Source: Phyllobates terribilis
Lineage: Eukaryota
Length of the DNA stretch: 64,000 bases
NCBI RefSeq assembly: GCF_046119375.1
Contig: NW_027362764.1
Location: forward strand, 383,594,001 to 383,658,000
Reading direction: 5' to 3'
The translations under genes and the position numbers were made by a program. The first letter of the stretch is position 1. Each line of letters starts with the position of its first letter. The notes below the pieces were generated by a model. That model was not told the origin of the DNA, did no database searches, and saw only the letters and a program-made list of their open reading frames with translations. Below are positions 1-64,000 of the stretch, one piece after another.

Positions 1-430
1 TTGGGCTTCTATCTGTGTGTAGGACTTGTTGTATTAGTCCATCTATACTGACCTCCATCAGGTTGCAAACTGAATATATTTTTTTCTGCATCTACCTCTG
101 AAAAAATATTGGGCTTCTAGCTGTGTGTGGGACTTGTTGTATTAGTCCATCTATACTGACCTCCATCAGGTTGCAAACTGAATATATTTTTTTCTGCATC
201 TACCTCTGAAAAAATATTGGGCTTCTAGCTGTGTGTGGGACTTGTTCTATTAATCCATCTATACAGACCTCCATCAGGTTGCAAACTGAATATATTTTTT
301 TCTGCATCTACCTCTGAAAAAATATTGGGCTTCTAGCTGTGTGTGGGACTTGTTGTATTAGTCCATCTATACTGACCTCCATCAGGTTGCAAATTGAATA
401 TAATTTTTTTCTGCATCTAACCCAGCCAAT
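1..430 (+). repeat. 108-bp tandem repeat array upstream of the hAT transposase
   Basis: TTGGGCTTCTA recurs at 1, 109, 217 and 325; units are near-identical; the array runs off the window edge. Confidence 0.95.
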
Positions 431-535
431 AGTTTTGGCCTAATACCACAGTTTGGCCACTCAGCTCTGCTCGGTTACCATCCATTGTTTTTTTGTGCAA
501 ACAACTCCAGAGTTGTGAATTAGTTAACCACCAAA

Positions 536-3500
536 ATGAGTGGAAAAAGGCCTGCTGCTGGTGGAAAGGGGAATAGGCGTGTTGGGAAGGGGAAAAAAGG
601 TTGTGTCCGTGGGGTAGGTGTTAAAGCAACAGTAACATCTGCAGAAGAAAGACCATCTTCCAGCCAAACTAAAATGTCTACTTCTTTTAGCGGACAATGT
701 GATAAGATCCCTTTCTTACGGCCACGCCAATCGCTACAAATTCCAGATGAGGCACAAAAACAGCAGGTGCTTCAATGGATATCAAGTGCTCCTTTAAGTG
801 GGCTCTCCTCCACATCAACTTCAACATCACAAATACTCCAGTCCTCAAAGGTGTCACCCAAATCGCACTTGCTTCCTCACAGCTCCCAAATCTCCAGCTG
901 CCCGTCTGAGTATGAGGTAGAACAGATGGTTGAGTCTGCAGAGCTGTTTACTCATACTATAGCCTGGGAATCAGAGGTCGACTCCAGCGCTTCTGTGAAT
1001 CCAGACGAGGAAATGATCTGCACTGATGCCCAGAATCTTTATGAGTCGGATCCAGGACCAGACGCAGAAGGTTCTGACCATAATGTAGACCCTCATTCCC
1101 AAACTGTAACTCCTGTTGGTGGAGACAATGAGGAAGACGATGATAAGACTCAAATACCTGATTGGAGCGACAACTTTAGTTTTTTGTCAGGGCAGGAACA
1201 GGTTGGCTCTGAGGACGACGGGTGTGATAACACACAGGGTGATGATGATGAGGTTGGAGATCCCACTTACTGTCAACCCACAGTCAGCCAAGAGATGAGG
1301 TCAGCAGAGGAGGTGGAGGAAGATGCTAGTGACGACGAGGTCAGGTTGCGCCTTCCTGGACAGAGACGTAGTACTGGAAGCACGTCAACAACTGCATCCT
1401 CAAACACAACTCTGCCTCTCACCACAAGTCGTGGTGGCTCTTCAGGTCGCATGGGTGCTAAGCCTTGCATAGCCTGGGCATTTTTTCAGATCGATAAAGA
1501 TGACCCAACTCGTGTTATCTGTAATATTTGTCAGCAAAAGCTAAGTAGAGGCCAAAAAATACATAGTTTGAGTACTTCATGCATGAACCGGCACATGGAC
1601 ATGAAGCATAAGTTGCAGTGGGAAGCTCAGTGTGCTACAATGCGGCCTAGCCGGCCGGGCCAACCACCGTCTGCCATATCTTGTGCATCCGCGGCCTCTT
1701 CATCCTCTGTGACTGGGGGGACAGCAGTCACACCTGTTTTGGGGCGCAGACCTGCCACCTCTTTACCCGCAACAGCCAGCGTGATTGGCAGGTCATCATT
1801 TTCTTTGGAGGTGGTAACACCAGCTGGTGTTGAGCGCTGTCCGACATCGATAGCACCACCTTTGGATCAAGGCAACCTAACATGTCCGCCTGCATCTTCC
1901 TCACAGACCGGCAGTTTGCCGGGGACACCCTTATCAACCCCGTCTAAGCACAATAGCCAGCCCTCGGTCCCTCAGATGTGGACAAGTAAAAGACCATTTC
2001 CTCCTAGCCATGAGAAAGCTAAGAGGTTGAATTTCACCATCTGCAAGCTCTTGGCTACAGAAATGCTGCCTTTCCGCCTGGTGGACACAGAGGATTTTCG
2101 AGACCTTATGTCCGTCGCAGTGCCCCAGTACCAGATGCCCAGTCGGCACTACTTCTCAAAGAAAGGTGTGCCTGCGCTCCACCAGCATGTCGCACACAAC
2201 ATCACCGCTTCTGTGTGTGACAGGGTGCATTTCACCACAGACACTTGGACGAGTAGGCATGGACAGGGGCGTTACATGTCGCTGACTGGGCACTGGGTAA
2301 CTATGGTGACAGCAGGACAAGGGGCTGCTGTCCAAGTCTTGCCGTCCCCACGAGTTGTGCGTCAATCCTCTTTATGTCAAAGTTCCTCCACTGCTTCTGC
2401 CTCCTCAACCTCCTCTCGGTCTTCCACCTGCACCCAAAGCCTGTCTGGTCATGCCACAAGCTTTCTAACTGCGCAGAAGGGATCCTGCACACCTCCTTAC
2501 TATGCTGGCAGTAGGGCTCAATGTCATCAGGCGGTTTTTACTTTGAAATGTCTGGGAAATGTGAGTCACACAGCTGAGGAGTTGTGGTCAGCTCTGGAGA
2601 ACCAATTTCATGAATGGCTGTCTCCACTGGACCTGAAACCAGGGAAGGCCGTGTGCGACAATGCTGCAAACCTGGGTGCGGCCTTTCGCCGGGGCAATGT
2701 CACACACGTGCCTTGTATGGCTCACGTGTTGAACCTGGTTGTCCAGCAATTTTTAGCCCACTATCCCAGACTAGATGGCCTTCTGCAGAGGGCACGGTCG
2801 CTGTGTGCTCACTTTCGCCGTTCGCATCCCGCAGCTCAGCGACTTACATCTCTACAGAAGTCGTTGGGCCTGCCACTTCACCGGCTAAAATGCGATGTGC
2901 CTACCCGGTGGAATTCAACTCTGCACATGTTGCAGCGACTGTGGCAGCACCGACAAGCCCTGGTGCAATACGTTCTGACGTATAGCCTGGGCCAACGAGA
3001 TCCAGAGGTGGGGCAAATCACGCTGGAGGAGTGGTCTCAGATCAGGGACCTATGCAGCCTTCTGCACAGTTTTGAAATGGCGACGAAGATGTTTAGTGCT
3101 GACTATGCCATTATCAGCATGACTATTCCGGTGATTTACATGCTGGAGCACATGTTAAACAGAATTCGGAGTCAGGTGGTGGCACAAGAGGAGGTGGAGG
3201 AAGTAGAGGAGGAGGAGTTGTATGCGGAAGGGCTAACATCTGCAAGGTCCAGACGGTCGGCAGCACCAAGGCGGCAGGCATGTGAGGGTGGGGGAGATGG
3301 TTTTACCAGGGCACATGGTAGCAGCCAAACTAGTGAGGAAGGTGCAGGAGCCCAGGAAGGAGTGGAGGACGAACTGATGGAAGACTCATCAGATGAGGGA
3401 GACCTTGATCACATTTCTGTTGTGCGAGGTTGGGGGGAGAGGACAGAGGAAGGAATCATGATTGTTACCTCGCCACCAACACAACAGGGACTTGGTGCTC

Positions 3501-4225
3501 CTGGATGCGCAACACACATGAGTGCCTTCTTGCTGCACTACCTGCAACATGACCCTCGAATTGTGAGAATTAGAAATAATCCTGACTACTGGGTTGCCAC
3601 ACTGTTAGATCCCCGGTACAAAAGTAAATTTGCAGAAATTATTCCTGCCATAGAAAGGGATGCACGCATGCAGGAGTATCAGCAGAGACTGTTGCAGAAT
3701 CTTACATGTGCTTTTCCACAAAATACCAGTGGTGCACGTAGTGAATCTCACAGTTCCAACTTGCCAACCGTGGGACCGTCAAGTGTTCAGCACTCAAACC
3801 GTAACAGAACCACAGTATCTGCTGGTAACATCAATTTTGCGGAATCATTTCACCACTTTTTTAGCCCATCCTTTGCAAGGCCACAGGAGACAAGAAGTCT
3901 GACACATAGTCAACGCCTAGAGACGATGGTACAGGAGTATCTCCAAGTAAACATTGAAGCCACGACTGTGTCACTGGACCCTTGCTCTTTTTGGGCTTCC
4001 AATCTGGATAAATGGCCGGAGCTAGCCACTTACGCCTTGGAGATCTTGTCATGCCCCGCAGCCAGCGTTCTGTCTGAACGTGTGTTCAGCGCTGCTGGTG
4101 GTGTGCTGACAGATAAGCGCACGCGGCTCTCCACTGATAATGTAGACAGACTCACGTTCATAAAGATGAACAAATCATGGATCCGAAACGACTTTTCTAC
4201 CCCAGTGTCATCCTGGGGAGAGTAA
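536..4225 (+). CDS. hAT transposase with BED zinc finger, 1229 aa
   Basis: BED finger (AWAFF..CNICQQKL..RHMDMKH), TTDTWTS (D), VCDNA (D), CxxH in HVPCMAH, RWNS, LDPRYK, and the C-terminal dimerisation motif CPAASVLSERVFS (E). No internal stops. Confidence 0.95.
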   Translation: MSGKRPAAGGKGNRRVGKGKKGCVRGVGVKATVTSAEERPSSSQTKMSTSFSGQCDKIPFLRPRQSLQIPDEAQKQQVLQWISSAPLSGLSSTSTSTSQILQSSKVSPKSHLLPHSSQISSCPSEYEVEQMVESAELFTHTIAWESEVDSSASVNPDEEMICTDAQNLYESDPGPDAEGSDHNVDPHSQTVTPVGGDNEEDDDKTQIPDWSDNFSFLSGQEQVGSEDDGCDNTQGDDDEVGDPTYCQPTVSQEMRSAEEVEEDASDDEVRLRLPGQRRSTGSTSTTASSNTTLPLTTSRGGSSGRMGAKPCIAWAFFQIDKDDPTRVICNICQQKLSRGQKIHSLSTSCMNRHMDMKHKLQWEAQCATMRPSRPGQPPSAISCASAASSSSVTGGTAVTPVLGRRPATSLPATASVIGRSSFSLEVVTPAGVERCPTSIAPPLDQGNLTCPPASSSQTGSLPGTPLSTPSKHNSQPSVPQMWTSKRPFPPSHEKAKRLNFTICKLLATEMLPFRLVDTEDFRDLMSVAVPQYQMPSRHYFSKKGVPALHQHVAHNITASVCDRVHFTTDTWTSRHGQGRYMSLTGHWVTMVTAGQGAAVQVLPSPRVVRQSSLCQSSSTASASSTSSRSSTCTQSLSGHATSFLTAQKGSCTPPYYAGSRAQCHQAVFTLKCLGNVSHTAEELWSALENQFHEWLSPLDLKPGKAVCDNAANLGAAFRRGNVTHVPCMAHVLNLVVQQFLAHYPRLDGLLQRARSLCAHFRRSHPAAQRLTSLQKSLGLPLHRLKCDVPTRWNSTLHMLQRLWQHRQALVQYVLTYSLGQRDPEVGQITLEEWSQIRDLCSLLHSFEMATKMFSADYAIISMTIPVIYMLEHMLNRIRSQVVAQEEVEEVEEEELYAEGLTSARSRRSAAPRRQACEGGGDGFTRAHGSSQTSEEGAGAQEGVEDELMEDSSDEGDLDHISVVRGWGERTEEGIMIVTSPPTQQGLGAPGCATHMSAFLLHYLQHDPRIVRIRNNPDYWVATLLDPRYKSKFAEIIPAIERDARMQEYQQRLLQNLTCAFPQNTSGARSESHSSNLPTVGPSSVQHSNRNRTTVSAGNINFAESFHHFFSPSFARPQETRSLTHSQRLETMVQEYLQVNIEATTVSLDPCSFWASNLDKWPELATYALEILSCPAASVLSERVFSAAGGVLTDKRTRLSTDNVDRLTFIKMNKSWIRNDFSTPVSSWGE

Positions 4226-4273
4226 AAGCTTGATGATTGGTTAAAATCACCCTACCAACCGTTTTAAGCTTTC

Positions 4274-4530
4274 AAATTACTAATCATGTTTATCTGTATC
4301 TTGGCTGGAAAATAATTTGGGCTTTGCAGCACTGATTATATTAGGCCATCTATAATAAGCTCCACCAGATTTAAAATTACTAATCATGTTTATCTGTATC
4401 TTGACTGGAAAATAATTTGGGCTTTGTAGCAGTGTGCAGCACTGATCCTATTAGGCCATCTATACTAAAGCTTCACCAGATTTAAAATTAATAATAATTT
4501 TTAGCTGCATCTAGCCCGGAAAATAATTTT
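4274..4530 (+). repeat. ~100-111 bp degenerate tandem units related to the upstream 108-bp repeat
   Basis: AAATTACTAATCATGTTTATC at 4274 and 4374; shares the TTGGGCTT..TATTAGGCCATCTATACT..CTGCATCTA motifs with the 1-430 array. Confidence 0.8.
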
Positions 4531-4650
4531 GGGGCTCCGAGATGCGCAAGACACATAAGTGCCTTCTTGCTGCACTACCTGCAGCATGACCCTCATATTG
4601 TCAGAATTCGAAGTAATCATGACTACTGGGTTGCCACACTCTTAGATCCC
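4531..4650 (+). pseudogene. Degenerate duplicate fragment of the hAT transposase (LHYLQHDP..YWVATLLDP)
   Basis: Similar to ~3495-3612 of the intact ORF. A second fragment at ~6022-6092 matches ~3705-3772. Confidence 0.85.
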
Positions 4651-6021
4651 CCAAACTTTTCGATCAACCTTTTCATTTTAATAAAGACCAAAAAAATGGT
4701 CATTTTTGAAATTATAAGCATTAGCAGGTTGTTAGAAACTGAAATCAAACAGTTTTCAACTCAAAACTTTATTCTAGGTGATGTTACATTTTCACATAGG
4801 ACCCCTTGTTCGAAAGGAGCTTCTGAACTCTCTCGTCCATTGAATTTGTCAGGTTTTGGATGGTTTCTGCTTCAATTGTTTTGCATGAGGACAGAATACC
4901 CTCCCAGAGCTGTTGCTTAGATGTGAACTGCCTCCCGCCATCATAGACACTCCTTTTAATGATGCTCCAAAGGTTCTGAATGGGGTAGAGGTCAGGGGAG
5001 CATGGGGGTCACACCATAAGTTTGTCCCCTTTTATGCCCATATCAGCCAGAGATGCAGATGTTTTATGTGCAGCATGAGATGGTGCATTATCATGCAGAA
5101 AAATGATCTTGCTGTGAAATACACGGTTCTTCTTCTTGAACCATGGCAGGAAGTGCTGTTTGAGAAAATCCACATACATTATGGAGTTCATCTTTAGCGC
5201 CTTCAGGGATCCTAAAGGGGCCGACAATCTCTCTCCCCATGATTCCAGCCCAAAACATTACTCCACCTCCTCCTTGTTGGCGCTGTAGCCGTGTTTGCGT
5301 GGGGTGTCCATCAACCAGCCATCCTCCACTCCATCCATCTGGACCATCGAGCGCTGCACGGCACTCATCCGTGAACAAAACAGTTTTGAAATCAGTCTTC
5401 ATGTAATGTTTGGCCCACTGGAGCCGTTTCTGCTTGTGTGAAGTGGATAGAGGAGGTCGACAGGATGGCGTATGCACAGCTGCAAACCTCTGAAGGACCC
5501 TGCATCTTGTTGTTCGGGGGACGTTGGAGGCACAAGCAGCTTCAAAAACTTGTCTGCTGCTATGACAAGGCTTTTTTGCCGCTGCTCTTTCAACCTGACG
5601 TAATTGCCTGTAGGAAAGAGTCCTCAATTTGCCCTTATCAGCACGCACACGTGTGTACTGTGAATCAGCTACATACTTCGTGATTGCCAAGACACTTCAT
5701 CCTGATCATCGCACAATGTTGATTGTAGTCATGCCTTGACCTAAACACTCCACAATTTGTTGCTTCTCAGCAGCCGACACATCCTTTTTCTTTCCCATTT
5801 TGGCAGAAAATGTAGGCTGCTTAATAATGTGAGAGAGCCTTCTTAAGTAGTCTTGCCTTTCATTGGACACAGCTGCCAAACTAATTAGCACAGGTGTCTG
5901 CAATTGCTTACAGTGATATAAAGAGCCCTGACACACATCACCATCAATGAGTTTAACTGACAAACAAATTCTTCCCTTATCACTCCTAAACACTTTTTGC
6001 ATAATAATTTGGAACGCAGTG
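4651..6021 (-). mobile_element. Tc1-like DD37E (TRT-type) element, decayed, carried inside hAT copy A
   Basis: TIR GCATAATAATTTGGAACGCAGTG followed by TA at 6021-6023. Transposase remnants MGKKKDVS.., FTDEC, HDNAPSH..(37 aa)..PIQNLW with stops and frameshifts; the other end is truncated. Confidence 0.88.
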
Positions 6022-6092
6022 TACATGTGCTTTTCCACAAAACACCAGTGGTTCACGTAGTGAATCTTACAGTTCTAACTTGCCAACCGTGG

Positions 6093-7897
6093 TCTGTATG
6101 GAATTGTTCAATAAAGGGCCCAAAATTAAGATAACATAGATGGGAGAGGTCTCTATGAATAGGAATTCCTAAGTATTTGATACCCTGTGAGGGCCAGGCA
6201 AAGGGAAAGTTGGACTGGATGGAATCCTATATGGATTTAGGGAGGGAGACATCGAGGGCCTCAGACTTCGCTGCATTGATTTTAAAATTTTACCATGTAA
6301 CAAAGTGATCTATTTCAGCCATAACAGCAGGGATGGATATATGTGATTGAGTGATATATACTAGGACATCATCAGCAAATTGAGAGCACTTGTACTCGGT
6401 GCCTCCCACCTCAATCCACCTAATATTGGGGTTATGGCGAATTGATGAGAGCAGGTGCTCCGTCACTAGGATGTATAAGAGAGGGGACAGAGGACATCCC
6501 TGCCTTGTCCCATTGGTGATTGTGAAAGGTGATGAAAATGTTCTGACGCACCCCCTGGGCCTTGGGACACCCGGAGCCGGACCCTTTTTGGTGGATGCTG
6601 GTGGTTGTAGTCTTCGTGGCGGCGACCCGGTTCCGTGGCTCAGGGCGGTCAAACCAGTGGCGGAACTATTTATGTGGTTTTGATGTTTAAATGTCCGACT
6701 ACGCCACCCGTGGATTGCGGTCAGAGTGAACCGCCGCTACAGGGCAGACCGCTGAGGCTGGTGTTGTGGGTGCAGCAGAGCGTAGCATAACTCCCCACGG
6801 GAGGAGTATAGCCTCAGGGCAGTGTATGCGGAGGATGTGGGTGATGGTGCAGGGCAGCAGCAGTAACGACACGGAGTCAGTGATGCAGTCCAGGGCCTTT
6901 ACTCACAGTTCTTATTATCCAGACCACGTCTGCAGGTAACGGCTGCCCACGTCGTACTGTGCTCACCAGGTGAGGGGCTCAGACAACTCCCAGATAACTT
7001 TGGAGCACTTCACAGGACCCCCTTTGTGTGTCCTTTGTCTGGCCTTTCTTACCAACACTTCTGTCCGGCTGCCTCGGGCCTCCTCTTGGTAAACTTGGCA
7101 ACAGTTTCCCTGACCCTATGTGGTGCCTTCCTAGCGGGTGTAGCGAGGGGCTGCGCCACATAAAATGTCAGAGCCTCCGGTTTCTAGCTGAGGGTCGTTT
7201 CCTGCCTCCACTAGTTCGGGGACCGGTCTCCCCCTTTGGCCTGACCCCTCCACGCAGGTGGATTCGGGCGTGCGGTGGCGACTCGCCTGTCCGCACCCCT
7301 GGGATCCCTTCATTCCTCGTTCCTGGAGCCTTCTCCGCTCCTCTTCCTTCCTTCTCCCTCTTCCAGGCCTGGGCCTCTGTTACTAGGCCCGCCTCCGGAG
7401 CAGAGCTCATGCAGAGCCCCTGCTCCCTGCCACTTCTGCTCAGACTTCTCTGCACTGAACTAAGATGGTGCCCACCTTTTATACTCCCTTCTCAATGCAC
7501 CCAGGAACTGCTTCCTCCCTGCTCCTGCACTACAGGGTTCCCCTTCCTCAGTGTTCCCTCCCCCCACTCCAGCCAGGGACAGGGACTGTCGTGCCCATCT
7601 CAGGGGCATATTGGTCGCCCTGCCCCACGGCAATGTGGTGTAATGCATGCAGGTGTCGGGTCCTGATCCACACTCAATCCTTACCTGAGAGTGAGATGCA
7701 ATACGTCTGTAGCAACCGAGCCCTCAGGGTGCTACAGTTCCATTTATCTTCAGCCTAGGTGACGTATTGCGATACAGGGCCGTGATTTTGGCTATAAAAG
7801 GGTCCCCTAGACCCCTACCCCAAGCTTTTTAAGAGAATCATATATGGCGTGCCAGGAGACTCTATGGAATGCTTTCTCAGCATCCAACGAGAGTATC
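6093..7897 (-). mobile_element. L1-clade LINE reverse transcriptase fragment (split by a solo LTR) inside hAT copy A
   Basis: LDAEKAF, GTRQGCPLSPLL, FADD and IKYLGI motifs on the minus strand; the reading continues across the LTR insertion (..KINGT|FSSPFTITNG..). Confidence 0.88.
6544..7736 (-). mobile_element. Gypsy-type solo LTR inside the L1 fragment
   Basis: TG..CA termini (TGACGCACCCC..GGTGCTACA), 4-bp TSD GTTC on both sides; termini resemble the LTRs of the 14500-24600 element. Confidence 0.9.
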
Positions 7898-8000
7898 TAA
7901 TTACAAATTTTTAACTGCATCTAGCCCAGGAAATACTTTGTGCCTAGTAGCAGTGTCTGCTAGTCAGCGGATTATCCCGGCTGTTAAGCAAGCTACACCA

Positions 8001-8280
8001 CCTGTAGTTTAGACACTTAATTTTTTCAAAGGAAATGCTTCGGGACCATGGGATACTTAGTGAAGAGCATCAGGAGGCACCCCAAGGCATAGGGGCTGGG
8101 ACTGGCAGTAGGATGCCTTGCGGTGGACAGCCGAGCTCGATCCTTATAAAAGCTTTTTAACTGCAGCAGCTTTAGTGGACGCTACTGGAGCTGGAATTAC
8201 CGCGGCTGCTGGCATGAGACTTGCCCTCCAATAGATCCTTGTAAATGGATTTAAAGTGTATTCATTCAAATTAGAGAGAC
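8001..8280 (-). rRNA. Non-functional 18S rRNA gene fragment (~280 bp, helix-18/530-loop region into V4) inside hAT copy A
   Basis: The + strand reads AGCTTTTTAACTGCAGCAG..TGGAGCTGGAATTACCGCGGCTGCTGGCA..ACTTGCCCTCCAAT..GGATTTAAAGTG, the reverse complement of universally conserved 18S sequence (recalled, not BLASTed). Similarity extends to TTTGAAAAAATTA..GTGT..AAA..CAGG. Confidence 0.92.
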
Positions 8281-8674
8281 AATTTAAATTAAAAAGCTTA
8301 GAGCTGCCTCCACCACAGGGGGGCTCGCTCGACCCACCAGCGGACAGGCACCAGTATTGGGAGAGGGGGGCTGGCCGTCAGGGTTCACCGCGGCTCTGGC
8401 ACAAACCCGGCGACACGGAGGTGGCACGGGCAGGAGCGGACTGGCCGTGTCGGCTTCTCACTTTTTGGATTTTAGAAGGGCATGACATGCCTATATCTGT
8501 GTCTCCCCCTCCTTTTACTCCTCCACCTCTTTTATTTTCGCATGACTATATGTACTTGTCACTTTTCCATGTGTTAGTTATGTCTTCTGAGCAGTTTGTC
8601 AGCTTTTGGACACCTTTGAAGGTGTTTTCTATGTGTTTCTATGTGTTTTTGTTTGCCTGCCATTGGTTTTAACG

Positions 8675-8779
8675 GTGTTCGAAGGTGTTCGACGAACAGT
8701 TCGACGAACAGTTCGGCGAACACACGGGTGTTCGACGAACCGAACCGAACTCGAACACTACGGGGGTGGCTCAACACTA
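8675..8779 (+). repeat. hAT 3' subterminal GTTCG/CGAAC motif cluster and TIR
   Basis: Multiple GTTCGNCGAAC palindromes followed by the terminal GCTCAACACTA; typical of hAT transposase-binding subterminal repeats. Confidence 0.8.
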
Positions 8780-9343
8780 GTTTTAACTAGGCTATCAATA
8801 AAATACTTTCACATTCTACCTATTTCCTTAGCCTTAGACAGCTGGATGAAATATTTATTTCCCTATTCTCATGACAGAGCTCAGGGACGCATTGAGATAT
8901 AAATATACTTTTATATTAATATTCTGTTTACTGTAGAGATAAAACTATCACCGTGTAAACAGCAATTCATTATTTGTTGTGAGAAATGTTCATGCCTTTA
9001 CTTCATGGCATGGATAAATGAATGAGGATATCAGCGACAAGTGATACATTTTTAGAGGTGGATTCCAGTATGATCAGTGGGGTACTCTCTTCTAGGCATA
9101 TACAACTTCTACAAACCTTACCCCATTTTCTATAGGTGGCAGAAAAGGGGACAAGAACAGAGGTAAGGTCACGTGTGAATTAAAGATGTCATTCTTATTT
9201 CATGGAGAATAATTTTAAAGGAAAAATTGTTATCAGGATTTATCCTAGAAGATATTAGGAGCACTGTATCAGCCTGCTAATACTCTCTTTGATGATGCTT
9301 GTATTAGCCCTAAACACTAAATGTAAGTATTTAAAAGCTAAGT

Positions 9344-9600
9344 TTAAAGGGGTTGTTTGATTTTAAATTACAAGTCTGCAATCACTCAATTTGACTGCAG
9401 ACTTGTGAATCCTCACTTTGCGGGCGCTGCGTGTTGTGAGGATTCTTCGGTGTCGGTCCTTATCTAGTTGGATTTTGGCTGGGAGTATGCATATCACATA
9501 CTTACGGTCACATGAACGCTGTTCCAGGTGCTGACACCAGAGAATCCTCACATCGCGCAGTGCACATGATGGGAGGATTCACAAGTCTGCCATCACATAG
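9344..9600. mobile_element. Non-autonomous TTAA-associated MITE fragment (Kolobok/T2-like)
   Basis: Starts TTAAAGGGGTTGT; internal inverted repeats GCAGACTTGTGAATCCTC / GAGGATTCACAAGTCTGC; second end not clear. Confidence 0.4.
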
Positions 9601-11361
9601 TTAGTTCTAAAGATAAAATGTACGCTATATTCATAATAGATTATCTTGTGTTTATCAGGTGAGATTTCTCCCCTAACATTTAGCGTCAAGCACATACTTC
9701 AGGTATTCTCCATACACACAAACTCATATCCTGGCAGCCATTTACTAATACCTGTTTTTCACAAGGGCTCTAACTATGACAACCCTCTCTGTGATGTGTC
9801 CCATTGAGCCATGCTTTACCCCTACATGGGGACTGGATTTCAGCTATTGTTGCTATTGCTCCAAAGGAATTCCACACCTTCCCAGAACCAATACAAGACC
9901 TGACTACATCCTGCCCCAGTTTTAAGTTTACCTGTCTCACACACTATAGTTTCCTTCCAGGCTGACCATTTCTACAGCCCCAGCAGACTCGCAGGTCTAA
10001 CCAAACAGACTGACAATGCACCTTATCTACTACCAAGAAGATGGCAGCAGGAATTCCCACAGGCAATTTTCCCTATAACTCCTGACAGACTAAATAGTCA
10101 ATATCTTTAATTCCCGTCCATTATTCCAACTCAGCAATCTTCCTTTCACTCTCTGCCATAGGGGGACAAGTTACAACTACTGTTGATCAAGGTATTTGCA
10201 TTCATACTGCTTTGAGTAACGATATCGTGGTCTAGCACTTCACCATGTAAACCAGTTTCTCCCCGAGTTACTCCAGACCTCCCAAGATTATAGAATCCCT
10301 CTAGTCTCTTCCTACTAGTATGATGGTGCAACATCCTCTTCACCAAACTCTGTCCTTCAGCCAGCAAAAGGTTGTTCATGGGCCTAGCTAGGACAATGTT
10401 CTTCCTTTGTTACTGTCTTACAAAAGCTTTTCATTCCTTTCTACAGCCGTAGCAATACAACACATACATGAGGATTTACACACTAGCTGCACTTCCTGTC
10501 AAGCTGCCTGCTGTATCATGCTTCTGGGCACATCAATAAGTATCTTTCCATTTCAGTATTCCATTTTAATCTCATAATGTGATTTTTAATTTTACTTCAA
10601 CATTATTTTCATTCAAATATTCAATATAGTATGTTGTGGTTCTGGCTAGACTTCTTTTAAGATATCTGAGATATTTGAAAGGGATACAACTGTAGGAATG
10701 CAATGACACTCGGATGAGTAGCTGAATATATTTAGTTGTCAAAATAAAGAAAACTAATTTTATACAAGTAATTTCTGTCTGAAGCCGTCTGCAAAAAAAG
10801 TCTACCTCGGACAGATTTGGTGCTAGCTATTGCATCTTTCAAATCCCCAGCCTTCGCCCTTTAAAACCTGTACATGAATATGGACTTAAAATGGGGCCCC
10901 CTGGGTTGCATCCACAGAGTAACTGGTAGTTAATGGAGCAAGTCTGTGGCAAGGAAAGATAAACAAAGTCGGTAAAAGAAGACACAGAACTAAGGACTCA
11001 ATCAGAAAAAAATACCATAGTCAGAGGAATATTCAGGGTTAGATGTCAGTCAACACCAACCCGCCCTGTATGTTATGTTGTACTTTGTTTTCTGTAGGTT
11101 TAATTCCTATGTAGACTTCAATGTTTGTCAGTCTAAAGTATTGTATTTGTATACACTGTTTATTGTTATTTTCTTAAAACCAAATAAAATGATATTGCTT
11201 AAAAAAAAAAAGAAAGTCAGTCAACACCAAATTCAGACAACCTCAGGTCAGATAAATCGGTACGGGACATTACATTTTCCAAAAGGAAAATGCCAATAAG
11301 CCATTACAATAAGCAAATTAAAAGACTAGCATTGGCATTAAAATGTCAACTCAAAAAAGAA

Positions 11362-11748
11362 TGGAAACAAGGAGAAGAGTACCATTAGCATAAACGTCGA
11401 GGCGCTTCTTGTCACCATCATCCATCTGCGGTGCTTCCACATTCTGTTTGACCCTTTTGGTAAAACTCAGTTTAGGACGTGTTGTTTCTGTATACACTTT
11501 TATGTGGCTTATTTAAGTCTTCATACATACCTATTACATGTGGTCCTTCCCTAGGTATTTTGGAACCTTGCCTTCTGTGCACGGCATCTCCCTCCTTTTC
11601 AATGAGTCAAATCTATGGAACTGTTTTCCTTGGCACTATGCACTTTTGTTGTTAGGCTTTATTATAGCATTTACTTATTGTACTGTTTGTAACTAATAAA
11701 ATTTGACTTTTTTATGCTAATGGTACTCTTCTCGTCTCCTTGTTTCCA
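11362..11748. mobile_element. Penelope-like pLTR remnant with an inverted tail
   Basis: TGGAAACAAGGAGAAGAGTACCATTAGCATAAA (11362-11394) is the inverted copy of 11710-11748; junction reads AAACGTCG. Confidence 0.5.
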
Positions 11749-11859
11749 AACTCAGGTCAGATCAGGGGGAACATGGAGATGTGCATAAACAGTACAACAG
11801 AAGAATAGAAAAGAAAGACACATGAGCACAAAGGGTGATAATCTATAAACGAGGGTATG

Positions 11860-12058
11860 GTGTGAGATCTGCAAGGAGTTTGTATGTTCTCCCCGTGTTT
11901 GCAATGGTTTCCTCCGGGTTCTCCGGTTTCCTCCCACATTCCAAAGACTACTGATAGGGAATCTAGATTGTGAGCCCCAATGGGGACAGTGCCCATAATG
12001 TCTGTAAAGCGCTGTGGAATTAATGGCGCTATATAAGTGAGGAAAATAAATAAATATA
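11860..12058 (+). mobile_element. 5'-truncated V-SINE-like element
   Basis: GGAGTTTGTATGTTCTCCCCGTG..GGTTTCCTCCGGG..CTCCGGTTTCCTCCCACA core, then an L2-like tail TGGCGCTATATAA..AAATAAATAAAT. Confidence 0.8.
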
Positions 12059-12416
12059 TATGCTCAGCTGGTAGGGTTATATATGGCACAAACTCATAAA
12101 GAATCAGCGGCTACAGTCCTGTCTGCAGATAGATGTCCTTCTTCTGCATGTGATGTTCAAGAGTAGTGATGTGGTATGACATTTAGATGACCGCACTGCT
12201 GAGTAGAATCACAGGTTTCATGCACATAGATGTGAATAAAGCAGTTTTTATTACGCGTTTTTGGACCAAACAGGTACTTTTTAAAAAAAAAATTTCTTTA
12301 ATCGAATGTTTGTGCATGGAAACAGTGATTCTAGAACAAAAGAACAGCATCAGAGGACAAAGAGTAAACCAAGCACAATAACACCCAACAGTATGACTTT
12401 AATTATTGTGTGGTTC

Positions 12417-13521
12417 TGTGGCACCCTGCTGAGCATTGGTGCCACAGAACCCAGAATGGTGCATGGATGGACTTCTCCACAAGAGGCCCTCACACATTTA
12501 CAAACCTCCACCCTACCACCTCAGACCAGCAGAGGGAGCCCGATAGGGATATATATAGGGAGGGTGGAGCCAGGCAGCTCATTGAGTGAGAAGTTAGTCT
12601 CTCAGACACAGAGAGGGACAGAGCTCAGAGCTGAGCAGAGAGCGTGCTGACGCTCAGAGAGCAGCGAAGAGGCAGCAAGCTGGCTGCTGTGCTTAGGCGA
12701 GACAAGGCCTACAGCACGTGTGAAGGCCTAGTGAGGGCCTTGAGTGGGCCAAAGGCAAGAGGAGAAGGAAGAAGTAGCGAGGGGGCAGAGGAGCATACCA
12801 GGCACACCCCGAGATATATACCGGGCACCGGGTCTGCGCCTACAGGGACCCTTTACACCCAGTAGGAACCACCGGAACTCCTGGAGGACTACAGGTCCCA
12901 AGTTCACCAAACGCTGATTACAGTACCAGGGCTAGGAGTCACGGAGGCCCCAGCGTCCAGGGAGAGTGATCTCCAAGAGAAGGCCCTACCACCAGGTCAG
13001 CAGGTGCAAAGAGAGACAGTAACCGAGCTAGGCCTAGTTCCAGGCAGGCCAGAAGCTTAGTGAGTAAAGCAACGGATCTGGAGGCCCTATACCCGCTCAC
13101 TGGGGAGAGTCCAAAAGTGCGCCCTTCGCCCGGAGTACCCTGGACCGTGCCTGCAACATCACCAGTAAAGGTACTGAAGCTTACCCCCGTGTGATTGTCC
13201 GTCTTTCCTCCGGGACCGTCCTGCTGTCTCTCCCCTGCACCACCATCCATTGCACCCCATGCTGCCCTGGAGCTAGCTCTACCTGTGGAGAGCCACACCA
13301 TCCCTGCTGCCGTAACACCAGCTCCAGAGGACTGCTCCGCAGCGGCGGCACCCCTTAGCAGCATTCCACAGGTGGCGTCACGAACACTTAAGTCCCCTAT
13401 AACCATTCCCTTTTTTTACTGACCGTCCTGGGTCACGGACTGGGCCAGCCACCGTGATATCCCCCACCGGCATCCACAGAGGTCCGGCTGCCGAGTACCC
13501 CACGGCCCAGGGGGCGCGTCA
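12417..13521 (+). mobile_element. Gypsy-type solo LTR
   Basis: TGTGGCACCC..GGGGCGCGTCA termini, 4-bp TSD GTTC, TATA-like GATATATATAGGG. Confidence 0.9.
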
Positions 13522-14499
13522 GTTCTGCCCCATTTGCCACAGCAGAGAACCAAGTACACCTGTTGAGCTGCTAGATAGCATGTGCCAATTCTGTCTGTCT
13601 GTGCAGCAGCATAAGTCCCAGCCACGCAAGTATCTATGGCTGGACAGTGCATGCTATTGATATAGGGCCTGACATTTCTTCCATCAGCAGCGCCATCCAC
13701 AGAGTGAATTCCCGTGGCACTTGGCTACAGAAGCAGATGTTGCTGGTGAAGGTTCAGGTGCAGATGAAACAATACAAGTTATTTTTGTGCTCTTAGTTTT
13801 TGCCCCTAGCAATGGAAATTCCACTTTTGGGGGCTGCAGAAGTACAATACACAGTCTCTAAACCACAAGGCACAGATACTTTAATTTTACAATACCCTTT
13901 TTACAGTTCTTCAAGACATTTCTTACTTACAATTCTACAGACCTGTCTGGCTTCATTCCCTTTACAGGACATTCACATAATGTGTAACTCTGTTACCACT
14001 CATGCATGCATCTTCAGCTAGGGGGTGGCACCCCTTGTCTACTTTCATCAGCCCCATAACTTCACATAATAATATCTGTCTGCTCACTCCAGCACACAAA
14101 ACACCATCAATACACAAGGTCTAACCACCAAATAAAAACATCATCAATAAAATAATAAGTGCCACAACTGGATAGGTGGAGGGTCTACAAGGTAAACGAA
14201 AGGGCTTGTCTATTAAGAGAGGGTAAACACCCCTTGCCTATACAAACCCTATATATAGACCCATCCTTTTAAGAACTGACATACTAGGAACTCTGTTACT
14301 GGTCAGCATGGGACAGACCAGTACAGCAATGACTTCCCTGTGTTAGGACATCAGTCCTATAAGACAAGTTCTGCGGATAAACAGTTTAGTCTACCCAGTC
14401 AACCCAGTCGACCTAGTTCCTTGTCTGAGTATGGTTGGATACTCAGTTGCACCTGCATCGTGATATCATCCACAGCTTCCCATCCCAGTCTGACATATG

Positions 14500-15497
14500 T
14501 GACGCACCCCTGGGCCTGTGTCGCGCAGCGCTGCGCACGCGGGAGCTTACCCGGAGCCAGATCTGTTGAGGGTTGTAGTCTCGTGGCGGTGACCCGGTCC
14601 GTGCCCAGGGAGTCAGACTAAGTGGCGCTGTATTAGCGGTAGATGTTGGACGACTACGAAACCCGTTGAATGCAGCGAAGGAGCTGCCGCTGCAGGGCAG
14701 ACCGCTGAGGCCGGTGGTAGGATTGTGCAGCGTGATAGTATCACCCCCACCGGGAGGGGTATGGCCTCAGGGCAGCCGACGTGGATGATGGGGTAGCAGG
14801 AATCACTCAGAGACGATGCGGTGTAATTCAGGGTCTTTACTGGTGATAAAGATAGACCCTCCCGGAGTACTGGCTAGCGATCGGGGCCTGGTCAGTCCTT
14901 GAGCAGATGGGATCTCCCCTGGCCAGGCGGAGTTGTAGGCCTCCCAAACTGACTGTACTCTTCTGGCTACCTTGCTAGAGGCGGGTATAAGTAGCCCACG
15001 TCCCTGAGTGTACCGTGTGGTGCTCACCCGTATGGCCGGTGACTCGGGGCCTTCTAGTGGCGTCCGCTCCACGACGGCGGTGCTGGTCCCACGCGTGTGA
15101 CCGTGCCTTCGGGTTTCTTGGCCAGAGGACCTGAAATCCCCTGCCGGGCGGTTTCTGCTGCTGGGTAAAGATTAGTCCCCACAGCCTCGGACTCCGGGTC
15201 CGGTGATAGCTTCTCAGTCAGGGCGAGCTCTGCAGCTGCCAGCCCCTGACTCCTTATAGCACTGCTCCCACAGAGCTCCTGATGTTCTTTTCCTATATCT
15301 GCTTCTCTTCTCTGTCTCTACTTCTCTCTCTCCCCCTAACCCTGCCTCAGCCCCAGGTTTATATAGGGGAAGTTCTTCCCCTCCCAGGACTGGGCAGGAG
15401 GTGTGGCATGCATAAGATCCCTGACCAAGAGACCTCCCACCTGCTCTCAGACATAATATTGCTATTATTGTGGAGACCAGACCCCTGGGGTGCCACA
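14500..15497 (-). repeat. 3' LTR (998 bp)
   Basis: TGACGCACCCC..GGGGTGCCACA imperfect terminal inverted repeats; short polypurine tract CTAGGGGGAA adjacent on the minus strand (15498-15507). Confidence 0.95.
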
Positions 15498-15991
15498 TTC
15501 CCCCCTAGTGAAATTTAGTACTCCGGGACTAAACATATTTTACAAAAACATAACAGGGTATAACAACAACAATAAAATACAATAAGGAAACACATAAAGA
15601 TGGTCACGGTGTGTCCGCAACCGGGTGCAGTCTTTGAAGAAAACAAAGGTGTCCATTTCACCAAAACAGGGAGACGTAACCAGGTAGGGGTCTGTCCTGC
15701 CCCGAGTCCTTAACAGTCTTTAGTCCGTCCTGGGTTACGCTCCAACCATGTACAAGGATTCCCGGTAAATCCACCAAGGACTCCTATAAATAACTAGAAA
15801 CACATAATTATACACAAGCAACAAGAAAAACAGGTAACCACAAATAAAACAGTTTATACACTTCAAATCCTCCAACGTGCGGGTAACTGGCCTCTAGTGG
15901 CCCTAGTGGACCTACGGAGCTGACTGTCTAGCCCTGAACTACAGGGTGTAGGAGCTGTCAAGGGTAAACTGGGCAGCTGTCTACCGGCTCT

Positions 15992-18900
15992 TTAGCTCAC
16001 TAGGGGTACGGCAGGCTCACTATAAGCAGAGGGTTGATCCTCCTGTTCTGCTTGTGTGGAGTCTTCTGCCTCCTGGACCGGCTGCTCTTCCAGCTCTACC
16101 TGTTGCTCCGTAGGCACTTGGGATGCTGGTTGGAGGAACGTGAGGACGGGTACCACAACTGCACCATTGACTTGAGTCCAGGACCGAGGGAAGTCTCCGA
16201 GCACAGTACTAACCATATCTTCCCTTTCCTCTACGGGTCGATGGTCTTCTTGTTCCTCTTCAGGGTTCCGTAGCTGTTCAGGACACTTCTTCAGGTGATC
16301 CCGGGATACAATGGCTATGGTCTCCCCTCCGTCTTTACTGATGGTACAGACTTTCGGGTTCTCGTGGCTTGAGGGCAGTACGGTGTACGGGTCCTTCTCC
16401 CACTGGTCGTCCAACTTGTGGAGCCGTCTTTTCCTCTTCAAGACCTGCTCTCTGGGTACCAGGGGAACAGCGGGAGCATACTGGTTGTAAGTTTTCTCTT
16501 GTCTTTCCCTAGCCTGACAGAGACTTCGCTCCACGCTCTCCTGTACTTTCCGGTACTGCTGCTGCCTCTCTGTGTCCCAGTCTGCCTCTGGTGAAGTGTC
16601 CTCGGGTGTCAGGACTCCCATTTCCAGGTCAACAGGTAACTTACCAGGTCTCGCCCTCATTAGGTAAGCCGGGGTACAGTTGGTGGAACCTACCGGGATG
16701 TGGTTGTATAGGTCCACCAGATCGGGCAGCTTCTCAGGCCACAGACTGCGTTCTTCCAGGGGCAACATTTTCAGGAGATCCATTACCACCTGGTTCATTT
16801 TCTCACAAAGTCCATTAGTTTGCGGATGATAGGGTGTCGTCCTTATCTTCCGGCAGCCATACAGATTGCAGAATTCCTGGAACACCTCCGCTTCAAAGGC
16901 AGGTCCCTGGTCCGTCAGCACTTGGTCCGGGTACCCGTGTGGGCGGCAGAAGTGCTGCTGGAAGGCTCTAGCTGCTGTTTGAGCCGTTAAGTCCTTAACG
17001 GGGACGACAACCAAGAACCGGGAGTAATGATCCACAATGGTTAACGCGTAGACGTAGCCACTTCTGCTTGGGGTCAGTTTTACATGATCCAAGGCTACCA
17101 GTTCCAACGGCTGCCGGGTGACGATGGACTGCAGGGGAGTCTTCTGGCTGGCACGGTCCTTCCTTCTTAGGTTGCACGGGCCACAGTCTCTGCACCACCT
17201 CTCGATGGTTCCCCTCATGCCTACCCAGTGGAACCGCCCACGCAGCAGGAACTCCAGCTTCTTCCATCCGAAGTGTCCAGCCCCGTCGTGGTATGCTTCC
17301 ATCACCATGGCTGCGTCTCTCCGTGGCACCACTACTTGCCAGATTAGTTCATGCGTCCGGGAGTTAACCATTCTGCGGCACAACTTCCCCTTGTAAAGTA
17401 ACAGTCGACTCTTCTCAGCCCACAGTTGCTTGGCTTCCTCCGGAGCGTCTGGGTCAAGGCGAGCCTCTGGCCGAGTCAGCATCTCCTTCACCAGCCGGAT
17501 GGCAGGGTCACTGTCTTGCGTTTCCTCCCAGTTGTAGTGAGGCAAGGGGTTAAACGTAGCGGCTTGCTTACTCCTTACCCGATGGGAATACTGGATAGTC
17601 CCATGACGGTGGAACGCGGGGAGTTCGACTTCTTCCAGTCCCTCTGGATCTTCTCCTACGTCCGGTAGGTTTGGCATCCTGGACAGGGCGTCCGCGTTGG
17701 TATTGGAGCGTCCTGCCCGGTATTTGATTGTGAACTCGTAGTTGGACAGACGGGCCATCCATCTCTGCTCTAGGGCACCGAGTCTTGCCGTGTCCAGGTG
17801 TGTCAACGGGTTGTTATCCGTGTACACGGTGAACCGGGAAGAAGCGAGGTAGTGCTTAAAGCGTTCGGTGACTGCCCACACCACTGCCAGGAACTCTAGC
17901 TTAAATGAGCTGTAATTCTCAGGGTTTCTTTCGGTGGATCGCAGTTTTCGGCTAGTGTAAGCGATTACTCGTTCTTTCCCCTGCTGGATCTGGGACAGTA
18001 CGGCTCCTAGCCCGATGTTACTTGCGTCGGTGTAGAGGATAAAGGGCTGGCTGTAATCAGGGTACGCCAGGATTTCATCCCCCGTGAGGGCCATCTTCAG
18101 CTGGCGGAAGGACTCTTCTTCTACCTTCTCCCATTTGAAGGGCGGCTTCTGGTTCTTGGCCTTCCGGGACTGGCCTATCAGGAGGTCCTGCATAGGCGCT
18201 GCCTTTTTGGTGAAACCGGGGATGAATCTGCGGTAATAGCCTACCAACTCGAGGAACTGCCGCACTTCCTTTACACTGGAGGGACTTGGCCATTCCTTAA
18301 TTGCGGTGATCTTATCAGGGTCGGGAGCCACTCCGTCAGCGCTCACCACGTGTCCCAGGTACTGCACCTTTGGTTTCAAGAGGTGACACTTGGAGGGTTT
18401 TACCTTTAAGCCGTAGCTTGCCAGAGCTTCGAACACTTCCGCCAGGTGTTTCAGGTGGTCCTCATAAGTCTTGGAATATACAATGACATCGTCCAGGTAC
18501 AACAGGACCGTCTCGAAGTTTCTGTTGCCCAGACAGCACTCCATTAATCGTTGGAAGGTTCCCGGTGCGTTGCAGAGTCTGAACGGCATACAGGTAAACT
18601 CGCTAAGTCCCATCGGGGTGGTGAATGCGGTCTTCTCCCGGTCCACCTCTGCTACAGGAACCTGCCAGTACCCGCTAGTGAGATCCAAGGTAGAGAAGAA
18701 GTTAGCAGATCTTAAAGCAGCCAAAGACTCCTCTATCCTTGGTAAGGGGTACGCATCCTTGTGTGTGATACGGTTAATTTTCCGGTAATCTACACATATC
18801 CTCATGGTGTTGTCTTTCTTTTTGACTAAGACTAGTGGAGCTGCCCAGGGGCTACAGCTATTCCTGATCACCCCAGCCTCCTTCATGTCCCTAAGCATCC

Positions 18901-19999
18901 CCTTGGCGTGTTGGTAGTGTGCAGGGGGTACGGGTCGATACCTCTCTTTTATAGGAAGATGGTCTCCCGTGGGGATGTGGTGTTCTACCCCCTTGACTCG
19001 CCCGAAGTCTAACGGGTGTTTACTAAACACTCTCTCGTACTCTTGAACCACCCGATAGACTCCCTGTTTCTGGTGTGAGGGAGTGGAGTCAGTACCCAAA
19101 TGTAGTTGCTGACACCAGTCCTCCATTGTTTCCTTAGAGCCGTTACCTTCCTCCGGGGAAGATGGAGGCAAGGGTTCTACGGACTGTATGGAATTTTGAT
19201 TGATGGTATACAATTTGGCTAGCGTGGCATACCGGGGCAGGTACACTTCCCTGTTCCCGATATTTATTATGCGAACGGGCACCCTCCCATGGCGTACATT
19301 GACCACCCCCCGTGCTGTCAAAATGGTGGGCCTACTGTCTGAGTAAACTGGTTCTACCATTGCCTGGTAATCTCTACCTCTCAGACCAATAGCTGCCCGG
19401 CACCAAATCATCATTTCACTTTTTGGGGGCATGGCAATAGGGAAAGGGTCACACATTCTTACGCTACCAATCTCACCACCGGAGAGTTCTATCTGTTGCC
19501 GTCGCATCAGTGCCCGGATCTCTTTCTGGAGCACTCGCTGCTGGCCGGAGCTGGCGTTCTTGGCAACCTGTTGTAAAAGGAAAATCACCTCTGCAAGACA
19601 ATTTTCAATTACATTAGTTCCTAGAGTTATCTTTGGGTGACTCTCGTGTTTGTCAATGTCTACAATGATCAGTCCCTGTGCTGCCAGTTCGACTCTACCG
19701 ATTTTAATGGTCACCTCTTTAAATCCAATCTGTGGCACGGGCTGACCATTGCTGGCGATGATACTCAAGTCGTCGTCAGGGTAGCGGGTGATATCCGAGT
19801 CATTCCAGTACTGCTTGAAGAGCACGTACGGGATAGTGGTAACCTGTGACCCGGTGTCCAGTAGGGCACTCATGGGGATGCCATCCAGTACCACGGGCAA
19901 GACTGGACGCCCTCCCACATATTTGTCGCGCCAGTTCGATGGGCCTGATGATCTTTTTCCTGGGGTTTGGCCCTCTACCCCAGGTTGTGCCAGTTTAAA
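15992..19999 (-). CDS. pol: Gypsy pol (PR-RT-RNaseH-IN), expressed by -1 frameshift; premature stop near the C-terminus
   Basis: LLDTGSQ (protease), YLDD (RT), YTDAS (RNase H), H-H-C-C zinc finger and D..D..E (LDH, TDQG, GLCEK). The ORF track lists 15992-20119; the true start is at the slippery site. Confidence 0.93.
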   Translation of the reverse strand, partial: FKLAQPGVEGQTPGKRSSGPSNWRDKYVGGRPVLPVVLDGIPMSALLDTGSQVTTIPYVLFKQYWNDSDITRYPDDDLSIIASNGQPVPQIGFKEVTIKIGRVELAAQGLIIVDIDKHESHPKITLGTNVIENCLAEVIFLLQQVAKNASSGQQRVLQKEIRALMRRQQIELSGGEIGSVRMCDPFPIAMPPKSEMMIWCRAAIGLRGRDYQAMVEPVYSDSRPTILTARGVVNVRHGRVPVRIINIGNREVYLPRYATLAKLYTINQNSIQSVEPLPPSSPEEGNGSKETMEDWCQQLHLGTDSTPSHQKQGVYRVVQEYERVFSKHPLDFGRVKGVEHHIPTGDHLPIKERYRPVPPAHYQHAKGMLRDMKEAGVIRNSCSPWAAPLVLVKKKDNTMRICVDYRKINRITHKDAYPLPRIEESLAALRSANFFSTLDLTSGYWQVPVAEVDREKTAFTTPMGLSEFTCMPFRLCNAPGTFQRLMECCLGNRNFETVLLYLDDVIVYSKTYEDHLKHLAEVFEALASYGLKVKPSKCHLLKPKVQYLGHVVSADGVAPDPDKITAIKEWPSPSSVKEVRQFLELVGYYRRFIPGFTKKAAPMQDLLIGQSRKAKNQKPPFKWEKVEEESFRQLKMALTGDEILAYPDYSQPFILYTDASNIGLGAVLSQIQQGKERVIAYTSRKLRSTERNPENYSSFKLEFLAVVWAVTERFKHYLASSRFTVYTDNNPLTHLDTARLGALEQRWMARLSNYEFTIKYRAGRSNTNADALSRMPNLPDVGEDPEGLEEVELPAFHRHGTIQYSHRVRSKQAATFNPLPHYNWEETQDSDPAIRLVKEMLTRPEARLDPDAPEEAKQLWAEKSRLLLYKGKLCRRMVNSRTHELIWQVVVPRRDAAMVMEAYHDGAGHFGWKKLEFLLRGRFHWVGMRGTIERWCRDCGPCNLRRKDRASQKTPLQSIVTRQPLELVALDHVKLTPSRSGYVYALTIVDHYSRFLVVVPVKDLTAQTAARAFQQHFCRPHGYPDQVLTDQGPAFEAEVFQEFCNLYGCRKIRTTPYHPQTNGLCEKMNQVVMDLLKMLPLEERSLWPEKLPDLVDLYNHIPVGSTNCTPAYLMRARPGKLPVDLEMGVLTPEDTSPEADWDTERQQQYRKVQESVERSLCQARERQEKTYNQYAPAVPLVPREQVLKRKRRLHKLDDQWEKDPYTVLPSSHENPKVCTISKDGGETIAIVSRDHLKKCPEQLRNPEEEQEDHRPVEEREDMVSTVLGDFPRSWTQVNGAVVVPVLTFLQPASQVPTEQQVELEEQPVQEAEDSTQAEQEDQPSAYSEPAVPLVS

Positions 20000-20955
20000 G
20001 GACAGTACCTTGCCATATGTCCGGGTTGATTGCAGCGGCGGCAGATGGGTTGTCCGTCCTCGTTGTATCGGTCGCTGGGTCTTCCTCTGGCCGGTGGGGT
20101 CCTCCTTCGTCGACGCCACGGGATGTCCTCCGGTCCGGATGCCAGCTGGATCTTCCCTGGAGTGGAAACCTGTAAAGACTGCACAGTTCGGGTTAGCGCG
20201 GCAACGCTTTTAGCTAGCTCTTGGACCTGATGGTGCAGGTCTGGAGCCGGGTCATTGTTCAAAGCCTGCGCATCAGCTCCCACAGGCCCTGCCGACAAGG
20301 GTGCCGCTTCCTGGTGGTAAGTGGTAGTGGGGCGTCTGTGGGTCACAACGCCACCTGGTGCCGGTTCTCGGAGCACCCGGATGGCTCTGTCCTTGAACTG
20401 TGCAAATCCCAGATGAGGGTCCTGTAAGGCCATTGCCCGCAACTGGGTTCGGTGGGCATTGCAATATAAACCCTCTATAAATTGTTCAGTCAACAGCCTG
20501 TCCTCGTCTCCCACGCCGTCAGGGTCGGTCTGCTTAATGGCTCTCAGGGCCTCTTGTAGGTTCAGGGCATAGTCCCTTATACTCTCATGTGCCCGCTGTT
20601 TGCACCCGTAGAATCTAAGCTTGATCTCGGCTGAGGTGCGGGTATCAAAGGTGTTCCTCAGCCGGGTTAGTATCTCTGCGACAGTCCTCCTCCCAGGTGG
20701 CCAGGACTTTACCTCCCTTTGGGCTGCCCCGGTTAATTGGGCCACCAGGATGCTCACTTTTTGCTCCTCTGTGAGGGGATACACCTGGAAGAGGCTATCC
20801 AGCTTTTCTCTAAAGTCATGCAGGGTATGTGACTCCCCTGAGTACTGGGGTAGCCAGGCTGCCCCCGGGATATAGGGCATGGTGAAAGGCATGACCGCAA
20901 CAGCGGTGGCGCTGGCGGGGGTTGAAGCGGTGAAGCTCTCCTCCGTATCCGACAT
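19975..20955 (-). CDS. gag: Gypsy gag, 326 aa
   Basis: Capsid-like region (PNMA/Ty3-like) and a C-terminal CCHC knuckle CRRCNQPGHMARYC; overlaps the pol frame. Confidence 0.92.
   Translation of the reverse strand: MSDTEESFTASTPASATAVAVMPFTMPYIPGAAWLPQYSGESHTLHDFREKLDSLFQVYPLTEEQKVSILVAQLTGAAQREVKSWPPGRRTVAEILTRLRNTFDTRTSAEIKLRFYGCKQRAHESIRDYALNLQEALRAIKQTDPDGVGDEDRLLTEQFIEGLYCNAHRTQLRAMALQDPHLGFAQFKDRAIRVLREPAPGGVVTHRRPTTTYHQEAAPLSAGPVGADAQALNNDPAPDLHHQVQELAKSVAALTRTVQSLQVSTPGKIQLASGPEDIPWRRRRRTPPARGRPSDRYNEDGQPICRRCNQPGHMARYCPLNWHNLG
19993..19999 (-). promoter_or_regulatory. -1 ribosomal frameshift slippery heptamer T TTA AAC
   Basis: gag reads CCT TTA AAC TGG (PLNW) and pol reads TCC TTT AAA CTG (SFKL); X XXY YYZ pattern just before the gag stop. 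Confidence 0.85.
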
Positions 20956-21373
20956 CCTTCTCCCCCCTAGTGGACCGTGGCCTACCTTGCGATGATCCTC
21001 TTCCGTAGGCCGCGGCTCCGCAGTGGATCGTCAGGGTTGAGGACCTTCCGTCGCGCTCCTGTGACGTCGGCGTCTGCTGGGCTCCTTCCAGGACCTTACG
21101 CAACGTCCGGATGTGAGGCGGGGCTTCAGTTCTCGCGCGCTTTCGGAGTCCACGCCCCTCTTCTTCCCGCGCGGCATCTTCAAGATGGCGTCCAACGGCG
21201 GGAAAACTCCACGGATGGCGGGAAGAAGGCAGAAGATGGCGCCGGATGGCGGGAAAACTTCGCGGATGGCGGGAAGAAGACAGAAGATGGCGCCGGATGG
21301 CGGGAATCTTCACCACTGGTAAGTTTGAACAGTCTTTTTCAGGCACGCAGTACCCGGTGGTTGCGGGCACGAG

Positions 21374-21391
21374 ATCCTGCCGACTACGCCA
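21374..21391 (-). promoter_or_regulatory. Primer binding site complementary to the 3' end of tRNA-Ser
   Basis: The minus strand reads TGGCGTAGTCGGCAGGAT 5 nt from the LTR; it matches the recalled vertebrate tRNA-Ser 3' end ATCCTGCCGACTACGCCA. Confidence 0.88.
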
Positions 21392-21396
21392 AAAGT

Positions 21397-22394
21397 TGAC
21401 GCACCCCTGGGCCTGTGTCGCGCAGCGTTGCGCACGCGGGAGCTTACCCGGAGCCGGATCTGTTGAGGGTTGTAGTCTCGTGGCGGTGACCCGGTCCGTG
21501 CCCAGGGAGTCAGACTAAGTGGCGCTGTATTAGCGGTAGATGTTGGACGACTGCGCCACCCGTTGAATGCAGCGAAGGAGCTGCCGCTGCAGGGCAGACC
21601 GCTGAGGCCGGTGGTAGGATTGTGCAGCGTGATAGTATCACCCCCAACGGGAGGGGTATGGCCTCAGGGCAGCCGACGTGGATGATGGGGTAGCAGGAAT
21701 CACTCAGAGACGATGCGGTGTAATTCAGGGTCTTTACTGGTGATAAAGATAGACCCTCCCGGAGTACTGGCTAGCGATCGGGGCCTGGTCAGTCCTTGAG
21801 CAGATGGGATCTCCCCTGGCCAGGCGGAGTTGTAGGCCTCCCAAACTGACTGTACTCTTCTGGCTACCTTGCTAGAGGCGGGTATAAGTAGCCCACGTCC
21901 CTGAGTGTACCGTGTGGTGCTCACCCGTATGGCCGGTGACTCGGGGCCTTCTAGTGGCGTCCGCTCCACGACGGCGGTGCTGGTCCCACGCGTGTGACCG
22001 TGCCTTCGGGTTTCTTGGCCAGAGGACCTGAAATCCCCTGCCGGGCGGTTTCTGCTGCTGGGTAAAGATTAGTCCCCACAGCCTCGGACTCCGGGTCCGG
22101 TGATAGCTTCTCAGTCAGGGCGAGCTCTGCAGCTGCCAGCCCCTGACTCCTTATAGCACTGCTCCCACAGAGCTCCTGATGTTCTTTTCCTATATCTGCT
22201 TCTCTTCTCTGTCTCTACTTCTCTCTCTCCCCCTAACCCTGCCTCAGCCCCAGGTTTATATAGGGGAAGTTCTTCCCCTCCCAGGACTGGGCAGGAGGTG
22301 TGGCATGCATAAGATCCCTGACCAAGAGACCTCCCACCTGCTCTCAGACATAATATTGCTATTATTGTGGAGACCAGACCCCTGGGGTGCCACA
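21397..22394 (-). repeat. Middle LTR (998 bp), 5' LTR of the full unit and 3' LTR of the deleted unit
   Basis: Near-identical to 14500-15497; PBS on one side and PPT on the other; TATA CTATATAAA at 22255-22263 (minus). Confidence 0.95.
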
Positions 22395-22759
22395 TTCCCC
22401 CCTAGTGAAATTTAGTACTCCGGGACTAAACATATTTTACAAAAACATAACAGGGTATAACAACAACAATAAAATACAATAAGGAAACACATAAAGATGG
22501 TCACGGTGTGTCCGCAACCGGGTGCAGTCTTTGAAGAAAACAAAGGTGTCCATTTCACCAAAACAGGGAGACGTAACCAGGTAGGGGTCTGTCCTGCCCC
22601 GAGTCCTTAACAGTCTTTAGTCCGTCCTGGGTTACGCTCCAACCATGTACAAGGATTCCCGGTAAATCCACCAAGGACTCCTATAAATAACTAGAAACAC
22701 ATAATTATACACAAGCAACAAGAAAAACAGGTAACCACAAATAAAACAGTTTATACACT

Positions 22760-23736
22760 TCAAATCCTCCAACGTGCGGGTAACTGGCCTCTAGTGGCCC
22801 TAGTGGACCTACGGAGCTGACTGTCTAGCCCTGAACTACAGGGTGTAGGAGCTGTCAAGGGTAAACTGGGCAGCTGTCTACCGGCTCTTTGGCTCACTAG
22901 GGGTACGGCAGGCTCACTATAAGCAGAGGGTTGATCCTCCTGTTCTGCTTGTGTGGAGTCTTCTGCCTCCTGGACCGGCTGCTCTTCCAGCTCTACCTGT
23001 TGCTCCATAGGCACTTGGGATGCTGGTTGGAGGAACGTGAGGACGGGTACCACAACTGCACCATTGACTTGAGTCCAGGACCGAGGGAAGTCTCCGAGCA
23101 CAGTACTAACCATATCTTCCCTTTCCTCTACGGGTCGATGGTCTTCTTGTTCCTCTTCAGGGTTCCGTAGCTGTTCAGGACACTTCTTCAGGTGATCCCG
23201 GGATACAATGGCTATGGTCTCCCCTCCGTCTTTACTGATGGTACAGACTTTCGGGTTCTCGTGGCTTGAGGGCAGTACGGTGTACGGGTCCTTCTCCCAC
23301 TGGTCGTCCAACTTGTGGAGCCGTCTTTTCCTCTTCAAGACCTGCTCTCTGGGTACCAGGGGAACAGCGGGAGCATACTGGTTGTAAGTTTTCTCTTGTC
23401 TTTCCCTAGCCTGACAGAGACTTCGCTCCACGCTCTCCTGTACTTTCCGGTACTGCTGCTGCCTCTCTGTGTCCCAGTCTGCCTCTGGTGAAGTGTCCTC
23501 GGGTGTCAGGACTCCCATTTCCAGGTCAACAGGTAACTTACCAGGTCTCGCCCTCATTAGGTAAGCCGGGGTACAGTTGGTGGAACCTACCGGGATGTGG
23601 TTGTATAGGTCCACCAGATCGGGCAGCTTCTCAGGCCACAGACTGCGTTCTTCCAGGGGCAACATTTTCAGGAGATCCATTACCACCTGGTTCATTTTCT
23701 CACAAAGTCCATTAGTTTGCGGATGATAGGGTGTCG
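22760..23736 (-). pseudogene. Duplicated integrase C-terminal fragment
   Basis: 22395-23736 is a near-identical copy of 15498-16839; it is fused directly to a truncated LTR at 23737. Confidence 0.92.
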
Positions 23737-24600
23737 TAGCGGTAGATGTTGGACGACTGCGCTACCCGTTGAATGCAGCGAAGGAGCTGCCGCTGCAGGG
23801 CAGACCGCTGAGGCCGGTGGTAGGATTGTGCAGCGTGATAGTATCACCCCCAACGGGAGGGGTATGGCCTCAGGGCAGCCGACGTGGATGATGGGGTAGC
23901 AGGAATCACTCAGAGACGATGCGGTGTAATTCAGGGTCTTTACTTGTGATAAAGATAGACCCTCCCGGAGTACTGGCTAGCGATCGGGGCCTGGTAAGTC
24001 CTTGAGCAGATGGGATCTCCCCTGGCCAGGCGGAGTTGTAGGCCTCCCAAACTGACTGTACTCTTCTGGCTACCTTGCTAGAGGCGGGTATAAGTAGCCC
24101 ACGTCCCTGAGTGTACCGTGTGGTGCTCACCCGTATGGCCGGTGACTCGGGGCCTTCTAGTGGCGTCCGCTCCACGACGGCGGTGCTGGTCCCACGCGTG
24201 TGACCGTGCCTTCGCGTTTCTTGGCCAGAGGACCTGAAATCCCCTGCCGGGCGGTTTCTGCTGCTGGGTAAAGATTAGTCCCCACAGCCTCGGACTCCGG
24301 GTCCGGTGATAGCTTCTCAGTCAGGGCGAGCTCTGCAGCTGCCAGCCCCTGACTCCTTATAGCACTGCTCCCACAGAGCTCCTGATGTTCTTTTCCTATA
24401 TCTGCTTCTCTTCTCTGTCTCTACTTCTCTCTCTCCACCTAACCCTGCCTCAGCCCCAGGTTTATATAGGGGAAGTTCTTCCCCTCCCAGGACTGGGCAG
24501 GAGGTTTGTCATGCATAAGATCCCTGACCAAGAGACCTCCCACCTGCTCTCAGACATAATATTGCTATTATTGTGGAGACCAGACCCCTGGGGTGCCACA
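23737..24600 (-). repeat. Outer 5' LTR lacking ~137 bp of its U5 end
   Basis: Begins at TAGCGGTAGATG (internal LTR position) and ends GGGGTGCCACA followed by the TATG TSD. Confidence 0.93.
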
Positions 24601-24689
24601 TATGCAGGTCTCTCTCTCCCGCTGCCATGGGCTTCTCTGCAGTATTGGTTGTTTCTGCACCATTTTCTATCTCAGGCTTAGCCTTGAAA

Positions 24690-24918
24690 ATTGCTGTTCA
24701 CAGGGGGCTGAAAACAAATGCATGTCACAACTTTCAGATTTAGGTTTTTAAAATAATTAGAAAACCAAGTATCATTTCCTTTACACTTCACAAATACTTG
24801 TTACTTTTTGTTGGTATATCACATAAAATCTCAATAAAATACATTTAAGTATGTGGGTATAATGTGAAAAAATGTGAAAAAGTTCACGGGTTACGAATAC
24901 TTTTTCAAGGCATTGTAG
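24690..24918. mobile_element. Tc1-like terminal remnant
   Basis: Ends GAATACTTTTTCAAGGCATTG followed by TA, resembling Tc1 TIR ends. Confidence 0.5.
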
Positions 24919-25498
24919 ATATACATACCCTGTAAATCAGCACACTGTAATCAATGAATACATATATTCCATTATTGCTGCACACATTAAAAACTTGAGG
25001 TACGTAGTTATCAAATTTGTATAAGCCATCAAGTAGCGAAGAGAACGTCAGGATGAACCGTAAACTCTAATGACTCACCTCCATATTTGCCTAATCATGC
25101 CTCAAATTAACTGGGAAAAAATATAAGATCTGGCTTAGCTCTAATTAAAATCTGTCTTGGAAAGATTGGTTGGTAAGGGTGTACAGTCCATATGTCATAC
25201 TGTGACATAAGAGAGTTAATGCTCAGTTCTTTTTATCCCCTTACAAGTTTCCTAGTGCATCTCCCACTGTGTCTTGTGGAATACAGTGAATGCACCATAA
25301 GTATTCTATCCACTTTAAAACAGCACAACATTCTGTTTCAGTTTGACTAATCAGAGAGCAGGATTTTTCCCATAAAATGCTGTTCTTATATAGGGCAGGA
25401 GAGTGTGATGATAGATCGACTTTAAGTTAGTTTGCAACTAAACAAAATGTTTTACTGCATCAAACTGGCAGTGAAATTTACCAGGTAGAACCTAATAT

Positions 25499-25960
25499 AC
25501 AGTGGTCTGCAAAAGTATTCACCTCCATTGGCAGTTTTCATGTTTTGCTACCTCACAACCTGGAATTTCACAGCTTTTTTTGAGGGTTTGCAGCAGTTCA
25601 TGTAAAGCACATATCTACAACTGTGAGCATTCAGTTTTCTTTTCTTTGTCAAGCAAGCAACAAATAATATAAAATAGCTGAAAACTTCAGTGTACATAAC
25701 TATTCACCCCCCTAAAGTCAGTACTTTGTAGAGCCTCCTTTTGAAGCAATTACAGCTGCAAGTCGCTTTGGATAAGTCTCTATGAGCTTTCCACATCTTG
25801 CCACTGGGATTTTTTACCATTCCTCAAGTCAAAACTGCTCCAGCTCCTTCAGGTTAGATGGTTTCCTCTGGTGAACAGCAATCTTCCAGTCTGACCACAG
25901 ATTCTCAATTGGAAAAAGATCTCGGATTTGACTAGGCCACTCCAAAACATTTACATATTT
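25499..25960 (-). mobile_element. Tc1-like truncated remnant
   Basis: TA followed by CAGTGGTCTGCAAAAGTATTCACC TIR, an inner DR TATTCACCCCC, and minus-strand transposase C-terminal remnants (..SPDL.PIENLW..). Confidence 0.65.
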
Positions 25961-26678
25961 ACAAACGTTTACAAAGTCAGAAATTTATTTCCACTGTTTA
26001 AAATATTTTTGCAACAATGTGACTAAAAGTGCTGCAGAGTATCTTTAATAAATTGGGTCATTTGTGGCAAACTAGGAATGAATTGTTTATATTATTTATG
26101 ACAGATATCGCTATAAGGTATATGACCTTAGATTCCTTGGATTCAATCTCCTTCATTCTTTTCTAACACTTTGTGCCAGTAATTACATACTTTGCTCGTC
26201 TTTTTGAAGAGAAAATCAGAAGCATGGCAGAAATATACAATTTCATGCTTGGGCAGCATTGCATGTGTGAAAATAAATATCCTGGCTCAAATTTTTCATC
26301 TTTTTCAAACTGTGGCAATTCTAGCTGATAACCCAGATATCTGGGACTTTCAAGAAGCAATCAGCTCACTTATGTGGAACAGAACAAACAAGAGTTTCAA
26401 ATGTAATAATATTCTAGTCAACTCCACATGCGACGTTCCTCAGTCAAAGGAGATGGCCATAGACAGTGAGATGCTATTTCACTGGAGATCACTCTTAGGA
26501 TTACATTAAGTGGGAAAAGTCCAAAATCACTATATATTTACCAAATCTGTGATCTTCACTACAGTTTCTTACAATTAGCATAACACTACCCTTATGGGGC
26601 TGGCATAGTAGAATAATTATTTTCAGTGATATATGAGAGATATCGGATTATGTGACCATTAGAAGCCATTGAAATATA

Positions 26679-28328
26679 CAGTTATATGAAAAAGTTTGGG
26701 CACCCCTATTAATCTTAAGATTATTATTTTATAAAAATTGGTGTTTTGCAACAGCTAATTTCAATTTAATATATGTAATAACTGTTGGACACCGTAATGT
26801 TTCTGCCTTGAAATGAGGTTTATTGTACTAACAGAAAATGTGCAATCTGCATTCAAACAAAATTTGACAGGTGCATAAGTATGGTCACCCTTATCATTTT
26901 CTTGTTTTAAATACTCCTACCTACTTTTTACTGACGTACTAAAGCACTTTTTTTGGTTTTGTTACCTCATTGAGCTTTGAACTTCATAGCCAGGTGTATT
27001 CAATCATGAGAAAAGCTACTTAAAGTGGCCACTTGCAAGTTGTTCTCCTGTTTGAATCTCCTCTGAAGAGTGGCATCATGGGCTCCTCAAAACAACTGTC
27101 AAATGATCTGAAAACAAAGATTATTCAACATAGTTGTTCAGAGGAAGGATACAAAAAGCTGTCTCAGAGATTTAACCTGTCAGTTTCCACTGTGAGGAAC
27201 ATAGTAAGGAAATGGAAGAACACAGGGACAGTTCTTGTTAAGGCCAGAAGTGGCAGGCCAAGAAAAACATCAGAAAGGCAGAGAAGAAGAATGGTGAGAT
27301 CAGTCAAGGACAATATTCAGACCACCTCCAGAGAGCTGCAGCATCAACTTGCTGCAGATGGTGTCACTGTGCATCGGTCAACTATACAACGCACTTTGCA
27401 CAAGGAGAAGTTGTATGGGAGAGTGATGCGAAAGAAGCCGTTTCTGCAAGCACGCCACAAACAGAGTCGGCTGAGGTATGCAAAAGCACATTTAGAGAAG
27501 CCAATTTCTTTTTGGAAGAAGGTCCTGTGGACTGATGAAACCAAGATTGAGTTGTTTGGTCATACAAAAAGGCGTTATGCATGGCGGCAAAAAAACACAG
27601 CATTCGAAGAAAAACACTTGCTACCCACAGTAAAATTTGGTGGAGGTTCCATCATGCTTTGGGGCTGTGTGGCCAATGCCGGCACTGGGAATCTTGTTAA
27701 AGTTGAAGGACGCATGGATTCCACTCAGTATCAGCAGATTCTTGATAATAATGTTCAAGAATCAGTAATAAAGTTGAAGTTACGCAGGGGATGGATCTTT
27801 CAGCAAGACAATGATACAAAACACCGCTCCAAATCTACTCAGGCATTCACGCAGAGGAACAATTACAATGTTCTGGAATGGCCATCCCAGTCCCCAGACC
27901 TGAATATCATTGAACATCTGTGGGATCATTTGAAGAGGGCTGTCCATGCTTGGCGACCATCAAACTTAACTGAACTGGAATTGTTTTGTAAAGAGGAATG
28001 GTCAAAAATACCTTCATCCAGCATCCAGGAACTCATTAAAAGCTACAGGAAGCGACTAGAGGCTGTTATTTTTGCAAAAGGAGGATCTACTAAATATTAA
28101 TGTCACTTTTCTGGTGAGGTGCCCATACTTATGCACCTGTCAAATTTTGCTTGAATGCAGATTGCACATTTTCTGTTAGTACAATAAACCTCATTTCAAG
28201 GCAGAAACATTACTGTGTCCAACAGTTATTACATATATCAAACTGAAATAGCTGTTGCAAAAACACCAATTTTTATAAAACATTAAGCTTAAGATTAATA
28301 GGGGTGCCCAAACTTTTTCATATAACTG
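26679..28328 (+). mobile_element. Full-length Tc1 (DD34E) IR/DR transposon, 1650 bp
   Basis: ~210-bp near-identical TIRs starting CAGTTATATGAAAAAGTTTGGGCACCCC; TA TSD on both sides; inner direct repeat AAGTATGG(T/G)CACC. Confidence 0.96.
27078..28100 (+). CDS. Tc1 transposase, 340 aa, uninterrupted
   Basis: MGSSKQLSND.., GRPRK, TDETK, WGC, QQDN..34 aa..E (SPDLNIIEHLW). The ATG is at 27078, not the ORF-track start. Confidence 0.94.
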   Translation: MGSSKQLSNDLKTKIIQHSCSEEGYKKLSQRFNLSVSTVRNIVRKWKNTGTVLVKARSGRPRKTSERQRRRMVRSVKDNIQTTSRELQHQLAADGVTVHRSTIQRTLHKEKLYGRVMRKKPFLQARHKQSRLRYAKAHLEKPISFWKKVLWTDETKIELFGHTKRRYAWRQKNTAFEEKHLLPTVKFGGGSIMLWGCVANAGTGNLVKVEGRMDSTQYQQILDNNVQESVIKLKLRRGWIFQQDNDTKHRSKSTQAFTQRNNYNVLEWPSQSPDLNIIEHLWDHLKRAVHAWRPSNLTELELFCKEEWSKIPSSSIQELIKSYRKRLEAVIFAKGGSTKY

Positions 28329-29200
28329 TATGTACAATTACATTATATGCATAAAGAATGCAACAACGTGAAAAGAATAAAAGAGCATATCAGTGATTTC
28401 AGATGTTCCATTTTCTGCACCATTTTAGCAGTTTTTCTTTTGGGAAAAACACTGGAACCAGATGATGCATCAATAAGTAAATATGAAAAGCATTTTCTTG
28501 TAACATTTTAGTGTGGTCTATGCGTCTCTAGCATTTCTATCTAAATGCAGCATGCACTAGGTGTGGCTTTTTTCATTGATTTCCTAATTTGTGTCTTTAT
28601 CAGCAAAAAAAAGAAAAGCTAGCCAAAAAGCATGAAATTTCAAGCGCTGAACTGTCAGTGTTTCTTGTATACATTCACCTGGTCAATTATTTTTTCTGAC
28701 AAACTTCTTACTTTATTATTTTCATGCATAAATTTCAAGTGCACCCCTGGGAACAGACACCCTAGTTTATAATGCCCGCACTGATGGACCTGGCCAAAAT
28801 ATCAACATACCTCATATATTATATATATATATTGTAACATACCTGGCGGCGTCCTTGCATGGTGGTCCATCTCCCACTGTGCAAGAGAGCGCACTTGATC
28901 TCCTGTCCAGAATGTCTCTCTGGCTTCCCTCCATGCTGTCTGTTTGTGTCTGTTTCTGCTGCTTAAGGGCGGCGCCCGATCACTTCCTGCCTTTTGTACC
29001 TGCTGTGGGTCACACCCCTTGTGCGTCCTCAGCCTATTGCTGTCTGTCACTTGGTATATAGCTCAGCAGCTCCCTTCTATCCCGGCCTGTGCATAGTGTT
29101 TCCTTCAGTGTGTGCTTGCACTCTGAAGGTGCCAGGTCCCGTTCTTTGTTTCCTTGTCTGCCTTTCCTGGAGGCTGTATTTCCAGGCCTGTCTGAACTTA

Positions 29201-29396
29201 GTCCTGTATGTCTCCTGCTTTGCGGTATCAGCTCCCGTGTCTGAACTGTGTCCTGTATGTCTCCTGCTTTGCGGTATCAGCTCCCGTGTCTGAACTGTGT
29301 CCTGTATGTCTCCTGCTTTGCGGTATCAGCTCCCGTGTCTGAACTGAGTCCTGTATGTCTCCTGCTTTGCGGTATTAGTTCCCGTGTCTGAACTGA
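29201..29396 (+). repeat. 49-bp minisatellite x4
   Basis: GTCCTGTATGTCTCC starts at 29201, 29250, 29299 and 29348. Confidence 0.95.
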
Positions 29397-29404
29397 GTCC
29401 TTTC

Positions 29405-29890
29405 TGTGTATCTTGTCTGTCCTGTCTGAACACGCTCCTTGCCTGTTCCTCCCGCCTTCTAGGGGCCGATTACCTAGACCCGCTCCTGTATCTTGTCTGT
29501 CCTGTCTGAACACGCTCCTAGCCTGTTCCTCCTGCCTTCTAGGGGCTGATTACCTAGACCCGTTCCTGTATCTTGTCTGACCTGTCTGAACTCGCTCCTA
29601 GCCTGTTCCTCTCGCCTTCTAGTGGCCGATTTCCTAGACCCGCTCCTGTGTCTGGTCTGTCCTGTCTGAACACGCTCCTTGCCTGTTCGTTCCGCCTTTT
29701 AGTGGCCGATTTCCTAGACCCGCTCCTGTGTCTGGTCTGTCCTGTCTGAACACGCTCCTTGCCTGTTCGTTCCGCCTTCTAGTGGCCGATTTCCTAGACC
29801 CGCTCCTGTGTCTGGTCTGTCCTGTCTGAACTCGCTCCTTGCCTGTTCGTCCCGCCTCTCTGGGGGCTGTATTCCCAGACCCGCTCCTGT
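29405..29890 (+). repeat. 80-bp minisatellite x6
   Basis: Unit starts near 29408, 29488, 29568, 29648, 29728 and 29808. Confidence 0.93.
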
Positions 29891-32189
29891 AACCCTCTGC
29901 CTGTATTGTTCCTGAGTCCTGGTGTGTACTGGGTCCTATCCCGCCTGTGTTCCTACCTGCTAGTGCCTCCCTGTCTGCACTCTAGCTGTGCTTGCCTTTA
30001 CCCCCCTGCCTGCATACCCGCCTGCCTGCATACCAGTCGTGCCTGCCTATACCCACCAGTCTGTGTGCCAGCCTACCAGCCTGTTCCTGTATTCCCCTGT
30101 GTGGGTCAACAGCCGTGTCCGGGGTCTGTCCTGGAGTAGCACCTGGTCCCTCTGCTCGGTTCCTCCTTGGTGCACTGGCGTCGTATGCCGTCGTGCGACC
30201 CTGGTCGGATCGGGTGAATACTTAGTCACGCCCCTCCAGGTATTCACTCTCCGGCACGGTCCAGTGGAATCACTACCAATCACACGCACACGCCGCTTAG
30301 CCCGGGCGTGTGCATAACATATATGTATTTTTGCACACTTTTATTCCAGGGTGCAGCCAGGCCCATCAGTGCGGGCATTGTAAACTAGGGTGTCTGTTCC
30401 CATGGGGTGCACTTGGATAGTACCGGGATGCCCGCCTAGTCTAATAGTATGGGCGTAACTAATAGGCTGTAAGCCGGATACTGTGCACTACCCTAGTGTG
30501 AACAGCACCCTATACAAGCCTTTTTTGTGCAATTTAAATACTAAGCAATCACCCCCTCCATGAAATGGTAGGTTGTGAGTGATTGTCTCATCAGTATTTT
30601 GCACCTGTGTAGCCACCATCTTTATGTGGGTCTGCTGCATTCTGGTAGTGCATTTGGCTTTGAAGATCTGGGCAGGTAAACATTGCTGCTGGTTTTTCTT
30701 GAATTTTTGGGGGGAATTTTAATTCTTCTTAGTGTGGCTTTTGCCATTAATTTCAACCAGAAATCTATCCATCCATGTTCCTATAGTGGTTCAACTTTCT
30801 CTCTGTGTTGGAATTCCCCAGGACTGAGTACAGCGCCACCATTTGGTTTTCCTTTATTGCAATCTCAGTTGGGTAAGCAACAATTTTGGTTTGCTAGTAA
30901 AATTTGTGCTGCTCTTCTTAAAAAAAAAAAAAAAAAAAAACACCAGTGTGTGTCTTTCTGCTTTATTCTCTTTAAATATTTATTGAAAGGAGTTTCTACG
31001 GGGGCTTTCACTTTGTGTTCAGGCACCTATTTGGTGGCATCGTTGGGGCTTACATCTGAACCCCCTGCGCCGACCGGCCATAGACTATAATGTGCTCTGC
31101 CATGTATCATTTTTGGGTGTATATGCCTACTGGAGGCGGACACTCAGACGCAGTCTACTATGTCGGAGTGTCCACGCTCGAAAATGATACACATCAGATT
31201 GCACATTCGCTCTGCCGACACCATTATAATATATGGCCCATTGACGCGTACACAAGAATCTTATTTTGCAGCGGTTCTGATGTAAGCCCCATGGCGACAC
31301 CAAACGGGTGCCTAAACGTAATGTGAAAGAACCCTAAAATAACACAAAATAGGATTCTTACAGATAGCCCAATAGAGCGCTTAAAGCAGTAGTAACAAAA
31401 GTGTGATATAAATTAAAATGTGCCATATGTGGCATATATTTTAATACTGAAAGTATTTGAGCACAATTCATTATTGCAATTGTGCCTGTTTATTTGTGGA
31501 GATTTTGATGTTATGTGTCTTTCTATTTGTGCATTTTTTTAAGTCTATTTTATGTGTTCACCTGTTGTTGTTTTATTAGTTCGCCACTGTGGGCATGCTT
31601 TGCGGTTTCCAGATGTTTTTCCCTGATTCATCATTTGCAACTTTTCAAATATCACAAAATGTGTTGCAATGTTCTCCTGGAGTCCTTGTATGTACACCAG
31701 ACATTGTTACGACATTGTGAAGGACTTGTGACTTTGTGAGCTTTAAAAAGTTGAAAAATTGATTAAAGACAGGAAAAAAAAGAAATTTTTTTGACTTTGT
31801 GAAAAATTCATGAACTATATATACAATTTTGATGGCTCTGGTGGAAAAAACATCAGCAGATACCACAAGATAAAAAAGTGACTTAAACCTCCCCATCACA
31901 AATGATGAATCAGGTCCTTTGCATCTTAAATGTTATCATTCTTAGGCCACGTTCACACGTTCAGTATTGGGTCAGTATTTTACATCAGGATTTGTAAGCC
32001 AAAAAGAATTAAAATTAGATGGGTAAGACTAATGTTTCTCAACTCCAGTCCCCAATTATCCTCACCGGGTCAGGTTTTCAGGATTTCCTCAGTATTGCTC
32101 AGGTGATGTAATTACTGTCCAGTCCTCAGAAATTGCCATAGCTTTCTATAAGATATCTTCATGACACGATATCTTGGGATACTTAACAT

Positions 32190-34670
32190 TCTTAAAGGCC
32201 GACTCTGCTCCCTATCTAACCTCACAACCTCCCCCCTACCCCTATCTGACCACCATGTACTCACCTTCTCATCCCTGTCCTCCTCACCTGTCACCCATGT
32301 CCGGCAGCTTGCACACCCCCGCAGAAATCTTGCACATCTAGACACTCACACACTCTCTGACTCTGTTCTACCACTGACATCCATATCCTCACTCCATGAC
32401 ACAGACAGCGCCACTGCTTTCTACAATGCCACTCTCGCATCAGCTATTGACTCGGTCGCCCCTCTTATGCATGGCAGAGCGCGACGAGCCAACAGGCAGC
32501 CCTGGCACAACAACCTCACTAAACAGCTTCGACAAGCGTCCAGGGTTGCGGAGCGGCGTTGGAAGAAAACACATACTCAAGAAGACTTCACTGCATTCAA
32601 ACAAGCAACGCTCGCATTCAAATCAGCACTCACCTCTGCTAAACAGGCCTACTTCACAACTCTCATATCCTCCCTATCCTACAACTCCAAACAGCTATTC
32701 AACACTTTTAACTCTCTCCTCCGCCCTCCACTGCCCCCTCCGACCTCCCTCATCTCTGCCGAGGAGTTTGCCACACACTTAAAAAACAAGATTGACCAAA
32801 CACGGCAAGTCTTTACTGTCCGACCACCACAACCCCTTTGTTTTCCACACCATTTCCTTAACCCCATAACCTCCCTTCCCAACATCACGGAAAGAGACCT
32901 TACTCGTCTCCTCTCCAAATCACACCACCACATGTGCACTTGACCCCATCCCATCCCACCTCCTCCCCAACCTCACCCCCACCCTCGTCCCATCCCTAAC
33001 CCATCTCTTCAACCTATCACTATCCTCTGGTACCTTCCCTGCTGCCTTCAAACATGCCACAATCACGCCCATCCTCAAAAAGCCATCCCTCAACCCATCC
33101 GCTCTGTCCAGCTATCGCCCCATATCGCTGCTCCCATTTGCCTCCAAACTCCTTGAGCAACACGTTCACACCGAACTTTCCTCCCACTTTTCATCTAACT
33201 CTCTCTTCGACAACCGACAATCCGGCTTCCGTCCCCACCATTCCACCGAAACTGCCCTTACCAAAATCACCAATGACCTGCTCACAGCCAAAGCTAACAG
33301 ACAATTCTCTGTACTCCTTCTTCTTGACCTGTCCTCTGCTTTCGATACAGTTGACCACTGCCTCCTACTACAGATCCTCTCTTCCTTTGGCGTCAAAGAC
33401 CTTGCCCTATCCTGGATCTCCTCATACCTTTCTAACCGCACATTTAGCGTCTCCCACTCCCACGTTACCTCCTCACCCCGCCCCCTCTCTATTGGAGTCC
33501 CTCAAGGCTCTGTCCTAGGACCCCTACTCTTCTCAATCTATACCCTTGGCCTGGGACAGCTCATAAAATCCTATGGCTTCCAGTACCATCTGTACGCTGA
33601 TGACACCCAGGTCTACCTCTCTGGCCCAGACGTCACCTCTCTGCTGTCCAGAATCCCAGCATGTCTATCAGCCATATCCTCCTTCTTCTCCTCCCGCTAC
33701 CTCAAGCTCAATGTGGACAAAACTGAACTCATTATCTTTCCACCATCTCGCATATCCTTCCCACCTGATCATTCTATCACAATAAATGACATCACTCTTT
33801 CTGCTGTACCAACAATCCACTGCCTCGGAGTAACCCTTGACTCTGCCCTGTCCTTCAAACCCCACATCCAAGCTCTTGCCATCTCCTGTCGCCTCCAGCT
33901 CAAAAATATTTCCAGAATCCGTCCTTTCCTCAACCCTAACTCTACTAAACTGCTTGTGCATGCCCTCATCATCTCCCGCCTCGACTATTGCAACATCCTC
34001 CTCTGTGGCCTCCCTGCTAACACTCTCACACCCCTCCAGTCTATCCTCAACTCTGCTGCATGACTTGTTCATCTCTCGCCTCGCTACTCCTCTGCTAAGC
34101 CCCTTTGCAAATCGCCTCACTGGCTCCCATTCCCCCAGCGTATCCAGTTCAAACTACTAACACTGACCTACAAAGCCATCCATAACCTCTCTCCTCCGTA
34201 CGTCTCTGAACTAATCTCCCGATATATTCCCTCACGTAAGCTGCGGTCCTCCCAAGACCTCCTTCTCTCCTCCACACTTATCCGTTCCTCACCCAATCGC
34301 CTCCAAGATTTCTCCCGAATATCCCCCATCCTCTGGAATTCTGTGCCTCAACACGTCCGATTATCCACCACATCCGGATCCTTCATACGGTACCTGAAAA
34401 CCCATCTCTTCAAGAAAGCCTACAGCCTGCAATGACCCTGCTGCTTCCTCAACAACACCGAAGCTACTGCAACCCCCAACCTACTGTCTCCTCCCCACTC
34501 CTGTAGAATGTAAGCCCGCAAGGGCAGGGTCCTCTTCCCTCCGTACCAGTCTATCATTGTTAGTTTGTTTACTGTAAGTGATATTTTTACTTGGTATGTA
34601 ACCCCTTCTTATGTACAGCACCATGGAATCAATGGCGCTATATAAATAAATAAATAATAATAATAATAAA
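32190..34670 (+). mobile_element. 5'-truncated L2/CR1-superfamily LINE (ORF2 endonuclease end plus RT), disrupted
   Basis: [50 protein letters not shown]; frameshift near 32930, TGA near 34061; 3' tail (TAA)n. Confidence 0.92.
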
Positions 34671-35371
34671 GGCATGATATGCAGTAATACAGATGTATTG
34701 CAGTGTCTTCTATGCATAAACATTTTTCCCATTAGAAAGATTTTATTTAGTAAAAATAGGCCGAAAGTTGCTTGTGCTATTGTGAACAGCCTGTGTGGAC
34801 TAAATGTGCTACCATGACCTGAAGCATGGCCTCCATCAAGCACATCTGGGATGTCATTGATTGGCAATTGCCACGGAGCAGTCAGCGGCGGATCTTGATG
34901 ATTTACAACCCCTAGTATATTCAGCATAAAACATTCCTCAGACAACCATTAATCATCTCATTGATAACATGCCATTTCTGAATGTGCTACGCATAGTTAA
35001 TATTATAGAAATCAAAATGTTTTGAAAATTGTTTTCCATTTTTTCATCATTTGCAGATCATCAACATGTCTATTGATACTGGGATTTCCATAATTCCATG
35101 ACTTTTCTTTCTTCTTGGTGATGCAATTTCTTTGTTGCAATTTCTTTGTCGATGGGTGTATATCAGTTTGGTATTACCTTAATCAGAGCAACCTGAAGAA
35201 GTAATTTAACATGTTTACTGTTGATTCAAGAGCAGGTTTTTTTCTATTTTCCCCCAATTAAAGTTATTAAAAGTTATACAGTTAGTTATATGCACCCCTG
35301 TACACTAGAAGTGTTCCACTACTCATTCTGCAAAATGAACAAACAAAAAAATCTTATGGCTCTTGAAACAT

Positions 35372-35705
35372 ACTGTATTTTTAGAACTATAAGATGCACT
35401 TTTTTACCCCCAAATTTGGGAAGAAAATGGGGGTGCGTCCTATAGTTTGAATGTAGCTTAACAGGGGCGGCGGTGGAGCAGGATCACATTTACGTCATTT
35501 GACACCAGGAGTATGGCGAAGCTGTGGACCCTGGGCTAGGATGAGGGGATGTCCTGGCGGTTAAAGGCAGGAGCGGAGTCCCCGCTATGCACATTGACCC
35601 AGCGGTGGGCTTGAGGAGAATGGCGCCGTTGTCGGTGCATGCGCAGACTTAGATCTCAGCTCAATGGAGAGCCGAAATCTCAGTCTGCACATGCGCCGCC
35701 TCCCT
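35372..35705. mobile_element. pogo/Tc2-like non-autonomous fragment
   Basis: Starts TACTGTATTTTTAGAACTATAAGATGCAC, resembling the CCGTATTTTTCG..CTATAAGACGCAC termini; no second TIR found. Confidence 0.5.
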
Positions 35706-37307
35706 CACCATTTTACTGAAGACAGCCGGGAGATCATATGTGCTGAGTGGGGACCTCCCAATAAGCTGCTGATATTTCCTGTTCTGTAGAAATAACTTTT
35801 CAGCAGGTGGCTCATTATCATCACAGGTAGTGTTGCAATGAAAATTAACACATCAAATAGGTAGGTTTTATTCACAACTGACCTCTGCATAGATCACAGA
35901 GCATGAAACTAAACTCTCCAATAGACGTAAATGAGTTGTAATGCTTCAGCTCCCCAACATTGATGGCCTTGATATCCTTAGGATAGGTCATCAATGTCTG
36001 ATTGGTGGGGGTGCAACACCCAGAAACCCCGCCGATCAGCTGTTTTCGGTGTTGACAGCCACTATAAGTGCTCCGCTACGGAGTTGCTCTGTCGACTGAT
36101 AGTGGCCGCGGCCGGTACTGCACATCCACCCCATATTCAAATCAATAGGATAGATTATCAATGTTAAAGTAGTGAACTTTAATTCATGCAGCTTTTTTAT
36201 CCTTTAATAATTTATTGGACATAATGACCACTTCAGTCTCAGCACTACAACATAGAAATAACGTTTTTTAGAAATGATTGTACAATAATTGTGTCATTAA
36301 ATAAACTATGGTTTTAATCATTTTATTTCAGAGGGGTTGCATGATGCTTTATAAAAGTAGAACAAAGATATGACTATGAACTTAGAAATAAGATATTTAG
36401 CTCAGTGTGACAATATTTTCATATTTGTATGTAGCAAAACTGAATGTGAGCGAGATATATAAAATATAGATGTTGTGCATTTCATTCAAAAAGCCCCCCA
36501 AAAATCCATGCAGAGGATACGATGTGCAAGTGTTAATGCCAGCAACTGAATGTTTCATAGCACATTTGAAGATGAATAATCCTGCAAATATTGATCTAGT
36601 AGCCTAGCACAATTCTTTCCAGTTGCCACACCATTGACTTCATGCTCCTCAAACAAACCATGAAAATGATCATAGCAGCTGAACAGCCTATCTGACAGGC
36701 TACTAATATATTATGACACAGTAATAATGTTTACTTTCATTTGAATAGAATTTCTAATCATGGAATCAAATAAAGAGATTGACAGTCTCAAGGGAATGAT
36801 AAGTCAAGTAGGACAGATATACAGAAGCTGCTTGCTACTCCATTAAATTTTAAGATGTGGTGCTCTTTTATTAGGTGTGATACATTTTATTTGAAGGTCT
36901 TTTCTGATCTTTTTCTTATGAAGTTTTCATCTGAAGGTTTAGAGCTTTTGCTGACAGTTGATAAAGGAATGCTTGAGAGAAATATCAGAAAGGACATGTA
37001 AAAAGCCAAAGAGAACTCTCGCTCTAAAAGTAATTCATATGTATACAACAAAAATGTCACAAATAGGCAGAACAGAAATATTACTTTCAATAACACGAGA
37101 AAAAGACTAAACTTGAAATTACAGAAATAGTTTTTTTTTTCATTATTAAGGTTTTGTGGCCACAAAAAGTAACAACATGAAAAATAGAAATGTGCTATAA
37201 AAATAAGTAAAAAGCATAAACAAAAAAGTAGTGCACCCCACAATGAGACGAGTGCCTATGATAGCAATCCAGTCAAATTTCATGTAAAAAATATTAATTT
37301 GGGGTAC

Positions 37308-38592
37308 TGTGGTGCCCCTGTGGGTCCAGTTGCCATAGAGGTACTGCATCTCACCCAGAAGTGTGGTACCCTACTCTCAGATAAGGAGGGAGCACTACCC
37401 GGGACTCAGACATATACATCCAACACTACGCCACTCCAGACCAGCAGGAGGAGCAAGATGCACTCGTCCACTGCTGAGCCCTGTCCCTGGCAGGAAGGGG
37501 GGGAACCAAGAGAGGGGGAACCATATAGTGGGTGTGGGTGGAGGAAGAAAGTGGAGCACAGACAGAAAGGGTATAAAAGACAGAGAGAGACATCTAGAAG
37601 GATCCAGTCCTGCTCAGGAGAGCAGTGCAGAAGGGTCCATGCTCCTGGCTCCAGTGATTGGAGCAGGAGTTCAGTAGATTGAGGGGAGCCAGGCCTAGTG
37701 AGAGAGGCCCAGGAGGAGAGTGAGGAGAGGAGCAGTGAGGAAGGCTCCAGGAAGACAGAAGGGATCCCAGGGGCATGGCGAGTGCAGAAGCCACCCGTGC
37801 GCCCGAATTTACGCTGACGTGGAGGGATCAGGCTGCAGAAGGGGACCAGCACCAAACTAGTGGAGAACAACCATGCTCAGCTAGCCAACCGGAGGCTGCA
37901 GCATTTTCAAGGAGTTGCAGCCAAAATCCACAATTACATCGCCGAAAAGGCGACCACATAGGGTCCAGGGGACTGAGAACACGTCACCCGAAAAGGCCCG
38001 AGGCCACTGGCTTGGGACTCTGATTGTGAGGAGCAGGGCAGGAGGGTGAGAGCCAGCGCAGTGAGACGACCGGGAAAGGTACATAGAACGGGATCCCGTC
38101 TAAGTGCTTCTGAGATACCTGAGGGTTTGCTGGACCCCTACCCCAGAGGACACAGGACGACGTGGGCGGTTACACACCGGTAACTGTAACCTGGAGTCTT
38201 GAACAACTGTGAGTAAAACCTGAAGACTACACCCCACTGTGTCCTTGAATAATTGCTGCGCCATTACCAGCCCTGCACTACACAGCACCAACAACATCTA
38301 CCTCATAAAATCACGATTTACTGCCCTAGAGCTAAGCTCTATCTGTGGAGAGCTTAACCAACTCTGCTGCATCACCATCAGCTCCAGAGGATCTGCACCG
38401 CAGCGGCGGCCCCATATAGCGGCATACCATGGGTGGCATCACGAACATTATCCCCAAATCTTTGTTTCCCCAAATTGACTTTTCACTTTAATTGACCGCA
38501 CTGGGCCACGGATCGGGTCACTGCCACCGTGACATCCCCAGCACCGACCGGCCCGGCTACCGAGTACCCCACGGCCCAGGGGGCGCGTCATA
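37308..38592 (+). mobile_element. Gypsy-type solo LTR
   Basis: TGTGGTGCCCC..GGGGCGCGTCATA; GTAC on both flanks if the end is 38592; related to the other LTRs in the window. Confidence 0.82.
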
Positions 38593-38853
38593 GTACCAAA
38601 AGGAAAAACTGTTTATGATCTCATTAAATTAGTATGAATATTTTTGGCCTTAATTTTAAAATATGTTTTGCACAAACACAATACAATCCCCTACAGAACA
38701 CCATGCCTATTGTAAACCATGGCAATGACAACATTTTGCTCAAGGGCTATTTGAATATGGAAAGCAATAAATACTGCAGAGTAGTATATAAATATAGTTT
38801 TCACAAACTATCAGACAGCTAACAGAAAAGAGCAAACAAAGGTAATTCTTTAA

Positions 38854-40079
38854 CCCCTTCACAACCGATGACTTATAGATATATCATCGGTCATGTCCCT
38901 GCCTTTAATTCGTTCTTCGGCGCTGAGCTCGCATCTTTCCTTGCACATGAGAGCTGATCTGGTCAGCTGTCATGTGCCTCTAACAGCTGCGGGTTGATAC
39001 AAGATCCACATGGGGCTGTTAACAAGTTAAATGCTGCTGTCAATCTCTGACATCGGCATTTAACATGCGATGGCCGGAAGCGCGTCACAAGACCCGTCCA
39101 TCGGCCCCCCTGTCACGTGATTGTTGGGTACCAATGGGTTGTTATGACTGCCGGGGGTCTGCAGAAGTCCCCCGTGCCTGTCATTGTAAATCTCCTAAGA
39201 ACGCCGGTTTGTGGCCGACGTTCATAGGAGATCATGAATTCTACTACACATAGCAGGGCTAAAGACTTGCTATGTGTAGCACAGGCAATCATTTGATGGC
39301 AGCTTCAAGTCTCCTAAGGGGACTATTGAAGCCAGTAAAAAGTAAAAAACATTTTTAAAATATTAAAAAAACACAATAGTTCAAAACACCCCCCTTTTGA
39401 CCCATACAAGCTAAAACAATAAAAAGTTAAAAAAACATATTTGGTATTGCTGCATTCAGAAATGTCTGAGCTGTCAAAATATAAAGTAAATTAGTCCTAT
39501 TAGTAAACGGTGTAACAAGAAAAAAAATCGAAACGCCAAAATTAAGGTTATTTAACTTCCGAAACATTGCAATAAAATGCAATAACAGGTGTTCAAAACA
39601 TTGTATCTACCCCAAAATATCAATAAAAACGTCAGCTCAGCATGCAAAAAATAAGCCCTCACTCAGCCCCAGATCCTGAAAAATGGAGACGCTACCGGTC
39701 TTGGAAAATGGCAATATTTTTTTTCTTACAAACTTGGATTTTTCTTCATGATGAAAATAAAAGAGAACCTATACATGTTTGGTATCTGCATACTCGCACT
39801 TACCTAGGGAATCATACTGGCAGGTCAGTTTAGCATTTAGTGAATCTGGCAAATAAAAAACCCGCAATTGTGGTATTGCACTTTTTTTGCAATTTCACTG
39901 CACCAGGAATTTCTTTCTTGTTCTCCAGTACACTATATGGTAACATTAATGGTGTCATTCAAAAGTACAACTCGTCCCACAAACACAAGCCCTCATTGAC
40001 AAAAAAATAAAAAAGTTATCGCTCTAGGTAGAAGAGGAGAAAAAGACTATAAACGGAAAACCACCCAGGGGCGAAGGGG
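38854..40079. mobile_element. piggyBac-like non-autonomous element, 1226 bp
   Basis: TTAA followed by CCCCTTC at the left end, GAAGGGG followed by TTAA at the right end; non-coding. Confidence 0.8.
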
Positions 40080-40139
40080 TTAATTTTGTGATACTATACA
40101 ACTGTTAAAATGACACATATTACAGGGGCTACATAGTTT

Positions 40140-40290
40140 ATTGATTTTACTTCCTTATATAGCACCATCATATTTCACAGCCATTTATAGACATCATCAC
40201 TGTTGGCATTGAGGCTCACAATCTAAATTTCCTATCAATTTGTCTTTAGATTTTGGGAGAAAATGCTGCAAAGCAACAGTGCTAAACTCT
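40140..40290 (-). mobile_element. Decayed V-SINE/L2-tail fragment
   Basis: Reverse complement similarity to 11940-12050 (GGCTCACAATCTA..TTCCTATCA..TGTCTTT). Confidence 0.55.
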
Positions 40291-42011
40291 GAGCCACCAT
40301 ACCCAAGAAGTCAGGATATACTATCACTTTCTGATTGGCGTGGATTTCAGCTCTGGAACCCCCAATGAACTAGAGAATGAAAGGCATGCAGACCTGGTTT
40401 AGCTACCTTTTAGCTTTATTATTTGCACAGTGTGAAGGCAATATTCTGCAGTTTACTACATAGCTGGCCACTTGCAGGTCAAGATTAGTCAGGGTCTCAG
40501 AGGTTGGATTCTCATCAATCAGAAAATAATGACATTTCTTAGCGATAAATCCCTTTTAAATAAAGTTAATGGACCTACCCGTGGCCAGTTCTACCATAGT
40601 TACTCTTGTAAAATTGGACCTGAATCCTGACAGTAACTATATTACAATCCAGTATTTGAGTATCAATTGGACTCCGCAAACTCTGGTGTATTTTATAATT
40701 GCATTAAGCTAATCTTTGACACATAGTTTGGACAGTACTAACCAACTAGGTCAGCATGACGGCTTTTTTTAAACCCATATATGTCATAACTGTCATGTTT
40801 TGGCAATTTTCTATACACATACAGTATATATAGCTATGATGAAAAGTTTTGAGACTGACGCAAATTTTGATTTTCACAAAGTTTGTTGCGTCAGTGTTTT
40901 TATATCTTTTAGTCGGATGTTTCTGTGGTTACTGAAGTACAATTATAGATATTTCATAAGTTTTTACACTTTTATTGACAAGTATACCGTATATTCCGGC
41001 GTATAAGACGACCTGGTGTATAAGACGACCCCCCTACTTTCCTGTTAAAATATAGAGTTTAGGATATATTCACCGTATAAGACTACCCCTTTTCCAACGC
41101 ATACCAAACACCGGTAAAAATTAAAAAAAAACAGATTTGAATTTAACATGGTCCTTTTTTAATTTAAATTCTTATGACATGCAGGTATATAGCAGGAAAA
41201 CTGTCACTCATAAACATATTAAAATAGGGGGGACCCCACGTCATTTTTTGGGGGGGTCCCCCATTCTAATAGCTAGTAAAGGCTAGGTATTCAGCTGGGG
41301 GCTGATATTAGTAGCCTGGGAAGCTCCGTGGGTATTACCCTCTTCCCAGACTTCAAACATCTGCCCCAGCCGTCTGCTTAACCTCCGCTAGAGACTATAA
41401 TGATGGTGGATCCCATGCCAATTTTCTTTTTAAAAAATCCTTTATTTTAACACTAAATGACAATTGAGGGGTTAATAAAGATGCAGTCCCTAAATTATTA
41501 ATTTTGTAATTCATTTTTCCCAAAAATGTTGACGTGGGGCTTCGCCATATTTTTGTGTCCAGTCAGGTACAGCAGGCAGGAACGGGCTGCCCCCAACCAC
41601 CAGCTGCCTATTTGTACCTGGCCGGACACAACAATATAGGGAAGCCCTTTTTTTTTAAATTATTTCATGAAATAATTAAAAAAAAAAATACGTGGGGCTT
41701 CGCCCTATTTTTGTGTCCAGCCAGGTACAACTAGGCAGCTGGGGGCTGGAATCTGCAGCGCAGGGAGGCCCAAGCTTTCTGGGCCCCCCCCGCTGCAAAT
41801 TGCAGTCCGCAGCCACCCCGGAAAATGGCGCGTTCATAGAAGCGCCATCTTCTGGCGCTGTACCCAACTCATCCAGGACCCTGGTGCGGTGGCTCACTGG
41901 GTAATAAAGGGGTTAGGGCCAGCTTGGCATTATCAGCTGGCCCTAAGCCCGAAATTCATGGGGTCACGCCAATATTAGACATGACCACCATGAATTTCTA
42001 GTAAAGTAATT

Positions 42012-42788
42012 AAAAAAAACACAACACCCAGAATAAAGTCCTTTAATTGAAATAAACACACAATTCTTTATTGTTCTAAATTAAACCATACTTACCATCA
42101 CGCCCATTCCAGCTGAAGCCAACGATCTCCTGCAATAAAAGTAAAATAATAAAGCAACCTCATCCTTACCTCTCCATGGTTCCCAGGACCGGTCCAGCTC
42201 TGCTACATTCACATGACAGGCTGCACCGCAGCAGAACGCTGCCATTCAGCTTGCCATGCGGCAGACACTGAGAAGCGCAGGCATGCTTGTGCTCCTCAGT
42301 GTCTCTCTGTGACGGCATCCAGATGAGCCGAGATCATGTCCAATGAACTCGGCTCACCTCATGTACGTCACTGACAGCGTGGGAAAATTCTCCTGCTCCC
42401 CGCATGCGCAGTAGAAGTTTCCCACGCTGTCAGTGACGGACGTCCAGGAGGTGAGCTGAGTTCATTGTCGGCTCATCTGGATGCCGTCACAGTCAGACAC
42501 TGAGGAGCGCAAGCATGCCTGCGCTTCTCAGTGTCTGCGGGATGACAGGCTGGATGGCAGCTTTCTGCTGCGGTCCAGCCTGTCATCTCGATGTAGCAGA
42601 GATGGACCCGTCCTGGGAACCATGGAAAGGTAAGGATGAGGTTGGTTTATTATTTTTCTTTTATTGCAGGAGATCGTTGGCTTCAGCTGGAATGGGCGTG
42701 ATGGTAAGTATGGTTTAATTTAGAACAATAAAGAATTGTGTGTTTATTTCAATTAAAGGACTTTATTCTGGGTGTTTGTGTTTTTTTT
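42012..42788. repeat. ~780-bp long palindrome
   Basis: 42030-42170 is the near-perfect reverse complement of 42630-42775; symmetry continues inward to a centre near 42400. Confidence 0.9.
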
Positions 42789-43899
42789 AACTTTGACTAT
42801 GGGGTTAGTAATGGGGGTGTCTTATAGACGCCTCTCCATTACTAACCTGGGCTTGATGTCAGCTGGCATTATAAGCTGACATCAACCCCAGCCCTATTAC
42901 CCCAATGCCACCGCTACAGGGCAGTGGGAAGAGCGAGGCTAAGTGCCAGATTTGGCGCATCCTATGGATGCGCCATTTCTGGGGCGGCTGACGGCTGGTG
43001 TTTCTAGCCTGGGAGGGGGCCAATATTCATGTCACCCTTCCTGGGCTATTAATATCAGCCTCCAGCTGTCTGCCTAGCCTTTGCTAGCTATTAAAATAGG
43101 GGGGACCCCACGTCATTTTTTTGGGATCCCCCACTTTAATAGCTAGTAAAGGCTAGGTATTCAGCTGGGGGCTGATATTAGTAGCCTGGGAAGCTCCGTG
43201 GGTATTACCCCCTTCCCAGGCTTCAAACATTTGCCCCAGCTGTCTGCTTAACCTCCGCTAGAGACTAAAATTAAGGGGAACCCCACGCCAATTTTTTTTT
43301 TAATAAATCCGTTATTTTAACACTAGATGACAAGTACAGTAACCAGCACTGTCACTGTACTTCATATATATGTGACGGACATGTTTCTATCTATCTAATA
43401 GTGTTGAGCCACCCCCGTAGTGTTCGAGTTCGGTTCGGTTCGTCGAACACCCGTGTGTTCGCCGAACTGTTCGTCGAACTGTTCGTCGAACACCTTCGAA
43501 CACCGTTAAAACCAATGGCAGGCAAACAAAAACACATAGAAACACATAGAAAACACCTTCAAAGGTGTCCAAAAGCTGACAAACTGCTCAGAAGACACAA
43601 CTAACACATGGAAAAGTGACAAGTACATATAGTCATGCGAAAAGAAAAGAGGTGGAGGAGTAAAAGGAGGGGGAGACACAGATATAGGCATGTCATGCCC
43701 TTCTAAAATCCAAAAAGTGAGAAGCCGAGACGGCCAGTCCGCTCCTGCCCGTGCCACCTCCGTGTCGCCGGGTTTGTGCCAGAGCCGCGGTGAACCCTGA
43801 CGGCCAGCCCCCCTCTCCCAATACTGGTGCCTGTCCGCTGGTGGGTCGAGAGAGCCCCCCTGTGGTGGAGGCAGCTCTAAGCTTTTTAATTTAAATTGT

Positions 43900-44176
43900 C
43901 CCTCTAATTTGAATGAATACACTTTAAATCCATTTACAAGGATCTATTGGAGGGCAAGTCTCATGCCAGCAGCCGCGTAATTCCAGCTCCAGTAGCGTCC
44001 ACTAAAGCTGCTGCAGTTAAAAAGCTTTTATAAGGATCGAGCTCGGCTGTCCACCGCAAGGCATCCTAGTGCCAGTCCCAGCCCCTATGCCTTGGGGTGC
44101 CTCCTGATGCTCTTCACTAAGTATCCCGTGGTCCCGAAGCATTTCCTTTGAAAAAATTAAGTGTCCAAACTACAGG
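43900..44176 (+). rRNA. Non-functional 18S rRNA gene fragment inside hAT copy B
   Basis: ACTTTAAATC..GGATCTATTGGAGGGCAAGTC..TGCCAGCAGCCGCGTAATTCCAGCTCCA.TAGCGT..GCTGCAGTTAAAAAGCT..GATGCTCTT..CCCGAAGC..TTTGAAAAAATTA. One G of GCCGCGGTAA is lost relative to copy A. Confidence 0.92.
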
Positions 44177-44280
44177 TGGTGTAGCTTGCTTAACAGCCGG
44201 GATAATCCGCTGACTAGCAGACACTGCTACTAGGCACAAAGTATTTCCTGGGCTAGATGCAGTTAAAAATTTGTAAGTAG

Positions 44281-46104
44281 ATACTCTCGTTGGATGCTGA
44301 GAAAGCATTCCATAGAGTCTCCTGGCACGCCATATATGATTCTCTTAAAAAGCTTGGGGTAGGGGTCTAGGGGACCCTTTTATAGCCAAAATCACGGCCC
44401 TGTATCACAATACGTCACCTAGGCTGAAGATAAATGGAACTGTAGCACCGAGGGCTCGGTTGCTACAGACGTATTGCACCTCACCCAGAGGTGTGATATC
44501 TCACTCTCAGATAAGGATGGAGTGTGGATCAGGACCCGACACCTGCATGCATTACACCACATTGCCGTGGGGCAGGGCGACCAATATGCCCCTGAGATGG
44601 GCACGACAGTCCCTGTCCCTGGCTGGAGTGGGGGGAGGGAACACTGAGGAAGGGGAACCCTGCAGTGCAGGAGCAGGGAGGAAGCAGTTCCTGGGTGCAT
44701 TGAGAAGGGAGTATAAAAGGTGGGCACCATCTTAGTTCAGTGCAGAGAAGTCTGAGCAGAAGTGGCAGGGAGCAGGGGCTCTGCATGAGCTCTGCTCCGG
44801 AGGCGGGCCTAGTAACAGAGGCCCAGGCCTGCAAGAGGGAGAAGGAAGGAAGAGGAGCGGAGAAGGCTCCAGGAACGAGGAATGAAGGGATCCCAGGGGT
44901 GCGGACGGGCGAGTCGCCACCGCACGCCCGAATCCACCTGCGTGGAGGGGTCAGGCCAAAGGGGGAGACCGGTCCCCGAACTAGTGGAGGCAGGAAACGA
45001 CCCTCAGCTAGAAACCGGAGGCTCTGACATTTTATGTGGCGCAGCCCCTTGCTCCACCCGCTAGGAAGGCACCACATAGGGTCAGGGAAACTGGCGCCAA
45101 GTTTACCAAGAGGAGGCCCGAGGCAGCCGGACAGAAGTGTTGGTAAGAAAGGCCAGATAAAGGACACACAAAGGGGGTCCTGTGAAGCGCTCCAAAGTTA
45201 TCTGGGAGTTGTCTGAGCCCCTCACCTGGTGAGCACAGTACGACGTGGGCAGCCGTTACCTGCAGACGTGGTCTGGATAATAAGAACTGTGAGTAAAGGC
45301 CCTGAACTGCATCACTGACTCCGTGTCGTTACTGCTGCTGCCCTGCACCATCACCCCCATCCTCCGCATACACTGCCCTGAGGCTATACTCCTCCCGTGG
45401 GGAGTTATGCTATGCTCTGCTGCACCCACAACACCAGCCTTAGCGGTCTGCCCTGTAGCGGCGGTTCACTCTGACCGCAATCCACGGGTGGCGTAGTCGG
45501 ACATTTAAACATCAAAACCACATAAATAGTTCCGCCACTGGTTTGACCGCCCTGAGCCACGGAACCGGATCGCCGCCACGAAGACTACAACCACCAGCAT
45601 CCACCAAAAAGGGTCCGGCTCCGGGTGTCCCAAGGCCCAGGGGGTGCGTCAGAACATTTTCATCACCTTTCACAATCACCAATGGGACAAGGCAGGGATG
45701 TCCTCTGTCCCCTCTCTTATACATCCTAGTGACGGAGCACCTGCTCTCATCAATTCGCCATAACCCCAATATTAGGTGGATTGAGGTGGGAGGCACCGAG
45801 TACAAGTGCTCTCTATTTGCTGATGATGTCCTAGTATATATCACTCAATCACATATATCCATCCCTGCTGTTATGGCTGAAATAGATCACTTTGTTACAT
45901 GGTAAAATTTTAAAATCAATGCAGCGAAGTCTGAGGCCCTCGATGTCTCCCTCCCTAAATCCATATAGGATTCCATCCAGTCCAACTTTCCCTTTGCCTG
46001 GCCCTCACAGGGTATCAAATACTTAGGAATTCCTATTCATAGAGACCTCTCCCATCTATGTTATCTTAATTTTGGGCCCTTTATTGAACAATTCCATACA
46101 GACC
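44281..46104 (+). mobile_element. L1 RT fragment (split by a solo LTR) inside hAT copy B
   Basis: Same motifs as 6093-7897, in the opposite orientation. Confidence 0.88.
44441..45651 (+). mobile_element. Gypsy-type solo LTR inside hAT copy B
   Basis: TGTAGCACC..GGGGTGCGTCA, TSD GAAC; same insertion point as in copy A. Confidence 0.9.
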
Positions 46105-46173
46105 ACGGTTGGCAAGTTAGAACTGTAAGATTCACTACGTGAACCACTGGTGTTTTGTGGAAAAGCACATGTA

Positions 46174-47548
46174 CACCGCGTTCCAAATTATTATGCAAAA
46201 AGTGTTTAGGAGTGATAAGGGAAGAATTTGTTTGTTTGTCAGTTAAACTCATTGATGGTGATGTGTGTCAGGGCTCTTTATATCACTGTAAGCAATTGCA
46301 GACACCTGTGCTAATTAGTTTGGCAGGTGTCCAATGAAAGGCAAGACTACTTAAGAAGGCTCTCTCACATTATTAAGCAGCCTACATTTTCTGCCAAAAT
46401 GGGAAAGAAAAAGGATGTGTCGGCTGCTGAGAAGCAACAAATTGTGGAGTGTTTAGGTCAAGGCATGACTACAATCAACATTGTGCGATGATCAGGATGA
46501 AGTGTCTTAGCAATCAAGAAGTATGTAGCTGATTCACAGTACACACGTGTGCGTGCTGATAAGGGCAAATTGAGGACTCTTTCCTACAGGCAATTACGTC
46601 AGGTTGAAAGAGCAGCGGCAAAAAAGCCTTGTCATAGCAGCAGACAAGTTTTTGAAGCTGCTTGTGCCTCCAACGTCCCCCGAACAACAAGATGCAGGGT
46701 CCTTCAGAGGTTTGCAGCTGTGCATACGCCATCCTGTCGACCTCCTCTATCCACTTCACACAAGCAGAAACGGCTCCAGTGGGCCAAACATTACATGAAG
46801 ACTGATTTCAAAACTGTTTTGTTCACGGATGAGTGCCGTGCAGCGCTCGATGGTCCAGATGAATGGAGTGGAGGATGGCTGGTTGATGGACACCCCACGC
46901 AAACACGGCTACAGCGCCAACAAGGAGGAGGTGGAGTAATGTTTTGGGCTGGAATCATGGGGAGAGAGATTGTCGGCCCCTTTAGGATCCCTGAAGGCGC
47001 TAAAGATGAACTCCATAATGTATGTGGATTTTCTCAAACAGCACTTCCTGCCATGGTTCAAGAAGAAGAACCGTGTATTTCACAGCAAGATCATTTTTCT
47101 GCATGATAATGCACCATCTCATGCTGCACATAAAACATCTGCATCTCTGGCTGATATGGGCATAAAAGGGGACAAACTTATGGTGTGACCCCCATGCTCC
47201 CCTGACCTCTACCCCATTCAGAACCTTTGGAGCATCATTAAAAGGAGTGTCTATGATGGCGGGAGGCAGTTCACATCTAAGCAACAGCTCTGGGAGGGTA
47301 TTCTGTCCTCATGCAAAACAATTGAAGCAGAAACCATCCAAAACCTGACAAATTCAATGGACGAGAGAGAATTCAGAAGCTCCTTTCGAACAAGGGGTCC
47401 TATGTGAAAATGTAACATCACCTAGAATAAAGTTTTGAGTTGAAAACTGTTTGATTTCAGTTTCTAACAACCTGCTAATGCTTATAATTTCAAAAATGAC
47501 CATTTTTTTGGTCTTTATTAAAATGAAAAGGTTGATCGAAAAGTTTGG
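46174..47548 (+). mobile_element. DD37E (TRT-type) Tc1-like remnant inside hAT copy B
   Basis: TA followed by CACCGCGTTCCAAATTATTATGC TIR; disrupted transposase. Confidence 0.88.
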
Positions 47549-47873
47549 GGGATCTAAGAGTGTGGCAACCCAGTAGTCATGATTACTTCGAATTCTGACA
47601 ATATGAGGGTCATGCTGCAGGTAGTGCAGCAAGAAGGCACTTATGTGTCTTGCGCATCTCGGAGCCCCAAAATTATTTTCCGGGCTAGATGCAGCTAAAA
47701 ATTATTATTAATTTTAAATCTGGTGAAGCTTTAGTATAGATGGCCTAATAGGATCAGTGCTGCACACTGCTACAAAGCCCAAATTATTTTCCAGTCAAGA
47801 TACAGATAAACATGATTAGTAATTTGAAAGCTTAAAACGGTTGGTAGGGTGATTTTAACCAATCATCAAGCTT

Positions 47874-50800
47874 TTACTCTCCCCAGGATGACACAGGGGT
47901 AGAAAAGTCGTTTCGGATCCATGATTTGTTCATCTTTATGAACGTGAGTCTGTCTACATTATCAGTGGAGAGCCGCGTGCGCTTATCTGTCAGCACACCA
48001 CCAGCAGCGCTGAACACACGTTCAGACAGAACGCTGGCTGCGGGGCATGACAAGATCTCCAAGGCGTAAGTGGCTAGCTCCGGCCATTTATCCAGATTGG
48101 AAGCCCAAAAAGAGCAAGGGTCCAGTGACACAGTCGTGGCTTCAATGTTTACTTGGAGATACTCCTGTACCATCATCTCTAGGCGTTGACTATGTGTCAG
48201 ACTTCTTGTCTCCTGTGGCCTTGCAAAGGATGGGCTAAAAAAGTGGTGAAATGATTCCGCAAAATTGATGTTACCAGCAGATACTGTGGTTCTGTTACGG
48301 TTTGAGTGCTGAACACTTGACGGTCCCACGGTTGGCAAGTTGGAACTGTGAGATTCACTACGTGCACCACTGGTATTTTGTGGAAAAGCACATGTAAGAT
48401 TCTGCAACAGTCTCTGCTGATACTCCTGCATGCGTGCATCCCTTTCTATGGCAGGAATAATTTCTGCAAATTTACTTTTGTACCGGGGATCTAACAGTGT
48501 GGCAACCCAGTAGTCAGGATTATTTCTAATTCTCACAATTCGAGGGTCATGTTGCAGGTAGTGCAGCAAGAAGGCACTCATGTGTGTTGCGCATCCAGGA
48601 GCACCAAGTCCCTGTTGTGTTGGTGGCGAGGTAACAATCATGCTTTCTTCCTCTGTCCTCTCCCCCCAACCTCGCACAACAGAAATGTGATCAAGGTCTC
48701 CCTCATCTGATGAGTCTTCCATCAGTTCGTCCTCCACTTCTTCCTGGGCTCCTGCACCTTCCTCACTAGTTTGGCTGCTACCATGCGCCCTGGTTAAACC
48801 ATCTCCCCCACCCTCACATGCCTGCCGCCTTGGTGCTGCCGACCGTCTGGACCTTGCAGATGTTAGCCCTTCCGCATACAACTCCTCCTCCTCTACTTCC
48901 TCCACCTCCTCTTGTGCCACCACCTGACTCCGAATTCTGTTTAACATGTGCTCCAGCATGTAAATCACCGGAATAGTCATGCTGATAATGGCATCGTCAG
49001 CACTAAACATCTTCGTCGCCATTTCAAAACTGTGCAGAAGGGTGCATAGGTCCCTGATCTGAGACCACTCCTCCAGCGTGATTTGCCCCACCTCTGAATC
49101 TCGTTGGCCCAGGCTATACGTCAGAACGTATTGCACCAGGGCTTGTCGGTGCTGCCACAGTCGCTGCAACATGTGCAGAGTTGAATTCCACCGGGTAGGC
49201 ACATCGCATTTTAGCCGGTGAAGTGGCAGGCCCAACGACTTCTGTAGAGATGTAAGTCGCTGAGCTGCGGGATGCGAACGGCGGAAGTGAGCACACAGCG
49301 ACCGTGCCCTCTGCAGAAGGCCATCTAGTCTGGGATAGTGGGCTAAAAATTGCTGGACAACCAGGTTCAACACGTGAGCCATACAAGGCACGTGTGTGAC
49401 ATTGCCCCGGCGAAGGGCCGCACCCAGGTTTGCAGCATTGTCGCACACGGCCTTCCCTGGTTTCAGGTCCAGTGGAGACAACCATTCATGAAATTGGTTC
49501 TCCAGAGCTGACCACAACTCCTCAGCTGTGTGACTCACATTTCCCAGACATTTCAATGTAAAAACCGCCTGATGACGTTGAGCCCTACTGCCAGCATAGT
49601 AAGGAGGTGTGCAGGATCCCTTCTGCGCAGTTAGAAAGCTTGTGGCATGACCAGACAGGCTTTGGGTGCAGGTGGAAGACCGAGAGGAGGTTGAGGAGGC
49701 AGAAGCAGTGGAGGAAAAATGACATAAAGAGGATTGACGCACAACTCGTGGGGACGGCAAGACTTGGACAGCAGCCCCTTGTCCTGCTGTCACCATAGTT
49801 ACCCAGTGCCCAGTCAGCGACATGTAACGCCCCTGTCCATGCCTACTCGTCCAAGTGTCTGTGGTGAAATGCACCCTGTCACACACAGAGTTTCTCAAAG
49901 AAGCGGTGATGTTGTGTGCGACATGCTGGTGGAGCGCAGGCACACCTTTCTTTGAGAAGTAGTGCCGACTGGGCATCTGGTACTGGGGCACTGCGACGGA
50001 CATAAGGTCTCGAAAATCCTCTGTGTCCACCAGGCGGAAAGGCAGCATTTCTGTAGCCAAGAGCTTGCAGATGGTGAAATTCAACCTCTTAGCTTTCTCA
50101 TGGCTAGGAGGAAATGGTCTTTTACTTGTCCACATCTGAGGGACCGAGGGCTGGCTATTGTGCTTAGACGGGGTTGATAAGGGTGTCCCCAGCAAACTGC
50201 CGGTCTGTGAGGAAGATGCAGGCGGACATGTTAGGTTGCCTTGATCCAAAGGTGGTGCTATCGATGTCGGACAGCGCTCAAGACCAGCTGGTGTTACCAC
50301 CTCCAAAGAAAATGATGACCTGCCAATCACGCTGGCTGTTGCGGGTAAAGAGGTGGCAGGTCTGCGCCCCAAAACAGGTGTGACTGCTGTCCCCCCAGTC
50401 ACAGAGGATGAAGAGGCCGCGGATGCACAAGATATGGCAGACGGTGGTTGGCCCGGCCGGCTGGACCGCATTGTAGCACACTGAGCTTCCGACTGCAACT
50501 TATGCTTCATGTCCATGTGCCGGTTCATGCATGAAGTACTCAAACTATGTATTTTTTGGCCTCTACTTAGCTTTTGCTGACAAATGTTACAGATAACACG
50601 AGTTGGGTCATCTTTATCGATCTGAAAAAATGCCCAGGCTATGCAAGGCTTAGCACCCATGCGACCTGAAGAGCCACCACGACTTGTGGTGAGAGGTAGA
50701 GTTGTGTTTGAGGATGCAGTTGTTGACGTGCTTCCAGTACTACGTCTCTGTCCAGGAAGGCGCAACCTGACCTCGTCGTCACTAGCATCTTCCTCCACCT

Positions 50801-51554
50801 CCTCTGCTGACCTCATCTCTTGGCTGACTGTGGGTTGACAGTAAGTGGGATCTCCGACCTCATCATCATCACCCTGTGCGTTATCACACCCGTCGTCCTC
50901 AGAGCCAACCTGTTCCTGCCCTGACAAAAAACTAAAGTTGTCGCTCCAATCAGGTATTTGAGTCTTATCATCGTCTTCCTCATTGTCTCCACCAACAGGA
51001 GTTACAGTTTGGGAATGAGGGTCTACATTATGGTCAGAACCTTCTGCGTCTGGTCCTGGATCCGACTCATAAAGATTCTGGGCATCAGTGCAGATCATTT
51101 CCTCGTCTGGATTCACAGAAGCGCTGGAGTCGACCTCTGATTCCCAGGCTATAGTATGAGTAAACAGCTCTGCAGACTCAACCATCTGTTCTACCTCATA
51201 CTCAGACGGGCAGCTGGAGATTTGGGAGCTGTGAGGAAGCAAGTGCGATTTGGGTGACACCTTTGAGGACTGGAGTATTTGTGATGTTGAAGTTGATGTG
51301 GAGGAGAGCCCACTTAAAGGAGCACTTGATATCCGTTGAAGCACCTGCTGTTTTTGTGCCTCATCTGGAATTTGTAGCGATTGGCGTGGCCGTAAGAAAG
51401 GGATCTTATCACATTGTCCGCTAAAAGAAGTAGACATTTTAGTTTGGCTGGAAGATGGTCTTTCTTCTGCACCTACCCCACGGACACAACCTTTTTTCCC
51501 CTTCCCAACACGCCTATTCCCCTTTCCACCAGCAGCAGGCCTTTTTCCACTCAT
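47874..51554 (-). CDS. hAT transposase with BED zinc finger, 1226 aa
   Basis: Near-identical to 536-4225; D-D-E, CxxH and RWNS all present; no stops. Confidence 0.95.
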   Translation of the reverse strand: MSGKRPAAGGKGNRRVGKGKKGCVRGVGAEERPSSSQTKMSTSFSGQCDKIPFLRPRQSLQIPDEAQKQQVLQRISSAPLSGLSSTSTSTSQILQSSKVSPKSHLLPHSSQISSCPSEYEVEQMVESAELFTHTIAWESEVDSSASVNPDEEMICTDAQNLYESDPGPDAEGSDHNVDPHSQTVTPVGGDNEEDDDKTQIPDWSDNFSFLSGQEQVGSEDDGCDNAQGDDDEVGDPTYCQPTVSQEMRSAEEVEEDASDDEVRLRLPGQRRSTGSTSTTASSNTTLPLTTSRGGSSGRMGAKPCIAWAFFQIDKDDPTRVICNICQQKLSRGQKIHSLSTSCMNRHMDMKHKLQSEAQCATMRSSRPGQPPSAISCASAASSSSVTGGTAVTPVLGRRPATSLPATASVIGRSSFSLEVVTPAGLERCPTSIAPPLDQGNLTCPPASSSQTGSLLGTPLSTPSKHNSQPSVPQMWTSKRPFPPSHEKAKRLNFTICKLLATEMLPFRLVDTEDFRDLMSVAVPQYQMPSRHYFSKKGVPALHQHVAHNITASLRNSVCDRVHFTTDTWTSRHGQGRYMSLTGHWVTMVTAGQGAAVQVLPSPRVVRQSSLCHFSSTASASSTSSRSSTCTQSLSGHATSFLTAQKGSCTPPYYAGSRAQRHQAVFTLKCLGNVSHTAEELWSALENQFHEWLSPLDLKPGKAVCDNAANLGAALRRGNVTHVPCMAHVLNLVVQQFLAHYPRLDGLLQRARSLCAHFRRSHPAAQRLTSLQKSLGLPLHRLKCDVPTRWNSTLHMLQRLWQHRQALVQYVLTYSLGQRDSEVGQITLEEWSQIRDLCTLLHSFEMATKMFSADDAIISMTIPVIYMLEHMLNRIRSQVVAQEEVEEVEEEELYAEGLTSARSRRSAAPRRQACEGGGDGLTRAHGSSQTSEEGAGAQEEVEDELMEDSSDEGDLDHISVVRGWGERTEEESMIVTSPPTQQGLGAPGCATHMSAFLLHYLQHDPRIVRIRNNPDYWVATLLDPRYKSKFAEIIPAIERDARMQEYQQRLLQNLTCAFPQNTSGARSESHSSNLPTVGPSSVQHSNRNRTTVSAGNINFAESFHHFFSPSFARPQETRSLTHSQRLEMMVQEYLQVNIEATTVSLDPCSFWASNLDKWPELATYALEILSCPAASVLSERVFSAAGGVLTDKRTRLSTDNVDRLTFIKMNKSWIRNDFSTPVSSWGE

Positions 51555-51667
51555 TTTGGTGGTTAACTAATTCACAACTCTGGAGTTGTTTGCACAAAAA
51601 AACAATGGATGGTAACCGAGCAGAGCTGAGTGGCCAAACTGTGGTATTAGGCCAAAACTATTGGCTG

Positions 51668-52176
51668 GGTTAGAGGCAGAAAAAAATTATTTTTAATTTG
51701 CAACCTGATGGAGGTCAGTATAGATGGACTAATAGACCAAGTCCCACACACCGCTAGAAGCCCAAATATTTTTTCAGAGCTAGATGCAGAAAATTTTTTT
51801 ATTCAATTTGCAACCTGATGGAGGTCAGTATAGATGGACTAATAGACCAAGTCCCACACACTGCTAGAAGCCCAAATATTTTTTCAGAGCTAGATGCAGA
51901 AAAAAATTATTTTTAATTTGCAACCTGATGGAGGTCAGTATAGATGGACTAATAGACCAAGTCCCACACACTGCTAGAAGCCCAAATATTTTTTCAGAGC
52001 TAGATGCAGAAAAAAATTATTTTTAATTTGCAACCTGATGGAGGTCAGTATAGATGGACTAATAGACCAAGTCCCACACACCGCTAGAAGCCCAAATATT
52101 TTTTCAGAGCTAGATGCAGAAAAAAATTATATTCAGTTTGCAACCTGATGGAGGTCAGTATAGATGGACTAATAGA
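51668..52176 (-). repeat. ~108-bp tandem array (~4.7 units) upstream of the copy B transposase
   Basis: GCAACCTGATGGAGGTCAGTATAGATGGACTAATAGA recurs five times. Confidence 0.95.
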
Positions 52177-52644
52177 ATGATGCTATGCCCAAAAGATTTT
52201 ACTTCACTAGGTGCAGTAAAAAAATTGGTATTCTATACACAGGTGGTATATCTTGCAACACAGATAGGCTACTCCACTGACTAACACACTCTGCAATAGG
52301 CCAAAAAGGATTAGCTTTGCTAGATTCAGCCAAATGCTGTGAAAAAAACTTGCACAGCACTGGCACAGACCTGCCTGGCAAAAACTGATAGGAACTGATG
52401 TAACCTAGTCCTGAAAAGGACTCCAATTACAATTAGTCTTTACTCCCACAATCTATCTATTTAAGAGCACAGACCTGCCTGATAAAAGTCGTAGGAAATG
52501 CTGTAACCTAGTCCTTAAAAGGACTGCAATCACAACTATTCCCTACTCCCAAGCTATCTGTATATTTGTGCGAAAATTGGCTTGAAATTAACAAGGTATA
52601 TCGCACACAGCAACAGCGGTGCCGTCTAACACGCAGCTGCAGCA

Positions 52645-52720
52645 GTGAGAAAATGGTGGCGACGGGGAAAATGGCTTGGTCTTATAGGGCAAGGACATGT
52701 GACATACACTGCCAATCACA
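52645..52720 (-). promoter_or_regulatory. Candidate Pol II promoter of the hAT transposase
   Basis: Minus-strand order ATTGGC (reverse CCAAT), GTCACATG (E-box-like), CTATAAG (TATA-like), GCCATTTT (YY1-like). Motif match only. Confidence 0.35.
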
Positions 52721-53769
52721 CATGCCCTTGCTTGTGTGAAAAAAAGCACTTCGCTCCGTGTGTGCGCTGCTGATAGGCTGACAGATTGCACCTCCCCACT
52801 GCAAATGCGGGAAAGAGAAAAAAAAATGGAGATCTTCATTGTTCCTGCAGAGATCCATCCCCTGCCCCTCCCCCCGCCCCGCTGTACACTCAAACTGCGT
52901 ATTAACATTAATTTTCATCATTACTGAGAAAAAATCCAGTTATGATTTTGGTGCACGAACAGTTATCGAACATAACCTCGAACAGCCGAATTTTTCTCAA
53001 ATTGTTCGTGTTCGCCGACCGGCTCGAACACCGCCCAAAACAGCTCGAATTTGAGATTGGCGAACAGTTCGAGTAGAACAACGCTCATCTCTACTATCTA
53101 ATCTATGTGTGATGCTCTATCTTTCTGTTATAAATTGTCGGGTACAGATGCTGAATTGCCGGCCGGCTTTTTTAAAGAGACGGTGCATGAAAACACTATT
53201 ATTTGTTTTAATAAATCCTTTACACTAAATGACAAGTACAGTAAGCAATACTGTCACTGTGCTTCTTATATATGTGACTGACATGTTTCTATCTATCTAA
53301 TCTATGTGTGATGCTCTATTCTTTCTATTCTAAATTGTCGGGTGCCGGCTTATGCCGCTGCTGAATTGCCGGCTTTTCATATATTGTCACAGAAGCGATG
53401 CGAACTTCCCAGCTCCGGACACAGCGCAGCGCTTCTGTGACAAGTGAAAGCTGTCGGCACAGAAGCCCTGCGCTGTGTCCGGAGCTGGGAATACGCAGCG
53501 ATGTGTCAGTTTCAGCACAGAAGCGCTGACTGTCTGGACCTACCGCCGCCGTATTTTAACTCCCTCCACCTTATATTAACTCCGACATGGCAGGGATACG
53601 GCCACGGCAGCTTATTAACACCCCCAGAGTATCCCCGCATGTCAATTTCTGAAAGTTCAAAAGCATTACCGGCGTATAAGACGACCCCAGACTAGACAGA
53701 AGATTTTTCAGTCTTCAAAAGTCGTCTTATACGCCGGAATATACGGTAAATTAACAAGCTTATGCAGAG

Positions 53770-54095
53770 GCTCAGTAATTATAGTGTTGACCCTCCTTCA
53801 AGACTACTACAATTTGCCCTGACATGCTGGATATCAGCTACTGGGCCAAATCCTGACTGAGGACAACCCATTCTTGTCTAATCAGTGCTTGGAGTTTATC
53901 ACAATTTCTGTGTTTTTGTTTGTGCAGCTTCTATTTGAGGATTGATCACAGGTTCTCAATGAGGTTGAGATCTGGGTACTTCCTGAGATCCTGGCCATGG
54001 ACCCAAAATTTTAATGTGTTGTTCTCTGAGCTACTTAGTTATCATTTTTGCCGTGTGACAAGGTGCTCCATCATTCTGGAAAGAGCATTGTTCAT
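53770..54095 (-). mobile_element. Tc1-like transposase C-terminal remnant
   Basis: The minus strand gives ..PDLNLIENL.SILK... Confidence 0.6.
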
Positions 54096-54595
54096 TACCA
54101 AATAGACTCAATTGATATAGGTCTGGTTTTTCGTCAAACGCAAAGATTATATAAGTGTATAATACATAAATACAAAGTATGACAATATAGAAAAAGACTT
54201 CAAATGATTCATTATCTAAATAAATGATCAGCTATATAGTTCAGTATGAATGTGCTGGTGTCTTTGATAGAGTAGCATTAGTTGGACTAGATTGTTCGGA
54301 GATTATGGCACTGTCTTTTTGTAATAAGGTGCTGCTTAGTTTTAGCTGCTTGGGGTCAAACTCTCACTGTAACATTTTTTGGTTCTGATGTCGTTAGTTG
54401 TATTTAAAGAACCATATGTTTTTGACCAGAACATATTAAATATATTGCTATACAATTCATTTATTTAAGTGTAGTGCAACCCAGCATGCACACTCTGCTA
54501 CCCATAGGAGGATGGGACTAAAGCCATGCTGTTCTTGGTAGGAGATTGGGATGAGAGGGACAATTTCATTGCTGTATTTCAAGGTGATTTAGCCA

Positions 54596-56379
54596 TAAAT
54601 GCTTCTCACTAAATTAAAATATTATCAAAAAGTAAATTTTTTTCAATTCTTCAATACAAAAAGTACTTATATATTATATAGAGTCAATACAAGCAGAGTG
54701 ATCTATTTCAAGTGTTTATTTCTGTCAATGTTGATGATTATGGCTTACAGCCAATGAAAACACAAAAGGCATTATCTCAGTAAATTAGAATAATTAACAA
54801 AAAACACCTGTAAAAGCTTCCGATGCATTTAAAAAGGTCCCTTAGTCTGTTTCAGTAGGCTCCACAATCATGGGGAAGACTGCTGACTTGACAGATGTCC
54901 AGAAGGCAGTCATTGACACACTCCACAAGGAGTTTAATCCACAAAAGGTCATGGTAGGAAAAAGTGCACAAGCAACCAGGATAACCGCAGCCTTGAAAGG
55001 ATTGTTAAGAAAAGACCATTCAAACATTTGGGGGAGATTCACAAGGAGTGAACTGCTGCTGGAGTCATTGCTTTAAGAGCCACCACACACAGATGTATCT
55101 AGGACATGTGCTACAACTGTCGCACTCCTTGTCCAAGCCACTCATGACCAATAGACAATGCCAGAAGCGTCCTACCTGGGCCAGGGAGAAAAAGACCTGG
55201 ACTGTTGCTCAGTGGTCCAAGGTGTTGTTTTCAGATGAAAGTAAATTTAGCATTTTATTTGGAAATCAAGGTCTCAGAGTCTGGAGGAAGAGTGGAGAGG
55301 CACACAATCCAAGCTACTTGAGGTCTAGTGTGTAGTTTGCAAAATCAGTGATGGTTTGGGGAGCCATGTCATCTGCTGGTGTAGGTTCACTGTGTTTTAT
55401 CAAGCCCAAAGTCAGCGCAGCCGTCTACCAGGAAATTTTAGAGCACTTCATGCTTCCCTCTGCCGACAAGCTTTTTGGAGATGGAAATTTCATTCTCCAG
55501 CAGGACTTGGCACCTGTCCACACTACCAAAAGTACCAATACCTGGTTTAGAAAAAACAGTATCACAGTGCTTGATTGGCCAGCAAACTCACCTGACCTTA
55601 ACCCATAGAGAATCTATGGGGTATTGTCAAGAGGAAGAGGAGAGACACCAGACCCAACAATGCAGACGGGCTGAAGGCTGCTATCAAAGCAACTTGGTCT
55701 TCCATAACACCTCAGCAGGGCCACAGGCTGGTCGCCTCCATGCCACGCCGCATTGATGCAGTAATTGATGCAAAAGGAGCCCTGACCAAGTATTGAGTGC
55801 ATTTACTGAACATACATTTCAGTAGGCCAACATTTCAAATTTTAAAAACATTTTCAAGCTGTTGTTATAAAGTATTCTAATTTACTGAGATAATGACTTT
55901 TGTGTTTTCATTGGCTGTAAGTAGGGTTGAGCGAGTATGCTCTGTTCCGAGTATGCTCGGGCCAAGCTCCGAGTATTTATAGCTGCTCGATGATATGGTT
56001 GAATCGCTCCTGTGTGCATGATTTGCAACTGTTTGACAGCTTTATTACATGTGAGGAATGTGTAAGAAATAGACATTCCTCACATGTAATAAAGCGGTCA
56101 AACAGTTGCAAATCATGCACACGGGAGCAATTCCGCCATATCACCGAGCAGCTATAAATACTCGGAGCTCGGCCCGAGTGTACTCGGCGAAAGGGTTAAT
56201 AGAACATACTCGCTCAACACTAGCTGTAAGCCATAATCATCAACATTAAAAGAAGTAAACACTTGAAATAGATCACTCTGCTTGTTATGACTCTATATAA
56301 TATGAGTTTCACTTTTTGTATTGAAGAAAGGAAATAAATTAACTTTTTGTTGATATTCTAATTTAGTGAGAAGCACTTG
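54596..56379 (+). mobile_element. Decayed DD34E Tc1 element with long TIRs
   Basis: MGKTADLT.., FSDESKF, QQD..34 aa..E with frameshifts; the left TIR (54596-54810) is mirrored at 55860-56379. Confidence 0.85.
55922..56222. mobile_element. hAT MITE, 301 bp, palindromic
   Basis: TIRs TAGGGTTGAGCGAGTATG / CATACTCGCTCAACACTA; 8-bp TSD GCTGTAAG; inserted in the Tc1 right TIR. Confidence 0.95.
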
Positions 56380-57691
56380 TAGCTATACACATTAAAAATT
56401 GGGAAATTTTGAAGGATAAAAGGTTTGATCATTTGGATAAAAGGTTTGATCAACATGCCCAATCCTTTGTTATTATTGTGTCTGACAGGTGCCTGGCAGA
56501 AGCTTCTCCTCTTACTACATGTGCCTGTTTGGCCGGGTCAAGCTATAAATAGAGTAGAACTAGATTATGTGTCAAATAATCCAATAAAGAGTAAAAGCAA
56601 CAGGTCATGAGCTATGTGATCCTCAGATGGATTTCGGTGGACAAGTCTTACTGCTCTTATAGACCATGACTAAATACAAGCCCAAGAGATCCCATATGAT
56701 ACTCACATCGCATGATGAGCAATGGGCCATTGCAATACTTGCTAAATACAATAGAAATATGTGTTTGTTTTTTAAAGACAGTTACTAATTTTACTTCAAA
56801 CTGGGAACCCTTTCATTGCAATGTCATTTTACTTTCATGTATCTTAGTACATTGCTTAGTCATCGCTGAATAATGTCCTTACTGTATTCAGTACAGTTTT
56901 CAAATTATAACATCCTAATATTTTTTCTAGAGGTCTTTTTGATACTTGCAAAGTCTTGTAATCTTCGGTCTGATTCTAGCACTGAAAGGGCGAATTTGTA
57001 AAGAGAAGCAGAGAGAACTTTGAAAGTGATTTTATGGAAAGTTAAAGCTTACGGGAGCTCCGCCAAAAGAAATAAAGTGTTGACATACTTGAATTATTTA
57101 AACTGCCGTGTAGCTTTAGAAGACACTTTCAAATAAAACAGCCAGATACATTCAAGAACAGCATGGATTTTTCCTTTTCAATAGAAGTTTTATAGCCTGT
57201 AGTTTTGCAGGTGCATTCTTTTATTATATTACAGTCCCGTAGGGGATCAATGTGTATTGCAATGATGATATAAATATGCACCCCATAGCCACTTTATTAG
57301 GTACACCTTTTTAGCACCTTTTTATTTCTTAGGTTGTGTTGTTCAAAACTGTCTGGAATTGAACATCTTAAATTCTTTCAAAATTGGCTCAATTTCCCAC
57401 ACTAAAATATGTGTTAGTATCCCTGCAACTTTTAAAAAGCTTTGTCCTTTAACATCCAGTCTGAATAAGGGGTTGATTTGCATTCAATATAAAATAAAAA
57501 ACTGCACCCCAAGCTCCGCTCAATGGAAAAAATGCTGCATTATTTCCGGCATGCAATGTTATGAAAATAGGCAGAATAGAAAAGGTAAGCTCCAGTACTA
57601 GAGATCAGGGGCGGACGTGTCATTGGTGCAGCCACACAGGGGCCCAAGAGGTAAGGGGCCATTTCCATTTCCACCAAAGCAGGTGGGATTA

Positions 57692-59232
57692 CACTGTGTG
57701 CAGAATTATTAGGCAAGTTGTATTTTACAGGATTATTTTTATTATTGATCAACAACTATGTTCTCAATCAACCCAAAAGACTCATAAATATCCAAGCTTA
57801 ATATTTTTGGAAGTTGGAGTGGTGTTTTTTTTAGATTTGGCTATCTTAGGAGGATATCTGTTTGTGCAGGTAACTATTACTGTGCCGAATTATTAGGCAT
57901 TTTAATAAAAAACAAATATAATCCCATCTCACTTGCTTATTTTCACCAGGTAAACCAATATCAATGCACAAAATTTAGAAATAAACATTTCTGACATGTA
58001 AAAAAAAAAAAAAAAAAATTAGTGATCAATATAGCCACCTTTCTTTATGATGACACTCAACAGCCTTCCATCCATAGATTCTCTCAGTTGCTTGATCTGT
58101 TTTCGATCAACATTGCGTGCAGCAGCCACCACAGCCTCCCAGACACTGCTCCGAGAGGTGTACTGTTTTCCCTCCCTATAGAACTCACATTTTATGATGG
58201 ACCACAGGTTCTCTATGGGGTTCAGATCAGGTGAAAAAGGGGGCCATGTCATTATTTTTTCTTCTTTTAGACCTTTACTGGCCAGCCATGCTGTGGAGTA
58301 GTTGGATGCATGTGATGGAACATTGTCCTGCATGAAAATCATGTTTTTCTTGAACGATACCGACTTCTTCCTGTACCACTGCTTGAAGAAGTTGTCTTCC
58401 AGAAACTGGCAGTAGGTCTGGGAGTTGAGCTTCACTCCATCCTCAACCTGAAAAGGTCCCACAAGTTCATCTTTGATGATACCAGCCCATACCAGTACCC
58501 CACCTCCACCTTGCTGGTGTCTGAGTCGGAGTGGAGCTCTCTGCCCTTAACAGATCCAGCCTCTGGCCCATCCATCTGGCCCATCAAGAGTCATTCTCAT
58601 TTTATCAGTCTATAAAAGCTTTGAAAAATCAGTCTTAAGATATTTCTTGGCCCATTCTTGACGTTTTATCTTATGTTTCTTGTTCAAAGGTGGTCGTTTT
58701 TCAGCCTTCCTTACCTTGGCCATGTCCCTGAGTATCACACACCTTGTGCTTTTTGATACTCCAGTAACATTGCAGCTCTGACATATGGCAAAACTGGTGG
58801 CGAATGGCATCTTGGCAGCTTCACGCTTGATTTTCCTCAATTCATGGGCAGTTATTTTGCGCCTTTTTTGGCCAACACGCTTCTTGCGACCCTGTTGGCT
58901 ATTTGCCATGAATCGCTTGATTGTTCGGTGATCACGTTTCAAAAGTTTGGAAATTTCAAGACTGCTGCATCCCTCTGCAAGACATCTCACAATTTTGGAC
59001 TTTTCAGAGCCCGTCAAATCTCTCTTCTGACCCATTTTGCCAAAGGAAAGTAAGTTGCCTAATAATTAGGCACACCTTATTCAACACCCCTCCTCATTAC
59101 AGAGATGCACATCACCAGATTTACTTAATTGGTAGTTGGCTCTCAAGCCTATGCAGCTTGGAGAAGGACAACATGTATAAAAAGTATCATGTGATCAAAA
59201 TACTCATTTGCCTAATAATTCGGCACACAGTG
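57692..59232 (-). mobile_element. Full-length DD37E (TRT-type) Tc1-like element, inactivated
   Basis: TIRs CACTGTGTGC(A/C)GAATTATTAGGCAA, TA TSDs; coding span 58019-59035 stays in frame but has nonsense codons (TAG near 58610, TAA near 58548); QDN..37 aa..E. Confidence 0.92.
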
Positions 59233-59957
59233 TATGTATTTTGATGAGCTATTAAACTGCAAAAGGCCTATATATTGTTCTTGCACAGGGACCCTCTTCT
59301 GCCTGTATCCACCAGTGTTGGCGATCCATACCGGTTTTGTGTTTTATGGATCCATAATACGATGCTACTGATATACTGTTGTTTTAACAAAAGTGTATAA
59401 TACGACATGTCACCTTTTTTTGCACTGTATATAAAAAATTAATCATGCCCATACTTTTTCTCCCTGTAATAAAAGTGCATCAATAAAAAAAACTGAAAAT
59501 ATGGAAATAGAACTACCAACCATATGAATGTAAATCCAGCATGGTAGAAGGTATACTAAAATATAACTTTTAATGTAAATATATTAAAATAGCCGCATGG
59601 CTCAAGTAAAAAGACAATGGACAAGAAAAACCAACAAACGACACACAAAAACTTCAGTCACCAACCCAGGAGGGGAAGGGTAAACATGCCCATAATTGCG
59701 ACCCCCCCCTAGCAAAATGGCAGTGACATATAAATAATTGAGAAAGGAACAATCTCACCATTAGTTGAAGTATGGCCTTACTCAAGGTGACAGAAGATCC
59801 CCACCAGCTGGTATTTCATCCAGAGAGGCACAATCCACAGAGGAGATATAAAGCAAACATTGGGGGGGGGGGGGGAGTCACCCACACAATACCCATAAAG
59901 AAATATCTCATGTATAGATGATGAGCCGGGGATCTATTGTACATGTCCCATAAGGTT

Positions 59958-60000
59958 TCCCATTTCCTACGAGTTTCGTTAGTTACTCATCAGGGGATAG
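59958..60000 (-). ncRNA. Minimal type I hammerhead ribozyme remnant
   Basis: The minus strand reads CTGATGA GTAACTAAC GAAA CTCG TA GG: conserved core with a 2-bp stem II. Stem III and stem I are imperfect. Confidence 0.6.
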
Positions 60001-61037
60001 TGGGGGGAGAAGGGACCACTGTATTGGCACAGCAGGAAAGGATTCCCAAAAAGTATAACAGGGAATTACATGTGCTGCATACACAAATCGATTGGTGGCG
60101 TTTTTAAATATGCTCACTTCTGGCGCCAATTACAAGCATCAGACGTCACTTTCATGTGACGCATCACGGTGCCCTCGCATCCAGACACAGGGCGCAGGCA
60201 TTAGTATGTAATGCATTCCAAGCTGGAACGCATAGACGGATGCTCGCGTCAGAGGGGAACCGGAAGGGGCGGGACAAACACACGACCTCCGGAACACTGC
60301 ACTCCAAGCTGGAACACACCGGCAAATCCTGCGCAAGAGTGTCACCGCCATATTAGCAAGGGGATGCACGCATCAAACAGCCTGCGTTCCATCAGGGACA
60401 CCCAACTGATATATGAATACATAAATCAGGCGCCAATGCCATAACATCCACAAATATAAAAGGGTGGACAGGGAAGGAGAGCATCCAGTAGGGATATAAA
60501 TTCGTGTCCATCTGGATAATATTATAACAATCTTCAATGTAAGCCATAATGCTTATTCAAAACAATGAGTCTCAAATGTTGATTATGAAGGACAAGGAAG
60601 CATCATAAATACACAATGAGTATCTCAGAACTTTATAAAATTACAAGGGTACAATCAGCAATAGTACAAAAAACCATAGTAACAATCACCCAAATAATTT
60701 TAGCAAATAGAGTCCTACAACCCAGGGTATAACACACCCAGGGGAGGACAAAGTTTATTAACGTGGTAGTTGAGGCGGGCCAAGTACCCAAGGGTCATGA
60801 AGGGACATAGACAAAATGTATTGTAGACAGGCAGGTACACAGATGGACCACCGAGATGGAGATTGAGGAGGAAGAAGAAAAAAAGGGGGGGATGCCCTAA
60901 TATACCCTAGTTAAGCTATTCTGACAACCTACCTAACAGCGGAGGTTGGCACCCTAGGGGACAACGAGAATGGCGCCCCCGCTCCATGGCGGCTCTCCCT
61001 AAATATCCTTAATAGGCCCTAACTAAGGGAAACAGAT

Positions 61038-64000
61038 TTAAAGGAAACAGCCAAACGTTAGTGTCTCATTGACGCCCAGTGGAGATTGGGTTTTGAGACA
61101 AAAAATCCATCTGGTCTCACATTGAAGGATTTGTTTGTCCCAGTTGCCACCCCGTAAAGGGACATTGACCTTATCGATTCCCATGAAAGTCAACAGTGAA
61201 TCGTCACCCCCATGTACTATGTTAATATGTCTTGCAAGGGGGTATCCCTTTTATTAGCGATGTCTCTCAAATGTTCCTCAATTCTTCTTCGAAATTCACG
61301 GGTGGTCTTTCCTATATATTCTAGCCCACATCCGCATGTAGCATTAAAAATGACCCCCTTCGTGCGACAATTAATAAAGGAACGAATGGTATACTCTTTC
61401 CCTGTGACATTACTGGAGAATTTCTTTCCTGTTTTCAGGACCCGACAAGCGATGCAACCACCGCATCTATAACAGCCCTTAATATTACTAGATGTTAACC
61501 AAGTAGAATGACGAGGGGGGACAAAATGACTGTGAACCAGTCTATCACCAATGGAACGGCCTCTATTGAAGGTAATTAGAGGGTGCGAGCCAATGAGTTC
61601 GCCAATATCGGTGTCCATCTGTAGTACCTGCCAATGTCTCGGCAGGATAGAACGAACCTCCTGCGAGCTGTTGTCGTAAGTAGTAATATAGCGAATAGAC
61701 GTCTGTTCCTTTTCTTTCGGTTTAGGAACCAATAATGATGTTCTGTCCCTAGACTTAGAGTCATTATAAGCTTTTTTAAGGATGCCATCAGGGTACCCCC
61801 TATCATGAAAGCGCTGTCTAAGATCCCTTGCCTGTCTCTCAAAGGATTCAGGCAAGGAACAGTTTTGCCGGGCTCGAAGGTATTGTCCCTTAGGAATACC
61901 CTTTTTCTGGGAAGTGGGATGGTTGCTATCCCATCATAACAGGGAATTAGAGGAAGTAGATTTCCTATAAGTTTCTGTTGACAAATGCCATTCTGGTGTG
62001 TTTTGGATCATGATGTCCAAAAATGCCAATTCGGTGTCATGACAATCATGTGTGAAATGTAGTCCCAGAGAATTCTTGTTCAGAAATGCGACAAACTGAG
62101 AAAAACTAGCCTGGTCTCCCTTCCAGATGACCAGGATGTTATCAATGTATCTTGTCCAAAGGACAATATGGTGGGTCCCCTCCATTTCTGTTTCTCCGAA
62201 AACTACTGTTTCTTCCCACCATCCCAGGAGCAAATTAGCATAAGCGGGGGCACAGGGGCTCCCCATCGCTGTGCCCTTGAGCTGGTGGTAGAACTGTCCT
62301 TCAAATATAAAAAATTTTTTGGTGAGACAAAATTCTAACAGAGATAGGAGAAAGGTGTTGTGACCTGTACATTGGCGACCTCGACTCTGTTGAAAGAAAC
62401 ATATTGCCTCGAGTCCTTTAGAGTGTATAATAGATGAGTAGAGTGCCTCCACATCTATACTACACAGGATTGTGTCAGGTTCCAGAGTAATACCATCCAA
62501 TTTTCTCAACAAATCCATACAGTCTCTGGTGTATTAATTTAAGGATGTAACAAATGGTTGTAATAAAGTATCCAAATATATGCCGACATTTTGACATAGA
62601 CTCCCTACACCAGAGACTATAGGTCTCCCCTTAAGGGGCGTTAGGCCCTTGTGTATTTTGGGGAGACAATAAAACGTTGCCATAATCGGATGTCGAGGAA
62701 GAATAAAATTGAACTCCTTTTTGTCAATAAAGTTATTGTTCAATCCATCAAGCAAAATATCTTTAAGCTGAGCTAAAAAGATGGTCGTGGGATTAGAGGA
62801 TAATTTGGTATAGCTGGTAGTTAGATACATCCATAATGACTATATTTCCACCCTTGAACAAATAAAGTAGCACACTGTAACACTGAGTATATAGATATGA
62901 AATATGAATAGCATAACTAGTTTTTGTAGTGGAAGTGCCGTCATTTTCTTTGTTACTAGATTTAGCGTTGACTGAGCACTCCACCCCCACCCCCATGCCG
63001 CAGGTGGTTTTAAATGCATCAGGATCTGTCTTTCCCACACATAAGCAGACGGAGGTCTCTTAGAGAGGTATTCACATTGGTAGGTCCTGACATCGAGAAA
63101 CGCCTTACCGCGGCTGTCAGGTACACATGAATTGGCCAATTTATGCGCTAAGATTTCTCATTTATTTACAGCAGTAATGCTATTCATTTTCCATACTTCA
63201 TATTTACATGCGCTAAAAAAAATTTTTTCAAAAATTTTTTCATTTATTTCTATTTTCTACAGCAGTTATGCTATTCATATTTCATATCTATATACTCAAT
63301 GTTACAGTGTGCTACTTTATTTGTTCATTATATATGGAGGTAGCTGCTCTTAGTAAGCTCCTGTTCACACCTAGTTTTTGTAGTGGAAGTGCCGTCATTT
63401 TCTTTGTTACTATATTTCCACCCTTGTCTGATGGTTTGATGACAATCTGTGAATCTATCTCAAGGTTATGTAGGGCTTCCATTTCAATTTTAGATAGGTT
63501 CCATCTGCCTGTTCTATTTTGTGTTTTTATTTGTTCTAGATCTCTGGTGACCAATTCAAGGAATACATCAGTAGTAGATAAGTCATTCTGAGGAGGAGGC
63601 ATTTTGACACTTTTTAATTTTAAATTAGTGAAAGGGCCTTCACCTGTATTGACTGGAATAGGGTCAGATAAATTGTAAAGGAATCTTACATCTGAAAGAA
63701 GAGAATCTGGAATACCAATATCCCTGCATGTACGTTTATCTTCCCTGATAAAGTGTTTCCGCCATTTAAGTTTCCTTGCAAACAGGTGGCGGTCTCTGAC
63801 CCCCTCAAATAGACGGAAGTCAGATGTGGGGACAAATGAGAGACCTTTGTCTAAAATATGTTTATCAAGAGGGTTTAAGATTTTTTTAGATAAATTATTG
63901 ACTTGGGGTTTACAGGACTGAACTAGTTGTTGGTTCTCTTCCTGAGAAAGTACCCTTGGTCTAAAAAATGGGTACCCGAAGGTCTCTCGTTTGAACGTCC
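61038..64000 (-). pseudogene. Penelope-like RT/GIY-YIG ORF, frameshifted and interrupted
   Basis: ORF-track pieces 63312-63602, 62534-62830, 61934-62518 and 61217-61855 are consecutive parts of one protein. Confidence 0.88.

What the first reader, a model, noticed from the sequence alone, without database searches (positions are those of the whole stretch)
43399..53093. A 9.7-kb composite hAT that transposes while hauling four classes of foreign DNA
Seen: copies A and B share identical nested insertions at identical junctions (DD37E Tc1 remnant, L1 RT fragment, Gypsy solo LTR with GTTC/GAAC TSD, 18S piece). Their flanks differ, and copy B has its own 8-bp TSD. The whole composite was therefore mobilised after the cargo was acquired. 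Inference: an autonomous, Pack-type vertebrate hAT that gives dead retroelements, an LTR promoter and rDNA a second life as passengers. Nesting here is four deep (pogo-like > hAT > L1 > LTR).
Basis: partly seen in the sequence, partly recalled or inferred. Interest (0 to 1): 0.75.

Follow-up and report, generated by a model that had tools for sequence, protein, structure and literature searches.

The report
Cargo-loaded frog hAT transposon family
A young, highly repeated jumping gene of a poison-frog-type genome copies itself together with broken pieces of three other mobile elements and a decayed scrap of a ribosomal RNA gene, much like a cargo-laden element already described in lizards.

Summary
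The anatomy is real. Copy B (43399-53093) is a 9,695-bp hAT with 11-bp TIRs, an 8-bp TSD and an intact 1,226-aa BED/DDE transposase. A 3.4-kb block (L1 piece, Gypsy solo LTR, DD37E Tc1 remnant) and an 18S-derived segment lie in its 3' arm. Inverted copy A shares all junctions, and homology stops exactly at the TIR. Public runs support a high-copy family: in one run, near-consensus contigs cross most cargo junctions at about 0.85 of transposase depth. So the loaded unit is what amplified; copy number was not measured. They suggest the arm came from a dead sister copy, joined to a live transposase by one template switch (inferred). 'Pack-type' fits only the 18S piece, and no 'second life' of the cargo is shown. 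The kind is known: Anolis hobo_AC are autonomous 9-15-kb hATs carrying class 1 and 2 fragments and recombining between copies. Not found in my searches: an 18S segment inside a DNA transposon.

The parts
43399..53093 (-). Copy B: complete loaded hAT, 9,695 bp (strand given is that of the transposase)
43391..43398 (.). Left TSD CTATCTAA (fits nTnnnnAn)
53094..53101 (.). Right TSD CTATCTAA
43399..43520 (.). 11-bp TIR plus subterminal region rich in TTCG/CGAA (8+5 motifs); candidate BED-domain sites (inferred)
52940..53093 (.). Subterminal region (3+7 motifs) and 11-bp TIR at the transposase 5' side
43879..44200 (+). Decayed 18S rRNA segment, about model positions 480-830, antisense to the transposase; end approximate
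44208..44271 (.). Array-like unit of the 3' arm; 44238-44271 is 88% like 47670-47703
44272..44440 (+). L1 RT piece, left part (start between 44272 and 44285), ending in GAAC
44441..45651 (+). Gypsy-type solo LTR, 1,211 bp, TG..CA, GAAC TSD, TATAAA at 44712; would fire antisense towards the transposase (inferred from its orientation against the window's Gypsy)
   Evidence: LTR-less joint skips 1,215 bp
45652..46102 (+). L1 RT piece, right part; no 3' end and no poly(A)
46103..46173 (-). Decayed duplicate of transposase 48326-48396 (67 of 71 identical), ending in the TA target of the Tc1
46174..47547 (+). Tc1 remnant with DD37E spacing, frameshifts and stops; 5' TIR present, 3' TIR lost
47548..47670 (-). 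Decayed duplicate of transposase 48485-48607 (110 of 123 identical); keeps 2 residues shared with Ranitomeya and Anomaloglossus relatives that the live ORF has changed
47666..47873 (.). 3' array of ~110-bp units (one more unit in A); junction to the duplicate near 47666-47670
47874..51554 (-). Intact hAT transposase, 1,226 aa: zf-BED, D565, D704, C723xxH726, W788, E1177 (numbered without the Met), C-terminal dimerisation domain
51671..52176 (.). 5' tandem array, 110 bp x 4.6 (108-bp units in A)
1..8779 (+). Copy A, inverted to B, cut by the window start; intact transposase at 524-4225; flank GTTTTAAC at 8780-8787
40987..53746 (.). Host element of B: non-coding TIR element with 26-bp perfect TIR and TA TSD (pogo/Tc2-like label recalled)
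53202..53380 (+). Paralogous empty site inside the host element with a single CTATCTAA

Best explanation
An ordinary cut-and-paste hAT of Ac/hobo type whose current amplifying lineage is loaded. The transposase needs only the ends (established for hATs), so 3.4 kb of junk between the stop codon and the 3' end rides along. Origin (inferred): a sister copy X died after an L1 (5'-truncated) inserted in its 3' array and a Tc1 inserted at a TA inside its transposase gene. Two deletions then removed the L1 3' part with the end of X's gene, and the Tc1 3' TIR with 88 bp of gene. One template switch or recombination near 47666-47670 joined X's arm to a live copy's array and gene. The solo LTR is the innermost addition. 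The 18S segment is the oldest passenger, already decayed in the arm. The hybrid then became master of a recent burst with subfamilies. The cargo is most likely neutral. Odds: loaded unit transposes about 0.9; dead-sister hybrid origin about 0.6.
For: Shown: TIRs, TSD and empty paralog; A/B homology ends at the TIR; backbone 37 of 4,874 versus cargo 22 of 3,360 substitutions, p=0.69. Both ORFs are open, with only in-frame indels of 21 and 12 bp. In run X11 (not flagged as a source) single contigs cross arm/L1/LTR (43651-45137), LTR/L1/duplicate (45474-46172) and Tc1/duplicate (46144-47614). Length-weighted depth is 55.5 for 4 cargo pieces and 65.7 for 3 transposase pieces, and B differs from the 8 listed pieces at 33 of 7,239 bases. 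Run X1 laid 312,932 of 25,650,960 contigs, with even depth over cargo and gene. Eight runs of 6 studies hold 0.80-0.82 of the words, one with only 14 million letters, as expected if a family consensus assembles at low coverage (inference; 0.87 predicted from substitutions alone). For the hybrid: the duplicates are collinear, in the element's own orientation, 17 of 194 bases from the live gene, and keep ancestral R and S shared with P0019 and P0020. The Tc1 sits at the TA of 48395-48396 of the gene copy. Inter-element recombination is reported for hobo_AC (PMC3014272, passages).
Against: A's second TSD is unverified. Copy number and distinct insertion sites were not counted: one search listed only the best loose ends (811 not shown), and the tool warns that summed contig depth is no copy number. 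The 47670 junction was not bridged by any listed piece, and the 46174 junction had only 30 bases on one side. Contigs with a different sequence left of 47666 exist (155 in X1, 3 in X11), so unloaded or differently built forms occur. Divergence along A/B is uneven (p=0.005; LTR 16 of 1,193, other cargo 6 of 2,167; 5' array 32 of 419), which suggests exchange between copies. pN/pS between A and B is 0.65, not different from neutral (p=0.27), so selection on the ORF is not shown. No donor copy X was seen. The junction microhomology is short and imperfect.
Confidence: 0.6

Rival explanations
1. Stepwise loading inside the live lineage: an old internal duplication of 282 bp of the transposase into the 3' array, then L1, Tc1 and LTR insertions and deletions in successive masters. 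The loaded unit still transposes.
For: An LTR-less L1 joint exists in X1 (12 contigs) and X17 (1 contig), and X17 has no depth over 44445-45600, which fits a stepwise order at least for the LTR. Neutral decay alone could raise the duplicates' divergence.
Against: Needs five or more events, each in a copy that stays a master. The collinear order arm-L1-gene piece-Tc1-gene piece is what a single decayed copy gives. The LTR-less joint may come from free L1 copies: the X17 contig reaches at most about 31 bases into the hAT arm, with 8 gap letters.
Confidence: 0.25
2. Cargo spread among already inserted hAT copies by gene conversion or gap repair, not by transposition of the loaded unit.
For: Uneven A/B divergence. 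Of 8 sites where X11 differs from B, A matches X11 at 5 (43729-44832) and B at 3 (45865-46092).
Against: Cargo as a whole is no younger than the backbone (p=0.69). The 5/3 pattern also fits nested subfamilies without recombination. Conversion is unlikely to load most copies (depth ratio 0.85).
Confidence: 0.07
3. The loaded element moves, but in trans, using another hAT's transposase; its own ORF is merely young enough to look intact.
For: pN/pS is not distinguishable from neutral. Several other frog hAT clades exist.
Against: All catalytic motifs are intact in both copies. The ORF stayed open while its duplicates and the Tc1 decayed by 4-9%. X17 contigs cover most of the gene at 94-97%.
Confidence: 0.05
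4. A and B are an inverted segmental duplication or an assembly artefact.
For: Two copies 34.6 kb apart; A's far end is unseen.
Against: Homology stops at the TIR, flanks are unrelated, B has a TSD and an empty paralog, and the junctions occur in an independent run.
Confidence: 0.03

Closest known systems
hobo_AC of Anolis carolinensis (Novick et al., PMC3014272; passages and Table 1 rows seen)
   Same: [quoted passage not shown]
   Different: There the cargo is Chapaev, RTE, CR1 and SINE pieces in seven structures. Here it is L1, solo LTR, Tc1, own-family pieces and 18S, with one structure apparently dominant. 'rDNA' and 'ribosomal' occur 0 times in that paper. Sequence kinship was not tested.
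Pack-TIRs, e.g. Pack-hAT-N8_XT of Xenopus tropicalis (Tan et al., PMC8277862; passages)
   Same: TIR element with foreign filler, amplified with distinct TSDs; template switching with microhomology proposed; frogs are among the few animals with multicopy cases.
   Different: Defined by non-TE filler (median 224 bp) with a parent at 90% or more; only 4 multicopy cases were found in the reference genomes. Here most filler is TE-derived and the element keeps a full transposase.
rDNA-bearing TEs: Pokey/mPok (IGS), Cassandra, Ajax and SINE3 (5S), SINE28 (28S) (review PMC10946416; section 11 read whole)
   Same: A mobile element carries an rDNA-derived module.
   Different: The review's Table 2 lists no 18S-derived module and no hAT. 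The piece here is a decayed internal segment with no known promoter.
Xenopus Tx1 inserted in Tx1D (one passage in PMC4494074)
   Same: Frog DNA transposon carrying a non-LTR retroelement.
   Different: There it is targeted insertion into a non-autonomous piggyBac; here a truncated L1 piece is inherited as cargo.
Frog 'ZBED4/6-like' hAT transposases in NCBI annotation
   Same: Same domains; nearest are Ranitomeya and Anomaloglossus fragments (71-89%), a 3-row clade with 100/100 support.
   Different: No full-length protein above 46% identity among the 18 hits.

Membership tests
hAT superfamily | 8-bp TSD | tested here: met
   CTATCTAA on both sides of B plus empty paralog; A has one side only
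hAT superfamily | Short TIRs | tested here: met
   11 bp, 9 of 11 matching
hAT superfamily | Transposase with BED finger, DDE, CxxH, conserved W and C-terminal dimerisation domain | tested here: met
   PF02892 E 4e-10 and PF05699 E 2e-14; D565, D704, C723, H726, W788 and E1177 invariant in 13 of 13 aligned rows; roles of these residues recalled
hAT, Ac group | Target preference nTnnnnAn (bioRxiv 2022.09.16.508221, passage) | tested here: met
   2 of 2 sites fit (CTATCTAA, GTTTTAAC); the MITE site GCTGTAAG fits only at position 7; small sample
hAT, Ac group | Transposase groups with Ac/hobo/Tol2 rather than Buster or Tip | not tested
   The tree held no named reference transposases
Autonomous hAT | Own transposase mobilises own ends | not testable with these tools
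   ORF intact; pN/pS 0.65, p=0.27
hobo_AC-like loaded autonomous hAT (works like) | Intact transposase, 9-15 kb, TE-derived filler shared by young copies | tested here: met
   9,695 bp, 35% cargo block, 0.46% from X11 pieces
hobo_AC (membership) | Sequence kinship with hobo_AC | not tested
   No hobo_AC sequence was available from a tool; its TIR TAGGCTTGMTC differs
Pack-TIR | Filler is non-TE host sequence | tested here: not met
   About 3.4 kb of filler is TE-derived; only the ~320-bp 18S piece is host gene
Pack-TIR | Parent copy at 90% or more identity | tested here: inconclusive
   Host 18S not available; 9 of about 77 core positions differ from the Rfam consensus (counted by eye)
Pack-TIR | Several copies with distinct TSDs | tested here: inconclusive
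   Two different flanks in the window; high copy inferred; sites not counted
TRT / DD37E Tc1 (PMC5630946, passages) | 37 residues between second D and E; TA target | tested here: met
   37 counted, E position now Q; TA at 46172-46173
TRT / DD37E Tc1 | Phylogenetic placement with TRT rather than ITmD37E | not tested
   No tree built
Gypsy solo LTR | TG..CA ends, 4-bp TSD, likeness to the LTR of a full element | tested here: met
   GAAC TSD; 73% over 241 bp to LTRs of the window's Gypsy, which shares TGT..GCGTCA ends
L1 clade | RT most like L1 ORF2p | tested here: met
   Pfam RVT_1; human L1 ORF2p E 4.6e-14; Tx1 and other clades were not compared

The most novel reading that the evidence does not exclude
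The cargo is not neutral. The LTR, added last and pointing antisense to the transposase, or the arm rescued from a dead sister, gave this variant an advantage and let it replace its LTR-less precursor. The family has thereby seeded hundreds to thousands of 18S-like, L1, Tc1 and LTR-promoter copies through a frog genome: a DNA transposon dispersing 18S sequence, a case absent from the review table I read.
Probability: 0.12. Interest if true: 0.72.

Novelty: new member of a known kind. Interest (0 to 1): 0.4.

Why it matters
It is a second vertebrate lineage in which an autonomous hAT amplifies several kilobases of other elements' debris, and its junctions record how: probably by joining a dead copy's arm to a live gene. 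In practice, repeat annotation would count such copies as recent Tc1, L1, Gypsy and rDNA activity. That matters for poison-frog genomes, where young Gypsy, Tc1 and hAT repeats fill gigabases (PMC6278860, PMC11152451; passages). A naturally loaded, intact hAT is also a candidate for large-cargo vectors, as was proposed for hobo_AC.

Tried and rejected
Own-genome search: no genome held, so A's second TSD and copy counts are open. Is the 18S piece ancestral in frog hAT arms? Unresolved. Of 55 metagenome loci, three look like frog hATs (L001, L002, L007), but L001 and L002 end within about 270 bases of the stop codon and L007 ends mid-gene. Genome contigs gave 0 of 21 candidates. A 20-base arm pattern gave 1 hit in genome contigs, only a 28-base match and treated as chance, and 0 in viral contigs. 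In X17 the 18S bin is only partly covered, and the tool drops human-like records, so that hole proves nothing. Expression: no RNA holder listed. RNA run X21 laid 1 of 12,734,080 reads and none on the flanking high-copy element; the library may not be frog RNA, so I count it neither for nor against. The 18S piece folds no better than shuffles (z -1.42, 11 of 100 as good). Selection test not significant. Local hopping of A and B: not needed in a high-copy family; B is about as far from A (0.7%) as two random young copies would be (inference). Organisms B-E are coded and may be non-frog samples holding frog DNA, so I do not claim presence in other frog species. Earlier findings: four look-ups, nothing. 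Literature: ten searches found no description of this family or of 18S inside a hAT. Repbase, Dfam and subscription papers were not searchable, and I read no supplements; repeat libraries in those of the poison-frog genome papers could hold this element. PMC9827724 (passages) was not relevant.
Full report
Setting. The window is repeat-rich vertebrate DNA. The nearest named relatives of its transposase are fragments from Ranitomeya and Anomaloglossus (71-89%; 100/100 clade among 21 rows), so a poison-frog-type genome is inferred. No whole genome is held.

Observation. Copy B spans 43399-53093 with TIRs TAGTGTTGAGC and TAGAGATGAGC and the TSD CTATCTAA on both sides. A nearby paralogue of the host element shows the empty site with one copy of the 8-mer (148 of 168 bases identical). 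Copy A (1-8779) is inverted, shares every junction and ends at the same TIR base. Its flank is unrelated (27% over 300 bp), and its far end is outside the window. B sits in a non-coding element with a perfect 26-bp TIR and TA duplication (40987-53746), so the four-deep nesting is real for B.

Transposase. Both copies have one open frame with BED finger and hAT dimerisation domain. The D, D, E, CxxH and W positions are invariant in 13 of 13 aligned rows. A and B differ by 9 synonymous and 19 non-synonymous changes, pN/pS 0.65, p=0.27, so selection is not shown.

Cargo. All cargo lies 3' of the gene and on the opposite strand. In order: an 18S segment; an array unit; an L1 RT piece split by a 1,211-bp solo LTR with GAAC TSD; 71 bp of duplicated transposase; a Tc1 with DD37E spacing and no 3' TIR; 123 bp of duplicated transposase; then the 3' array. 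In the 18S core 9 of about 77 positions differ from the Rfam consensus, six at positions the model marks as conserved (counted by eye). The piece is therefore a long-decayed scrap, older than the burst (inference).

Did the loaded unit move? Backbone and cargo are equally diverged between A and B (37 of 4,874 and 22 of 3,360, p=0.69). Of 24 runs listed, 16 hold half or more of the element's words; 8 of these are possible sources, and 8, from 6 studies, hold 0.80-0.82. I laid 4 of the 24. In X11, 106 contigs were laid and 8 listed. Single contigs cross arm/L1, L1/LTR, LTR/L1, L1/duplicate and Tc1/duplicate. The duplicate/Tc1 junction has only 30 bases on one side, and the duplicate/array junction is not bridged by a listed piece. 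Cargo pieces average depth 55.5 and gene pieces 65.7, a ratio of 0.85, and B differs from these pieces at 33 of 7,239 bases. In X1, a possible source, 312,932 contigs were laid, with summed depth of 1.6-4.3 million in every bin. The tool warns that this is no copy number. My rough arithmetic (divide by 31, assume 30-100x coverage) gives some hundreds to two thousand copies and is only an order of magnitude. Both alleles are common in X1 at many sites, which points to subfamilies. Against a simple picture: divergence is uneven along A/B (p=0.005), the 5' arrays differ at 32 of 419 positions while each is homogeneous within its copy, contigs with another sequence left of 47666 exist (155 in X1, 3 in X11), and a deleted derivative joins 44226 to 51132 (3 contigs).

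How it was loaded (inferred). The two transposase duplicates are collinear, in the element's orientation, and 17 of 194 bases from the live gene. They retain two residues shared with the Ranitomeya and Anomaloglossus relatives where the live gene has changed. The Tc1 sits at a TA inside that gene copy, which would have killed it. The simplest history is a dead sister copy that gathered an L1 and a Tc1 and lost parts by deletion, and whose arm was then joined to a live array and gene near 47666-47670. Stepwise loading in the live lineage remains possible. The LTR is the innermost layer. An LTR-less L1 joint is seen in X1 (12 contigs, depth 6,115) and in X17, which covers the gene at 94-97% and has no depth over 44445-45600. 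These joints may equally come from free L1 copies.

Function of cargo. None shown. The single RNA run was uninformative (see Tried and rejected). Neutral hitch-hiking is the default. The LTR's orientation, antisense to the gene, keeps a regulatory role open.

Comparison. Anolis hobo_AC is the direct precedent: autonomous hATs of 9-15 kb with class 1 and 2 fragments, 11-bp TIRs, 1.12% divergence, 290 copies and inter-element recombination (PMC3014272, passages). Pack-TIRs require non-TE filler (PMC8277862, passages), which only the 18S piece meets. A 2024 review lists IGS, 5S and 28S modules in TEs but no 18S (PMC10946416, section 11 read). Ten literature searches found no account of this family; Repbase, Dfam and supplements were not seen.

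Verdict. Observation confirmed, interpretation partly supported. A new, apparently dominant and young member of a known kind, with two features worth follow-up: the probable dead-sister hybrid origin and the 18S segment. Interest 0.4.

Noticed in passing
window 55922-56222: 301-bp palindromic hAT MITE with near-identical 11-bp TIRs to the family and TSD GCTGTAAG, inside another element (54577-56397); a likely non-autonomous partner.
   Followed up: partly
window 14500-24601: Gypsy element on the minus strand with three LTRs, CATA TSD, gag (351 aa) and pol (1,405 aa) frames; 14500-16840 repeats 21397-23737 at 99.66%. Described only.
   Followed up: partly
window 45489-45500: A 12-base word inside the cargo LTR matches the word next to the Gypsy 5' LTR at 21380, where a primer-binding site is expected; unexplained.
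   Followed up: no
window 51671-52176 and 1-419: 5' arrays have 110-bp units in B and 108-bp units in A; each is homogeneous within its copy but they are 7.6% apart, ten times the rest.
   Followed up: partly
window 43715-43878: GC-rich stretch just before the 18S piece, origin unknown; X17 contigs cover part of it.
   Followed up: no
window 26676-28331: Apparently intact Tc1-type element with a 358-aa ORF and ~214-bp TIRs at 95%.
   Followed up: no
window 58019-59065: Second, broken Tc1 on the minus strand, 67% like the cargo Tc1 over 390 bp.
   Followed up: no
window 37309-38594 and 13208-13522: Further LTRs related to the cargo LTR (67-83% in patches).
   Followed up: no
window 32152-34435 and 61217-62533: Two more non-LTR RT remnants (RVT_1 hits); clades not determined.
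   Followed up: no
window 41682-43122: Long imperfect palindrome (78%) inside the host element of B.
   Followed up: no
proteins P0008 and P0013: Frog gene models (Ranitomeya, Leptodactylus) join PF01352 (KRAB, name recalled) to a related hAT transposase; possible fusion genes or model artefacts.
   Followed up: no
protein P0030: A 39%-identical hAT piece annotated in Protopolystoma xenopodis (a frog parasite, recalled); host contamination or transfer.
   Followed up: no
window 44226 to 51132: Joint in run X1 (3 contigs, 13 filler letters) marks an internally deleted derivative lacking the cargo and most of the gene.
   Followed up: no
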